From: a virus
Lineage: Duplodnaviria; Heunggongvirae; Uroviricota; Caudoviricetes
Reading direction: 5' to 3' (one strand)
Virus record (IMG/VR): IMGVR_UViG_2721755498_000001
DNA: 47,208 nt
In this document: piece after piece, positions 1 to 47,208 of the stretch
How positions within the stretch are numbered: the stretch's first letter is position 1
How the letters are laid out: the number at the start of each line of letters is the position of its first letter
The notes under the pieces: generated by a model
The model's input: the letters and a program-made list of their open reading frames with translations, nothing else
Database searches by the model: none
What the model was told of the DNA's origin: nothing
Made by a program: the position numbers and the translations under genes

Positions 1-300
1 ATGGATGATGTGATCATCTCGTCAAACGATTTGGCCCAATTACAAGCGGCTTACGACGAAGCACTAGTGGCAATGCGTAAATCTGGTTATCAAGCCAACA
101 TGAGTAAAACTCAGGCACCATCGTCAAAGATTAGCGTGTTTAATTTAACTTTGAGTAAGGGAGTTATGAAAGTCACATCTCAGAAAATGAGTGACTTCCT
201 GATTGATTTCTATTCAAGCAATTATGAGCCGCACAGAATAGGGGTCAAAAACTACGTCGAAGCTGTTAATCCAGGGCAAGCGAAACTCTTTAAGTTGTAA
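1..300 (+). CDS. Hypothetical protein, possibly N-terminally truncated by the window edge; lies outside the prophage
   Basis: 99-codon ORF ending at 300; no motif recognised; sits left of the att repeat. Confidence 0.3.
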   Translation: MDDVIISSNDLAQLQAAYDEALVAMRKSGYQANMSKTQAPSSKISVFNLTLSKGVMKVTSQKMSDFLIDFYSSNYEPHRIGVKNYVEAVNPGQAKLFKL

Positions 301-408
301 TTGCGATCGCATGTAGTAGCAACTGGGCTTGACTGAATGTCTGCCGCCATTTTGCCGCCACTACTAAAGAAAAAAGGGCTACGCTTTCACGTAACCCCTT
401 GATTTATT

Positions 409-441
409 TGGTGGAGCTGGCGGGAGTTGAACCCGAGTCCG
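409..441. repeat. attL: direct repeat of the ssrA 3' end (prophage boundary)
   Basis: 409-441 tggtggagctggcgggagttgaacccgAgtccg matches 46807-46839 at the ssrA 3' end with one mismatch; the first 27 bp are identical. Confidence 0.85.
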
Positions 442-513
442 TATTTTTATAATTAGCTGAAATAAAACGATTAATACTAACCATTTTATTCTGCGGATCT
501 TTTGCGGCTCCTT

Positions 514-1413
514 TTATGTCTGGATGTGGTCGTCAACACATCCTCTTTTAAATACAGGCGCTTTTACCTTAGTTGGATCATCTGTTTTAAAGATTTTCAA
601 TCGTTCACTGAAGAACATTACCTCAGATCCTTTGTACCGATCTTGAGCACTGTAGTTTATTCCATATACTAATGAGGATGTCTTATACATAGCTTGGATC
701 TCAGGAGTGTTATCGTAAGAAACAATCCAAGGCGTTTTAATATTATTCTGTACGACTTTTGCAACCCTAACATGATCATCATGATCATAATGGTTGATAT
801 ATAAGCCTTTACCTTTTATGTAATAAGGTGGATCCAAATAGGTTAATGAGTTTTGTGGCAATTGAATAACTATTTTTTTTATGAAATCAATTGCATCCAT
901 GTTATATAAATCTATTCTGTGACGATTTTCTGATATTCTATGGATTCGAGAAATCAAATCACTCTTATTATAGCGAGCGTCAAGCTTCCATTTCCCTTCT
1001 TGATTTTTACCGCCAATTACACCACCTTTTAATATTCCAGAACGATTTGTTCTATTGAGAAAAAAGGTTGAGAAACCAATTGTTAAAAGATCATGGTCTT
1101 TAGGATTATTAATTATATCTTTCTGCCTAAACCATTCATCCATTGTAACTTCTGTTCTTTCAACTAAAGAACATAATTGATCTGCATGATTTAATACACT
1201 GTGCCAAAAAGCATAAACAGAAATATTAATATCATTAAGGATGATTTTTTCAGCTGCATTTAGATGTAACAGTTTCAATGCTAAACCAGCACCCCCAGCA
1301 TATGGTTCGGCATAATGTATAGGCGAAAGATTATTTTCTTCAATAATCCGAAGCATGAAATTTGCAAGCTTGCCTTTACCGCCAGGATAGCGAAGTGGGG
1401 TGTTAAAACGCAT
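514..1413 (-). CDS. Dam-family (alpha-class, D12-like) DNA N6-adenine methyltransferase
   Basis: Motifs YPGGK, EPYAGGAG, LNRTNRSG and DPPYY align with E. coli Dam WAGGK / EPFVGAGS / LNRYGYNG / DPPY; RBS AGAGGT before the ATG; visibly AT-rich region. Confidence 0.85.
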   Translation of the reverse strand: MRFNTPLRYPGGKGKLANFMLRIIEENNLSPIHYAEPYAGGAGLALKLLHLNAAEKIILNDINISVYAFWHSVLNHADQLCSLVERTEVTMDEWFRQKDIINNPKDHDLLTIGFSTFFLNRTNRSGILKGGVIGGKNQEGKWKLDARYNKSDLISRIHRISENRHRIDLYNMDAIDFIKKIVIQLPQNSLTYLDPPYYIKGKGLYINHYDHDDHVRVAKVVQNNIKTPWIVSYDNTPEIQAMYKTSSLVYGINYSAQDRYKGSEVMFFSERLKIFKTDDPTKVKAPVFKRGCVDDHIQT

Positions 1414-1492
1414 ATGATACCTCTAAATGTCAGATCTAAAGTATATCAAAAAAAGGGCTTTATGGCCATCACATAAAACCCTTTTTAATCAA

Positions 1493-3226
1493 TTAGTTAT
1501 TTGACAGATATGATGAGATGGTAGCAGAATCGACACCATGTCCACTTATCATAATAACTTTAAGACTCTTTATTAGTTCATTCTTGAAGCTATCCGATTG
1601 CACAGGATTTTTCTCGACCCAATATCGATATGGGTTATCTTTAACTCGTCCTTTGACTTGGTCCTGAAATTGAGTCGTATGTGCAAAATCTTTAAACAGT
1701 TTTCTCACTCTCCCGCCATGATTTTTGTTAACTTTTTTATAATTATCTATAAGGATTTTTAAATCAATCGGAGCGTTACCAATCTTTAGCGTTGTAATTA
1801 TGTCTTTAGCTGTTTTCATAAAAACAGATTTTGTAAATTTATTTTTATTTTCCCAATATGCATCATCAGGTGGTAAATTATATAAAAACTCAAAAATCAT
1901 TTGATCTGGAGGTAAGGTGCTTGGAAGCAAACATAAGTTTTTTTCTTTTTTGGCTTTTTTTGCATTAGCACTGTTGTCGTGAACAACATCACCGTCTAAG
2001 ACGATCAAGCTTTTAGCTGTAAATTCTGGTATTTTTCTTGCCATTAAGTCAAGCATGGCAGAGCAGCTAATATTTATATTCCCTAATGGATTTAATATTT
2101 TATTTATTTTTCGATCTGTTATCAATTGTTTGAAAAAGTCGAAACCTTCTTTGTCTTCAAAATATACATTTGCTTTTGGAAGACAAATGTCATCATTAAT
2201 TTTTACAGTTTCAACATGTAAATCAGCGTGGATATCTGTCCATGAAAGATTATTCTTTGTTTTAATATCTCCATATGTGTCTGTAAGATATATTGTTTTA
2301 AAGCTATCACTATCTTGTTTTGAACGATTATAGATATCCTCTATTATTAATGGAGAGTGCGAGGTCATGATTATTTGCAGATCGTATTGTTTTGCTGCTT
2401 TAGTTAGAATATTAATTAACTCTAACTGTGCAGCAGGGAAAAGACCTGCATCGGCTTCATCAATTAACAATATTCCGCCATGATAATCAGAATAAGTTTC
2501 CTTCAATCTTTTAAATGAAAAAATTGCTTGGATTAATTGTCCAACATTATCTTCACCAACAGATACTGATTGGTGATCATAATTGTCACCATGGACAACC
2601 ATTGAATCGATAGTACCTTTTGTTGCTGTTACTGAGCTTCCATTGTTTTTTAGTAAGAGTTGGTTACTCATCATTCTGATTTCATCAGAATTTTCATTGA
2701 TGTACTGAACATCCCGTGTTGAGTAATTAGTCCTTAATGTAATAGGAAGAAGTCGTGCTAAGCTTAAAAAAATAACAGGATGAGTAACGTTTCTACTTTG
2801 GTTTTTTTCCGGTATTGAATCATTTCCCCTGACTACAGGCCTTGATTTATCTCTGTCACTGTAGCTGTATAAACCTAATGTTAGTTTTTCAAGATGTTTG
2901 TTCGATGCACCATCATAGACACTAATTTTGACGTCCATTGAACCAGGAACATCAAATTGTTCTGAAAGCCTAAAATGTTCGCTGAAAGCTGACTTGAAGC
3001 TGCCATTTGTTAATGTTTTATATTGTGTTAAATCAGTCTCAGGTTTTTTGGTAAAGTCCTTTGTAAAGCTAAATATTTGGGCGATAATGCCAAGAATTGT
3101 GGATTTAGATGTGCCATTTTTACCACAAATAACAGTTAGGCGAGAACCAAACTCGATGTTTATATTTTTCAGTCCGCGAAACTTCACAACATTTATATTT
3201 TTTAGTTTGGTAATTTGATTTGCCAT
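1493..3226 (-). CDS. ABC-type ATPase (OLD/GajA-like) with putative C-terminal TOPRIM nuclease domain
   Basis: Walker A GKNGTSKST, Walker B ILLIDEADAGL, H-loop TSHSP; C-terminal E...DxD pattern (YFEDKEG ... IVLDGD) typical of TOPRIM. Start taken at the internal ATG (MANQITK) with upstream GGAG; the ORF is open to 3277. AT-rich; co-oriented with int. Confidence 0.7.
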   Translation of the reverse strand: MANQITKLKNINVVKFRGLKNINIEFGSRLTVICGKNGTSKSTILGIIAQIFSFTKDFTKKPETDLTQYKTLTNGSFKSAFSEHFRLSEQFDVPGSMDVKISVYDGASNKHLEKLTLGLYSYSDRDKSRPVVRGNDSIPEKNQSRNVTHPVIFLSLARLLPITLRTNYSTRDVQYINENSDEIRMMSNQLLLKNNGSSVTATKGTIDSMVVHGDNYDHQSVSVGEDNVGQLIQAIFSFKRLKETYSDYHGGILLIDEADAGLFPAAQLELINILTKAAKQYDLQIIMTSHSPLIIEDIYNRSKQDSDSFKTIYLTDTYGDIKTKNNLSWTDIHADLHVETVKINDDICLPKANVYFEDKEGFDFFKQLITDRKINKILNPLGNINISCSAMLDLMARKIPEFTAKSLIVLDGDVVHDNSANAKKAKKEKNLCLLPSTLPPDQMIFEFLYNLPPDDAYWENKNKFTKSVFMKTAKDIITTLKIGNAPIDLKILIDNYKKVNKNHGGRVRKLFKDFAHTTQFQDQVKGRVKDNPYRYWVEKNPVQSDSFKNELIKSLKVIMISGHGVDSATISSYLSNN

Positions 3227-3250
3227 GTTTGTATCTTGCTCCGTAAAATG

Positions 3251-3267
3251 GCCACAAATTGTGGCCA
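3251..3267. promoter_or_regulatory. Perfect 17-bp palindrome between int stop and ATPase start (terminator or operator candidate)
   Basis: ggccacaaattgtggcc at 3251-3267; followed by ATTTTA on the minus strand. Confidence 0.3.
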
Positions 3268-3284
3268 ATAGTTTCATGCTTGGA

Positions 3285-4451
3285 TTATATTGTTATCTTC
3301 TTCAAGCTTGTTTGTCCATCATATTCCTTCAGATATGAGCCATAGTGCCTGAAAAGCATCTCCGGTCCTTTATGCCCCATTTGAGCTGCAAGCCAAAACA
3401 GGTTTGCTCCCCGGCTGATATGGCGGGTGGCGAATGTATGCCTAGTTTGATATGGATTTCTGTAACGAATACCTGCTTTTCGCAATGTTGGCACCCATGC
3501 TTTTTTTCTGATTGCATCAGCACTTGCCCATGGCTTATTGGTCTTTGGATCTTCAAAGACAGTAGCATCCTTCATGAATGTAAATGGCTTCTGGTTTATC
3601 AACGCCAACATTGCTTCTTCAGTCAGTTCAACTTTACGGGTACCGGCTTTTGTCTTTGTTCCTTTGATAACTCCGACAACACTTGCGCTCTGAACATGGG
3701 CTGTTTTTCCAACAAAGTCGATATCATGCCATCGTAGGGCACATAATTCAGAACTACGCAGGCCTGTATGTATGGCGAACCGGAACAGATTTTCCCATTG
3801 TTTGTTTCCGGCTGCTGCTAGTAATGCATCAACTTCTGCTGGTGATAGCGGATCAACCACATAGCTGCTTTCTGCTTCTGACTTATCACTTTGGTAGCGC
3901 GAAGCTGTTACTAACGATACGGGGTTAATTTGAAGTACCCCATCGGTCACGGCTTCATCAAGTGCTGACCGTAGGAAAGATAACTGGTTGCGAATGGTTT
4001 TTAAGGTTGTTTTCTGGCTTTGAATCCACGCTTTCAGGGTTGCTGGTGTTAATTCACTTGCAGGGCAAATGTGAAGTGAGGCTAACGCACTACGGCATTT
4101 TTTATAGCCACCAATCGTAGAGGGTGAAAGTTTTCTTGTTTCGCAGATTTCAAGATATTCGTCCAGGTACATCTTTACCGTTTTGCCTGCAGCAGCATTA
4201 CCAAAAATTTTCAAACGAGCAGAACGGGGAAAATATTCTGCATAAATGAATGTTCCCCTTTCGATCTTATTATGGATTTCGCCGAGTGTACGCTCGGCGT
4301 ATTTAATGTTCTTTGGTGTTACTTCCAGATTGGAAAGCGGCTCACGACATCTAACTCCTTTGTAGGTGAAAGTTATATTGATCGTTTCTCCCTGGCGGTG
4401 TTTCCTGATTGTTACGCCGCGCGGTAGTTTGAGCAGTTTTGTCTGGCCCAT
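3285..4451 (-). CDS. int: Phage integrase, tyrosine recombinase
   Basis: 388 aa; C-terminal catalytic region with R...H..R...Y context (HTFATRHISRGANLFWLAAQMGHKGPEMLFRHYGSY); next to xis and the att end. Confidence 0.9.
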   Translation of the reverse strand: MGQTKLLKLPRGVTIRKHRQGETINITFTYKGVRCREPLSNLEVTPKNIKYAERTLGEIHNKIERGTFIYAEYFPRSARLKIFGNAAAGKTVKMYLDEYLEICETRKLSPSTIGGYKKCRSALASLHICPASELTPATLKAWIQSQKTTLKTIRNQLSFLRSALDEAVTDGVLQINPVSLVTASRYQSDKSEAESSYVVDPLSPAEVDALLAAAGNKQWENLFRFAIHTGLRSSELCALRWHDIDFVGKTAHVQSASVVGVIKGTKTKAGTRKVELTEEAMLALINQKPFTFMKDATVFEDPKTNKPWASADAIRKKAWVPTLRKAGIRYRNPYQTRHTFATRHISRGANLFWLAAQMGHKGPEMLFRHYGSYLKEYDGQTSLKKITI

Positions 4452-4657
4452 TTTGCAACCTCACTAAGATCAATCCACCTCTCCTTAACGCCTTCAACCT
4501 TTAAAACCTGAACACCTTCACGCCAAACACCGCGCTGTACACGTTTGTTTATTGCTTCAGGAGTTTCGCCAGTTTCTTTGCAATAAGTTGAGATAGGAAC
4601 ACAATCGAGGTTCAGCATACGTTTCTCCATTATCCCGTCTGCACACGGGAGCAACAT
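4412..4657 (-). CDS. xis: Excisionase-like DNA-binding protein (start may be an internal ATG)
   Basis: Small ORF overlapping the int start by about 40 nt; winged-helix-like KERWIDLSEVAKWAR segment; classic xis-int overlap arrangement. Confidence 0.55.
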   Translation of the reverse strand: MLLPCADGIMEKRMLNLDCVPISTYCKETGETPEAINKRVQRGVWREGVQVLKVEGVKERWIDLSEVAKWARQNCSNYRAA

Positions 4658-4659
4658 TA

Positions 4660-5550
4660 TTAACGAATAGTGTCGTTACTTTGAAGTACAGCAAATGCCA
4701 TTAATACTTCTAAAGTATATCTTCTATAAAATTTAACAAAACCAACATAGAAAACATAGACGAAGAAAAAGCTAAGCATTATTGAAAGTAAACTATAAAG
4801 ATAATCACTATGAGTACATAATCGATAAATAAAGGTTGGAACTGATACCCAAAATGAAATTATAAAGATTAAACATATGTTTCTGCAAAAACCATATAAT
4901 GCAACATAGTTTTGAATTTTTGTTTGATGTTGTTTTGAAAACTCATAAACATAATGATATGCCAATCTGAAGAGATCATCATCAAGTCCGTTTTTATCTT
5001 GTAATAATTGGCGATTTGTTATGAACTTTTTCTCATAACCTTCTTTGATCATTAACCATGTTGTATTAGCTAAATGAAATGGTAGAGATTGAGAATAACA
5101 TAGTTTTTGTGTTATAAAATCCCATAGTATTATTGGACATAATACGCATTTGATTATGCGATTCTTTATTTTTGTTTTTTTATCAGCGCTTCTCTCATCG
5201 CATGATGGGCTACAAATGCTTTCTGAGGTATCTATCAATTTTTTAAATAGATATTTGGAAGGATATCCTAATTCTTTATTCATGTATTTTTCGATAAAAA
5301 ATGCTGACGTGATAGAAATAAAATGTCCAGCTATATAAGATATAATAACTATTGAAGCGTAGTTCAAAATGCCAAAGATTTGACTTTGACCTCTGAGCAA
5401 TTCACTTAAGTCAATAACAATATCTAGATCGAATGTCAAACCACAGAAATACATTAATAGGATAAAAAAACCACCTGGTATTAAATATCCAAGAAAGTCA
5501 TAGAATGAGAATGGATTTTGATTCATTGTTGCTCTCCAATAATTTTTCAA
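4660..5550 (-). CDS. Multi-pass membrane protein of unknown function (AT-rich moron)
   Basis: 296 aa with hydrophobic helices at both ends and a soluble middle; strongly AT-rich DNA unlike the flanking phage genes. Confidence 0.55.
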   Translation of the reverse strand: MKNYWRATMNQNPFSFYDFLGYLIPGGFFILLMYFCGLTFDLDIVIDLSELLRGQSQIFGILNYASIVIISYIAGHFISITSAFFIEKYMNKELGYPSKYLFKKLIDTSESICSPSCDERSADKKTKIKNRIIKCVLCPIILWDFITQKLCYSQSLPFHLANTTWLMIKEGYEKKFITNRQLLQDKNGLDDDLFRLAYHYVYEFSKQHQTKIQNYVALYGFCRNICLIFIISFWVSVPTFIYRLCTHSDYLYSLLSIMLSFFFVYVFYVGFVKFYRRYTLEVLMAFAVLQSNDTIR

Positions 5551-5634
5551 TTTGTAATATAACCTATATCTATATGTTAATAAATTACTTATATGTTCTT
5601 TTATGGCAGAGTTTGAATTCGTACGTGCTGATTT

Positions 5635-6186
5635 TTACGACTCAGTTAACTCTTTAAAGCGTTCCATAAACATCCCATAGGTATGGCCTGGCGACAGTGG
5701 AATAACTTTGAACATCTCTGTTGCCGGGATACCTTCCAGTACGGGCCAGAAAGAGCCATCATCAAGCCCGAGATCGCGGCGTTCGGTTGCCAGCATGATG
5801 AGATCGGCATATTTCACGGGCGTACTCATAACCGGGGGTAACCCGTATTTCTCACGGATTACGGCGTCTATTTTTTCTTCCATCCGTTTATAGTCAGGAA
5901 GAAGGCGTTTCAGTGGCGCCGGGATGTCCTGGCAATACGCTTCTGTTGCATCATGCATTAACGCTTCAAAAGCAAATTCCTGCGGTACCAGCTGGCTGCA
6001 AAGCACCGCATGTTGGGCGACGCTGTAGAAATGTGAAAGATGTCCTGCAAAGCGACAGATATTTGAAAGAGAAACCGCGATATCGTTAATAACGATGTCG
6101 TCTTTATTTATCCTGTCATAATAAAAATGCTTCCCGGAAAAAGTTTTAATAAATGACATTTTGTTCTCCACGTATATGCGCTGCAC
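5635..6186 (-). CDS. HD-domain phosphohydrolase-like protein, resembling CPS-53 YfdR
   Basis: 183 aa with H...HD...D pattern (FAGHLSHFY...LMHDATEAYCQD); assignment from memory of the YfdR family. Confidence 0.6.
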   Translation of the reverse strand: MQRIYVENKMSFIKTFSGKHFYYDRINKDDIVINDIAVSLSNICRFAGHLSHFYSVAQHAVLCSQLVPQEFAFEALMHDATEAYCQDIPAPLKRLLPDYKRMEEKIDAVIREKYGLPPVMSTPVKYADLIMLATERRDLGLDDGSFWPVLEGIPATEMFKVIPLSPGHTYGMFMERFKELTES

Positions 6187-6286
6187 CGCGCTGAATTCTG
6201 GTAAAAGAAAGCCCTCACCATCCGGCGATTATTGAGTCAATTACGTTTCCATAAATGCCCCCGCAGGGGCATTTGCAGTAATGAAA

Positions 6287-7111
6287 TCAGGCGGTAAAAG
6301 TACCAATAAAGGTTTCTACTTTGCTGTCCTTGAATTTCTCAACAAGCAGATCACGAAATTCGTTAGCCATTTCTTCCTGCACTGCTTCCAGCTGAATAAT
6401 GCGCAGAACCAGTACAGGACGATCGCCAGTGATAATGCTGAGGCGTAATTTAAACGGACGTTCTTTCAGGCCTTCAAACGGAACGCATTTAAATTCAAAT
6501 GCCACTGGCATAATATCTTTGGTCTTCGCTTCGACAGACTCCATCAGGGAGCGTTTGCCGCTGAAGTCATTGTCTTCAAAATCAGCGGTCTGGTTTGCTT
6601 CAATCGTGATTTTACGGACTGCCGCAGCCGCTTTTGTTGCCTGAATGGCATCACCATTAGCATCAAAGCCCACAAGGTAGTCGGCCCAGTCTTCAATCCA
6701 TTCTGCCAGTGACTTCTGGGAGTTACGCTCGCCGTTAACAGACAACAGAGCAGAGAACGGTGCTGTCTTTTTCAGTTTGAGAGTGGCGGTGTTATCTGCG
6801 TGACCTGGTTCATCAATAGTACCCAGGTTAAGCACACTGACGGCACGCATATTATCGGCATCGATAAAGCAGCGGGTGCCTTCATCTGCAAGATCTTTAG
6901 AATAACGGGTAAAGTCATCGATGCTGGCAGTGGAAAGTGCACCACGGAAACGGAAGCGATTTAAATTAAATTTTTCCAGATCATGAATGCGGAAATTCTC
7001 AGGCAATGCCACAGCATCGGCACCAATCTTACTGATAATTTCATTAACACCCTGAGCAGAAATAAGGGCATGGATTTGATTAATTGCGGTTGCGTCTAAG
7101 TTCTGAGACAT
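6287..7111 (-). CDS. Phage early protein, YfdQ-like (DUF2303-like)
   Basis: 274 aa, the same length as CPS-53 YfdQ; position in the leftward early operon; assignment from memory. Confidence 0.5.
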
Positions 7112-7176
7112 AATAAGTCCTCACTATATAAAGATATTCAGTGATGAGATAAATAATCAGTTAATTAAGAACGATA

Positions 7177-7539
7177 TTAATGACCTGCTGCGCGTAGTTT
7201 TCCGTCAGGTTCACCGGCAAGAGTCAGTAATTGTCCCTGGTCTTCCTGCAGAATAGTCAGGCGACCACCGCGATTGACATACATCGGTGTTTCGGTGGTG
7301 TCTTCTTCGGAAATTTTCCCGCGGTTAGTCGGGCGAACATATGAGAGTTTGTGTTTGATTTTCACACGGTTCTCATCAAATGGTTCGATTTCCAGGTTGA
7401 GCGAGACCTTACCTTTGGTTTTCGTGTTCATCACACCGGAAGCGACTTCACTGAGAACTGCGCCGATTTTGGTTTCAAATACGCCGCCGTCCAGCTCCCC
7501 GATAAATGCCTGCACATCAGTACTGCGTTCGCTAGCCAT
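7177..7539 (-). CDS. Small early protein, YfdP-like
   Basis: Start chosen at the internal ATG (MASERSTDV) preceded by GGAGCAGC; the longer 197-aa ORF upstream has no RBS and overlaps the structured leader. Confidence 0.5.
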   Translation of the reverse strand: MASERSTDVQAFIGELDGGVFETKIGAVLSEVASGVMNTKTKGKVSLNLEIEPFDENRVKIKHKLSYVRPTNRGKISEEDTTETPMYVNRGGRLTILQEDQGQLLTLAGEPDGKLRAAGH

Positions 7540-7587
7540 TTTGCTGCTCCTCATCATATCGACCCTGCAAGGTCGGTTAGTTTCTCC

Positions 7588-7723
7588 ACAAAACAGAGAA
7601 GAACACCTGCGGTGGCAGCCGCCCGGATGGATTGGGTTATGAGCCCGTCGTCCGGTGATGCTCTTCTCTGTTTTGTAAAAAGAGCGGTACCAGCCGGAAG
7701 CAAGGGTACAAACTGGTACCGCC
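7588..7723 (-). ncRNA. Structured non-coding leader / candidate sRNA in the leftward early transcript
   Basis: 15-bp perfect inverted repeat acaaaacagagaaga (7588-7602) / tcttctctgttttgt (7662-7676) with a GC-rich internal loop; second hairpin gcggtaccag (7683-7692) / ctggtaccgc (7714-7723); no ORF with an RBS in 7540-8240. Confidence 0.3.
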
Positions 7724-8170
7724 AAAGCAGTGGCTGTTGTGGTGGGGTTGTCACTCAGGCGTATGGTCAACCTGACAATCCGGTGTCCTCAACGGGGAAA
7801 GAGTAACCCCGCCATACTTACCGCCGCGCCATTTCGCGGATTACCACAACGCTGAGAGCACTTAGCCAGTTACAGCACCACACTTTGTCGCGGCTCCATA
7901 AATGCCCTCATCGTTGCACCCTGGTCTCTTCCCAGGCGTCAAACCGAATCGCCACGCTGGTTAGGCGTCTTATCAGCATCATCATTGACTTGCACATTCC
8001 GGCTACCTGGTTTGTTTGCCCGAGCAAGGAGTGGATTGTCCCCTTTAACGTCCCCAGACCGCTAACGACGCATGTGCCATACACCGTGTTACAACCAAAT
8101 TTTGTTAGTACCTTGTTTGTTTGTCTGGAAAGAAAGATAAAATGAAGTTGCGCATTATGCAAGTGTTTTT

Positions 8171-8187
8171 ATTGCGAGATATGCAAT
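8171..8187. promoter_or_regulatory. Candidate oL operator palindrome
   Basis: ATTGCgagatatGCAAT, a TTGC-N7-GCAA palindrome resembling the site between cI and cro. Confidence 0.35.
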
Positions 8188-8195
8188 TTAAAGGG

Positions 8196-8222
8196 TAATG
8201 AAAAGCCACCTTTGGGTGGCTA
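8196..8222 (-). terminator. Rho-independent terminator downstream of cI
   Basis: Hairpin gccacc-ttt-gggtggc (8205-8220) followed by a T-run on the minus strand, 20 nt after the cI stop. Confidence 0.45.
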
Positions 8223-8241
8223 ATTGATGAGGAGGTAAGGG

Positions 8242-8934
8242 TTAATTGTGTCGCTTAAGGGTTTGTGACTGGCTGATTAAGACCTTTCCAAAGACCATAA
8301 ACCGGTGTTCATTTTCGCTGGTAATTCCCCATTCACGGTAAATCTGGTTATCAGAAATCACCAGTAGTTTGTCAGGTATCATTTGCAGTCGTTTGACATA
8401 AATTTTATCATCAAAACCAAATACATAGATACCATCTCCATCAAACTGATTGATACTGACATCAACGAAGATGAGATCTCCTGGCTCAATGGTTGGACAC
8501 ATACTGTCCCCACGAACGTTGATAACTTTAATGTGATTGGCTGGCCGTCCGCCAAACATCGATACAGCATTATCAGTTCTGTATTCAATGGCATGAATCA
8601 CATCAATGACATCACCGCCCTGGATAAGGCCATTTCCCGCACTGGCACTGACATCCAGCATTTCAATACGGAATACATCCTTCACCTGCGCAACATCCTC
8701 ACTAATACTGTTTTTACATACAGTATTACTTTTGACGTCTGAGGTAAAGAGATCTGCAATATCAACACCTAAGCTCCTGGCAATATTACTCAGGGCTTGT
8801 TCAGTGAATTGTTTCTGCTTACCTGTTTCCAGGCGTGAGATATTCGCCGCATCCACTCCTATTGCTTCAGCGAGATCGGCGATCTTCATGTTCTTCGCCT
8901 GGCGAAGTTGTCTGACTCGGTTTCCTATGTTCAT
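8242..8934 (-). CDS. cI: CI-like prophage repressor (HTH plus S24 LexA-like peptidase domain)
   Basis: N-terminal HTH (MKIADLAEAIGVDAANISRLETG) and C-terminal S24 region (VRGDSMCPTIEPGDLIFVD ... KRL); divergent from cro. Confidence 0.9.
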   Translation of the reverse strand: MNIGNRVRQLRQAKNMKIADLAEAIGVDAANISRLETGKQKQFTEQALSNIARSLGVDIADLFTSDVKSNTVCKNSISEDVAQVKDVFRIEMLDVSASAGNGLIQGGDVIDVIHAIEYRTDNAVSMFGGRPANHIKVINVRGDSMCPTIEPGDLIFVDVSINQFDGDGIYVFGFDDKIYVKRLQMIPDKLLVISDNQIYREWGITSENEHRFMVFGKVLISQSQTLKRHN

Positions 8935-9031
8935 GCGTTTATTACATTTCTTTATTGCGCGTTAAGCAAATCAACTTGCGCAAAATATTTGCGTGAAATA
9001 ATATGCTCATCACGCAATATGTGGAGGTCAT
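8935..9031. promoter_or_regulatory. Divergent promoter/operator region (oR, pRM/pR) between cI and cro
   Basis: Repeated TTGCG-containing sites: ttgcgcgttaagcaa (8955-8969), ttgcgcaaaatatttgcgtgaa (8976-8997), cacgcaatatgtg (9010-9022); RBS GGAGG before the cro ATG. Confidence 0.6.
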
Positions 9032-9292
9032 ATGCAATCACCATTACGGAATGTGCGTAAGGCGCACGGATTTACTTTGCAGCATGTTGCTGCTGGCGTT
9101 CAGGTCAATCCAGCGACGCTGAGTCGTATTGAAAGACTGGAACAAGTTCCATCTATCGATCTTGCAGAACGTCTGGCCAATTTTTTTAAGGGTGAAATCA
9201 GCGAAATGCAGATTCTTTATCCGGCACGTTTTCAATCTAGCCAAAACCAGAATGGGTTTAAACCACAGGAACAGGAGGTAAGCCGTGGGTAA
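9032..9292 (+). CDS. cro: Cro-like HTH regulator
   Basis: 86 aa, HTH (GFTLQHVAAGVQVNPATLSRIE); divergent partner of cI. Confidence 0.75.
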   Translation: MQSPLRNVRKAHGFTLQHVAAGVQVNPATLSRIERLEQVPSIDLAERLANFFKGEISEMQILYPARFQSSQNQNGFKPQEQEVSRG

Positions 9293-9836
9293 TCATCACT
9301 GGAAAGTGGAAAAACAGCCTGAGTGGTACGTGAAAGCTGTCAGAAAAACTATCGCAAAGTTGCCGGGTGGTTACGCTGAAGCAGCTGACTGGCTGGATGT
9401 AACAGAGAACGCATTATTTAACCGCCTTCGTGCCGATGGCGATCAGATTTTCCCGCTGGGATGGGCAATGATTTTGCAACGTGCTGGTGGAACTCACTTC
9501 ATTGCTGACGCTGTGGCGCAGTCTGCAAATGGCGTCTTTGTGTCTCTTCCTGACGTCGAGGATGTGGACAACGCCGATATTAACCAGCGCCTGCTGGAAG
9601 TCATTGAACAGATCGGCAGTTATTCAAAACAGATTCGTTCAGCAATTGAAGACGGTGTAGTGGAACCGCATGAGAAGACAGCAATTAACGACGAGCTGTA
9701 CCTCTCAATTTCGAAGCTGCAGGAGCATGCAGCACTGGTCTACAAAATTTTTTGCATTTCAGAAAGTAATGACGCCCGCGAGTGTGCAGCTCCGGGCGCC
9801 GTGGCGTGTCGTGACTGTGGAGAAACTAACGCATGA
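9285..9836 (+). CDS. Early regulatory protein of uncertain function (cII-position gene)
   Basis: 183 aa immediately after cro; function not assignable from sequence alone. Confidence 0.35.
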
Positions 9837-10180
9837 ACAGTTTAACAACACACTACCGTCGCTCGCAACTGATTGCGCTTCCTGTACCGGGTGGAAAAGC
9901 GAAGGTGGAGTATTGCTATGCAGTAAATGTACTAGGTGACAGGGAAATTGTAACCCACAGCTTTGCAGAGTGGGCTGTGGGTGATTTCAACCGGCAGAAG
10001 GAGACAGTCCTTTGCGACAAGTTAACCGCTGGTTCAAAGATCACTACGGAGTGCCCGTCAGAGTCATTCGTTGGGAGCCGGAAACACAACGGGTTATCTA
10101 CCTCCGCGAAGGCTATGAGCATGAGTGCTTCAGCCCGCTCGAACAGTTTCGTCGTAAATTCAGGGAAGTAGAGGTCGGTC

Positions 10181-11137
10181 ATGAGCACTAAATTAACCGG
10201 CTATGTATGGGATGGTTGCGCTGCATCAGGCATGAAATTATCCAGCGTGGCAATTATGGCCCGCCTGGCTGATTTCAGTAATGACGAAGGTGTGTGCTGG
10301 CCATCAATTGAAACCATTGCCCGTCAGATTGGCGCGGGGATGAGTACCGTCAGAACGGCTATCGCACGGCTGGAAGCAGAAGGCTGGTTAACGCGTAAGG
10401 CGCGTCGCCAGGGTAACCGCAATGCGTCGAATGTTTATCAGCTTAACGTTGCGAAGCTTCAGGCAGCGGCATTTTCTCAACTGTCAGATTCTGACCCGTC
10501 AAAATCTGACGCATCAAAATCTGACGCATCAAAATCTGACCCGTCAAAATTTGATGCGTCGAAATCTGGCAAAAAAGCGGGTTTTCACCCGTCAGAATCT
10601 GGCGGGGATCCGTCAGTAAAATCAAAACATGATCCGTCAGATAAAAAACCTTCTCGTCCGGACGCTTCGCAACCGGACACGCAGACGGCTGAACAGGATT
10701 TTTTAACTCGCCATCCTGATGCGGTTGTATTCAGCCCTAAAAAGCGCCAGTGGGGGACGCAGGATGATTTGACCTGCGCACAGTGGCTCTGGAAAAAAAT
10801 CATCGCCCTGTACGAGCAGGCTGCCGAATGTGACGGCGAGGTGGTTCGTCCCAAAGAACCGAACTGGACAGCCTGGGCAAACGAAATTCGCCTGATGTGT
10901 GTGCAGGATGGTCGTACTCACAAACAAATCTGCGAGATGTACAGCCGCGTCAGCCGCGATCCGTTCTGGTGCCGTAACGTGCTCAGCCCGTCGAAGCTGC
11001 GGGAAAAATGGGATGAGCTTTCTCTGCGCTTATCGCCGTCCGTCAGCACGTACACAGAAAAACGCGAAGACCCGTACTTCAAAGCCAGTTACGACAACGT
11101 GGACTACAGCCAGATCCCGGCAGGATTCAGGGGGTGA
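10181..11137 (+). CDS. Replication initiator, lambda O-like, with internal origin iterons
   Basis: N-terminal HTH region; internal DNA iterons encode an SKSD-repeat peptide. Confidence 0.65.
   Translation: MSTKLTGYVWDGCAASGMKLSSVAIMARLADFSNDEGVCWPSIETIARQIGAGMSTVRTAIARLEAEGWLTRKARRQGNRNASNVYQLNVAKLQAAAFSQLSDSDPSKSDASKSDASKSDPSKFDASKSGKKAGFHPSESGGDPSVKSKHDPSDKKPSRPDASQPDTQTAEQDFLTRHPDAVVFSPKKRQWGTQDDLTCAQWLWKKIIALYEQAAECDGEVVRPKEPNWTAWANEIRLMCVQDGRTHKQICEMYSRVSRDPFWCRNVLSPSKLREKWDELSLRLSPSVSTYTEKREDPYFKASYDNVDYSQIPAGFRG
10486..10650. repeat. Origin-like iterons inside the O-like gene
   Basis: Five 15-bp units at 10486-10560 with the core TCAAAATCTGAC (e.g. ccgtcaaaatctgac, gcatcaaaatctgac), then degenerate CCGTCAG-containing copies to about 10650. 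Confidence 0.6.
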
Positions 11138-11628
11138 TCATGAGTCTTTTGAATGAAGTTCAGAAATTCATTGAAGCCCATCCGGGGTGTACTTCCGGAG
11201 ACATTGCGGATGCTTTTGCAGGTTACTCACGGCAGCGCGTTCTGCAGTCAGCAAGCAAGTTACGTCAGAGTGGGCGTGTGGCTCACCGTTGTGAAGGAGA
11301 TACACGCAGACATTTCCCACGCCTGACTGAGAGAGCGCAGGAGCCGGAACCACAACCAGTTCGTGAAACCAGACCTGTGCGCAATTTCTATGTCGGCACT
11401 AACGATCCCCGGGTGATTTTGTGCCTGACCCGCCAGGCGGAAGAACTGGAGTCCAGGGGCTTATACCGTCGTGCTGCAACGGTGTGGATGGCGGCATTCC
11501 GTGAAAGCCACTCCCAGCCAGAACGAAACAATTTTCTGGCGCGTCGTGAGCGGTGCTTACGGAAAAGCAGCAAGCGCGCTGCATCGGGTGAAGAGTGGTA
11601 TCTGTCAGGGAATTACGTGGGGGCTTAA
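11134..11628 (+). CDS. Hypothetical regulatory protein, possibly PerC-like
   Basis: 164 aa; LYRRAATVWMAAFRES segment recalled as PerC-like; stop overlaps the next start (TAATG). Confidence 0.35.
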   Translation: MIMSLLNEVQKFIEAHPGCTSGDIADAFAGYSRQRVLQSASKLRQSGRVAHRCEGDTRRHFPRLTERAQEPEPQPVRETRPVRNFYVGTNDPRVILCLTRQAEELESRGLYRRAATVWMAAFRESHSQPERNNFLARRERCLRKSSKRAASGEEWYLSGNYVGA

Positions 11629-12053
11629 TGAGTAATAAATATTGCCAGGCGCTGGTGGAGCTGCGGAACAAACCAGCCCATGAACTGAAGGAAGTGGGCG
11701 ATCAGTGGCGCACGCCGGATAACATTTTCTGGGGAATTAACACCCTGTTTGGCCCGTTTGTTCTGGATCTGTTCACTGATGGTGATAACGCCAAATGTGC
11801 CGCTTATTACACTGCGGAAGACAACGCGCTGGCGCATGACTGGTCTGAACGTCTTCCCGCCAACCAATCAGGAGGTGGCAACCATGCTGGGATACCGTTC
11901 GGTGAATGCAGCGGTGGAGCATCTTCGCGCACTGGAGAAAAAAGGCGTCATCACGATAAAGCGTGGCGTGGCCCGGGGGATAACGCTTCATACCGCGGTG
12001 AAGGACGACGACAGCGAGGCGGTCGGGATTATCCGCGCACTGCTTGCCGGTGA
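11628..12053 (+). pseudogene. Truncated phage-type Dam N6-adenine methyltransferase (N-terminal about 80 aa only, yfdM-like)
   Basis: [49 protein letters not shown]...AHDWSERL matches the phage Dam N-terminus; no DPPY/NPPY catalytic motif follows; the rest of the frame is low-complexity. Confidence 0.5.
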
Positions 12054-12111
12054 GGAAAACGCAAGGCTGCGTGCAACCCACTGGTTACATGAGAGGGACC
12101 TGAAAGTATGA
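11884..12111 (+). CDS. Small protein with LexA-like winged-helix DNA-binding domain (no peptidase domain)
   Basis: Strong RBS AGGAGGTG before the ATG; [35 protein letters not shown] aligns with LexA [34 protein letters not shown]. Confidence 0.5.
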
Positions 12112-12497
12112 AGCTGATCCTGCCTTTTCCGCCCAGCGTGAACACGTACTGGCGACACCCCAACAAAGGGGCGTTTGCTGGTAAGAGCCTGATAAGCGCG
12201 GCGGGGCGAAAATTCCAGAGCGCGGCGTGCGCAGCAATAGTTGAGCAGTTACGTCGTCTGCCGAAACCAACGTCGGCACCTGCTTCAGTGGAGATCGTGT
12301 TGTTTCCTCCGGATAACCGGATCCGCGATCTGGACAACTATAACAAGGCGCTGTTTGACGCCCTGACCCACGCGGGTGTGTGGGAAGACGACAGTCAGGT
12401 GAAAAGAATGCTGGTGGAGTGGGGACCGGTTATCCCGAAAGGGAAGGTCGAGATCACTATCAGTAAGTATGAGAAACCGGCGGGTGCAGCCGCCTGA
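12108..12497 (+). CDS. rusA: RusA-family Holliday junction resolvase
   Basis: 129 aa; [25 protein letters not shown] matches the RusA catalytic region (DLDN...DD.Q). Confidence 0.85.
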
Positions 12498-12516
12498 TTA
12501 AGAGGAGAAACGAAGT

Positions 12517-13314
12517 ATGAATAATCTGATGGTCATTGATGGTATTGAAGTTCGTCGTGATGCTTATGGGCGTTACAGCCTGAACGATCTGCACAGGGCT
12601 GCCGGTTCTCTGGATAAGCATAAGCCTGCATTCTGGCTCCGCAATGAGCAAACTGAACGTTTAATAAGCGAGTTGCAGATTTGCAACTCGGTCAATATAG
12701 AGCCAGTTAACGTTATTCGTGGCGGAAATAACCAGGGGACGTATGTCTGCAAAGAACTGGTGTATGCCTATGCAATGTGGATCAGCCCGGCATTCCATCT
12801 GAAGGTGATCCGTACTTTCGATATGGTAACCAGCGCACCGGAAAAATTATCCGGGCAGGCTGCTGACAAGATGCAGGCTGGTGTGATTCTGCTGGACTTT
12901 ATGCGCAGGGAGTTAAACCTGTCTAACTCTTCAGTGCTTGGTGCCTGTCAGAAACTCCAGGAGGCTGTTGGCTTACCGAATCTGGCACCGCGCTATGCCA
13001 TTGATGCTCCTGCTGACGCGCCTGATGGCTCAAGTCGCCCTACGCTGTCGCTGAGTGCACTGCTGAAACAGTATGGTATCCGCCTGACGGCTAATCAGGC
13101 ATATCACCAGATGGCTAAGCTGGGGATCGTTGAACAACGCGAACGATACAGCCGTACCGCGATTAACAACATCAAAAAATTCTGGTCGCTGACAGCGAAA
13201 GGCTGCATGTTCGGCAAGAACATCACCAGTCCCGCAAATCCGCGCGAGACGCAGCCGCATTTCTTCGAATCCCGATTCCCTGAGCTGTTAAAGCTGCTCG
13301 ATACCGTTCATTGA
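12517..13314 (+). CDS. KilA-N domain protein (antirepressor-like)
   Basis: N-terminal pattern DGIEVRRDAYGRYSLNDLHRAAG...KPAFWLRNEQT typical of KilA-N. Confidence 0.55.
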   Translation: MNNLMVIDGIEVRRDAYGRYSLNDLHRAAGSLDKHKPAFWLRNEQTERLISELQICNSVNIEPVNVIRGGNNQGTYVCKELVYAYAMWISPAFHLKVIRTFDMVTSAPEKLSGQAADKMQAGVILLDFMRRELNLSNSSVLGACQKLQEAVGLPNLAPRYAIDAPADAPDGSSRPTLSLSALLKQYGIRLTANQAYHQMAKLGIVEQRERYSRTAINNIKKFWSLTAKGCMFGKNITSPANPRETQPHFFESRFPELLKLLDTVH

Positions 13315-13315
13315 G

Positions 13316-14311
13316 GTGACCGTGAGAGCACTACTGACCCCTGAAATTGCCCCGCGTATGGGGATCGTATTGTTCAGGCCCGGTTCAGAGCTGATGCCCC
13401 TGTTTATGCAGGGGCGTGTCCTGCTGGAGCCTGAGCCGGAGCATTATTCATCTTTCGCCAGTGGTGCCGTTCCCGCGGCGTCACAACCGCTGGCGGATGA
13501 TCCTGCTGTTCGGGCCGTGTTCCGCAATGAGGCAGTGATCCGTCGTGCTGGTGGCGTGGAATGTCTTGAAAGCTGGTTACTTCGTGAAAAAGGCTGCCAG
13601 TGGCCTCATTCCGACTGGCACAGCGAGAACATGACCACAATGCGACACGCTCCGGGTGCAATCCGTCTGTGCTGGCACTGCGATAACCAGCTGCGCGATC
13701 AGTTCACGGAACGGCTGGAATCAATGGCAACGGATAACTGTGCCCGCTGGGTGTTGTCTGTTGTGCGTCGGGATCTCGGTTTTGATGACAGTCACGTTGT
13801 GACAATGCCGGAACTGTGCTGGTGGCTGATTCGTAATGACCTGGCGGATGCCTTACCGGAAAGTGCAGCCCGTAAGGCACTGAGATTACCGAAGCCTGTT
13901 GTGCCGTCTGTCACCCGGGAAAGTGACCTTGTGCCTTCGGTTCCTGCTACCAGCATCATCCAGGATAAGGCGAAAAAGGTGCTGGCGCTGAAAGTGGATC
14001 CGGAGTCGCCGGAGTCTTTTATGTTACGCCCAAAACGTCGCCGCTGGGTTAATGAAAAGTACACGCGCTGGGTTAAGACACAGCCGTGTGCATGTTGTGG
14101 AAAGCCCGCTGATGATCCCCACCACCTGATAGGTTACGGTCAGGGTGGAATGGGAACAAAAGCGCATGACCTTTTTGTGTTGCCTTTGTGCAGAAAGCAT
14201 CACGACGAGCTGCATGCGGATACCGTGGCATTTGAAGAAAAGTATGGCTCCCAGTTGGAGCTGATATTTCGTTTTATCGATCGCGCGCTGGCAATTGGCG
14301 TATTGGCGTAA
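13316..14311 (+). CDS. Phage protein with C-terminal Cys/His zinc-binding motif (DUF968-like)
   Basis: 331 aa; C-terminal CACCGKP...HH...CRKHHDELH; position in the nin-like region. Confidence 0.45.
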   Translation: MTVRALLTPEIAPRMGIVLFRPGSELMPLFMQGRVLLEPEPEHYSSFASGAVPAASQPLADDPAVRAVFRNEAVIRRAGGVECLESWLLREKGCQWPHSDWHSENMTTMRHAPGAIRLCWHCDNQLRDQFTERLESMATDNCARWVLSVVRRDLGFDDSHVVTMPELCWWLIRNDLADALPESAARKALRLPKPVVPSVTRESDLVPSVPATSIIQDKAKKVLALKVDPESPESFMLRPKRRRWVNEKYTRWVKTQPCACCGKPADDPHHLIGYGQGGMGTKAHDLFVLPLCRKHHDELHADTVAFEEKYGSQLELIFRFIDRALAIGVLA

Positions 14312-14324
14312 GTGGAGAACGAGC

Positions 14325-15077
14325 ATGAACCTTGAAGCCTTACCAAAATATTACTCCCCAAAATCTCCAAAATTGAGCGATGACGCACCGGCGACAGGCT
14401 CAGGTGGTTTAACGATTACGGATGTGATGGCTGCGCAGGGGATGGTGCAGTCGAAAGCACCGCTTGGGTTTGCCTTATTCCTGGCAAAAGTTGGTGTTCA
14501 GGATCCTCAGTTTGCGATTGAAGGTCTGCTCAATTACGCGATGGCACTGGATAACCCGACATTGAACAAATTGAGTGAAGAAACCCGGTTACAGATCATC
14601 CCTTACCTTGTGAATTTTGCCTTTGCTGATTATTCCAGGTCTGCGGCAAGTAAGGCTCGCTGTGAGCATTGTGCTGGTACTGGATTTCATAACGTATTGC
14701 GCGAAGTGGTGAAACACTCCAGAAGCGGGGAATCTGTTATCAAGGAAGAGTGGGTGAAGGAACTATGTCAGCATTGCCATGGTAAGGGAGAAGTCAGCAC
14801 AGCGTGCAGAGGGTGTAAGGGAAAAGGTATTGTCCTGGATGAAAAAAGGACCCGACTTCATGGCACGCCTGTTTATAAGATTTGTGGGCGTTGCAATGGA
14901 AACCGGTTTAGCCGTTTACCAACCACACTGGCGCGGCATCATGTCCAGAAGCTGGTACCAGACCTGACGGATTATCAGTGGTACAAAGGATATGCAGATG
15001 TCATTGATAAACTGGTTACAAAGTGCTGGCAGGAAGAAGCATATGCAGAGATACAATTGAGAAAGGTAACAAGATAA
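14325..15077 (+). CDS. Q: Late-gene antiterminator Q-like protein
   Basis: Cys-rich zinc motif (CEHCAGTG...CQHCHGKG...CRGCKGKG...CGRCNG); RBS GGAG before the ATG at 14325; followed by a strong terminator. Confidence 0.65.
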   Translation: MNLEALPKYYSPKSPKLSDDAPATGSGGLTITDVMAAQGMVQSKAPLGFALFLAKVGVQDPQFAIEGLLNYAMALDNPTLNKLSEETRLQIIPYLVNFAFADYSRSAASKARCEHCAGTGFHNVLREVVKHSRSGESVIKEEWVKELCQHCHGKGEVSTACRGCKGKGIVLDEKRTRLHGTPVYKICGRCNGNRFSRLPTTLARHHVQKLVPDLTDYQWYKGYADVIDKLVTKCWQEEAYAEIQLRKVTR

Positions 15078-15183
15078 ATGGTTTTCGCCGAAGATGACGA
15101 CATGATGCTTGCATTTTTCAAAAAATATGGATAAGATTTTCCCAACGATGGGCTTTGTATGTCTACCGTTGATAAGATTTAAG

Positions 15184-15210
15184 AACCCGCCGCTGAGCGG
15201 GTTTTTTTGT
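15184..15210 (+). terminator. Rho-independent terminator (tR'-like) downstream of Q
   Basis: aacccgccgctgagcgggtttttttgt: GC stem plus T7 run. Confidence 0.65.
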
Positions 15211-15357
15211 GCCTGATGTCTCATGAAACTATGAAATGGATTGGTGCGTTAAACATTTTTTCTTATTATTTTTTAGATTTTGGAGAGATGGTTAACGTCT
15301 GTATTCCAGAAACTCGATGAATATTTAATAAATTAGTTTCAATGATGCTTCTAGGTT

Positions 15358-15783
15358 ATGAGTGTAATGAAAAAGGTATTAATAGCAGCGATAGGTTTTT
15401 GTTTGATTGGTTGTGCAGGTATGAAATTACCTGAGTATTCGCAAGTTAAAGCAAGTCCGTATTATACAGATTGCCGTGCGTTTGCCATGGATGTTTATAA
15501 AAATGATGGATACAGCAAAATTGCGAAAACTACTATCCTTAGCATGGATGATGTGAAGGCTAGATATATTGTGACAGGGTGTGTAGTTGCTATGGGAAAA
15601 AACACTGTAGAGGAAGTCAAAGCTGATCTCTCTGCTAAAGGGAGTTCTTTTGGGCTTATCAGTGGAGCTTGCTCTAGTGCGGCATGTCGGGTTGATGTAG
15701 AGCAGCAAATGAACGCTTATGTACTTGGTAGTTATTATGCTGCAAATAAAAAATTCCCGGATAACATGAAAGCAGAGTTTTAA
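15358..15783 (+). CDS. Lipoprotein of unknown function (moron)
   Basis: Signal peptide with lipobox LIGC (MKKVLIAAIGFCLIGCAG); AT-rich; bracketed by near-identical terminators. Confidence 0.7.
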   Translation: MSVMKKVLIAAIGFCLIGCAGMKLPEYSQVKASPYYTDCRAFAMDVYKNDGYSKIAKTTILSMDDVKARYIVTGCVVAMGKNTVEEVKADLSAKGSSFGLISGACSSAACRVDVEQQMNAYVLGSYYAANKKFPDNMKAEF

Positions 15784-15860
15784 GAAAACCTTGTTTTCGA
15801 TTATATGCCGAAGATAAATGTTAGTAACGGCATAATAAGTAAATATATAGCTGTGATAGC

Positions 15861-15887
15861 AACCCGCCACTGAGCGGGTTTTTTGTA
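15861..15887 (+). terminator. Rho-independent terminator, near-duplicate of the one at 15184
   Basis: aacccgccactgagcgggttttttgta; one substitution in the stem and one shorter T-run relative to 15184-15210. Confidence 0.65.
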
Positions 15888-15982
15888 CCTGTAAACCTGG
15901 TGCAGTACAGTAAACACGCTGGTGGTCGTGAATACTGACTTTTTATCTTGCTGGCTTTTTAGACAAGAGTTATTGGTATGTC

Positions 15983-16210
15983 ATGTTAACCAGAAGGGAA
16001 AAAGACATGCTAAAACAGCAAGATATGACAGAAACCGCCGCCGCAGTCCTTCATTTCTTACCTGCTGACAAGTGGGTAACGCCACGCATGATGACGAGAA
16101 CTACCGGAGTAAGCGAAGCCCGGTGCCAGTTAATACTGACTCAGTTAGTTCTGGCGGGTCTGGCGAAGGATAACGGCGGGTACGGGAATAAATTCAGACG
16201 CTGCCAGTAA
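15983..16210 (+). CDS. Small hypothetical protein
   Basis: 75-aa ORF; no motif recognised. Confidence 0.3.
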   Translation: MLTRREKDMLKQQDMTETAAAVLHFLPADKWVTPRMMTRTTGVSEARCQLILTQLVLAGLAKDNGGYGNKFRRCQ

Positions 16211-16360
16211 TGGCGGTTTCCTGCTGTGAAAATGGGCGGCTGGTGGGTGTTGGTAGCACCTGCCAGCCATTCGCTCATGCTTACTGGTCACAAGCGAACC
16301 ACGGCCCACTGCTTTAGCGCAAAAGCAGAGTGAGCCTACCAGAGTTACGCTTACTGATCC

Positions 16361-17413
16361 ATGAAAAATACTGTAAAAATAAACAGTGTTGATTTAATCA
16401 ACGCTGATTGCCTGCATTTTATTCAGTCCCTGCCTGATGATTCCATTGACCTGATTGTTACCGATCCGCCGTACTTCAAGGTGAAACCCAACGGCTGGGA
16501 CAATCAGTGGAAAGGGGACGAAGATTACCTTAAGTGGCTGGACCACTGTCTGGCCCAGTTCTGGCGGGTGTTAAAACCTGCCGGAAGCCTTTACCTGTTC
16601 TGTGGGCATCGCCTGGCATCTGATATTGAGATCATGATGCGTGAACGTTTCAACGTGCTTAACCATATCATCTGGGCGAAGCCGTCCGGACGTTGGAATG
16701 GGTGTAATAAAGAAAGTCTGCGCGCATATTTTCCTGCCACAGAGCGCGTTCTGTTTGCTGAACATTACCAGGGGCCATATCGCGGCAAAAGTGACGGCTA
16801 TGCGGCAAAAGAAAGGGAACTCAAACAGCACATAATGGCACCGCTGATATCGTATTTCAGGGATGCTCGTGCCGAACTGGGTATAACGGCAAAACAAATT
16901 GCCGAAGCCACAGGTAAGAAAAATATGGTTTCCCACTGGTTTGGTGCCAGTCAGTGGCAGTTGCCGAATGAGGCTGACTATCGGAAGTTACAGGCACTGT
17001 TTTCCCGTATAGCGGCAGAGAAGTTTCAGGAACAACAACTGGAACAACCACACCACCAGCTGGTGGCATCTTATGATTCACTGAATCGCAAATATTCTGA
17101 ATTGCTGGATGAGTTTAAATCTCTCCGGCGCTATTTCTCCGTATCAGTCTCCGTGCCTTATACCGATGTCTGGATGCATAAACCCGTTCAGTTCTACCCG
17201 GGTAAACATCCGTGTGAGAAACCGGCGGATATGCTCAGGCAAATAATCAATGCCAGTAGTCGACCTGGTGATCTGGTTGCTGATTTTTTTATGGGATCCG
17301 GTTCCACAATAAAAGCAGCAATGGCGCTGGGGCGTCGGGCCTTAGGTGTTGAGCTTGAGTCAGAGCGGTTTAACCAGACAGTGAAAGAGATAAACGAGCT
17401 GGTGGGGAAATAA
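16361..17413 (+). CDS. Orphan beta-class DNA methyltransferase (N6-adenine or N4-cytosine)
   Basis: Motif [11 protein letters not shown] near the N-terminus and motif I FFMGSGST near the C-terminus (beta-class order); no adjacent nuclease gene. Confidence 0.8.
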
Positions 17414-17480
17414 TCTGGTGGCCACGTCAGGTGGCCTTTTTATTTCCATTACACAGCACCCGCATCTGCGAGGTGGGGTT

Positions 17481-17696
17481 ATGAAATCCATGGATAAGTT
17501 AACAACGGGTGTCGCCTATGGCACCTCAGCAGGTAGTGCCGGGTACTGGTTTTTACAGTTGCTCGATAAAGTCACGCCCTCACAGTGGGCGGCAATAGGT
17601 GTGCTGGGTAGTCTGGTATTTGGCCTGCTGACGTACCTGACAAACCTTTATTTCAAGATTAAAGAAGATAAGCGCAAGGCTGCGAGAGGTGGATAA
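17481..17696 (+). CDS. S: Pinholin, phage 21 S21-like
   Basis: Dual-start MKSMDK motif; [13 protein letters not shown]...[13 protein letters not shown] transmembrane segments; 71 aa. Confidence 0.8.
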
Positions 17697-18193
17697 TGCC
17701 TCCATCATTACGAAAAGCTGTTGCTGCTGCTATTGGTGGCGGAGCAATTGCTATAGCATCAGTGTTAATCACTGGCCCAAGTGGTGACGATGGCCTGGAA
17801 GGTGTCAGCTACATACCATACAAAGATATCGTTGGCGTATGGACTGTATGTCACGGACACACCGGAAAAGACATCATGCTCGGTAAAACGTATACCGAAG
17901 CAGAATGCAAAGCCCTCCTGAATAAAGACCTTGCCACGGTTGCCAGACAAATTAACCCGTACATCAAAGTCGATATACCGGAAACAACGCGCGGCGCTCT
18001 TTACTCGTTCGTCTACAACGTGGGTGCTGGCAATTTCAGAACATCGACGCTTCTTCGCAAAATAAACCAGGGCGATATCAAAGGCGCATGTGACCAGCTA
18101 CGTCGCTGGATATACGCTGGCGGTAAGCAATGGAAAGGCCTGATGACTCGTCGTGAGATTGAGCGTGAAGTCTGTTTGTGGGGGCAGCAATGA
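17696..18193 (+). CDS. R: SAR endolysin (lysozyme with N-terminal signal-anchor-release domain), R21-like
   Basis: Gly/Ala-rich N-terminal SAR segment ([18 protein letters not shown]) followed by a lysozyme-like region; directly after the holin. Confidence 0.8.
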
Positions 18194-18633
18194 GCAGAGT
18201 AACCGCGATTATCTCCGCTCTGATTATCTGCATCATCGTCTGCCTGTTATGGGCTGTTAATCATTACCGTGATAACGCCATCGCCTACAAAGAGCAGCGC
18301 GACAAAGCCGCATCCACTATCGCTGATATGCAGAAGCGTCAACGTGATGTAGCAGAACTCGACGCCAGATACACAAAGGAGCTTGCTGATGCTAACGCGA
18401 CTATCGAAAGTCTTCGTGCTGATGTTTCTGCTGGGCGTAAGTGGCTGCGCGTCAAAGCTGTCTGTCCAGACATGCATAAAATCACCGCCGCCTCCGGCGT
18501 GGATGATGGCACCAGCCCCAGACTTACTGACACCGCTCAACGGGATTATTTCACCCTTAGAAAGCGGATTGAAACCAGTGATAAAATGATCCGAGGCTTG
18601 CAGCAATACATTCGCACGCAGTGTGTAAGATGA
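18190..18633 (+). CDS. Rz: Rz-like inner-membrane spanin
   Basis: N-terminal transmembrane segment, coiled-coil-like remainder; overlaps the endolysin end. Confidence 0.7.
18383..18589 (+). CDS. Rz1: Rz1-like outer-membrane lipoprotein spanin, embedded in Rz in the +1 frame
   Basis: Signal peptide with lipobox VSGC ([12 protein letters not shown]) and a proline-rich segment; fully nested in Rz. Confidence 0.6.
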
Positions 18634-19013
18634 GCAATCTTTGCTAATTAGCCATGAAATAGATAAATATCAGGCCAACGATGATTAGTGCCAGGCATCC
18701 TAATTGGTCAGAATGGCTGGCATTTGATCGTCTTGCTCTTCTTGCAGTTGATTGGACAGCCCTCTGTCCTCGACTTCCTCTTGGCATTCCTCTCATTTAT
18801 TCTCTCTCAACATTGATATTGAACTGACAGATGATAATTATTTCATGAAAGTGGTATCTCGTTGATTTGATTACGCTACATAGTCGCCGGATTTTCGCAT
18901 TTATCGGCATCGGGCGGTGCAAAATTGGCATAATCGAAACGTAGAGTTTTTGGCTGACAACAGCATTAGCGGTCACCCGGAGAGTGTTGTGAACATGTTA
19001 ATTACATGACGCT

Positions 19014-19334
19014 TTAGATGCATCGACATTTGATGATGCTTGTCAGACCTGTCATTTTCTTTGCTTCATTTTCAACATTGATGAAGTTGGTTGAGCATAT
19101 TTTTTGATAATCTCCAGTTGTGAATCCTGTTTTATCGATCTTGCGTTTCAAGGGATTAATCGTTTTGCAAGATGCTCTATGGATTCTGGTAAAGCGTTCG
19201 TCAGATTTATTACCTTTACCTCTGGTTCGCTTCAATGCATTGACAACATATCCGTCTGGATTATCGCCAAGCCAATTACGATAGTCTGATTCACTCTCAG
19301 TCTGAAGGTCACTTCTGAATACCTTTATGGACAT
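19014..19334 (-). CDS. Small basic hypothetical protein (antisense moron between lysis and packaging genes)
   Basis: RBS AGGAG 7 nt before the internal ATG (MSIKVFRSDL); AT-rich; opposite strand to the late operon. Confidence 0.4.
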   Translation of the reverse strand: MSIKVFRSDLQTESESDYRNWLGDNPDGYVVNALKRTRGKGNKSDERFTRIHRASCKTINPLKRKIDKTGFTTGDYQKICSTNFINVENEAKKMTGLTSIIKCRCI

Positions 19335-19480
19335 GAAGATACTCCTGTGCATTTATGGTACGAAGAAATAGCAAAAGTATTTTTACCGTAAATTGCGAAT
19401 CTACAAAAGCAAAACAATGCGTAATATCAGAGTGAATATTCTGCCTTTAATGTGGGTCCTTCTGATGACCTGAGCTCTCA

Positions 19481-19560
19481 CGGGGCGGGAGCGTCGCGGA
19501 AAAAGGCTAGTTTTTGAAATTTCATTCGTCATCACCACTATTGTAATATATTGATATTAC
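19481..19560. other. Candidate cos site (cohesive end and terminase binding region)
   Basis: cggggcgggagcgtcgcgg resembles lambda cosN GGGCGGCGACCTCGCGG (recalled); about 110-190 bp upstream of the small terminase gene. Confidence 0.4.
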
Positions 19561-19668
19561 AGTGGTTTTATTTTTGTGGTGTCGATTTTGATTGTTTTTT
19601 GTTCATCACCAACACCGTTTGCCTAAAGTTGTTCGCAAGATGCATGTTTAAAACATTCTGGAGCGGGT

Positions 19669-20163
19669 ATGGATCGAGAGTTAAAAAATCTGACGCTGAA
19701 TATCAGTCAACTGGCGGCACTGTCAGGTGTACATCGCCAGACTGCTGCGGCAAGGCTGCAAAATCTACCCGTTGCAGGGGGGCATGAAAGCAACCTCAAG
19801 CTTTATCGGGTGGTTGATATTGTGTCGGCATTTCTGGCATTACCACCGCCGGTTGCAGAAGGCGAAATGGACGCGCATGAGCGCAAAGCCTGGTATCAGT
19901 CTGAACGTGAGCGTCTTAAGTTCGAACAGGAAACGGCACAACTCATTCCGGCCAGTGATGTCAGACGGGAGTTTGCCATCTGGGCAAAAGCGGTCGTGCA
20001 GGTGCTGGAGACATTACCGGATATTCTTGAACGTGACTGCGGTCTGCAGCCTGCCGCTGTGAGCCGTGTTCAGTCCATTATTGATGATCTGCGCGATCAG
20101 ATAGCCCTGCGGGTGACTGAAGCAGGTGCGGATGATGAGGAGGAATTACAGCAGGAGGAGTAA
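19669..20163 (+). CDS. Terminase small subunit (Nu1-like)
   Basis: 164 aa directly upstream of the large terminase; N-terminal HTH-like region; acidic C-terminus. Confidence 0.7.
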   Translation: MDRELKNLTLNISQLAALSGVHRQTAAARLQNLPVAGGHESNLKLYRVVDIVSAFLALPPPVAEGEMDAHERKAWYQSERERLKFEQETAQLIPASDVRREFAIWAKAVVQVLETLPDILERDCGLQPAAVSRVQSIIDDLRDQIALRVTEAGADDEEELQQEE

Positions 20164-22265
20164 TGCTGAATCAGGAAACCGCAAAGGCAGCACGAACCGA
20201 TTCAGGTTATATCCTTCGCGCACCGAGACGAATGCGGGTTGCTGATGCCGTTGCTCAGTATATGCGGGTGCCCATGGGGGCAGGGAACTCAGTCCCGTGG
20301 GATCCGCTGGTGGCACCGTATGTTATTGAGCCGATGAACTGCCTGGCCTCGCGTGAATACGACGCAGTGATATTTGTTGGCCCGGCACGAACCGGCAAGA
20401 CTATCGGCCTGATTGACGGCTGGGTGATTTACAACGTGATTTGCGATCCTGCTGATATGCTGATTATTCAGATGACGGAGGAAAAAGCCCGCGAACACTC
20501 CAAAAAACGACTCGCCAGAACGTTTCGCGTCAGCCCGGAAGTGGTCAGTCGCCTGAGTCCGAACAAAAATGACAACAACGTTTATGACAGAACATTCCTT
20601 GCTGGTAACTACCTGAAAATCGGCTGGCCGTCAGTCAATATCATGTCCTCATCAGATTATAAATGCGTCGCGCTGACGGATTATGACCGTTTTCCGGAAG
20701 ATATTGATGGCGAGGGGGATGCTTTCTCTCTTGCCTCAAAACGTACCACAACATTTATGTCCAGTGGTATGACGCTGGTGGAGAGTTCCCCCGGCAGGGA
20801 TGTGAAGGATGTGAAATGGCGACGGACTTCACCGCATGAGGCTCCACCAACCACGGGGATACTGTCGCTCTATAACCGTGGCGATCGCCGTCGCTGGTAC
20901 TGGCCCTGTCCACACTGTGGTGAGTATTTTCAGCCCTGCGGCGATGTGGTTGCTGGTTTCCGTGATATTGCCGATCCCGTGCTGGCAAGTGAGGCGGCTT
21001 ATATTCAGTGTCCTTCCTGTTCAGGACGGATTATGCCTGAACAAAAACGTGAGCTGAACGGACGTGGGGTCTGGTTGCGGGATGGTGAATCCATCAATGC
21101 GGATGGCAGTCGTTATGGTGATCCCCGACGCTCACGTATTGCGTCATTCTGGATGGAGGGTCCGGCAGCTGCTTACCAGACACTCTCGCAACTCGTTTAC
21201 AAACTGCTTACTGCAGAACAGGAATACGAGACAACCGGAAGTGAAGAGACACTCAAGACGGTTATCAATACCGACTGGGGATTACCTTATCTTCCCCGCG
21301 CCAGCATGGAGCAACGAAAAAGTGAACTGCTTGAGCAGCGGGCAGAGCCAGTTCCTTCCCGCAGTGTGCCGGATGGCGTTAATTTTCTTGTGGCGACAGT
21401 GGATGTGCAGGCGGGACGTCATCGCCGTTTTGTGGTTCAGGTAACGGGCTATGGCAGCCGTGGCGAACGCTGGATTATTGATCGTTACAACATCACGCAG
21501 TCATTGCGCGGTGACAGCGACGGGGAGAGCCAGCGAATTGATCCGGCCAGCTATCCGGAAGACTGGGATGTCCTGCTGACGGATGTTTTTCATAAAAGCT
21601 GGCCGCTGGCCTCCGATCCTTCTCAACAAATGCGACTGATGGCAATGGCGGTGGACTCCGGCGGTGAAGACGGGGTCACTGATAATGCCTATAAATTCTG
21701 GCGTCGTTGCCGTCGTGATGGCCTTGGTAAACGTATTTACCTGTTTAAGGGCGACAGCATCCGGCGCGCAAAACTGATCACCCGTACATTCCCTGATAAC
21801 ACCGGACGAACGGGCCGACGGGCGCAGGCTGCAGGTGATGTGCCGCTCTGGCTTCTTCAGACGGATGCACTGAAAGACCGGGTGAATAACGCGTTATGGC
21901 GTGACTCGCCAGGTCCCGGCTATGTGCATTTCCCTGACTGGCTGGGGAGCTGGTTTTACGACGAACTGACGTATGAAGAGCGGAGCAGTGACGGGAAATG
22001 GAGTAAGCCGGGTCGCGGTGCCAACGAAGCTTTTGACCTGATGGTGTATGCCGAGGCTCTGGTCATTCTGCATGGATACGAAAAGATCCGCTGGCCGGAT
22101 GCACCGGAGTGGGCGAGCCGGGAAACCTGGCTGGAGTGTGTCCCGGACAGTACCGAACCGTCACCCTCACCGGAACCGGTATCCACGCCTGTTAAAAAAC
22201 AAAAACGGAAGAAAACAGTAACTGACGATGTTAACCCCTGGCTGACTTCCGGAGGATGGTTATGA
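20163..22265 (+). CDS. Terminase large subunit (gpA-like)
   Basis: 700 aa; ATPase motif VIFVGPARTGKT; position between small terminase and portal. Confidence 0.85.
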   Translation: MLNQETAKAARTDSGYILRAPRRMRVADAVAQYMRVPMGAGNSVPWDPLVAPYVIEPMNCLASREYDAVIFVGPARTGKTIGLIDGWVIYNVICDPADMLIIQMTEEKAREHSKKRLARTFRVSPEVVSRLSPNKNDNNVYDRTFLAGNYLKIGWPSVNIMSSSDYKCVALTDYDRFPEDIDGEGDAFSLASKRTTTFMSSGMTLVESSPGRDVKDVKWRRTSPHEAPPTTGILSLYNRGDRRRWYWPCPHCGEYFQPCGDVVAGFRDIADPVLASEAAYIQCPSCSGRIMPEQKRELNGRGVWLRDGESINADGSRYGDPRRSRIASFWMEGPAAAYQTLSQLVYKLLTAEQEYETTGSEETLKTVINTDWGLPYLPRASMEQRKSELLEQRAEPVPSRSVPDGVNFLVATVDVQAGRHRRFVVQVTGYGSRGERWIIDRYNITQSLRGDSDGESQRIDPASYPEDWDVLLTDVFHKSWPLASDPSQQMRLMAMAVDSGGEDGVTDNAYKFWRRCRRDGLGKRIYLFKGDSIRRAKLITRTFPDNTGRTGRRAQAAGDVPLWLLQTDALKDRVNNALWRDSPGPGYVHFPDWLGSWFYDELTYEERSSDGKWSKPGRGANEAFDLMVYAEALVILHGYEKIRWPDAPEWASRETWLECVPDSTEPSPSPEPVSTPVKKQKRKKTVTDDVNPWLTSGGWL

Positions 22266-22474
22266 ACCAGAATGATATCGAAGCCATGATTCAGCGTTAT
22301 ACGGAAGCTGAAATGGCGGTGCTGGACGGAAAATCCGTCACCTTTAATGGTCAGCAGATGACCATGGAAAACTTATCTGAGATCCGGCAGGGACGGCAGG
22401 AGTGGGAGCGCCGCCTTGCGGCTCTGATTACACGACGACGGGGGCATCCCGGGTACCGGCTGGCGAGGTTCTGA
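22256..22474 (+). CDS. gpW-like head-tail joining protein
   Basis: 72 aa; C-terminus RRRGHPGY resembles lambda W; stop overlaps the portal start (ATGA-type overlap). Confidence 0.55.
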   Translation: MVMNQNDIEAMIQRYTEAEMAVLDGKSVTFNGQQMTMENLSEIRQGRQEWERRLAALITRRRGHPGYRLARF

Positions 22475-23982
22475 TGGCAATTCTTGATGATGTGATTGGC
22501 GTTTTTTCACCAGGATGGAAAGCGGCAAGGCTGCGTTCCCGGGCGGTGATCCAGGCTTATGAGGCCGTAAAAACGACGCGGACACACAAAGCCCGGCGGG
22601 AAAACCGAACTGCCGACCAGTTAAGCCAGTACGGGGCCGTGTCGTTACGTGAGCAGGCCCGTTACCTTGATAACAACCACGATCTGGTCATTGGTGTATT
22701 TGACAAGCTGGAAGAACGGGTGGTGGGGAAAAACGGGATTATTGTCGAGCCACATCCGGTATTACGCAATGGGGCCATTGCCCGTGATCTGGCTGCGGAG
22801 ATTCGCACCCGATGGAGTGAATGGTCTGTCAGCCCGGAAGTCACCGGGCAGTTTACCCGTCCGATGCTGGAACGTCTGATGCTGCGTACCTGGCTGCGCG
22901 ATGGTGAGGTGTTTGCCCAGATGGTTTCCGGGCGCATAAACAGCCTGACGCCTTCTGCCGGTGTTCATTTCTGGCTGGAGGCGCTCGAGCCGGACTTTAT
23001 TCCCATGACCAGTGATGAGAGCAACAGGCTGAATCAGGGCGTGTTTGTTGATGACTGGGGGCGTCCCGAAAAATATCTGGTGTATAAAAGCCGTCCCGTA
23101 TCCGGGCGGCAGATGGAAACCAAAGAAGTGGATGCAGAGCGAATGCTGCATCTTAAATTTGTTCGCCGTCTGCACCAGATGCGCGGGACGTCTTTATTGT
23201 CCGGTGTGCTGATCCGCCTCAGCGCCCTGAAAGAGTATGAAGATTCTGAGCTGACTGCAGCAAGGGTCGCCGCTGCTCTGGGGATGTACATCCGCAAAGG
23301 CGACGGACAGAGCTATGAAACGGATGGTAATGACAGCAAGGAGAATGAACGCGAGCTTACCATTCAGCCAGGCATTATTTACGACGATCTGAAACCCGGC
23401 GAAGAAATCGGAATGGTGAAGTCGGATCGCCCAAATCCTAACCTTGAAACTTTTCGTAATGCTCAGTTGCGTGCCGTGGCGGCGGGCAGTCGTCTGAGTT
23501 TTTCCAGTACAGCGCGCAACTATAACGGCACTTACAGCGCCCAGCGTCAGGAGCTGGTTGAATCCACTGATGGCTACCTGATCCTGCAGGACTGGTTTAT
23601 TGGTGCCGTCACCCGTCCGATGTATCGTGCCTGGCTGAAACAGGCTGTGGCATCCGGTGTTATCAGGCTACCCCGCGATCTTGACCGTTCTTCACTGTAT
23701 ACCGCGGTGTATTCCGGACCGGTGATGCCGTGGATTGACCCTGTTAAGGAGGCTGAGGCCTGGAAAATCCAGATTCGTGGTGGCGCGGCGACAGAATCAG
23801 ACTGGGTACGTGCTGGTGGTCGTAATCCGGATGATGTCAAACGTCGGCGCAAGGCCGAAATTGATGAAAACCGCAAACTGGATCTGGTATTTGATACCGA
23901 TCCGGCCAGTGATAAAGGAGGCAGCAGTGCCGCAACGAAACGACAGGAGCCGCAGCACACCGACGACCAGTCCGAAGAATAA
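22474..23982 (+). CDS. Portal protein
   Basis: About 500 aa, directly after terminase and W; start at the ATG overlapping the W stop. Confidence 0.8.
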   Translation: MAILDDVIGVFSPGWKAARLRSRAVIQAYEAVKTTRTHKARRENRTADQLSQYGAVSLREQARYLDNNHDLVIGVFDKLEERVVGKNGIIVEPHPVLRNGAIARDLAAEIRTRWSEWSVSPEVTGQFTRPMLERLMLRTWLRDGEVFAQMVSGRINSLTPSAGVHFWLEALEPDFIPMTSDESNRLNQGVFVDDWGRPEKYLVYKSRPVSGRQMETKEVDAERMLHLKFVRRLHQMRGTSLLSGVLIRLSALKEYEDSELTAARVAAALGMYIRKGDGQSYETDGNDSKENERELTIQPGIIYDDLKPGEEIGMVKSDRPNPNLETFRNAQLRAVAAGSRLSFSSTARNYNGTYSAQRQELVESTDGYLILQDWFIGAVTRPMYRAWLKQAVASGVIRLPRDLDRSSLYTAVYSGPVMPWIDPVKEAEAWKIQIRGGAATESDWVRAGGRNPDDVKRRRKAEIDENRKLDLVFDTDPASDKGGSSAATKRQEPQHTDDQSEE

Positions 23983-23995
23983 TTCCTGGTTCAGG

Positions 23996-25954
23996 ATGCA
24001 GGCTGGTCACCAGAGTGACGCGGATATTTATATTTATGACGAGATTGGTTTCTGGGGTGTTACAGCGAAGCAGTTTATCAGTGATCTGAATGCACTGGGC
24101 GATATCACCCACATTAATCTCCATATTAATTCACCGGGTGGCGATGTCTTTGAAGGCATCGCCATTTTTAATGCGCTGAAAACACATGGTGCGTCCATTA
24201 CCGTTTATGTCGACGGTGTGGCGGCGTCAATGGCGTCGGTCATTGCGATGGTGGGAAACCCGGTCATTATGCCGGAAAACACCTTCATGATGATTCATAA
24301 ACCATTTGGCTTTACGGGCGGTGATGCGGAGGACATGCGCACCTATGCCGACCTGCTCGATAAAGTTGAGGCGGTTCTGTTACCCGCTTATGCACAGAAA
24401 ACCGGGAAAACCACCGATGAAATTGCTGCCATGCTGGCGGATGAGACCTGGATGTCCGGTGCCGAATGTCTGGCACATGGATTTGCTGATCAGGTAACGC
24501 CAGCCGTTAAGGCAATGGCATGTATTCAGTCAAAACGTACAGAGGAATTTAAAAAGATGCCGGAATCCATTCGAAACATGATTACTCCGCCACGCAACAG
24601 TGCTCCACGCGTACAGGATAATGAACCTGAAGCCTCCCGGACGCCAGTGCAGGCAGCAGCACCCGTGGTGGATGAAAACAGCATCCGTGCGCAGGTACTG
24701 GCAGAGCAAAAAGCGCGTGTAAACGGTATTAATGATCTGTTTGCCATGTTTGGCGGGCGTTATCAGACGCTGCAGACTCAGTGTCTTGCCGATCCTGAAT
24801 GTTCGCTGGAGCAGGCCCGCGAAAAGCTGTTGAACGAGATGGGGCGCGAGTCCACGCCATCCAATAAAAATACCCCGGCTCATATTTATGCCGGTAACGG
24901 TAATTTTGTGGGGGACGGGATCCGCCAGGCGCTGATGGCGCGTGCCGGATTTGAAAAAACCGAACGTGATAATGTCTACAACGGGATGACCCTGCGTGAA
25001 TATGCCCGTATGTCACTGACTGAACGGGGTATTGGGGTTTCCAGTTATAACCCGATGCAGATGGTCGGTGCGGCGTTCACACACAGTACGTCTGACTTCG
25101 GTAATATTCTGCTGGATGTTGCGAACAAAGCCATTCTGCAGGGCTGGGAAGATGCCCCTGAAACCTATGAACAGTGGACGCGGAAAGGTCAGTTGTCTGA
25201 TTTTAAAATTGCCCATCGTGTGGGTATGGGGGGCTTCAGTGCTCTGCGTCAGGTGCGTGAAGGGGCGGAATATAAATACGTCACCACCGGAGATAAACAG
25301 GCCACTATTGCACTGGCGACCTATGGCGAGCTGTTCAGTATCACCCGTCAGGCCATTATCAATGATGATCTGAATATGCTGACCGATGTCCCGATGAAAC
25401 TGGGCCGTGCGGCGAAATCCACTATTGCCGATCTGGTTTATGCCATTCTGACGTCTAACCCGAAAATCTCCACAGATAATGTAAGTCTGTTCGATAAAGC
25501 GAAACATGCAAACGTACTGGAGAGCGCTGCAATGGACGTGGCATCGCTGGATAAAGCCCGCCAGTTGATGCGCGTTCAGAAAGAGGGGGAGCGTCATCTG
25601 AATATTCGTCCTGCGTTCGTACTGGTACCGACGGCGATGGAGTCTGTTGCTAACCAGGTCATTCGCTCCTCAAGTGTCAAGGGGGCTGACATTAACGCCG
25701 GTATTATTAACCCGGTGAAAGATTTTGCGACCGTTATTGCAGAGCCTCGTCTTGATGATAACAGCCAGACCACCTTCTACCTGGCTGCGTCAAAAGGCTC
25801 CGATACGATTGAAGTGGCTTATCTCAACGGTGTGGATACGCCATATATTGATCAGATGGAGGGCTTCAGTGTGGATGGCGTGACAACGAAAGTGCGTATT
25901 GACGCCGGTGTCGCGCCAGTTGATCACCGCGGTCTGGTGAAATGTACGGCGTAA
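23996..25954 (+). CDS. Prohead protease (ClpP-like) fused to HK97-fold major capsid protein
   Basis: N-terminal ClpP-like region (INSPGGDVFEGIAIFNALK...MASVIAMVG...MMIHKP); C-terminal about 350 aa capsid-like; followed by a strong terminator. Confidence 0.75.
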   Translation: MQAGHQSDADIYIYDEIGFWGVTAKQFISDLNALGDITHINLHINSPGGDVFEGIAIFNALKTHGASITVYVDGVAASMASVIAMVGNPVIMPENTFMMIHKPFGFTGGDAEDMRTYADLLDKVEAVLLPAYAQKTGKTTDEIAAMLADETWMSGAECLAHGFADQVTPAVKAMACIQSKRTEEFKKMPESIRNMITPPRNSAPRVQDNEPEASRTPVQAAAPVVDENSIRAQVLAEQKARVNGINDLFAMFGGRYQTLQTQCLADPECSLEQAREKLLNEMGRESTPSNKNTPAHIYAGNGNFVGDGIRQALMARAGFEKTERDNVYNGMTLREYARMSLTERGIGVSSYNPMQMVGAAFTHSTSDFGNILLDVANKAILQGWEDAPETYEQWTRKGQLSDFKIAHRVGMGGFSALRQVREGAEYKYVTTGDKQATIALATYGELFSITRQAIINDDLNMLTDVPMKLGRAAKSTIADLVYAILTSNPKISTDNVSLFDKAKHANVLESAAMDVASLDKARQLMRVQKEGERHLNIRPAFVLVPTAMESVANQVIRSSSVKGADINAGIINPVKDFATVIAEPRLDDNSQTTFYLAASKGSDTIEVAYLNGVDTPYIDQMEGFSVDGVTTKVRIDAGVAPVDHRGLVKCTA

Positions 25955-25978
25955 ACGTCGCAGACAACAACTCTGATG

Positions 25979-25997
25979 GCCCGTAAGGGCTTTTTTT
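25979..25997 (+). terminator. Rho-independent terminator after the capsid gene
   Basis: gcccgtaagggc hairpin plus T7 run. Confidence 0.6.
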
Positions 25998-26040
25998 GTA
26001 CCTGAAATCAGCCCCTGAACGGGGCTGTGCGGAGACAGTT

Positions 26041-26364
26041 ATGGCAAAGAATTTTGTAGAAGAAGGAAAAACGGTGGCGATTGTTGCCAGTGCAGCCATC
26101 AGCAGCGGAGATCTGGTGCAGGTGGGTGATGTTTTTGCGGTGGCGCTGACCGATATTCCACAGGGTGAAACAGGCGACGGCATGACCGAAGGTGTGTTTA
26201 TGCTGCCTAAGCTGAAAACGGATGATATGAAAACGGGTAAGAAGGTTTATCTGAAGTCCGGAAAAGTTCAGCTGACTAACAGCGGCTCTGATCCGCTGGT
26301 CGGGGTTGTCTGGGCAGATGCCGGAACCAGTGCAGAAGAAGTGCCGGTAAAACTCAATGTCTGA
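26041..26364 (+). CDS. Head decoration/cement-like protein
   Basis: Small Gly-rich protein directly after the capsid gene; start at the internal ATG (MAKNFVEEG). Confidence 0.45.
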   Translation: MAKNFVEEGKTVAIVASAAISSGDLVQVGDVFAVALTDIPQGETGDGMTEGVFMLPKLKTDDMKTGKKVYLKSGKVQLTNSGSDPLVGVVWADAGTSAEEVPVKLNV

Positions 26365-26632
26365 TCCCTTTTCCCGGCTGGCAGCGCGTATGGATGCGAT
26401 CACGGTCAGAAAGATGGGAAAGACAGCCTCGATTAATGATGCCGATATGACTGTGATCCCGGGAGAAACACTGGCAGAGCTGAATGCTCTGTCCGGACCT
26501 GCGGTCTCTCTGGTGGTGTTTTCTTCGGGATACCGCCCACGGCGCGGGGATCGCGTTGTTTATGACGGACAACAATGGACGGTCACACGGCATGAACGTT
26601 TTAACGGTAAGCCAATGATCTTTATTGAGTAA
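26357..26632 (+). CDS. Head-tail connector/completion protein (hypothetical)
   Basis: 91-aa ORF in the head-tail joining module; position only. Confidence 0.4.
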   Translation: MSDPFSRLAARMDAITVRKMGKTASINDADMTVIPGETLAELNALSGPAVSLVVFSSGYRPRRGDRVVYDGQQWTVTRHERFNGKPMIFIE

Positions 26633-26643
26633 AGAGGTGTGGG

Positions 26644-27222
26644 ATGAAGGGGCTTGAGAATGCCATCCGTAATCTGAACAGCCTTGATACCCGTATGGTG
26701 CCACAGGCCAGCGCATGGGCGATAAATCGTGTGGCACAGAAAGCGGTCTCGGTCGCCACCCGGCAGGTTGCCGGGAATACCGTTGCGGGAGATAACCAGG
26801 TGAAAGGGATCCCCCTGAAACTGGTACGTCAGCGTGTCCGGGTGTTTAAAGCCAGTCCGTCAGGAAAAATGACGGCCAGGATCCGCGTTAACCGGGGCAA
26901 TCTGCCCGCTATTAAGCTGGGGACAGCCCGGGTCAGACTGGCCCGGCGTGGTGGAAAACTGCAGTACCGTGGCAGTGTGCTGAAGGTGGGTAAATATCTT
27001 TTCCGGGATGCGTTTATTCAGCAACTGGCGAATGGTCGCTGGCATGTGATGCGGCGTATTGATGGCAAAAATCGTTACCCCATTGATGTGGTGAAAGTCC
27101 CGTTGTCCGGACCGCTGACACAGGCATTTGAAGATGCCCGCGACCGCATTATTGCTGCGGAAATGCCGAAACAGCTGGGGTATGCACTGAAACAACAACT
27201 GAGGTTATGGCTGACCCGATGA
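26644..27222 (+). CDS. Z: Tail completion protein, lambda Z-like
   Basis: 192 aa, the same length as lambda gpZ; precedes the U-like and V-like genes. Confidence 0.55.
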   Translation: MKGLENAIRNLNSLDTRMVPQASAWAINRVAQKAVSVATRQVAGNTVAGDNQVKGIPLKLVRQRVRVFKASPSGKMTARIRVNRGNLPAIKLGTARVRLARRGGKLQYRGSVLKVGKYLFRDAFIQQLANGRWHVMRRIDGKNRYPIDVVKVPLSGPLTQAFEDARDRIIAAEMPKQLGYALKQQLRLWLTR

Positions 27223-27620
27223 ACCGACATACACAAATCCGCCAGGCCGTACTGGCACGCCTTCGGGAACAGTGTGGAGACAGCGCCACGTTTTTTGACG
27301 GGCTTCCGGCATTTATTGATGCGCAGGAACTGCCTGCCGTGGCGGTGTGGCTGAGTGATGCTCAGTACACCGGAAAAATGACGGATGAAGATGACTGGCA
27401 GGCTGTTCTGCATATTGCTGTCTTCATCCGGGCACAGGCACCGGATTCAGAGCTGGATATGTGGATGGAGAGCACCATTTTCCCGGCTCTGAATGATATA
27501 CCGGCACTTTCCGGACTCATCGACACCCTGATCCCTCTCGGTTTTAACTATCAACGTGATAATGAGATGGCCACCTGGGCGATGGCGGAAATCACGTACC
27601 AGATCACGTACACGAATTAA
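27207..27620 (+). CDS. U: Tail terminator, lambda U-like
   Basis: 137 aa immediately upstream of the major tail protein. Confidence 0.55.
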   Translation: MADPMNRHTQIRQAVLARLREQCGDSATFFDGLPAFIDAQELPAVAVWLSDAQYTGKMTDEDDWQAVLHIAVFIRAQAPDSELDMWMESTIFPALNDIPALSGLIDTLIPLGFNYQRDNEMATWAMAEITYQITYTN

Positions 27621-27625
27621 AGGAG

Positions 27626-28375
27626 GTGGCAATGACCACACCAAATCCACTGGCAAAAACGAAAGGTGCGGGAACGACGTTCTGGATGTACACCGGCAAG
27701 GGCGATGCGTTTGCGAACCCTTTATCGGACACTGACTGGCTGCGTCTTGCGATGGTGAAGGATCTGCAACCTGGCGAAATGACCGCTGATGCAGAAGATG
27801 ACACTTATCTCGATGATGAAGATGCAGACTGGAAAACGACAACCCAGGGGCAGAAATCCGTCGGTGATACTTCGGCGACGCTGGCCTGGCGTCCGGGTGA
27901 CAGCGGGCAGAAAAAACTGGTTCAGTTGTTCGACTCCGGTGAAGTCTGCGCGTTTCGTATCAAATATCCCAACGGCACTGTTGATGTTTTCCGTGGCTGG
28001 CTGAGCTTACTGGGTAAAACCATTGCCTCAAAAGACGTGATGACCCGCACAGTGAAAATCAGCGGTGTGGGGCGTCCGTATCTGGCAGAGGAAGGCACTG
28101 AAACAGTGAGCGTTACCGGGCTGACGGTGGCACCGGCATCTGCCAGTGTAAAAGTGGGAGCAACCACCACGCTGACCTTTACAGTAAAACCTGACGGAGC
28201 CAGTGACAAAGCGATCAGTGTGCATTCGACAGATCCACAGACTGCCACGGTGACCCTGAACGGGCTTGTGGCCACGGTGAAAGGCGTGAAGCAGGGCAGT
28301 GTCAGCATTGTGGGCATGACTTCTGACGGCGATTTTGTGGCAGTGGCTGCGGTGGCTGTCAGCGCCGCAGGTTAA
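27626..28375 (+). CDS. V: Major tail protein V with C-terminal Ig-like domain
   Basis: 249 aa; KGAGTTFWMYTGKGDAFANPLSD...YLDDEDADWKTTTQGQKS...FRIKYPNGTVDVFRGW resembles lambda gpV. Confidence 0.85.
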   Translation: MAMTTPNPLAKTKGAGTTFWMYTGKGDAFANPLSDTDWLRLAMVKDLQPGEMTADAEDDTYLDDEDADWKTTTQGQKSVGDTSATLAWRPGDSGQKKLVQLFDSGEVCAFRIKYPNGTVDVFRGWLSLLGKTIASKDVMTRTVKISGVGRPYLAEEGTETVSVTGLTVAPASASVKVGATTTLTFTVKPDGASDKAISVHSTDPQTATVTLNGLVATVKGVKQGSVSIVGMTSDGDFVAVAAVAVSAAG

Positions 28376-28435
28376 CAGGACGATACTCATCATTTGCCCC
28401 GGTTATCCGGGGCTTTTTTGCAGGTGGAGAACATG

Positions 28436-28822
28436 ATGTTTCTGAAACAGGGCACGTTTAATTATGAAAAGCAGTCCGTGGTGCTCAGTGAGCTGTCCGG
28501 GCTGCAGAGAATTGAATATCTGGCGTTTGTTCAGCAGCGAACGGCAAAGTTTGATGCCGGGGAGGGAGAACTGCCGGAGGCTGAACGACAGATTGCTTTT
28601 CTGCGGATGGGGATGGATATCAATGCCTGGCTGGTTTCCCGCTCACTGTGGAATGCGGAACAGTCTCAGGATGTTGAGACGCTTTGCGCATCCGTTATTA
28701 CAACATGGTCGTATGATGCCCTGGGAGCGGGGGCGGAGATGGTTCTGTCGCTGAGCGGTATGGGAGCCATTGAGAATGCCGGGGATTTGGAGCATGAGGT
28801 GCTGACGCCGGAAAAGTCCTGA
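28436..28822 (+). CDS. G: Tail assembly chaperone G
   Basis: Starts MFLKQ (lambda G starts MFLKTE); directly upstream of T and the tape measure gene. Confidence 0.65.
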   Translation: MFLKQGTFNYEKQSVVLSELSGLQRIEYLAFVQQRTAKFDAGEGELPEAERQIAFLRMGMDINAWLVSRSLWNAEQSQDVETLCASVITTWSYDALGAGAEMVLSLSGMGAIENAGDLEHEVLTPEKS

Positions 28823-28830
28823 CGCGGGAA

Positions 28831-29160
28831 ATGCAGTTTGTCATGCGGCTTGCCCGGGAGTTCCGGCGGGCAGACTGGCGGCGGATGCTGTCGGAAATGT
28901 CGGCCACTGAGCTTGGTGAATGGGGCGATTATTTCCGGATGCAGAGCTTCAGTGATGTGTGGATGGATGCGCAGTTTGCCTCGCTGAAGGCATTGATCGT
29001 GAGAATGGTGTCCGGTAGCAGTGATGCTGCGGTGGCTGATTTCAGCCTTTTACCGGAAGAGAACGGGATACCGGAGCGAACGGACGAAGAACTGATGCAT
29101 CTTGGGGAAGGTATTTCCGGAGGTGTGCGTTATGGACCAGATAGCCAACCTGGTCATTGA
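28831..29160 (+). CDS. T: Tail assembly protein T, the -1 frame extension of G (probable G-T frameshift product)
   Basis: ORF in the -1 frame relative to G, open across the G stop; A-rich CCGGAAAAG just before the G stop; the actual product probably begins inside G. Confidence 0.5.
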   Translation: MQFVMRLAREFRRADWRRMLSEMSATELGEWGDYFRMQSFSDVWMDAQFASLKALIVRMVSGSSDAAVADFSLLPEENGIPERTDEELMHLGEGISGGVRYGPDSQPGH

Positions 29161-32100
29161 TTTGGGGATTGATGCGGCAGAGTTTAAAAATGAAATTCCC
29201 CGTATCAAAAACCTTCTGAATGGTGCAGCCAGCGATGCAGAACGGTCTTCTGCCCGTATGCAGCGTTTTATGGAGCGTCAGACTCAGGCCGCCCGGCAGA
29301 CAATGCAGGCGGCTTCTTCGGCTGCAACAGCCGCATCCGTCCATGCGCAGACGGTGGAGAAGAGCGCACAGGTTCATGAACGCATGGCCCGCGAGGTGGA
29401 GCAAACCCGCCAGCGTATGGAGGCACTGAGCCAGAAAATGCGCGAGGAACAGGCGCAGGCCATGGCTCTGGCGGAGGCTCAGGATAAAGCGGCTGCCGCG
29501 TTTTATCGTCAGATTGACAGTGTGAAACAGGCCAGTGCGGGGCTGCAGGAATTACAGCGTATTCAGCAGCAGATCCGACAGGCCAGAAACAGTGGCGGGA
29601 TTGGTCAGCAGGATTATCTGGCGCTGATTTCTGAGGTTACGGCGAAAACCCGTGTTCTTACGCAGGCTGAGGCAGAGGCTACCCGACAGAAAGTGGCGTT
29701 TATCCGTCAGCTTAAAGAGCAGGCAACCCGCCAGAATCTTTCTTCTTCTGAGTTGCTTCGTGCTAAGGCTGCCCAGCTGGGGGTAAGCAGTGCTGCAGAA
29801 GTGTATATCCGCAAAATGGAGCAGGCAGGAAAAGCCACGCATTCGCTGGGTCTGAAAAGTGCAGCGGCCCGCCAGGAGATAGGCGTTCTGATAGGTGAAC
29901 TGGCTCGCGGCAATTTAGGTGCGCTGAGGGGATCCGGGATAACGCTGGCTAACCGTGCCGGATGGATAGACACACTGATGTCACCGAAAGGCATGATGCT
30001 GGGCGGGGTTATTGGCGGTATTGCCGCGGCCGTCTATGGTCTGGGTAAAGCCTGGAATGATGGTCAGAAGGAGGGGGAAGAATTTAACCGCCAGTTGTCG
30101 CTGACGGGGCATTATGCCGGAGTCACTGCCGGGCAGCTGTGGACGCTCAGTCGTGCTATTTCCGGGAATGGTATTACGCAACATGCTGCAGCCGGTGCGC
30201 TGGCTCAGGTGGTGGGGAGTGGTGCATTTCGTGGAAACGATATCGGTATGGTGGCGAGAGCTGCCGCACAGATGGAGCGATCGGTTGGCCAGTCGGTCAG
30301 CGATACCATAAATCAGTTTAAGCGGCTGAAGGATGATCCTGTAAATGCCGCGAAGGCTCTGGACAATGAGCTGCATTTTCTTACTGCCACTCAGCTTGAG
30401 CAGATACGCGTCCTTGGGGAGCAGGGGCGGTCCAGTGATGCTGCACGGATAGCCATGTCTGCACTGGCAGAGGAAACCGGTCGGCGTACTGCGGATATTG
30501 ATAATAACCTCAATGCGCTTGGCAGTACGCTGAAGTATCTGTCTGATTTGTGGAGTCGTTTCTGGGATGCGGCCATGAATATTGGTCGTGAAGACTCGCT
30601 GGATGAACAGATTGCCGCTTTACAGGAGAAAGTGTCGCGGGCGAAAAGACTCCCCTGGACGGCATCATCTTCTCAGGTTGAGTACGATCAGCAGCGTCTT
30701 AACGAGCTTCAGGAGAAAAAACGCCAGAAGGATTTGCAGGATGCAAAAGAGCAGGCAGAGCGGAATTATCAGGAGCAACAGAAACGCCGTAATGCTGAAA
30801 ATGCTGCACTGAACCGGATGAATGAAACGGAAGCAGCACGACATCAGCGTGAAATTGCGCGTATTAATGCCATGCAGTACGCCGATCAGGCTGTCAGGGA
30901 TGCGGCGATACAACGTGAAAATGAACGTTACGAGAAAGCCCTGGCATCCGGTAAGAAAAAAACACGCGAACCCCGTAATGATGAGGCCACCCGGTTATTG
31001 CTGCAGTACAGTCAGCAACAGGCACAGGTGGAAGGACAGATTGCTGCTGCCAGACAGTCAGCAGGCATTGCCACGGAAAGGATGACAGAAGCGCATAAAC
31101 AGCTTCTGGCTCTGCAGCAGCGCATCAGCGACCTGGACGGGAAAAAACTGACGGCAGATGAAAAGAGTGTGCTGGCCCGTAAAGATGAACTGATTCAGGC
31201 ACTGACGCTGCTGGATGTAAAACAGCAGGAGCTTCAGAAACAGACGGCACTCAACGAGCTGAAGAAAAAAACAATTCAGCTGACCAGTCAACTGGCTGAA
31301 GAAGAGCGCGCTCAGCGTCAGCAACATGACCTGGATATCGCCACGGTGGGTATGGGTGATCAGCAGCGGCAGCGATATCAGGTACAACTGAGTCTTCGCC
31401 AGAAATACCAGCAACAGCTGGAGCAGTTGAGGCGGGATAGTGAGCAGAAAGGAACATATAACACGGATGACTACAGAAAGGCCGAGCAGGCGCTGACGGA
31501 GAGCCTGAACCGACAACTGAATGAGAATCGCCGTTACTGGCAACAGCTTGAAGTTGTGCAGGGTAACTGGAAAAACGGAGTCCTGCGTGCATTTCAGGAT
31601 TTTACCGTGGATGCAGATAATACGGCAGGAACAGCAGAACAGGTGTTCTCGTCAGCCTTCAGCAACATGGGAAATGGCCTGGCAACTTTTGTCACTACCG
31701 GCAAACTCAATTTCAAATCCTTCACCTCTTCTGTGCTGTCAGATATGGCGAAAATCCTGGCGCAGGCAACCATGATGAAATCGATAAAAGGGATTGGCAG
31801 TGTACTGGGATTTGATCTCAGCAGCCTTTCCCTGAATGCCAATGGGGGGATTTATCAGTCTGCTGATTTGAGCCGTTACAGTGGCACGGTGGTTAACCGT
31901 CCGACGTTTTTTGCTTTTGCAAAAGGCGCGGGTGTGATGGGGGAAGCGGGACCTGAAGCCATTCTGCCACTGCGTCGTGGTGCTGACGGTAAGCTGGGGG
32001 TTGTGGCGGATATTGGTGGTTCAGGTATGGCGATGTTTGCCCCGCAGTACAACATCGAGATCAATAACGATGGCACGAACGGGCAGATAGGTCCGGCTGC

Positions 32101-32197
32101 CCTGAAGGTGGTTTATGACCTTGGGAAAAAAGCGGCAGCGGACTTTATGCAACAGCAGGCCCGTGATGGTGGTCGGTTAAGTGGAGCATATCGGTAA
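29132..32197 (+). CDS. H: Tail tape measure protein
   Basis: About 1020 aa, coiled-coil-rich and Q/A/R-rich; between G/T and M. Confidence 0.85.
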   Translation: MDQIANLVIDLGIDAAEFKNEIPRIKNLLNGAASDAERSSARMQRFMERQTQAARQTMQAASSAATAASVHAQTVEKSAQVHERMAREVEQTRQRMEALSQKMREEQAQAMALAEAQDKAAAAFYRQIDSVKQASAGLQELQRIQQQIRQARNSGGIGQQDYLALISEVTAKTRVLTQAEAEATRQKVAFIRQLKEQATRQNLSSSELLRAKAAQLGVSSAAEVYIRKMEQAGKATHSLGLKSAAARQEIGVLIGELARGNLGALRGSGITLANRAGWIDTLMSPKGMMLGGVIGGIAAAVYGLGKAWNDGQKEGEEFNRQLSLTGHYAGVTAGQLWTLSRAISGNGITQHAAAGALAQVVGSGAFRGNDIGMVARAAAQMERSVGQSVSDTINQFKRLKDDPVNAAKALDNELHFLTATQLEQIRVLGEQGRSSDAARIAMSALAEETGRRTADIDNNLNALGSTLKYLSDLWSRFWDAAMNIGREDSLDEQIAALQEKVSRAKRLPWTASSSQVEYDQQRLNELQEKKRQKDLQDAKEQAERNYQEQQKRRNAENAALNRMNETEAARHQREIARINAMQYADQAVRDAAIQRENERYEKALASGKKKTREPRNDEATRLLLQYSQQQAQVEGQIAAARQSAGIATERMTEAHKQLLALQQRISDLDGKKLTADEKSVLARKDELIQALTLLDVKQQELQKQTALNELKKKTIQLTSQLAEEERAQRQQHDLDIATVGMGDQQRQRYQVQLSLRQKYQQQLEQLRRDSEQKGTYNTDDYRKAEQALTESLNRQLNENRRYWQQLEVVQGNWKNGVLRAFQDFTVDADNTAGTAEQVFSSAFSNMGNGLATFVTTGKLNFKSFTSSVLSDMAKILAQATMMKSIKGIGSVLGFDLSSLSLNANGGIYQSADLSRYSGTVVNRPTFFAFAKGAGVMGEAGPEAILPLRRGADGKLGVVADIGGSGMAMFAPQYNIEINNDGTNGQIGPAALKVVYDLGKKAAADFMQQQARDGGRLSGAYR

Positions 32198-32526
32198 TGG
32201 AGACGTTTCACTGGAAAGTGCGCCCGGATATGAATGTGGTATCAGAGCCGAAAGTGGTGACAGTGAAGCTGGGCGATGGTTATGAACAGCGTCGTGCGGC
32301 GGGACTGAATAACCAGTTGTCGATTTACAGCGTGACGATACGTGTTCGTAAATGTGAACACCCATCTTTAAAAGCCTTTCTGGAACGGCACGGTGGCGTC
32401 CGCGCATTTCAGTGGACGCCACCTTATGACTGGAAGCCGATCAGGGTGGTTTGTCGTAAATGGTCGGCAAGCGTGGGGGCGCTGTGGGTAACCATAACGG
32501 CAGATTTTGAACAGGTCGTGGCATAG
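32197..32526 (+). CDS. M: Minor tail protein M
   Basis: 109 aa, the same length as lambda gpM; position. Confidence 0.7.
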   Translation: METFHWKVRPDMNVVSEPKVVTVKLGDGYEQRRAAGLNNQLSIYSVTIRVRKCEHPSLKAFLERHGGVRAFQWTPPYDWKPIRVVCRKWSASVGALWVTITADFEQVVA

Positions 32527-32535
32527 GAGGCTCTG

Positions 32536-33234
32536 ATGCAGGATATTCCACAGGAAACACATCATGAGACGACACGCCTCACTCAGTCAGCCCAGGTGGT
32601 GCTCTGGGAAATCGATCTGACAGAGGTCGGTGGTGAACGTTATTTTTTCTGTAATGAGCAGAACGAAAAAGGTGAGCCGGTTACCTGGCAGGGGCGGCAG
32701 TATCAGGCATACCCCATTCAGGGGACGGGATTTGAGATGAACGGCAAGGGCAGTGCTGCCCGTCCGACACTGACGGTTTCTAACCTGCACGGCATGGTCA
32801 CCGGGATGGCGGAAGACCTGCAGAGTCTGGTCGGCGGAACGGTGGTCCGGCGTAAGGTTTACGCCCGTTTTCTGGATGCGGTGAACTTCGTCAACGGAAA
32901 CAGTGACGCCGATCCGGAGCAGGAGGTGATCAGCCGCTGGCGCATCGAGCAGTGCAGCGAACTGAGCGCGGTGAGTGCCTCTTTTGTACTGTCCACGCCG
33001 ACGGAAACGGACGGCGCTGTTTTTCCGGGCCGCATCATGCTGGCTAATACCTGCACCTGGACCTATCGCGGTGATGAGTGCGGTTATCACGGTCCGGCTG
33101 TCGCGGATGAATATGACCAGCCGACGTCCAATATCACGAAGGATAAATGCAGCAAATGCCTGAGTGGCTGTAAGTTTCGCAATAACGTCGGCAACTTTGG
33201 CGGCTTCCTTTCCATTAACAAACTTTCGCAGTAA
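32536..33234 (+). CDS. L: Minor tail protein L
   Basis: 232 aa, the same length as lambda gpL; C-terminal Cys cluster. Confidence 0.75.
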   Translation: MQDIPQETHHETTRLTQSAQVVLWEIDLTEVGGERYFFCNEQNEKGEPVTWQGRQYQAYPIQGTGFEMNGKGSAARPTLTVSNLHGMVTGMAEDLQSLVGGTVVRRKVYARFLDAVNFVNGNSDADPEQEVISRWRIEQCSELSAVSASFVLSTPTETDGAVFPGRIMLANTCTWTYRGDECGYHGPAVADEYDQPTSNITKDKCSKCLSGCKFRNNVGNFGGFLSINKLSQ

Positions 33235-33239
33235 ATCCC

Positions 33240-33983
33240 ATGACAGAGACAGAATCAGCGATTCTCGCGCACGCCCGGCGATGTGCGCCAGCGGAGTCGT
33301 GCGGCTTCGTGGTGAGAACGCCGGAAGGGGAAAGATATTTTCCCTGCGTGAATATCTCCGGTGAGCCGGAGGCGTATTTCCGGATGGCTCCGGAGGACTG
33401 GCTGCGGGCAGAAATGCAGGGTGAGATTGTGGCGCTGGTCCACAGTCACCCCGGTGGTCTGCCCTGGCTGAGTGAGGCCGACCGGCGGCTGCAGGTGCAG
33501 AGTGATTTGCCGTGGTGGCTGGTCTACCGGGGGGCGATTCACAAGTTCCGCTGTGTGCCACATCTTACCGGGCGGCGCTTTGAGCACGGGGTGACGGACT
33601 GTTACACGCTGTTCCGGGATGCTTACCATCTGGCGGGGATTGAGATGCCGGATTTTCATCGCGGGGATGACTGGTGGCGTCACGGTCAGAATCTCTATCT
33701 GGATAATCTGGAGGCAACGGGGCTATATCAGGTGCCGTTGTCAGCGGCGCAGCCGGGCGATGTGCTGCTGTGCTGTTTTGGTTCATCGGTGCCGAATCAT
33801 GCCGCTATTTACTGCGGCGACGGCGAGCTGCTGCACCATATTCCTGAACAACTGAGCAAACGAGAGAGGTATACCGACAAATGGCAGCGACGCACACACT
33901 CCCTCTGGCGTCACCGGGCATGGCGCGCATCTGCCTTTACGGGGATTTACAACGATTTGGCCGCCGCATCGATCTGCGTGTGA
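33240..33983 (+). CDS. K: Tail assembly protein K (JAB/MPN plus NlpC/P60-like)
   Basis: HSHP metal-binding motif (VALVHSHPGG) and a Cys/His peptidase-like region; position. Confidence 0.7.
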   Translation: MTETESAILAHARRCAPAESCGFVVRTPEGERYFPCVNISGEPEAYFRMAPEDWLRAEMQGEIVALVHSHPGGLPWLSEADRRLQVQSDLPWWLVYRGAIHKFRCVPHLTGRRFEHGVTDCYTLFRDAYHLAGIEMPDFHRGDDWWRHGQNLYLDNLEATGLYQVPLSAAQPGDVLLCCFGSSVPNHAAIYCGDGELLHHIPEQLSKRERYTDKWQRRTHSLWRHRAWRASAFTGIYNDLAAASICV

Positions 33984-34522
33984 AAACGGGGGCCGAAGCC
34001 ATCCGGGCGCTGGCCATGCAGATCCCGGCGTTTCGTCAGAAGCTGAGCGACGGCTGGTATCAGGTACGCATTGCCGGGCGTGATACAGGTGAAACGGAAT
34101 TATCAGCCCGTCTTAATGAACCGCTGGCAAATGGTGCTGTGATCCATATCGTGCCGCGTCTGGCGGGAGCCAAAAGTGGCGGTGTGTTTCAGGCTGTGCT
34201 GGGGGCGGCTGTTATGGCGGTTGCTATATGGATGCCGGGGGTAGGAATTATGGCGAGTAATCTGCTGTTTTCTCTCGGTGCCAGTATGACGCTTGGCGGT
34301 GTTGCACAGATGCTGGCCTCTAAACCCAAAACCCCCCGCACACAGACAACGGATAACGGCAAACAGAACACCTATTTTTCTTCACTGGATAACATGGTTG
34401 CCCAGGGCAATGTTCTGCCTGTTCTGTACGGTGAAATGCGCGTGGGGTCACGCGTGGTTTCTCAGGAGATCAGCACGGCAGACGAAGGGGATGGTGGTCA
34501 GGTTGTGGTGATTGGTCGCTGA
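33881..34522 (+). CDS. I: Tail assembly protein I (start uncertain; overlaps K)
   Basis: About 200 aa between K and J; Gly-rich hydrophobic C-terminus. Confidence 0.6.
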   Translation: MAATHTLPLASPGMARICLYGDLQRFGRRIDLRVKTGAEAIRALAMQIPAFRQKLSDGWYQVRIAGRDTGETELSARLNEPLANGAVIHIVPRLAGAKSGGVFQAVLGAAVMAVAIWMPGVGIMASNLLFSLGASMTLGGVAQMLASKPKTPRTQTTDNGKQNTYFSSLDNMVAQGNVLPVLYGEMRVGSRVVSQEISTADEGDGGQVVVIGR

Positions 34523-34579
34523 TGCAAAATGTTTTATGTGAAACCGCCTGCGGGCGGTTTTGTCGTTTATGGAGCGTGA

Positions 34580-37981
<3,402 letters not shown>

Positions 37982-38047
37982 ATTTTATAACCCAGAACGG
38001 GCGTCAGAAATGACGCCTTTTTTATTGCAGAAAAGCGAGAGGTAATT

Positions 38048-38647
38048 ATGCGTAAACTTTATGCCGCCATTTTGTCCGCAGCCATTTGTCTGGCCGTATC
38101 CGGTGCGCCTGCATGGGCGTCTGAACATCAGTCCACGCTGAGCGCGGGGTATCTTCATGCCCGGACGAACGTTCCCGGCAGTGATGATCTGAACGGGATT
38201 AACGTGAAATACCGTTATGAGTTTACGGACACACTGGGGATGGTGACGTCGTTCAGCTATGCAGGAGACAAGAATCGCCAGATTACCCGTTACAGCGATA
38301 CCCGCTGGCATGAAGATTCCGTTCGTAACCGCTGGTTCAGCGTGATGGCGGGGCCGTCTGTACGCGTGAATGAATGGTTCAGCGCGTATGCGATGGCGGG
38401 TGTGGCTTACAGCCGTGTGTCGACTTTCTCCGGGGATTATCTCCGCGTAACTGACAACAAGGGGAAAACGCACGATGTGCTGACCGGAAGTGATGACGGT
38501 CGCCACAGCAACACGTCTCTGGCGTGGGGGGCTGGCGTGCAGTTTAACCCGACCGAATCCGTGGCCATTGATATTGCTTATGAAGGCTCCGGCAGTGGCG
38601 ACTGGCGCACTGACGGTTTCATCGTGGGTGTCGGTTATAAGTTCTGA
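38048..38647 (+). CDS. lom: Lom-like outer-membrane protein (Ail/OmpX/PagC family)
   Basis: Signal peptide and beta-barrel-like alternating pattern ending in the aromatic residue YKF; immediately after J as in lambda. Confidence 0.8.
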
Positions 38648-38711
38648 TTAGCCAGGTAACACAGTGTTATGACAGCCCGCCGTTTCAGGTGGGCTTTTTT
38701 GTGGGGTGAAT

Positions 38712-41700
38712 ATGGCAGTAAAAATTTCAGGTGTACTGAAAGACGGCACAGGAAAACCGGTACAGAACTGCACAATCCAGCTGAAAGCAAAACGTAACAG
38801 TACCACGGTGGTGGTGAACACGCTGGCATCTGAAAATCCGGATGAAGCCGGGCGTTACAGTATGGACGTTGAGTACGGTCAGTACAGCGTTATTCTGTTG
38901 GTGGAAGGATTCCCGCCGTCACATGCCGGGACCATCACAGTGTATGAAGATTCCCGACCCGGTACGCTGAATGATTTTCTCGGTGCCATGACGGAGGATG
39001 ATGCCCGTCCGGAGGCACTGCGCCGTTTTGAGCTGATGGTGGAAGAGGTGGCGCGTAACGCGTCCGTGGTGGCACAGAACACGGCAGCCGCGAAGAAGTC
39101 AGCCAGTGATGCCAGCACATCAGCCCGTGAGGCGGCAACCCATGCGACTGATGCTGCAGGCTCAGCACGCGCAGCCAGCACATCAGCCGGGCAGGCCGCT
39201 TCGTCGGCTCAGTCAGCGTCTTCCAGCGCAGGAACGGCATCAACAAAGGCCACTGAAGCGGAAAAAAGTGCTGCCGCTGCAGAGTCCTCAAAAAGCGCGG
39301 CAGCTACCAGTGCCGGTGCGGCGAAAACGTCAGAAACGAATGCGGCAGCGTCACAAAAATCTGCAGCCACTTCTGCATCCGCAGCGACCACAAAGGCGTC
39401 AGAAGCTGCCACCTCAGCCCGGGATGCGGCGGCCTCAAAAGAGGCAGCGAAATCATCAGAAACGAACGCATCATCAAGCGCCAGTAGTGCCGCTTCCTCG
39501 GCAACGGCGGCAGGAAATTCCGCGAAGGCGGCAAAAACGTCCGAGACGAACGCCAGGTCTTCTGAAACGGCAGCGGGACAGAGTGCCTCAGCTGCGGCAG
39601 GCTCAAAAACAGCGGCTGCATCATCTGCCAGTGCCGCATCAACAAGTGCCGGGCAGGCCTCAGCCAGTGCCACCGCTGCCGGAAAGTCGGCAGAAAGTGC
39701 CGCATCGTCTGCTTCAACAGCCACAACGAAGGCTGGCGAAGCCACTGAACAGGCCAGCGCAGCAGCGAGGTCAGCTTCCGCAGCGAAGACATCCGAAACG
39801 AACGCGAAAGCGTCGGAAACCCGTGCAGAATCCTCAAAAACGGCTGCCGCATCGTCAGCCAGTTCGGCGGCGTCATCGGCATCATCGGCGTCTGCTTCAA
39901 AAGATGAGGCGACCAGACAGGCGTCAGCAGCGAAGGGCAGCGCCACGACGGCATCCACGAAGGCGACAGAGGCAGCTGGCAGTGCGACGGCGGCAGCTCA
40001 GAGCAAAAGTACGGCGGAATCTGCAGCAACGCGCGCTGAGACAGCGGCAAAACGGGCAGAGGATATTGCATCCGCCGTGGCGCTTGAGGATGCAAGTACG
40101 ACGAAAAAGGGGATAGTACAGCTCAGCAGTGCGACCAACAGCACGTCTGAAACGCTGGCGGCAACGCCAAAGGCAGTAAAAGCAGCCTATGACAATGCAG
40201 AGAAACGTCTGCAGAAAGACCAGAACGGCGCTGATATACCCGATAAGGGACGCTTCCTGAACAACATTAACGCGGTCAGTAAAACAGACTTTGCTGATAA
40301 GCGTGGTATGCGTTATGTGCGGGTTAACGCTCCTGCAGGTGCAACATCTGGAAAATATTACCCTGTTGTTGTTATGCGTTCTGCTGGCTCAGTAAGCGAA
40401 CTGGCATCAAGGGTCATTATCACCACGGCAACGCGAACCGCAGACGATCCGATGAATAACTGCGAGTTTAACGGATTTGTTATGCCTGGTGGCTGGACTG
40501 ACAGGGGGCGTTATGCTTATGGAATGTTCTGGCAATATCAAAACAATGAACGAGCCATCCACTCAATAATGATGAGTAATAAGGGCGATGATTTGCGCTC
40601 TGTGTTCTATGTTGATGGCGCTGCTTTCCCTGTTTTTGCGTTCATCGAAGATGGCCTGTCAATATCCGCACCTGGTGCTGATCTCGTTGTTAATGATACG
40701 ACCTATAAGTTTGGGGCAACAAATCCGGCGACTGAATGTATCGCGGCGGACGTTATCCTTGATTTTAAGAGTGGGCGTGGTTTTTATGAGTCCCATTCGT
40801 TAATCGTTAACGATAACTTGTCGTGCAAAAAACTTTTTGCCACAGACGAAATTGTAGCGCGTGGTGGTAATCAGATTCGAATGATAGGTGGGGAGTATGG
40901 TGCATTATGGCGTAATGATGGCGCTAAAACTTACCTGCTGCTTACCAATCAAGGTGATGTTTATGGTGGCTGGAATACATTAAGACCGTTTGCTATTGAT
41001 AACGCAACCGGCGAACTGGTTATTGGAACCAAACTGTCCGCAAGTCTGAACGGTAACGCATTGACAGCAACAAAGCTGCAAACGCCAAGACTGGTTTCTG
41101 GTGTTGAGTTTGATGGTTCCAGAGATATTACTTTAACCGCCGCGCATGTGGCTGCTTTTGCCAGAAGGGCAACGGATACATATGCCGATGCGGATGGTGG
41201 CGTTCCCTGGAATGCCGAATCAGGTGCTTACAATGTCACCCGCTCTGGCGACAGCTATATTCTGGTTAACTTCTATACCGGAGTCGGAAGTTGCCGGACC
41301 TTGCAGATGAAGGCGCATTACAGAAATGGTGGTCTGTTCTACCGTTCTTCAAGAGACGGTTATGGTTTTGAGGAAGACTGGGCAGAAGTTTATACCTCGA
41401 AAAATCTTCCACCAGAAAGCTACCCAGTCGGCGCACCAATCCCGTGGCCATCAGATACCGTTCCGTCTGGTTATGCCCTGATGCAGGGGCAGACTTTTGA
41501 CAAATCTGCTTACCCGAAACTTGCAGCCGCTTATCCGTCAGGCGTGATCCCTGATATGCGTGGCTGGACGATTAAGGGCAAACCTGCCAGTGGTCGGGCC
41601 GTATTGTCTCAGGAACAGGACGGCATTAAATCGCATACCCACAGCGCCAGCGCATCCAGTACGGATTTGGGGACGAAAACCACATCGTCGTTTGATTACG

Positions 41701-42062
41701 GCACTAAATCCACGAATAACACTGGTGCGCATACCCATAGTGTTAGCGGTACGGCTGCTTCAGCCGGTGCACATACCCATTCGATGACATTTGTTTCAGG
41801 TGGTTCCAGTGGTGCTCCGGGAAGTGGATCACCTGATTATTCTAAATACAGTGTTAACACTTCTTCTGCAGGCGCTCATACGCACTCTGTATCGGGTACT
41901 GCTGCAAGCGCAGGTGCACACGCACATACTGTCGGTATTGGTGCTCATACGCACTCCGTTGCGATTGGCTCACATGGACACACCATCACCGTTAACGCTG
42001 CTGGTAACGCGGAAAACACCGTCAAAAACATCGCATTTAACTATATTGTGAGGCTTGCATAA
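38712..42062 (+). CDS. stf: Side tail fibre protein with Ala/Ser/Thr-rich repeats and C-terminal His-x-His repeats
   Basis: Low-complexity central region with repeated AAKTSETNA units; C-terminal GAHTHS repeats; followed by tfa. Confidence 0.8.
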
Positions 42063-42646
42063 TGGTATTCAGAATGAGTGAACAACCACGGACCATAACA
42101 ATTTATAATCTGCTGGCCGGAACTAATGAATTTATTGGTGAAGGTGATGCATATATTCCGCCTCATACAGGTCTGCCAGCAAACAGTACCGATATTGCAC
42201 CGCCAGATATTCCGGCAGGCTTCGTGGCTGTTTTCAACAGTGATGAGGCATCGTGGCATCTCGTTGAAGATCATCGGGGTAAAACGGTTTATGACGTAGC
42301 GTCAGGGGACGCGTTATTTATTTCTGAACTCGGTCCGTTACCGGAAAATGTTACCTGGTTATCGCCGGAAGGGGAGTTTCAGAAGTGGAACGGCACAGCC
42401 TGGGTGAAAGATGCAGAAGCAGAAAAACTGTTCCGGATCCGGGAGGCGGAAGAAACAAAAAACAGCCTGATGCAGGTAGCCAGTGAGCATATTGCGCCAC
42501 TTCAGGATGCTGTAGATCTGGAAATCGCAACGGAGGAAGAAACCTCATTGCTGGAAGCCTGGAAAAAGTATCGGGTGTTGCTGAACCGTGTTGATACATC
42601 AACTGCACCGGATATTGAGTGGCCAGAAGAACCAGACACCGTGTAA
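42062..42646 (+). CDS. tfa: Tail fibre assembly protein
   Basis: 194 aa immediately after stf; N-terminal region resembles Tfa. Confidence 0.75.
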
Positions 42647-42649
42647 GCA

Positions 42650-42697
42650 AAAAAGAAAAACCGCAGACACGACGTATGCATGACGTGCTGCGGTTTA
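42650..42697. terminator. Bidirectional terminator between tfa and the GIY-YIG gene
   Basis: A-tract, hairpin ccgcag ... ctgcgg (42661-42692), then tttatg; lies between convergent genes. Confidence 0.5.
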
Positions 42698-42715
42698 TGC
42701 TTATCACTTAAAGAC

Positions 42716-43534
<819 letters not shown>

Positions 43535-43895
43535 TCATTGCAAGGGCTCACAACCAGTAGTGTTGAGAAAACCATCGGAGAAATGAGGCTAAGCCTTTGA
43601 ATTTACATAGTACAAAAAAGATACTTTTCCTCATAATGTGAGCTAATTTTATGTTTCGTTTGATGATTGGACCGGTCTCGAAAACCGTAGACACATAGTA
43701 TGCGTTAATTTATGAACAAACTACTTGTCTGCTGTTTTTCTGTCATTAGTCGTATATAGAATGATTCTCTATGCCTAACAAAGCATCACCAGTGCTAGAT
43801 TACGTTGTAGTCACTGTTTAAATATCCAGATAAAACATTTCCTTCTGGGTTGAATGAGTGATAAAGTTTCACCCATTAGACCCCTTGGAGGAATT

Positions 43896-45329
43896 ATGTC
43901 TGAATTTGAAGTGTTGGCACAGCATCTGCTGAAGGAAGCCGAGGCGGAAGAAAAGCTGCGACAGGAAAATGATAAAAAGCTTATCGAGAAAGTGCTGGAA
44001 ATCTATGATCAGAAGTATGTGGCTGAATTACTGAGAAAAGTCGGAAAAAATGAGTGGAGCCGTGAAACCATTAACCGCTGGATTAATGGCAAGTGTTTAC
44101 CAAAATCGTTGACTTCAGTAGAAGAGTCTCTTCTGCGTAAGATGCTACCAGAACCACCTGCAAACCATCCGGAATATGCTTTCCGCTTCATTGACTTATT
44201 TGCTGGAATTGGAGGGATACGGAAAGGTTTTGAGGCCATTGGAGGCCAGTGTGTTTTTACCAGTGAATGGAATAAAGATGCTGTGCGTACATACAAGGCC
44301 AACTGGTTTAACGATGAACAGGTGCATAAATTCAATCTCGATATTCGGGAAGTCACGCTGAGTGATAAAACCGATGTATTGGAAACGGATGCTTATGCAT
44401 ATATTGATGAGCATGTGCCGGATCATGATGTGCTTCTTGCGGGGTTCCCGTGCCAGCCATTTAGCCTTGCTGGTGTTAGTAAGAAAAACTCACTTGGTCG
44501 TGCGCATGGTTTTGAATGTGAAGCACAAGGAACACTTTTTTTTGACGTGGCACGTATTATACGAGCAAAAAAACCGGCAATTTTTGTGCTGGAAAATGTC
44601 AAAAATCTGAAGAGCCATGATAAGGGTAAAACTTTCAAAGTCATTATGGAGACCCTTGACGAGCTGGGCTACGAAGTTGCCGATGCTGCAGAAATGGGAA
44701 AAAACGATCCAAAGATTATCGATGGGAAGCATTTTTTGCCTCAGCATCGTGAACGCATTGTTCTGGTCGGATTTAGACGAGATCTGAATATTCACAAGGG
44801 GTTTACCTTGCGTGATATCAGTCGTTTTTATCCGGAACACCGCCCATCATTTGGTGAATTGCTGGAGCCTGTAGTCGACAGTAAATATATACTTACGCCA
44901 AAACTATGGGAGTACCTTTATAACTACGCCAAAAAGCATGCAGCCAAGGGGAATGGTTTTGGCTTTGGGTTGGTCAATCCTGAGAATAAGGAAAGCATTG
45001 CACGCACACTTTCTGCCAGATATCACAAAGACGGATCAGAAATTCTTATTGATCGTGGTTGGGATATGGCAACGGGAGAGGCTGACTTTATGAATGAGAG
45101 TAATCAGGCTCGTCGACCACGCAGGCTGACTCCCCGAGAGTGCGCACGCCTTATGGGATTTGAAAAACCTGGAGGGAAACCATTCCGTATTCCGGTTTCA
45201 GATACTCAGTCATATCGGCAGTTCGGTAACTCAGTTGTGGTGCCAGTATTTGAAGCTGTTGCCAGACTTCTGGAACCCTATATCCTCAAAGCTGTTTCTG
45301 CTGATGCTGGTAAGACTGGGCAGCCTTGA
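43896..45329 (+). CDS. DNA cytosine-5 methyltransferase, Dcm / M.EcoRII-like
   Basis: Motif [16 protein letters not shown], motif [10 protein letters not shown], motif VI ENVKNL; N-terminal region close to E. coli Dcm; 477 aa from the RBS-supported ATG, the length recalled for M.EcoRII. Confidence 0.9.
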
Positions 45330-45363
45330 GAACATCTCCCGGCCTTTTAAGCCGGGAGTCAGC

Positions 45364-46578
45364 CTATGATAGTTCAGCGTAAAGCTCTATCAGCTCAGTA
45401 ATGAATGCTCCGAGCGTTATTAATTCTTCTCTAACTGCTTCTGGGTATTTTTTATGTAAAGTTGATGGTACAACGAGTCTGACACCCGCATCTTTCATTT
45501 CTCGGTATTGTGCTGAAGAAACACCTTCTTGCAGTGTAAATAAATGTACCTGATGGATTTTATCTGCTTCATTCAGTATCTGACGCCAGCGATCTTTGCA
45601 GGTGGTCTTTACTGCCAGCATACGTAAGTTTTCTACAGGAAATTCAACGTTATGATATGCCTCTGCTGAAGGAAACAGGAAATCTGGTTTTTTATTACCT
45701 TCAGTAACTGCCTGAGTGGAGAAATGCCGTAGTCCGTGCTCGATAAAAAGCTTCTCTAGGTGAAGTTCAAGTGATTTGCCTGCCCTTGATTTACGTCGAT
45801 TACTGACAGAGTTGGCTAATGCAATAAACTCATCTACAGAATCGAATCCTTTCTTAATAATATCAAGAACATGTAATTCCTCGACGAGTAGAAAAATATC
45901 ATACTCGACACGCCGACGGTCAATCAGTTGCTCATCTGGATCCTTGGAGTTTTTAGCATAATGGCCAGCAGCATATTGAATAATTTCGTTTCCAGAAGGA
46001 AAACGCTTCTTCCAGTCTTCAGGAATAACATATTTATGATTTACTGGAGTTTGCTGAAGAGACAATCCGCCCAAAATTTGTCCGGCAGGGCCGGAAATTA
46101 GGGTTCCAGGTATGATTTCGCCAATAGCAGACTCGATGATATCCTCTTCATCGGGATTGACGCAGACCCATATATCTACCTCGGAACAGTCAGTGTTCTG
46201 TTCGTTTAACCTGAAAGCAAGAATTGTGAGGGCTCCTGTATTTTCAGGGTTCTGTAATGGACTTCCTCTCCCCCAGCGCGTAATTCTTTTTTCGTTTCGG
46301 GTCTTACCAAAATAACGGTTGTTGTAATAAATTGCGCGTGCTTGGGTATCAGGGCAATCATGGGATGATACATGCGCAGTAAGGAAGACTGAAGGGTTCA
46401 GTTCGCGAGTATGATTGATAGATGGAAAAAGCTTTTCAACGATATTTGAGGGGATATAAAGTCCGACCTGATGGCCACCTGTTGCGCCTGTGTCGTTTGC
46501 AGAAAGGCGTTTGATGTAGATAAAGTAATTCCCGCTTGCGATATCAAGCAGCCAGTTATGAAAAACCGACATATACAT
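45364..46578 (-). CDS. Type IIE restriction endonuclease, EcoRII-like
   Basis: 404 aa, the length recalled for R.EcoRII; convergent with a Dcm-like methyltransferase; identity from memory, not search-confirmed. Confidence 0.65.
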   Translation of the reverse strand: MYMSVFHNWLLDIASGNYFIYIKRLSANDTGATGGHQVGLYIPSNIVEKLFPSINHTRELNPSVFLTAHVSSHDCPDTQARAIYYNNRYFGKTRNEKRITRWGRGSPLQNPENTGALTILAFRLNEQNTDCSEVDIWVCVNPDEEDIIESAIGEIIPGTLISGPAGQILGGLSLQQTPVNHKYVIPEDWKKRFPSGNEIIQYAAGHYAKNSKDPDEQLIDRRRVEYDIFLLVEELHVLDIIKKGFDSVDEFIALANSVSNRRKSRAGKSLELHLEKLFIEHGLRHFSTQAVTEGNKKPDFLFPSAEAYHNVEFPVENLRMLAVKTTCKDRWRQILNEADKIHQVHLFTLQEGVSSAQYREMKDAGVRLVVPSTLHKKYPEAVREELITLGAFITELIELYAELS

Positions 46579-46651
46579 CCCTTTGTTAACATACAGTCAG
46601 GGTTAACATTTTTCCATAGTTATAGATAAGCGGCTAGGAACTTAAGGGAAA

Positions 46652-46683
46652 AACAAAAAGCCCGCATAAGCGGGCTTTTGTGT
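46652..46683 (-). terminator. Rho-independent terminator downstream of ssrA (bidirectional hairpin)
   Basis: aaagcccgc-ataa-gcgggcttt flanked by an A-tract and a T-tract. Confidence 0.55.
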
Positions 46684-46806
46684 CACTCGAGAGCCGCGGC
46701 TCCTTTGCGTATCCTTTTTTGTCTCCTCACCGTCTGGTCGGTGTCCTGCTGAGACTGCTAACTTCCTGTTTTTGTTGGTGTTGTCCTTACACCGTCCAAT
46801 CATGAT

Positions 46807-46839
46807 TGGTGGAGCTGGCGGGAGTTGAACCCGCGTCCG
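46807..46839. repeat. attR core: ssrA 3' end, duplicated at 409-441
   Basis: Matches 409-441 with one mismatch. Confidence 0.85.
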
Positions 46840-47169
46840 AAATTCCTACATCCTCGGTACTACATGCTTAGTCAGTCTTTACATTCGCTTGCCAGCTGCG
46901 GACGGACACGCCACTAACAAACTAGCCTGATTAAGTTTTAACGCTTCAACCCCAGGCAGGACTTCCACGCGATCTCTTTTGGGTTTGACCTCTCTTGATC
47001 CCCGTCCTAAGAGCGGAGGCTAGGGAGAGAGGGCTCTAAGCAGGTTATTAAGCTGCTAAAGCGTAGTTTTCGTCGTTTGCGACTATTTTTTGCGGCTTTT
47101 TACGAGGCCAACCGCCCCTCGGCATGCACCTTGGGTTTCGCAAATCCCGTCGAATCCAGAATCAGCCCC
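46807..47169 (-). ncRNA. ssrA: tmRNA (SsrA), 363 nt
   Basis: Reverse complement runs from GGGGCTGATTCTGGATTCGACGGG to the tRNA-like 3' end CCAGCTCCACCA; tag-encoding region recognisable. Confidence 0.95.
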
Positions 47170-47183
47170 AATGTGTAAAGGTA

Positions 47184-47189
47184 AGTATA
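47184..47189 (-). promoter_or_regulatory. Candidate -10 element of the ssrA promoter
   Basis: TATACT on the minus strand shortly upstream of the tmRNA 5' end. Confidence 0.35.
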
Positions 47190-47208
47190 CCAGATTTATG
47201 AGCGCCAT

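Follow-up and report, generated by a model that had tools for sequence, protein, structure and literature searches.

A small minus-strand gene between Rz and cos/terS of a lambdoid prophage encodes a protein that, judged from its profile matches, is a free-standing form of a widespread unnamed domain of about 95 amino acids, often found fused to HNH nucleases. The gene occupies positions 19014..19334 of the window (the whole analysed stretch of 47,208 nucleotides). It is a real gene under purifying selection, and it is best explained as a single-gene moron, i.e., as cargo dispensable for lysis or packaging. The genomic object is ordinary, a moron in a known hot spot; the protein family has no curated model, no literature that we could find and no solved structural relative.

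The 106-codon ORF (the coordinates include the stop codon) is supported by the ORF list, by the sequence and by RefSeq, where an identical 321-nt CDS, WP_032213815.1, is labelled as a hypothetical protein. Its translation is MSIKVFRSDLQTESESDYRNWLGDNPDGYVVNALKRTRGKGNKSDERFTRIHRASCKTINPLKRKIDKTGFTTGDYQKICSTNFINVENEAKKMTGLTSIIKCRCI (MSIKVFRS...KCRCI). Direct reading of the sequence places a Shine–Dalgarno motif, AGGAG, at 19342..19346 on the minus strand, 7 nt 5' of the ATG at 19334, and the alignment of upstream regions demonstrates that GGAG keeps this distance in nearly all homologous loci. An alternative in-frame ATG at 19352, which adds six residues and gives 112 aa, was rejected because the extension is missing from every homologue outside E. 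coli; all of these start at the equivalent of MSIKV and are about 106 aa long. The protein contains 12 Lys and 9 Arg residues (pI 9.66) and four Cys residues at positions 56, 80, 103, and 105; its basic stretch comprises residues 31-68, and the net charge over residues 31-75 is +9. The GC content of the ORF is 0.383 and that of the entire Rz–terS gap 0.398; the lysis genes have 0.50 and the late genes 0.54. The earlier note, made from the sequence alone, had described an antisense gene for a small basic protein between the lysis cassette and cos, rich in Lys and Arg, with C-terminal cysteines (CSTNF...KCRC), preceded by a good ribosome-binding site and lying in an AT-rich gap of the late region, and our data agree with this description in full.

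The left limit of the gap is formed by the end of the lysis cassette, in which the holin (17418-17696) and endolysin (17696-18193) genes of the ORF list are followed by the gene for the Rz spanin (18178..18633) with an embedded Rz1 (18383-18589), holin, endolysin and Rz being on the plus strand. Composition and genome comparison delimit an AT-rich cargo gap (about 40% GC) at 18634..19477, from the Rz stop codon to the cos end. The cohesive-end site, with the G-rich GGGGCGGGAGCGTCGCGG, lies approximately at 19478..19500, about 145 nt upstream of the ORF start, and forms the right limit of the gap. We placed cos at about 19478-19483 because several sequenced phage genomes begin there: position 1 of the phage records cdtI and Tritos corresponds to window position 19483, and that of mEp460_4F5 to 19478. 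The first packaging gene, terS (19669..20163, plus strand; DUF1441, Pfam E 2.7e-41), is divergent from the ORF and is followed by the annotated terL (20163-22265). The window also encodes an N6_N4 methylase.

In E. coli the cargo gap moves as one block, which was found at an identity of at least 95% in 53 of 5426 complete genomes and is missing from the closest sequenced phages. The phages vB_EcoS-569R4, phi458, and mEp460 have the same methylase–lysis–cos–terS backbone, match the window only from cos onward, lack such a gene and have different small ORFs in the Rz–cos interval. The supposition that the ORF is a moron is supported by this replacement of cargo in the gap of same-backbone relatives, by the deviation of base composition from the flanks and by the variety of the downstream neighbours described below.

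The earlier note had considered that the ORF might not be conserved in relatives. This is not the case: a word-indexed search of 5.8 billion proteins revealed 24 protein clusters with 58-98% identity, nearly all of 105-110 aa, originating from Escherichia/Shigella, Klebsiella, Citrobacter, Leclercia, Raoultella, Pseudescherichia, and Cedecea, and the gene was found in 66 IMG/VR viral contigs. The alignment has 35 invariant columns. The dN/dS values calculated by the Nei–Gojobori method for the window gene versus five homologous loci, and for the pairs among those loci, were 0.08-0.28, with synonymous sites close to saturation in these comparisons.

To describe the layout of the locus across relatives, about 80 loci were oriented on the gene and their neighbours were classified. 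In all of them the gene is a single-gene cassette opposed to the late operon, and with few exceptions it diverges from the gene that opens the packaging module, modules of at least five types being represented. The divergent neighbour is a Terminase_2-type terS in 31 loci (45-61 nt between the start codons), a terminase of the lambda Nu1/A type in 12 loci (238-317 nt to an antisense ORF called over Nu1; the gap to Nu1 proper is about 340 nt where checked and has cos inside it), a DUF1441 terS as in the window in 7 loci (a 334-nt gap containing cos), and other terS genes whose products start with MAKPDW or MATPDW in 5 loci. In 8 loci this place is occupied by a gene for a 287-aa protein with a C-terminal HNH domain (a gap of about 93 nt), and in one locus each by genes for a 142-aa HNH protein, a ParB_N protein and a phage-metallopeptidase protein with a related MAKLDW N-terminus. 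The downstream side is highly variable: it is represented by 34 unrelated clusters, including Rz, DUF2513, Tad2-like, trypsin-like, and PDC-S47-like (a candidate defence protein), and therefore a conserved partner gene, i.e., an operon partner, was rejected. The Tad2-like gene of this hot spot is co-oriented with the lytic programme, unlike the ORF. A link to a phage methyltransferase as a rule was also rejected: an N6_N4 methylase gene occurs both in the window and beside a Paraburkholderia homologue, yet it is missing from the 5-kb flanks of most other loci. The six contexts inspected for distant stand-alone homologues were heterogeneous and had no consistent association; they included a prophage methylase, an HTH gene with a YoeB toxin–antitoxin pair, an AAA_15/NurA island and housekeeping genes.

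Expression signals differ in quality between the family and the window copy. In the alignment of upstream regions, most homologous loci, including nearly all contexts outside E. coli, have a canonical extended -10 element (TGTTATAAT or TGTTATATA) about 30-38 nt upstream of the ATG. In the relatives it reads CCTGTTATAATTC and is followed by GGAG, and the variants TTGTTATATAT, CGATATAAT, and GATAAAAAT occur in non-E. coli contexts. In the Terminase_2 contexts, this -10 element and the start codon of terS, which is on the opposite strand, are about 10 nt apart. The same alignment outlines a weak candidate sigma-70 promoter region at 19379..19410 on the minus strand of the window, where the motif TTTTGTAGATTC (19397-19408, about 65 nt upstream of the ATG) aligns with CCTGTTATAATTC of the relatives and contains the -10-like TAGATT (19398-19403) preceded by TG. 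The window copy is degenerate, being readable either as TGTAGATT or as TTGTAG and AAAAAT separated by 16 nt, and the latter reading is also weak. The consensus scan gave no promoter near the ORF on the minus strand and no intrinsic terminator in the region, and folding of 166 nt across the stop codon and downstream revealed no GC-rich hairpin followed by a U-run. Since the -10 element is kept in relatives but is weak in the window, these alignments support independent transcription well at the level of the family and make it no more than plausible for the window copy. The ORF is probably expressed in the lysogen, because late transcription coming from upstream of the lysis genes would hit it head-on.

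The protein belongs to no family of the curated libraries: there was no match for it in Pfam (to E = 10), NCBIfam or PADLOC (PADLOC-DB v2, 0 families at E<=10), PHROGs gave only insignificant matches (E 0.22-0.24), and searching the PDB by sequence and by profile revealed nothing meaningful. To this extent the absence of a recognisable family, claimed initially, holds true. The remote homology search which the earlier note had proposed as a check leads to the opposite conclusion for uncurated sequences, since it reveals a wide unnamed His/Cys domain family. A HMMER profile search of 1.84 billion cluster representatives gave 244 proteins at E<=1e-3; these representatives (50% identity) span Planctomycetes, Chloroflexi, Actinobacteria, and Proteobacteria. 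A word-indexed search with a broader profile gave 341 clusters, of which the 120 listed included none with a Pfam annotation, almost all being named “hypothetical”.

The domain follows the pattern F..(D/E)..Y..WL..NP.GFV.N ... LHRA.C..I ... FT...Y.K.C ... (helix) ... C..C.P, or, in a shorter form, YxxWLxxNPxGFVxN ... LHRAxC ... FTxxxYxKxC ... CxxC. Among the 85 stand-alone members, W21, G28, H52, and K78 are invariant, and F6, Y18, V30, N32, C56, T72, Y76, C80, C103, and C105 are conserved in at least 90%. In the 55 multidomain members, the same W, G, H, and K as well as three of the four Cys residues (the first and the two C-terminal ones) are invariant, the equivalent of C80 being conserved in at least 90%. 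The enterobacterial phage clade is distinguished by a C-terminal CxC where the family has CxxC and by a basic insertion of about 7 residues (KxTxGxGNKSDERF). The basic character is not common to all members, the pI values in the family ranging from 5.1 to 9.8. The candidate metal ligands are H52, C56, C80, C103, and C105, and this His/Cys pattern probably represents a structural zinc site. One relative, P0031, has a sub-threshold match to DUF6233 on its LHKATC segment (E 0.0016, 19 bits at a cut-off of 27.6); a literature search on DUF6233 found nothing.

AlphaFold, supplied with an 85-sequence alignment, gave a confident model with pLDDT 91.7 and pTM 0.84, in which the protein is predicted to form a compact soluble alpha/beta domain with the element order beta-alpha-beta-alpha-beta-beta-alpha-beta. 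Two models (pLDDT 85 and 92) were compared by Foldseek, both with the PDB and the first one also with BFVD. The best PDB matches of both models had E 1.1-3.9 and query-normalised TM-scores of at most 0.41, and nothing under E = 1 was found in BFVD for the first model. This empty result suggests a fold without a recognisable solved relative, and it excludes the known modified-DNA readers for which structures exist: the NEco, SRA, EVE/PUA, winged-helix, and SBD folds were rejected, since Foldseek detected no structural similarity to them and the PDB searches were empty.

The main clue to the function is provided by domain fusions. Among 173 family members, about 111 are stand-alone; in longer proteins the domain occupies the N-terminus in 34 cases and the C-terminus in 17, and two members have tandem copies. 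At least 25 of the 55 multidomain members possess a C-terminal HNH nuclease of the McrA or PT type. Pfam detects in these 55 proteins HNH (16), HNH_2 (9), HNH_5 (2), and the PD-(D/E)xK-type NOV_C (2), as well as one protein kinase, one YgjP-like peptidase, and one HTH domain; an AAA/McrB-like ATPase module is also among the fusion partners. According to NCBIfam, the HNH_2 parts are related to phosphorothioate-dependent restriction endonucleases, the fused kinase is related to MADS6/PglW-like defence kinases (PD-T4-6/MADS6-like), and one fusion is related to MqsA-type antitoxins. In PADLOC the HNH parts match the models of “type IV methyl-directed restriction enzyme”, with the aligned positions (about 176-260 of 277) corresponding to the catalytic end of McrA; the type IV profile covers just the C-terminal 80 residues of the fused relatives. 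Since the HNH parts match the catalytic end alone, the new domain sits in the reader slot. Published studies describe reader-plus-HNH as an established architecture, represented by the NEco–HNH of EcoKMcrA, the SBD/SRA–HNH of ScoMcrA and winged-helix–HNH proteins, and state that in the characterised enzymes of this kind the N-terminal domain reads a DNA modification and HNH cuts (PMC7145662, PMC7461809, PMC11037411). Because the domain occupies the reader slot, we propose on the basis of this architecture that it may serve for targeting or sensing, with nucleic acid as the most likely ligand. In view of its fusions to kinase, peptidase, and ATPase modules, it could instead sense a protein or a small molecule. 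In the phage protein itself, neither Pfam nor PADLOC nor NCBIfam detects an HNH domain.

We tentatively propose, with somewhat less than even confidence, a composite explanation in which the gene is a self-transcribed moron and its product a zinc-holding, nuclease-free reader, which is made in the lysogen and acts by occupancy. The invariant His and the conserved Cys residues would hold a structural zinc ion, and a surface for binding nucleic acid, possibly modified DNA, may be formed by the basic loop specific to the clade in combination with the conserved W, Y, N, T, Y, and K residues. A constitutive extended -10 promoter of its own would drive the gene head-on to the late operon, so the protein would be made mainly while late transcription is silent, i.e., in the lysogen and during the first moments after DNA entry. 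Since a catalytic domain is absent, the protein would act by occupancy and not by cutting: its binding would mask or block a DNA target, so that, for example, incoming DNA is excluded or handicapped or the DNA of the prophage itself is shielded. A role in the lysogen, such as exclusion or protection, is favoured by the antisense orientation and by the candidate defence genes that share this hot spot. It counts against this explanation that a binding-only protein at lysogen levels is a weak means of blocking DNA, and no precedent for such a stand-alone reader was found in the literature searched. The degenerate promoter motif of the window, the wide range of pI values in the family, the fusions to non-nuclease modules and the uninformative contexts of distant stand-alone members also speak against it. 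A broader generalisation, which we consider unlikely, is that such proteins represent a new class of nuclease-free “reader-only” conflict factors and that their zinc domain is a new module for recognition of DNA or modified DNA. Bacteria would weaponise this domain by fusing it to HNH and other effectors, and temperate enterobacterial phages would express the naked domain from a self-promoted gene next to the packaging site, either hiding DNA from these enzymes or blocking DNA that comes in; in cos phages this gene would be on the first DNA entering the cell.

The other explanations depend on what weight is given to the fusions, to the position of the gene and to its neighbours. The homology to the N-terminal domain of effectors of the defence type (McrA-like HNH nucleases, the PD-T4-6/MADS6-like kinase, the McrB-like ATPase) might indicate an anti-defence decoy: the free domain would mimic the domain used by host nucleases or kinases for targeting or sensing and protect the phage, either by competing for the ligand or target or by forming dead-end complexes with host proteins which carry the same domain. 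The right end of lambda DNA enters the cell first, and anti-restriction genes at leading ends exist, as in T7 (Ocr) and in the leading regions of plasmids. The gene is located beside cos in the DUF1441 and lambda Nu1/A packaging modules, both of the cos type, and as about 145 nt separate it from the right cohesive end and its promoter is directed inward, it would be among the first DNA to enter and could be expressed at once. The sigma-70-type promoter of the relatives and the occurrence of a Tad2-like gene in the same hot spot also speak for a decoy. However, no fused homologue was found in Enterobacteriaceae and, according to the profile search, the phage clade has only stand-alone proteins as its nearest relatives, which leaves a decoy without an obvious host target; in addition, the gene opposes lytic transcription, whereas the Tad2-like gene runs with it, and in pac-type phages it has no fixed position relative to the genome end. 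We therefore regard the decoy as rather unlikely. The Bor-like envelope or virulence factor, suggested by the AT-rich region and by the position and strand, which are those of lambda bor, is hardly credible, and the same applies to a spurious ORF. The latter is ruled out by the conservation and dN/dS values, and a Bor-type lipoprotein by the polar N-terminus (MSIKVFRSDLQTESE), by the first Cys appearing only at residue 56 and by the lack of a Pfam match to E = 10; no signal peptide, lipobox or hydrophobic segment was detected in the 106-aa sequence, and the predicted fold is soluble.

Tight divergent apposition to the first packaging gene in most of the approximately 80 loci, with the -10 element of the ORF so close to the terS start codon in the Terminase_2 contexts, could point to a local regulator of the packaging module. 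A small zinc-dependent protein would bind near cos/pac or the terS start, or divergent transcription would interfere with read-through into the terminase genes, and as a result the packaging genes would be silenced in the lysogen or the prophage cos shielded from the terminases of related phages. This explanation is improbable. The partners come from no fewer than five families of terS or HNH genes, unrelated to each other, which makes a shared operator unlikely, and only short, chance-level repeats were found when operator-like repeats were sought in the gap; close relatives package normally without the gene. Many terS partners have their first residues (MAKPDW) in common, so the linkage of the gene with terS may partly be one inherited mosaic block and not independently selected. 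The remaining explanation, a specificity subunit acting in trans, assumes that the free domain docks on a separate nuclease (a phage HNH protein, the terminase or a host HNH protein) and supplies its targeting. It is encouraged by the 8 viral loci with the divergent 287-aa protein, the HNH domain of which appears by eye to be of the same subtype (CxxC...HH...CxNCHxxLH) as that fused in the family members P0070, P0133, and P0154, and by the single locus with the 142-aa HNH neighbour. However, HNH neighbours occur in just 9 of about 80 loci and no HNH gene is present near the ORF in the window; HNH genes adjoining terminases are common in phages for unrelated reasons. For these reasons, we consider a subunit of this kind highly improbable.

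Whichever of these functions is true, the recurrence of the gene over at least five packaging-module types and six enterobacterial genera indicates that it is a clearly selected cargo gene, and despite this recurrence it is annotated as hypothetical everywhere. Because the domain is fused to McrA-type HNH nucleases time and again, it can be regarded as a candidate for a new specificity or sensor module in restriction-like defence. Its family has many members, is clearly delimited and lends itself to direct tests. Once its ligand is defined, the toolbox of modification-dependent enzymes may be extended with a new reader domain, hundreds of hypothetical proteins may be annotated, and the role of a free reader domain for the prophage may be revealed.

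The lambdoid lysis–packaging junction is a recognised slot for lysogenic-conversion and conflict genes, and lambda bor, located in it, is expressed in the lysogen. The ORF resembles these junction morons in its placement between Rz and cos/terS, antisense orientation, AT-richness, patchy distribution among near-identical phages and probable self-transcription. It differs from lambda bor in sequence and protein class, since its product is a cytoplasmic-type basic His/Cys domain and not a lipoprotein. A moron is defined as an independently expressed cargo gene inserted into a phage operon (PMC2629481); unlike morons with their own terminator, the ORF has none that we could find. With the anti-restriction genes of leading ends (T7 Ocr and the leading regions of conjugative plasmids), the family shares a probable promoter of its own and, in cos-type genomes, the proximity to the end expected to enter first, but it has no homology to them, and its pac-type relatives have no fixed end position.

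Among curated models, DUF6233 is the nearest one with an HxxxC...CxxC arrangement. The order of putative ligands is the same (HxxxC followed by CxxC(xP), with a strand and a helix in the intervening 40 or so residues), whereas our family adds the N-terminal beta-alpha-beta unit (YxxWLxxNPxGFVxN) and the FTxxxYxK strand, and the phage protein itself gives no match to this model. As compared with the solved reader domains, the phage protein has neither sequence nor fold similarity and lacks a nuclease domain, so that the specificity-domain slot of the type IV McrA-like enzymes is occupied by its homologues only. These homologues fill the same N-terminal slot as the readers of modification-dependent HNH enzymes, namely NEco of EcoKMcrA, SRA/SBD of ScoMcrA, the winged helix of HhiV4I, and EVE, in line with the modular reader-plus-HNH logic outlined in PMC7145662, PMC7461809, PMC11037411, and PMC7641849.

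The interval between the lysis genes and terS that hosts the gene for the 106-aa basic protein, a gene oriented against the late operon, also receives other cargo. In several prophages of the Raoultella/Klebsiella type (surveyed loci L018-L021), a Tad2-like (PF11195) gene occupies it, reading with the late genes (5475-6044), and in another contig, L070, the same hot spot holds a PDC-S47-like candidate defence gene (5405-6208). Therefore, the lysis-to-terS junction is a general slot for conflict genes.

Downstream of the 106-aa gene by 217 nt, and on the same minus strand, lies a second small unannotated ORF of 50 aa (18644-18796). Its product, which has no match in Pfam, combines an Arg-rich N-terminus (MRGMPRGSRGQRAVQSTARRARR) with a hydrophobic helix at the C-terminus. 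Two further viral contigs encode homologues with 53-57% identity (L082, 1747-1878; L055, 4578-4667). Because these are placed differently, the ORF may represent an independent gene for a small membrane protein.

The late operon of the window includes a 350-aa N6_N4 DNA methyltransferase gene (16361-17413, plus strand) directly upstream of the holin gene. In Paraburkholderia, a stand-alone protein distantly related to the 106-aa protein is encoded divergently from an N6_N4 methylase (L092, 3906-5312), and this pair is carried by an element with an integrase. A link of the 106-aa protein to methylation may exist, although the pairing is not general, since the methylase is absent from the 5-kb flanks of most other loci surveyed.

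Further genes of note lie at both ends of the window. The AT-rich left end (514-4451, about 31-35% GC) encodes, all on the minus strand, a D12-class N6-adenine methylase (514-1413), a 594-aa ATPase of the AAA_15/AAA_21 type (1493-3277), and a tyrosine integrase (3285-4451); the methylase and the ATPase, lying at the border of the prophage, may be paired cargo of the defence type. The right-end stretch (42716-47169) contains an EcoRII restriction-modification system composed of a C5 cytosine methylase (43854-45329, plus strand) and the EcoRII endonuclease (45364-46578, minus strand), together with a LEM-3-like GIY-YIG protein (42716-43489) and the tmRNA gene ssrA (46807-47169), both on the minus strand.

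Some members of the new His/Cys domain family, of which the 106-aa protein is a stand-alone form, contain the domain in tandem. The metagenomic protein P0031 (340 aa) begins with a transmembrane helix, behind which come three copies; in P0042 two copies precede an HNH domain. Such tandem reader domains would suit the recognition of repeated or symmetric targets.

In eight viral contigs (L041, L049, L051, L075-L078, and L081), a 287-aa protein is encoded divergently from the 106-aa gene (about 4043-4908, minus strand). Its N-terminal part of ~190 residues has no assigned domain and is followed by a C-terminal HNH domain which, as judged by eye, seems to belong to the subtype that other bacteria join to the new domain. 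This protein may be part of a split arrangement, or it may be a prophage-borne nuclease similar to those of type IV.

Follow-up and report, generated by a model that had tools for sequence, protein, structure and literature searches.

A probably intact type IIE restriction-modification system of the EcoRII family, a moron of an ssrA-integrating lambdoid prophage

Results

Two convergent genes beside attR

The whole stretch of DNA analysed here, a window of 47,208 nt, contains a lambdoid prophage that looks complete and has a 28-nt ssrA repeat at each end. Inside it, 228 bp from attR, lie an ecoRIIM-type methyltransferase gene (termed M) and an ecoRIIR-type nuclease gene (termed R). The features of the prophage that concern this pair are as follows.

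408-435, no strand assigned: attL core, a displaced copy of the ssrA 3' end (direct-repeat family D5)
3285-4451, minus strand: tyrosine integrase at the attL end (Pfam Arm-DNA-bind_2, 9.7e-24; Phage_integrase, 1.2e-16)
42716-43489, minus strand: GIY-YIG nuclease PD-T4-3, also known as CMoRE (type IV, hmC/ghmC DNA; PADLOC, PDB 9U75)
43704-46637, no strand assigned: variable cargo slot with M and R, delimited by comparison with the related ssrA prophage L007
43896-45329, plus strand: M, predicted to encode a 477-aa DNA (cytosine-5) methyltransferase whose N-terminal domain is DNA_meth_N (repressor-type)
45364-46578, minus strand: R, a predicted 404-aa type IIE restriction endonuclease (Pfam and PDB 1NA6 matches)
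46806-46833, no strand assigned: attR core, 28 nt identical to 408-435 and overlapping the ssrA 3' end
46807-47169, minus strand: ssrA, the tmRNA gene used as integration target; R lies on the same strand (ARAGORN; Rfam RF00023, 295.5 bits)

M and R are convergent with 34 nt between their stop codons, so that the gene of a cognate C5 methyltransferase adjoins R. The slot in which they lie is situated between the tail-fibre genes and attR of the prophage, which is inserted in the E. coli ssrA gene. The L007 prophage is 97.7-98.4% identical to ours up to 43703 and again from 46638, and its slot holds genes for an ImmA/IrrE, an HTH and a BRO-N protein instead of M and R. In a near-identical copy of the prophage (M10) all modules are present. 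Moreover, the cassette to which M and R belong recurs at 98-99% identity in pinE prophages and in a contractile-tail phage that integrates at dusA. Thus, the pair is a moron, that is prophage cargo: it lies inside the att sites, the contents of its slot vary among near-identical prophages and it recurs in unrelated phages.

The window contains 94 CCWGG sites. Avoidance of this motif was not found in the phage core (70 sites observed versus 76 expected), so the phage's own DNA would be a substrate of R unless it is methylated.

M belongs to the M.EcoRII/Dcm subfamily

A Pfam profile search of the M protein detects the DNA_methylase domain (PF00145, 4.4e-78) and, in residues 28-84, DNA_meth_N (PF18284, 6.6e-27). 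The match to NCBIfam PRK10458 (NF007772) scores 927.4 bits and exceeds the curated subfamily cut-off of 710. Motifs I (FAGIGG, 102), IV (PCQ, 185, with the catalytic Cys186), VI (ENV, 233), VIII (QHRER, 283) and X (GNS, 444) are present. The protein is 90.6% identical to plasmid M.EcoRII and 66.3% identical to K-12 Dcm; in the variable region, the stretch between motifs VIII and IX, identity to the plasmid allele reaches 93%. Judged by its sequence, M is a member of the M.EcoRII/Dcm subfamily of C5 DNA methyltransferases, and its overall and variable-region identity to plasmid M.EcoRII suggests that it methylates the inner C of CCWGG. A GGAGG Shine-Dalgarno sequence lies 7 nt 5' of its ATG at 43896. 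A longer, 491-aa open reading frame starting at 43854 was dropped, since M in RefSeq and on the EcoRII plasmid both begin at the equivalent of 43896.

M shares with E. coli Dcm the C5 methyltransferase activity class, the NCBIfam subfamily, the N-terminal domain and presumably the CCWGG specificity. Dcm, however, is an orphan that overlaps vsr and has no nuclease, whereas M is without vsr and faces a convergent nuclease gene. We considered the chromosomal orphan dcm-vsr locus, with its overlapping vsr and its yedA/yedJ neighbours, as an identity for M and rejected it: M lies in a prophage, has a nuclease partner and is only 66% identical.

R has both domains and all published functional residues of EcoRII

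Residues 18-165 of R match EcoRII-N (PF09217, 3.9e-61), the B3-like pseudobarrel effector DNA-binding domain, and residues 229-393 match EcoRII-C (PF09019, 2.4e-71), the PD-(D/E)XK catalytic domain; NCBIfam holds no model that matches R. The alignment with R.EcoRII (PDB 1NA6, 3e-243) is gap-free over residues 1-403 at 86.1% identity, with 56 of the 403 residues different. The separate structures of the N-terminal (3HQF, 7.6e-100) and C-terminal (3HQG, 3.8e-128) domains are matched as well. Using the list of functional residues in PMC2770665, we found all 29 catalytic and DNA-contact residues conserved. These comprise the catalytic residues E271, D299, K324 and E337, the CC:GG readers K328, D329 and R330 (the triad) with N260 and R262, the flipped-base pocket R222, E225, Y226, F229, R265 and A266, and the effector-domain contacts N28, H36, Q37, Y41, R81, Y85, K92, T93, R94, E96, R98, T100 and R101. 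R is thus predicted to be a full-length EcoRII-family type IIE nuclease. From the 86% identity and the conserved residues we infer that it cleaves /CCWGG only with extra unmethylated effector sites, and that C5 methylation of the inner C blocks cleavage. In RefSeq the gene starts at 46572, the second ATG, where the AAGGG is better spaced and the product has 402 aa.

These results bear out the main identifications of a first-pass annotation made from the sequence alone, namely a 477-aa Dcm-like cytosine-5 methyltransferase, which is of the M.EcoRII type by Pfam, motifs and identity, and a 404-aa protein resembling R.EcoRII. For the latter, a lack of similarity to EcoRII-family enzymes had been named as a refutation, and strong similarity was found instead; the E-values for both proteins are far beyond what chance would give. 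The EcoRII sizes and convergent layout cited there agree with plasmid EcoRII, and the placement next to attR holds: ssrA adjoins the repeat and the integrase is at the opposite end.

Gene layout and regulatory signals

Four further features flank or separate the two genes.

43814-43895, plus strand: putative promoter/operator, the 82 nt before M, which are conserved in the plasmid EcoRII allele
45336-45358, no strand assigned: spacer hairpin between the convergent stops, an 8-bp GC-rich stem, CTCCCGGC-CTTTTAA-GCCGGGAG
46579-46637, minus strand: upstream region of R, part of the variable slot; a -10-like TATAAC lies at 46624-46619
46656-46679, minus strand: terminator-like hairpin between ssrA and R; TGTTTTT follows a 10-bp stem that contains 6 GC pairs

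From 43814 on the sequence resembles the plasmid EcoRII locus, and the alignment is nearly invariant up to the M ATG. The autoregulation of M.EcoRII described by Som & Friedman, as summarised in PMC12707154, suggests that this region serves as promoter/operator for repression by M. An inverted-repeat search of the 406-nt M upstream region found nothing. By eye, a short CCAGA...TCTGG pair can be seen within the conserved 82 nt; we do not claim it as an operator.

The spacer hairpin is probably a bidirectional terminator. Its centroid fold has an energy of -15.9 kcal/mol, with a z-score of -1.7 that is modest by itself, and the plasmid allele keeps a 7-bp stem (CTCCCGG/CCGGGAG) with a different loop. 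Upstream of R, the TATAAC element is conserved as TATAAT in the plasmid allele when the two upstream sequences are set side by side, and it may be part of the R promoter. A sigma-70 and terminator consensus scan of 43400-46900 gave no enrichment of promoters over shuffled sequence (8 called versus 6.6 expected); none was called for M or R, and TATAAC was not called either. The hairpin at 46656-46679 falls in the segment that is common to L007, which lacks the restriction-modification pair.

Relation to known systems

As plasmid EcoRII reference we used the copy on pACN001-A, alongside the prototype R.EcoRII structures PDB 1NA6/3HQF/3HQG. Identity to the plasmid allele is 79-81% at the DNA level and 87-91% at the protein level. 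The two alleles share the gene sizes (477 and 404 aa), the convergent order with a 33-34 nt spacer and 7 of the 8 stem pairs of the GC hairpin in it. Also common to both are the 82-nt region before M, the motifs and the N-terminal domain of the methyltransferase, and the two R domains with the residues for catalysis and DNA contact. Unlike the plasmid allele, which sits among plasmid genes, the present pair is on prophages rather than conjugative plasmids and is linked to PD-T4-3/CMoRE; outside 43814-46588 the neighbouring sequences are not related. With dS at about 1.65, dN/dS between the two alleles amounts to 0.033 (M) and 0.048 (R), which indicates strong purifying selection on both genes. 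The pair is a diverged intact copy of the well-known EcoRII system, ordinary and already annotated.

A CCWGG-type restriction-modification module on a temperate phage is also known from Burkholderia phage KL3, which carries EcoRII-C/Vsr/Dcm (PMC3091744). Its nuclease is the only cultured-phage homologue that we found (38.6% identity over the C domain, tblastn). However, KL3 gp45 aligned only with R residues 171-397, the N-terminal effector domain that defines type IIE being undetected in that search, and the KL3 module includes vsr and has co-oriented genes (PMC3091744). More distant are the base-flipping nucleases PspGI, Ecl18kI and SsoII, which recognise CCWGG or CCNGG. They have the catalytic fold and CC:GG reading of EcoRII-C (PMC2770665), but they lack an effector domain, are only distantly similar in sequence (structures of this group match R with E-values of 1.9e-4 and 4.3e-4) and, in the case of Ecl18kI and SsoII, accept any central base.

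Distribution and the linked CMoRE gene

Of 5426 complete E. coli genomes, 261 contain the R allele at ≥99% identity, with a generic annotation. A longer query hits 376 genomes; the gap between the two counts is likely due to this query also picking up the plasmid EcoRII allele (~80% identity, 84% query coverage). At least 80% of the R gene is retained at ≥99% identity in 262 of 263 records, and R is truncated in the remaining one (H127). This conservation within the allele reflects recent spread and is uninformative on selection.

In 243 of the 261 genomes M and R form a three-gene cassette with PD-T4-3/CMoRE. The PD-T4-3 gene matches its PADLOC model over the full length (7.6e-140) and PDB 9U75 (5.1e-171). 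CMoRE cuts hmC/ghmC DNA and leaves DNA with 5mC or unmodified C uncut (PMC12923530).

Megablast and tblastn searches of 50,697 phage records revealed no close homologue of the M-R pair; all that matched was Burkholderia KL3, ssrA fragments and two uncultured fragments. Carriage of the pair by infectious virions is suggested by two 43.7-kb circular assemblies labelled plasmids, AH02 on the basis of its inspected gene content and the other by a 97%-coverage match. A 30-kb 'plasmid' match (H51) was rejected as an excised phage; it contains chromosomal pao/ecp genes and resembles a chromosomal fragment.

Host Dcm and the question of addiction

The dcm and vsr genes are found together in 5358 of the 5426 complete E. 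coli genomes (98.7%), and in strain GPEC1035 dcm coexists with the present R gene. The first-pass annotation had cautioned that host Dcm, if present, would overlap in specificity; this near-universal enzyme presumably recognises the same CCWGG. Host Dcm probably limits what the M-R pair can do.

This bears on the proposal, also made in the first-pass annotation, that the pair acts as an addiction module, its main role being to stabilise the prophage by post-segregational killing. The pair is carried by a mobile element, and for EcoRII, as for some other type II systems, it has been demonstrated that the host is killed when the genes are lost or M is inactivated (PMC2993543, Table 1). However, chromosomal Dcm is reported to suppress EcoRII post-segregational killing, a 'molecular vaccination' (PMC2993543, citing Takahashi et al. 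2002), and Dcm is near-universal, at least one carrier of the present R gene included. With such a Dcm of the same specificity, the phage would bring in or lose the nuclease without killing the host, and the pair would have little addiction value. We consider the addiction proposal weak and unlikely to describe the main role.

For restriction, near-universal Dcm would mean that it is chiefly Dcm-negative or under-methylating sources whose DNA is kept out. In conjugation assays, EcoRII restricted plasmids only from dcm- donors and none from dcm+ donors (PMC11602122). The earlier expectation that the prophage restricts incoming unmodified DNA is thus probably right, but over a narrow range that leaves DNA of dcm+ donors unrestricted.

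Discussion

Very probably, the restriction-modification system at this locus is an intact member of the EcoRII family (type IIE), which an ssrA-integrating lambdoid prophage carries as a moron in its tail-fibre-to-attR slot. By analogy with the EcoRII literature, M would methylate the inner cytosine of CCWGG at C5 and repress its own promoter through its N-terminal domain, and R would be an autoinhibited dimer. Its N-terminal B3-like domains would first bind unmethylated CCWGG effector sites, after which the C-terminal PD-(D/E)XK dimer would flip the central base pair and cut before the first C. Since effector binding is a precondition, cleavage by R would need two or three unmethylated sites. 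Incoming DNA without CCWGG methylation would be destroyed in a lysogen, and the likely role of the pair is restriction of such DNA from Dcm-negative sources.

The adjacent CMoRE/PD-T4-3 would cover hmC/ghmC-modified T-even DNA, which is expected to escape EcoRII, and would leave 5mC DNA uncut. It is conceivable, though we hold it only tentatively, that the three genes are a co-selected 'cytosine-status' defence cassette that recombines between unrelated phages and whose carriage is made affordable by Dcm. 5mC at CCWGG would then mark self, unmodified CCWGG would be cut by R, and the hmC/ghmC DNA that escapes would be cut by CMoRE. Such a cassette may spread by recombination, dragging along a fossil ssrA-type att core, and universal Dcm would pre-protect the chromosomes of new hosts, so that there would be neither a cost of establishment nor killing after loss.

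An alternative as improbable as addiction is that the pair is expressed mainly after induction, as a lytic-cycle weapon against competing or superinfecting DNA. This has been proposed for the EcoRII-C/Vsr/Dcm module of KL3 (PMC3091744), to which R has its tblastn match, and the cassette does lie at the end of the late tail-gene region. Yet M and R are not co-oriented with the late operon, and each has an upstream region of its own that is conserved in the plasmid allele. In addition, a terminator-like hairpin stands between R and read-through from ssrA, and the chromosome of a Dcm+ host would not be a substrate.

Slightly less probable still is a decayed or silent system, in which R is inactive or unexpressed and M serves as a second, orphan-like Dcm. 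Host Dcm would make R dispensable for marking self and non-self, no promoter was confidently called in the scan of 43400-46900 and one truncated R is on record. Against decay, R is full length with its functional residues intact, it has been constrained over the divergence from the plasmid allele, it is retained in all other records, and the active plasmid allele shares both the -10-like element and the spacer hairpin. That the 9-14% protein divergence, including the 56 residues by which R differs from 1NA6, has moved recognition off CCWGG, for example to the CCNGG read by the same-fold relatives Ecl18kI (PMC2577355) and SsoII, is very improbable, because the variable region of M is nearly that of M.EcoRII and unmatched specificities of R and M would be lethal, whereas strong constraint is seen on both genes.

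As an EcoRII-family system carried by a prophage, the pair adds an allele to the plasmid-borne one, present in about 5% of complete E. coli genomes, clinical isolates included. The practical value of the finding is modest; the pair could hinder transformation, conjugation or phage therapy that uses DNA or phage from dcm- laboratory hosts. For the biology of these elements, it means that the one type II system against which an orphan methylase of the host pre-vaccinates is also one that temperate phages carry. This agrees with the idea that Dcm disarms EcoRII as a selfish element and leaves its use in defence against Dcm-negative DNA, and the tight linkage to the recently characterised CMoRE offers a testable case of complementary defences travelling together.

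An EcoRII-type pair at the right end of the prophage

Both open reading frames lie in the window exactly where the first-pass annotation had placed them:

43896-45329, plus strand: M, C5 methyltransferase gene, 477 aa, GGAGG 7 nt 5' of the ATG
46578-45364, minus strand: R, nuclease gene, ORF of 404 aa

The two genes are convergent, with 34 nt between the opposed stop codons. The M start at 43896 is that of the identical copies in RefSeq and of the plasmid EcoRII M gene; an alternative upstream ATG at 43854, used by neither, was rejected. For R, the RefSeq start lies two codons further in (402 aa), where the spacing to AAGGG fits better. RefSeq already gives the pair a generic annotation, and the EcoRII family is among the best studied.

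The first-pass identification of the nuclease as EcoRII-type is borne out. R carries both Pfam domains, EcoRII-N (3.9e-61) and EcoRII-C (2.4e-71), and aligns gap-free with the solved R.EcoRII structure (PDB 1NA6) over residues 1-403 (E = 3e-243). Identity extends to 347 of the 403 residues, with the C domain (87.0%) slightly ahead of the N domain (84.9%). The DNA-bound EcoRII structures (PMC2770665) supplied the list of functional residues, and each was checked in the alignment. The active site (E271, D299, K324, E337), the half-site readers (K328, D329, R330, N260, R262), the flipped-base pocket (R222, E225, Y226, F229, R265, A266) and the effector-domain contacts (N28, H36, Q37, Y41, R81, Y85, K92, T93, R94, E96, R98, T100, R101) are all identical; with Y308, this makes 29 of 29. 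R thus possesses the complete type IIE architecture and the apparatus for reading CCWGG.

The assignment of M as a Dcm-like enzyme of the M.EcoRII type holds as well. M contains the DNA_methylase (4.4e-78) and N-terminal DNA_meth_N (6.6e-27) domains, scores 927 bits in the NCBIfam Dcm/EcoRII subfamily (threshold 710) and shows motifs I, IV (PCQ, Cys186), VI, VIII and X. Its amino acid identity is 90.6% to the EcoRII M of plasmid pACN001-A and 66.3% to K-12 Dcm, and identity to the plasmid allele reaches 93% in the variable region from motif VIII to IX. Unlike chromosomal dcm, which has an overlapping vsr, M is without vsr. The pair is thus a member of the EcoRII family on every criterion that sequence can test, with enzymatic specificity and effector requirement as predictions.

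As in the EcoRII literature, M would methylate the inner C of CCWGG, and R would be released from autoinhibition by the binding of unmethylated effector sites to its N domains; its C-domain dimer would then flip the central pair and cut before the first C (PMC2770665). The prophage core, with 70 CCWGG sites where its composition predicts 76, depends on methylation and does not avoid the site. According to a review (PMC12707154), the N-terminal domain of M.EcoRII mediates repression of its own promoter after the sites have been methylated, R being unaffected; by analogy, the window M may regulate itself in the same way. An inverted-repeat search upstream of M mapped no operator.

Comparison with the plasmid allele

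Similarity at about 80% nucleotide identity in 536 plasmid records spans 43814-46588, an interval that takes in both genes together with 82 nt 5' of M and 10 nt 5' of R. Since pACN001-A encodes an R protein with just a few differences from 1NA6, its locus is the canonical EcoRII. Window and plasmid alleles are 80.9% (M) and 78.8% (R) identical in nucleotides and 90.6% and 86.9% in protein, with dN/dS (Nei-Gojobori) of 0.033 for M and 0.048 for R at a dS of about 1.65, showing strong purifying selection on both genes since the alleles split. What the sequence shows is a pair of intact genes under constraint, each with its complete architecture. In the spacer, the hairpin stem CTCCCGG/CCGGGAG is kept in the plasmid allele (7 of the window's 8 pairs, with a different loop), a -10-like element (TATAAC/TATAAT) lies about 45 nt upstream of R in both alleles, and the block upstream of M is almost unchanged. 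What sets the pair apart from the prototype is its sequence (86-91% amino acid identity), its location on prophages where the prototype is on conjugative plasmids, and its linkage with CMoRE.

Prophage context

The following features frame the pair:

408-435 and 46806-46833: 28-nt exact repeat of the ssrA 3' end
3285-4451: integrase, prophage interior, between the repeats
38706-42062: tail fibre gene
42062-42646: tail-fibre assembly gene, ORF
42716-43489, minus strand: full-length GIY-YIG gene PD-T4-3/CMoRE (PADLOC 7.6e-140; PDB 9U75 5e-171)
46807-47169, minus strand: ssrA

An S24 repressor and a Q antiterminator also lie between the repeats, and these phage genes and the repeats place the pair within the prophage; its distance from the attR core is 228 bp, and its position is the counterpart of the lambda b region. 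A close relative in strain M10 shares this layout as a whole, is 97.6% identical over the right 25 kb, and carries annotated genes for lysis, terminase, portal, capsid and tail. R lies directly 3' of ssrA on the same strand (46579-46806 between them), with a terminator-like hairpin (46679-46656) as the sole separator. ssrA is a highly expressed gene, and read-through from it could add to R expression after integration.

Several other elements were observed. Two low-GC (33%) genes on the minus strand (514-3277), also present in M10, separate the attL core from the integrase and may form a second defence locus at the opposite prophage end. One encodes a D12 adenine methyltransferase (PD-Lambda-5_B, 1e-123), the other an AAA_15/AAA_21 ATPase of 594 aa for which the top defence-library matches (PtuA, AriA and GajA) cover the ATPase motif only. 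A third DNA methyltransferase (N6_N4_Mtase, 2.2e-42) is found at 16361-17413 (plus strand), with the Q antiterminator on one side and the lysis genes on the other. At 10469-10568, inside ORF 10181-11137 (HTH_36 domain), a 15-nt unit (TCAAAATCTGACGCA-like) is repeated five times in tandem; the array looks like origin iterons in a lambda O-type replication initiator gene. An Rfam IS009 match at 42405-42603 (plus strand; 229.5 bits, gathering score 117) lies wholly inside the tail-fibre assembly gene. Outside the prophage, an ORF entering from the left edge (1-300, plus strand) ends in a weak RVT_1 match (3.6e-5, below the Pfam cut-off); it may be part of an element of the retron or group II intron type, in the adjacent ssrA island.

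A recurrent cassette in a cargo slot

This R allele occurs at 99% identity or more in 261 of 5426 complete E. coli genomes, almost always on the chromosome and annotated as 'type II restriction endonuclease'. A longer query found 376 genomes; the excess is probably the plasmid allele, whose approximately 80%-identical matches span 84% of that query. In 243 of the 261 genomes the match reaches across the CMoRE gene, and several hundred further genomes have CMoRE without the pair. Recent work on CMoRE describes a type IV nuclease whose substrates are hmC and glucosyl-hmC DNA, with 5mC and unmodified DNA left intact (PMC12923530); the text of that paper lacks the words 'prophage', 'adjacent' and 'genomic context'.

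A related ssrA prophage (L007) is collinear with the window up to 43703 and again from 46638; at its positions 5001-7461 (window 43704-46637) it carries an ImmA/IrrE metallopeptidase, an HTH protein and a BRO-N protein instead of M and R. This other cargo at the same place marks 43704-46637 as a swappable slot and the interval between CMoRE and attR as a cargo-exchange hotspot.

Among complete genomes no exact match to the window's right-hand 25 kb was found (best 97.3-98.3%); the cassette of CMoRE, M and R alone is 100% identical in many of them. Temperate phages of quite another kind also carry the block 42658-46834, at 98-99% identity: pinE-bearing prophages of strains Sanji and AHM21C2872I and a contractile-tail, dusA-integrating phage of strain AH02 (43.7-kb circle). 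The latter, NZ_CP081704.1, is a 43,680-bp circular 'plasmid' comprising a complete temperate phage genome with contractile tail, dusA-type integrase and cassette, and is probably an excised or replicating prophage wrongly labelled. NZ_CP081794.1 (43,671 bp) has the same block (97% of the query at 98.8% identity). In non-ssrA carriers a fossil ssrA-type att core closes the block, exact in L002 (4769-4796), with 2 mismatches in L005 (about 8443-8470) and degenerate in NZ_CP081704.1 (about 21443-21465); beyond it the three share sequence unrelated to ssrA. The fossil core suggests an ssrA-integrating phage as the source, with the cassette taken from its attP region. Megablast and tblastn against 50,697 phage records gave no close homologue in cultured phages, the only phage precedent being the EcoRII-C/Vsr/Dcm module of Burkholderia phage KL3.

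Probable role in Dcm+ hosts

The anticipated overlap with host Dcm is near-universal in E. coli, dcm and vsr being present in 5358 of 5426 genomes, and at least one carrier, GPEC1035, has dcm together with this R gene. According to PMC2993543, citing Takahashi 2002, Dcm suppresses EcoRII host killing, and in EcoRII conjugation assays plasmids from dcm- donors were restricted but those from dcm+ donors were not (PMC11602122). The suggestion that the pair acts as an addiction module is therefore weak, and the proposed restriction of incoming unmodified DNA stands but is narrow in range, defence being limited to DNA arriving without CCWGG methylation. Rapidly replicating phage DNA can be Dcm-under-methylated, which would broaden the target range.

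It is possible, though we would sooner doubt it than assert it, that CMoRE, M and R form a complementary 'cytosine-status' cassette, an idea that draws on their demonstrated co-occurrence in the 243 genomes and on a functional synergy that we infer. The argument from host Dcm also suggests how a phage can afford to carry R: a Dcm+ recipient is protected before the phage arrives.
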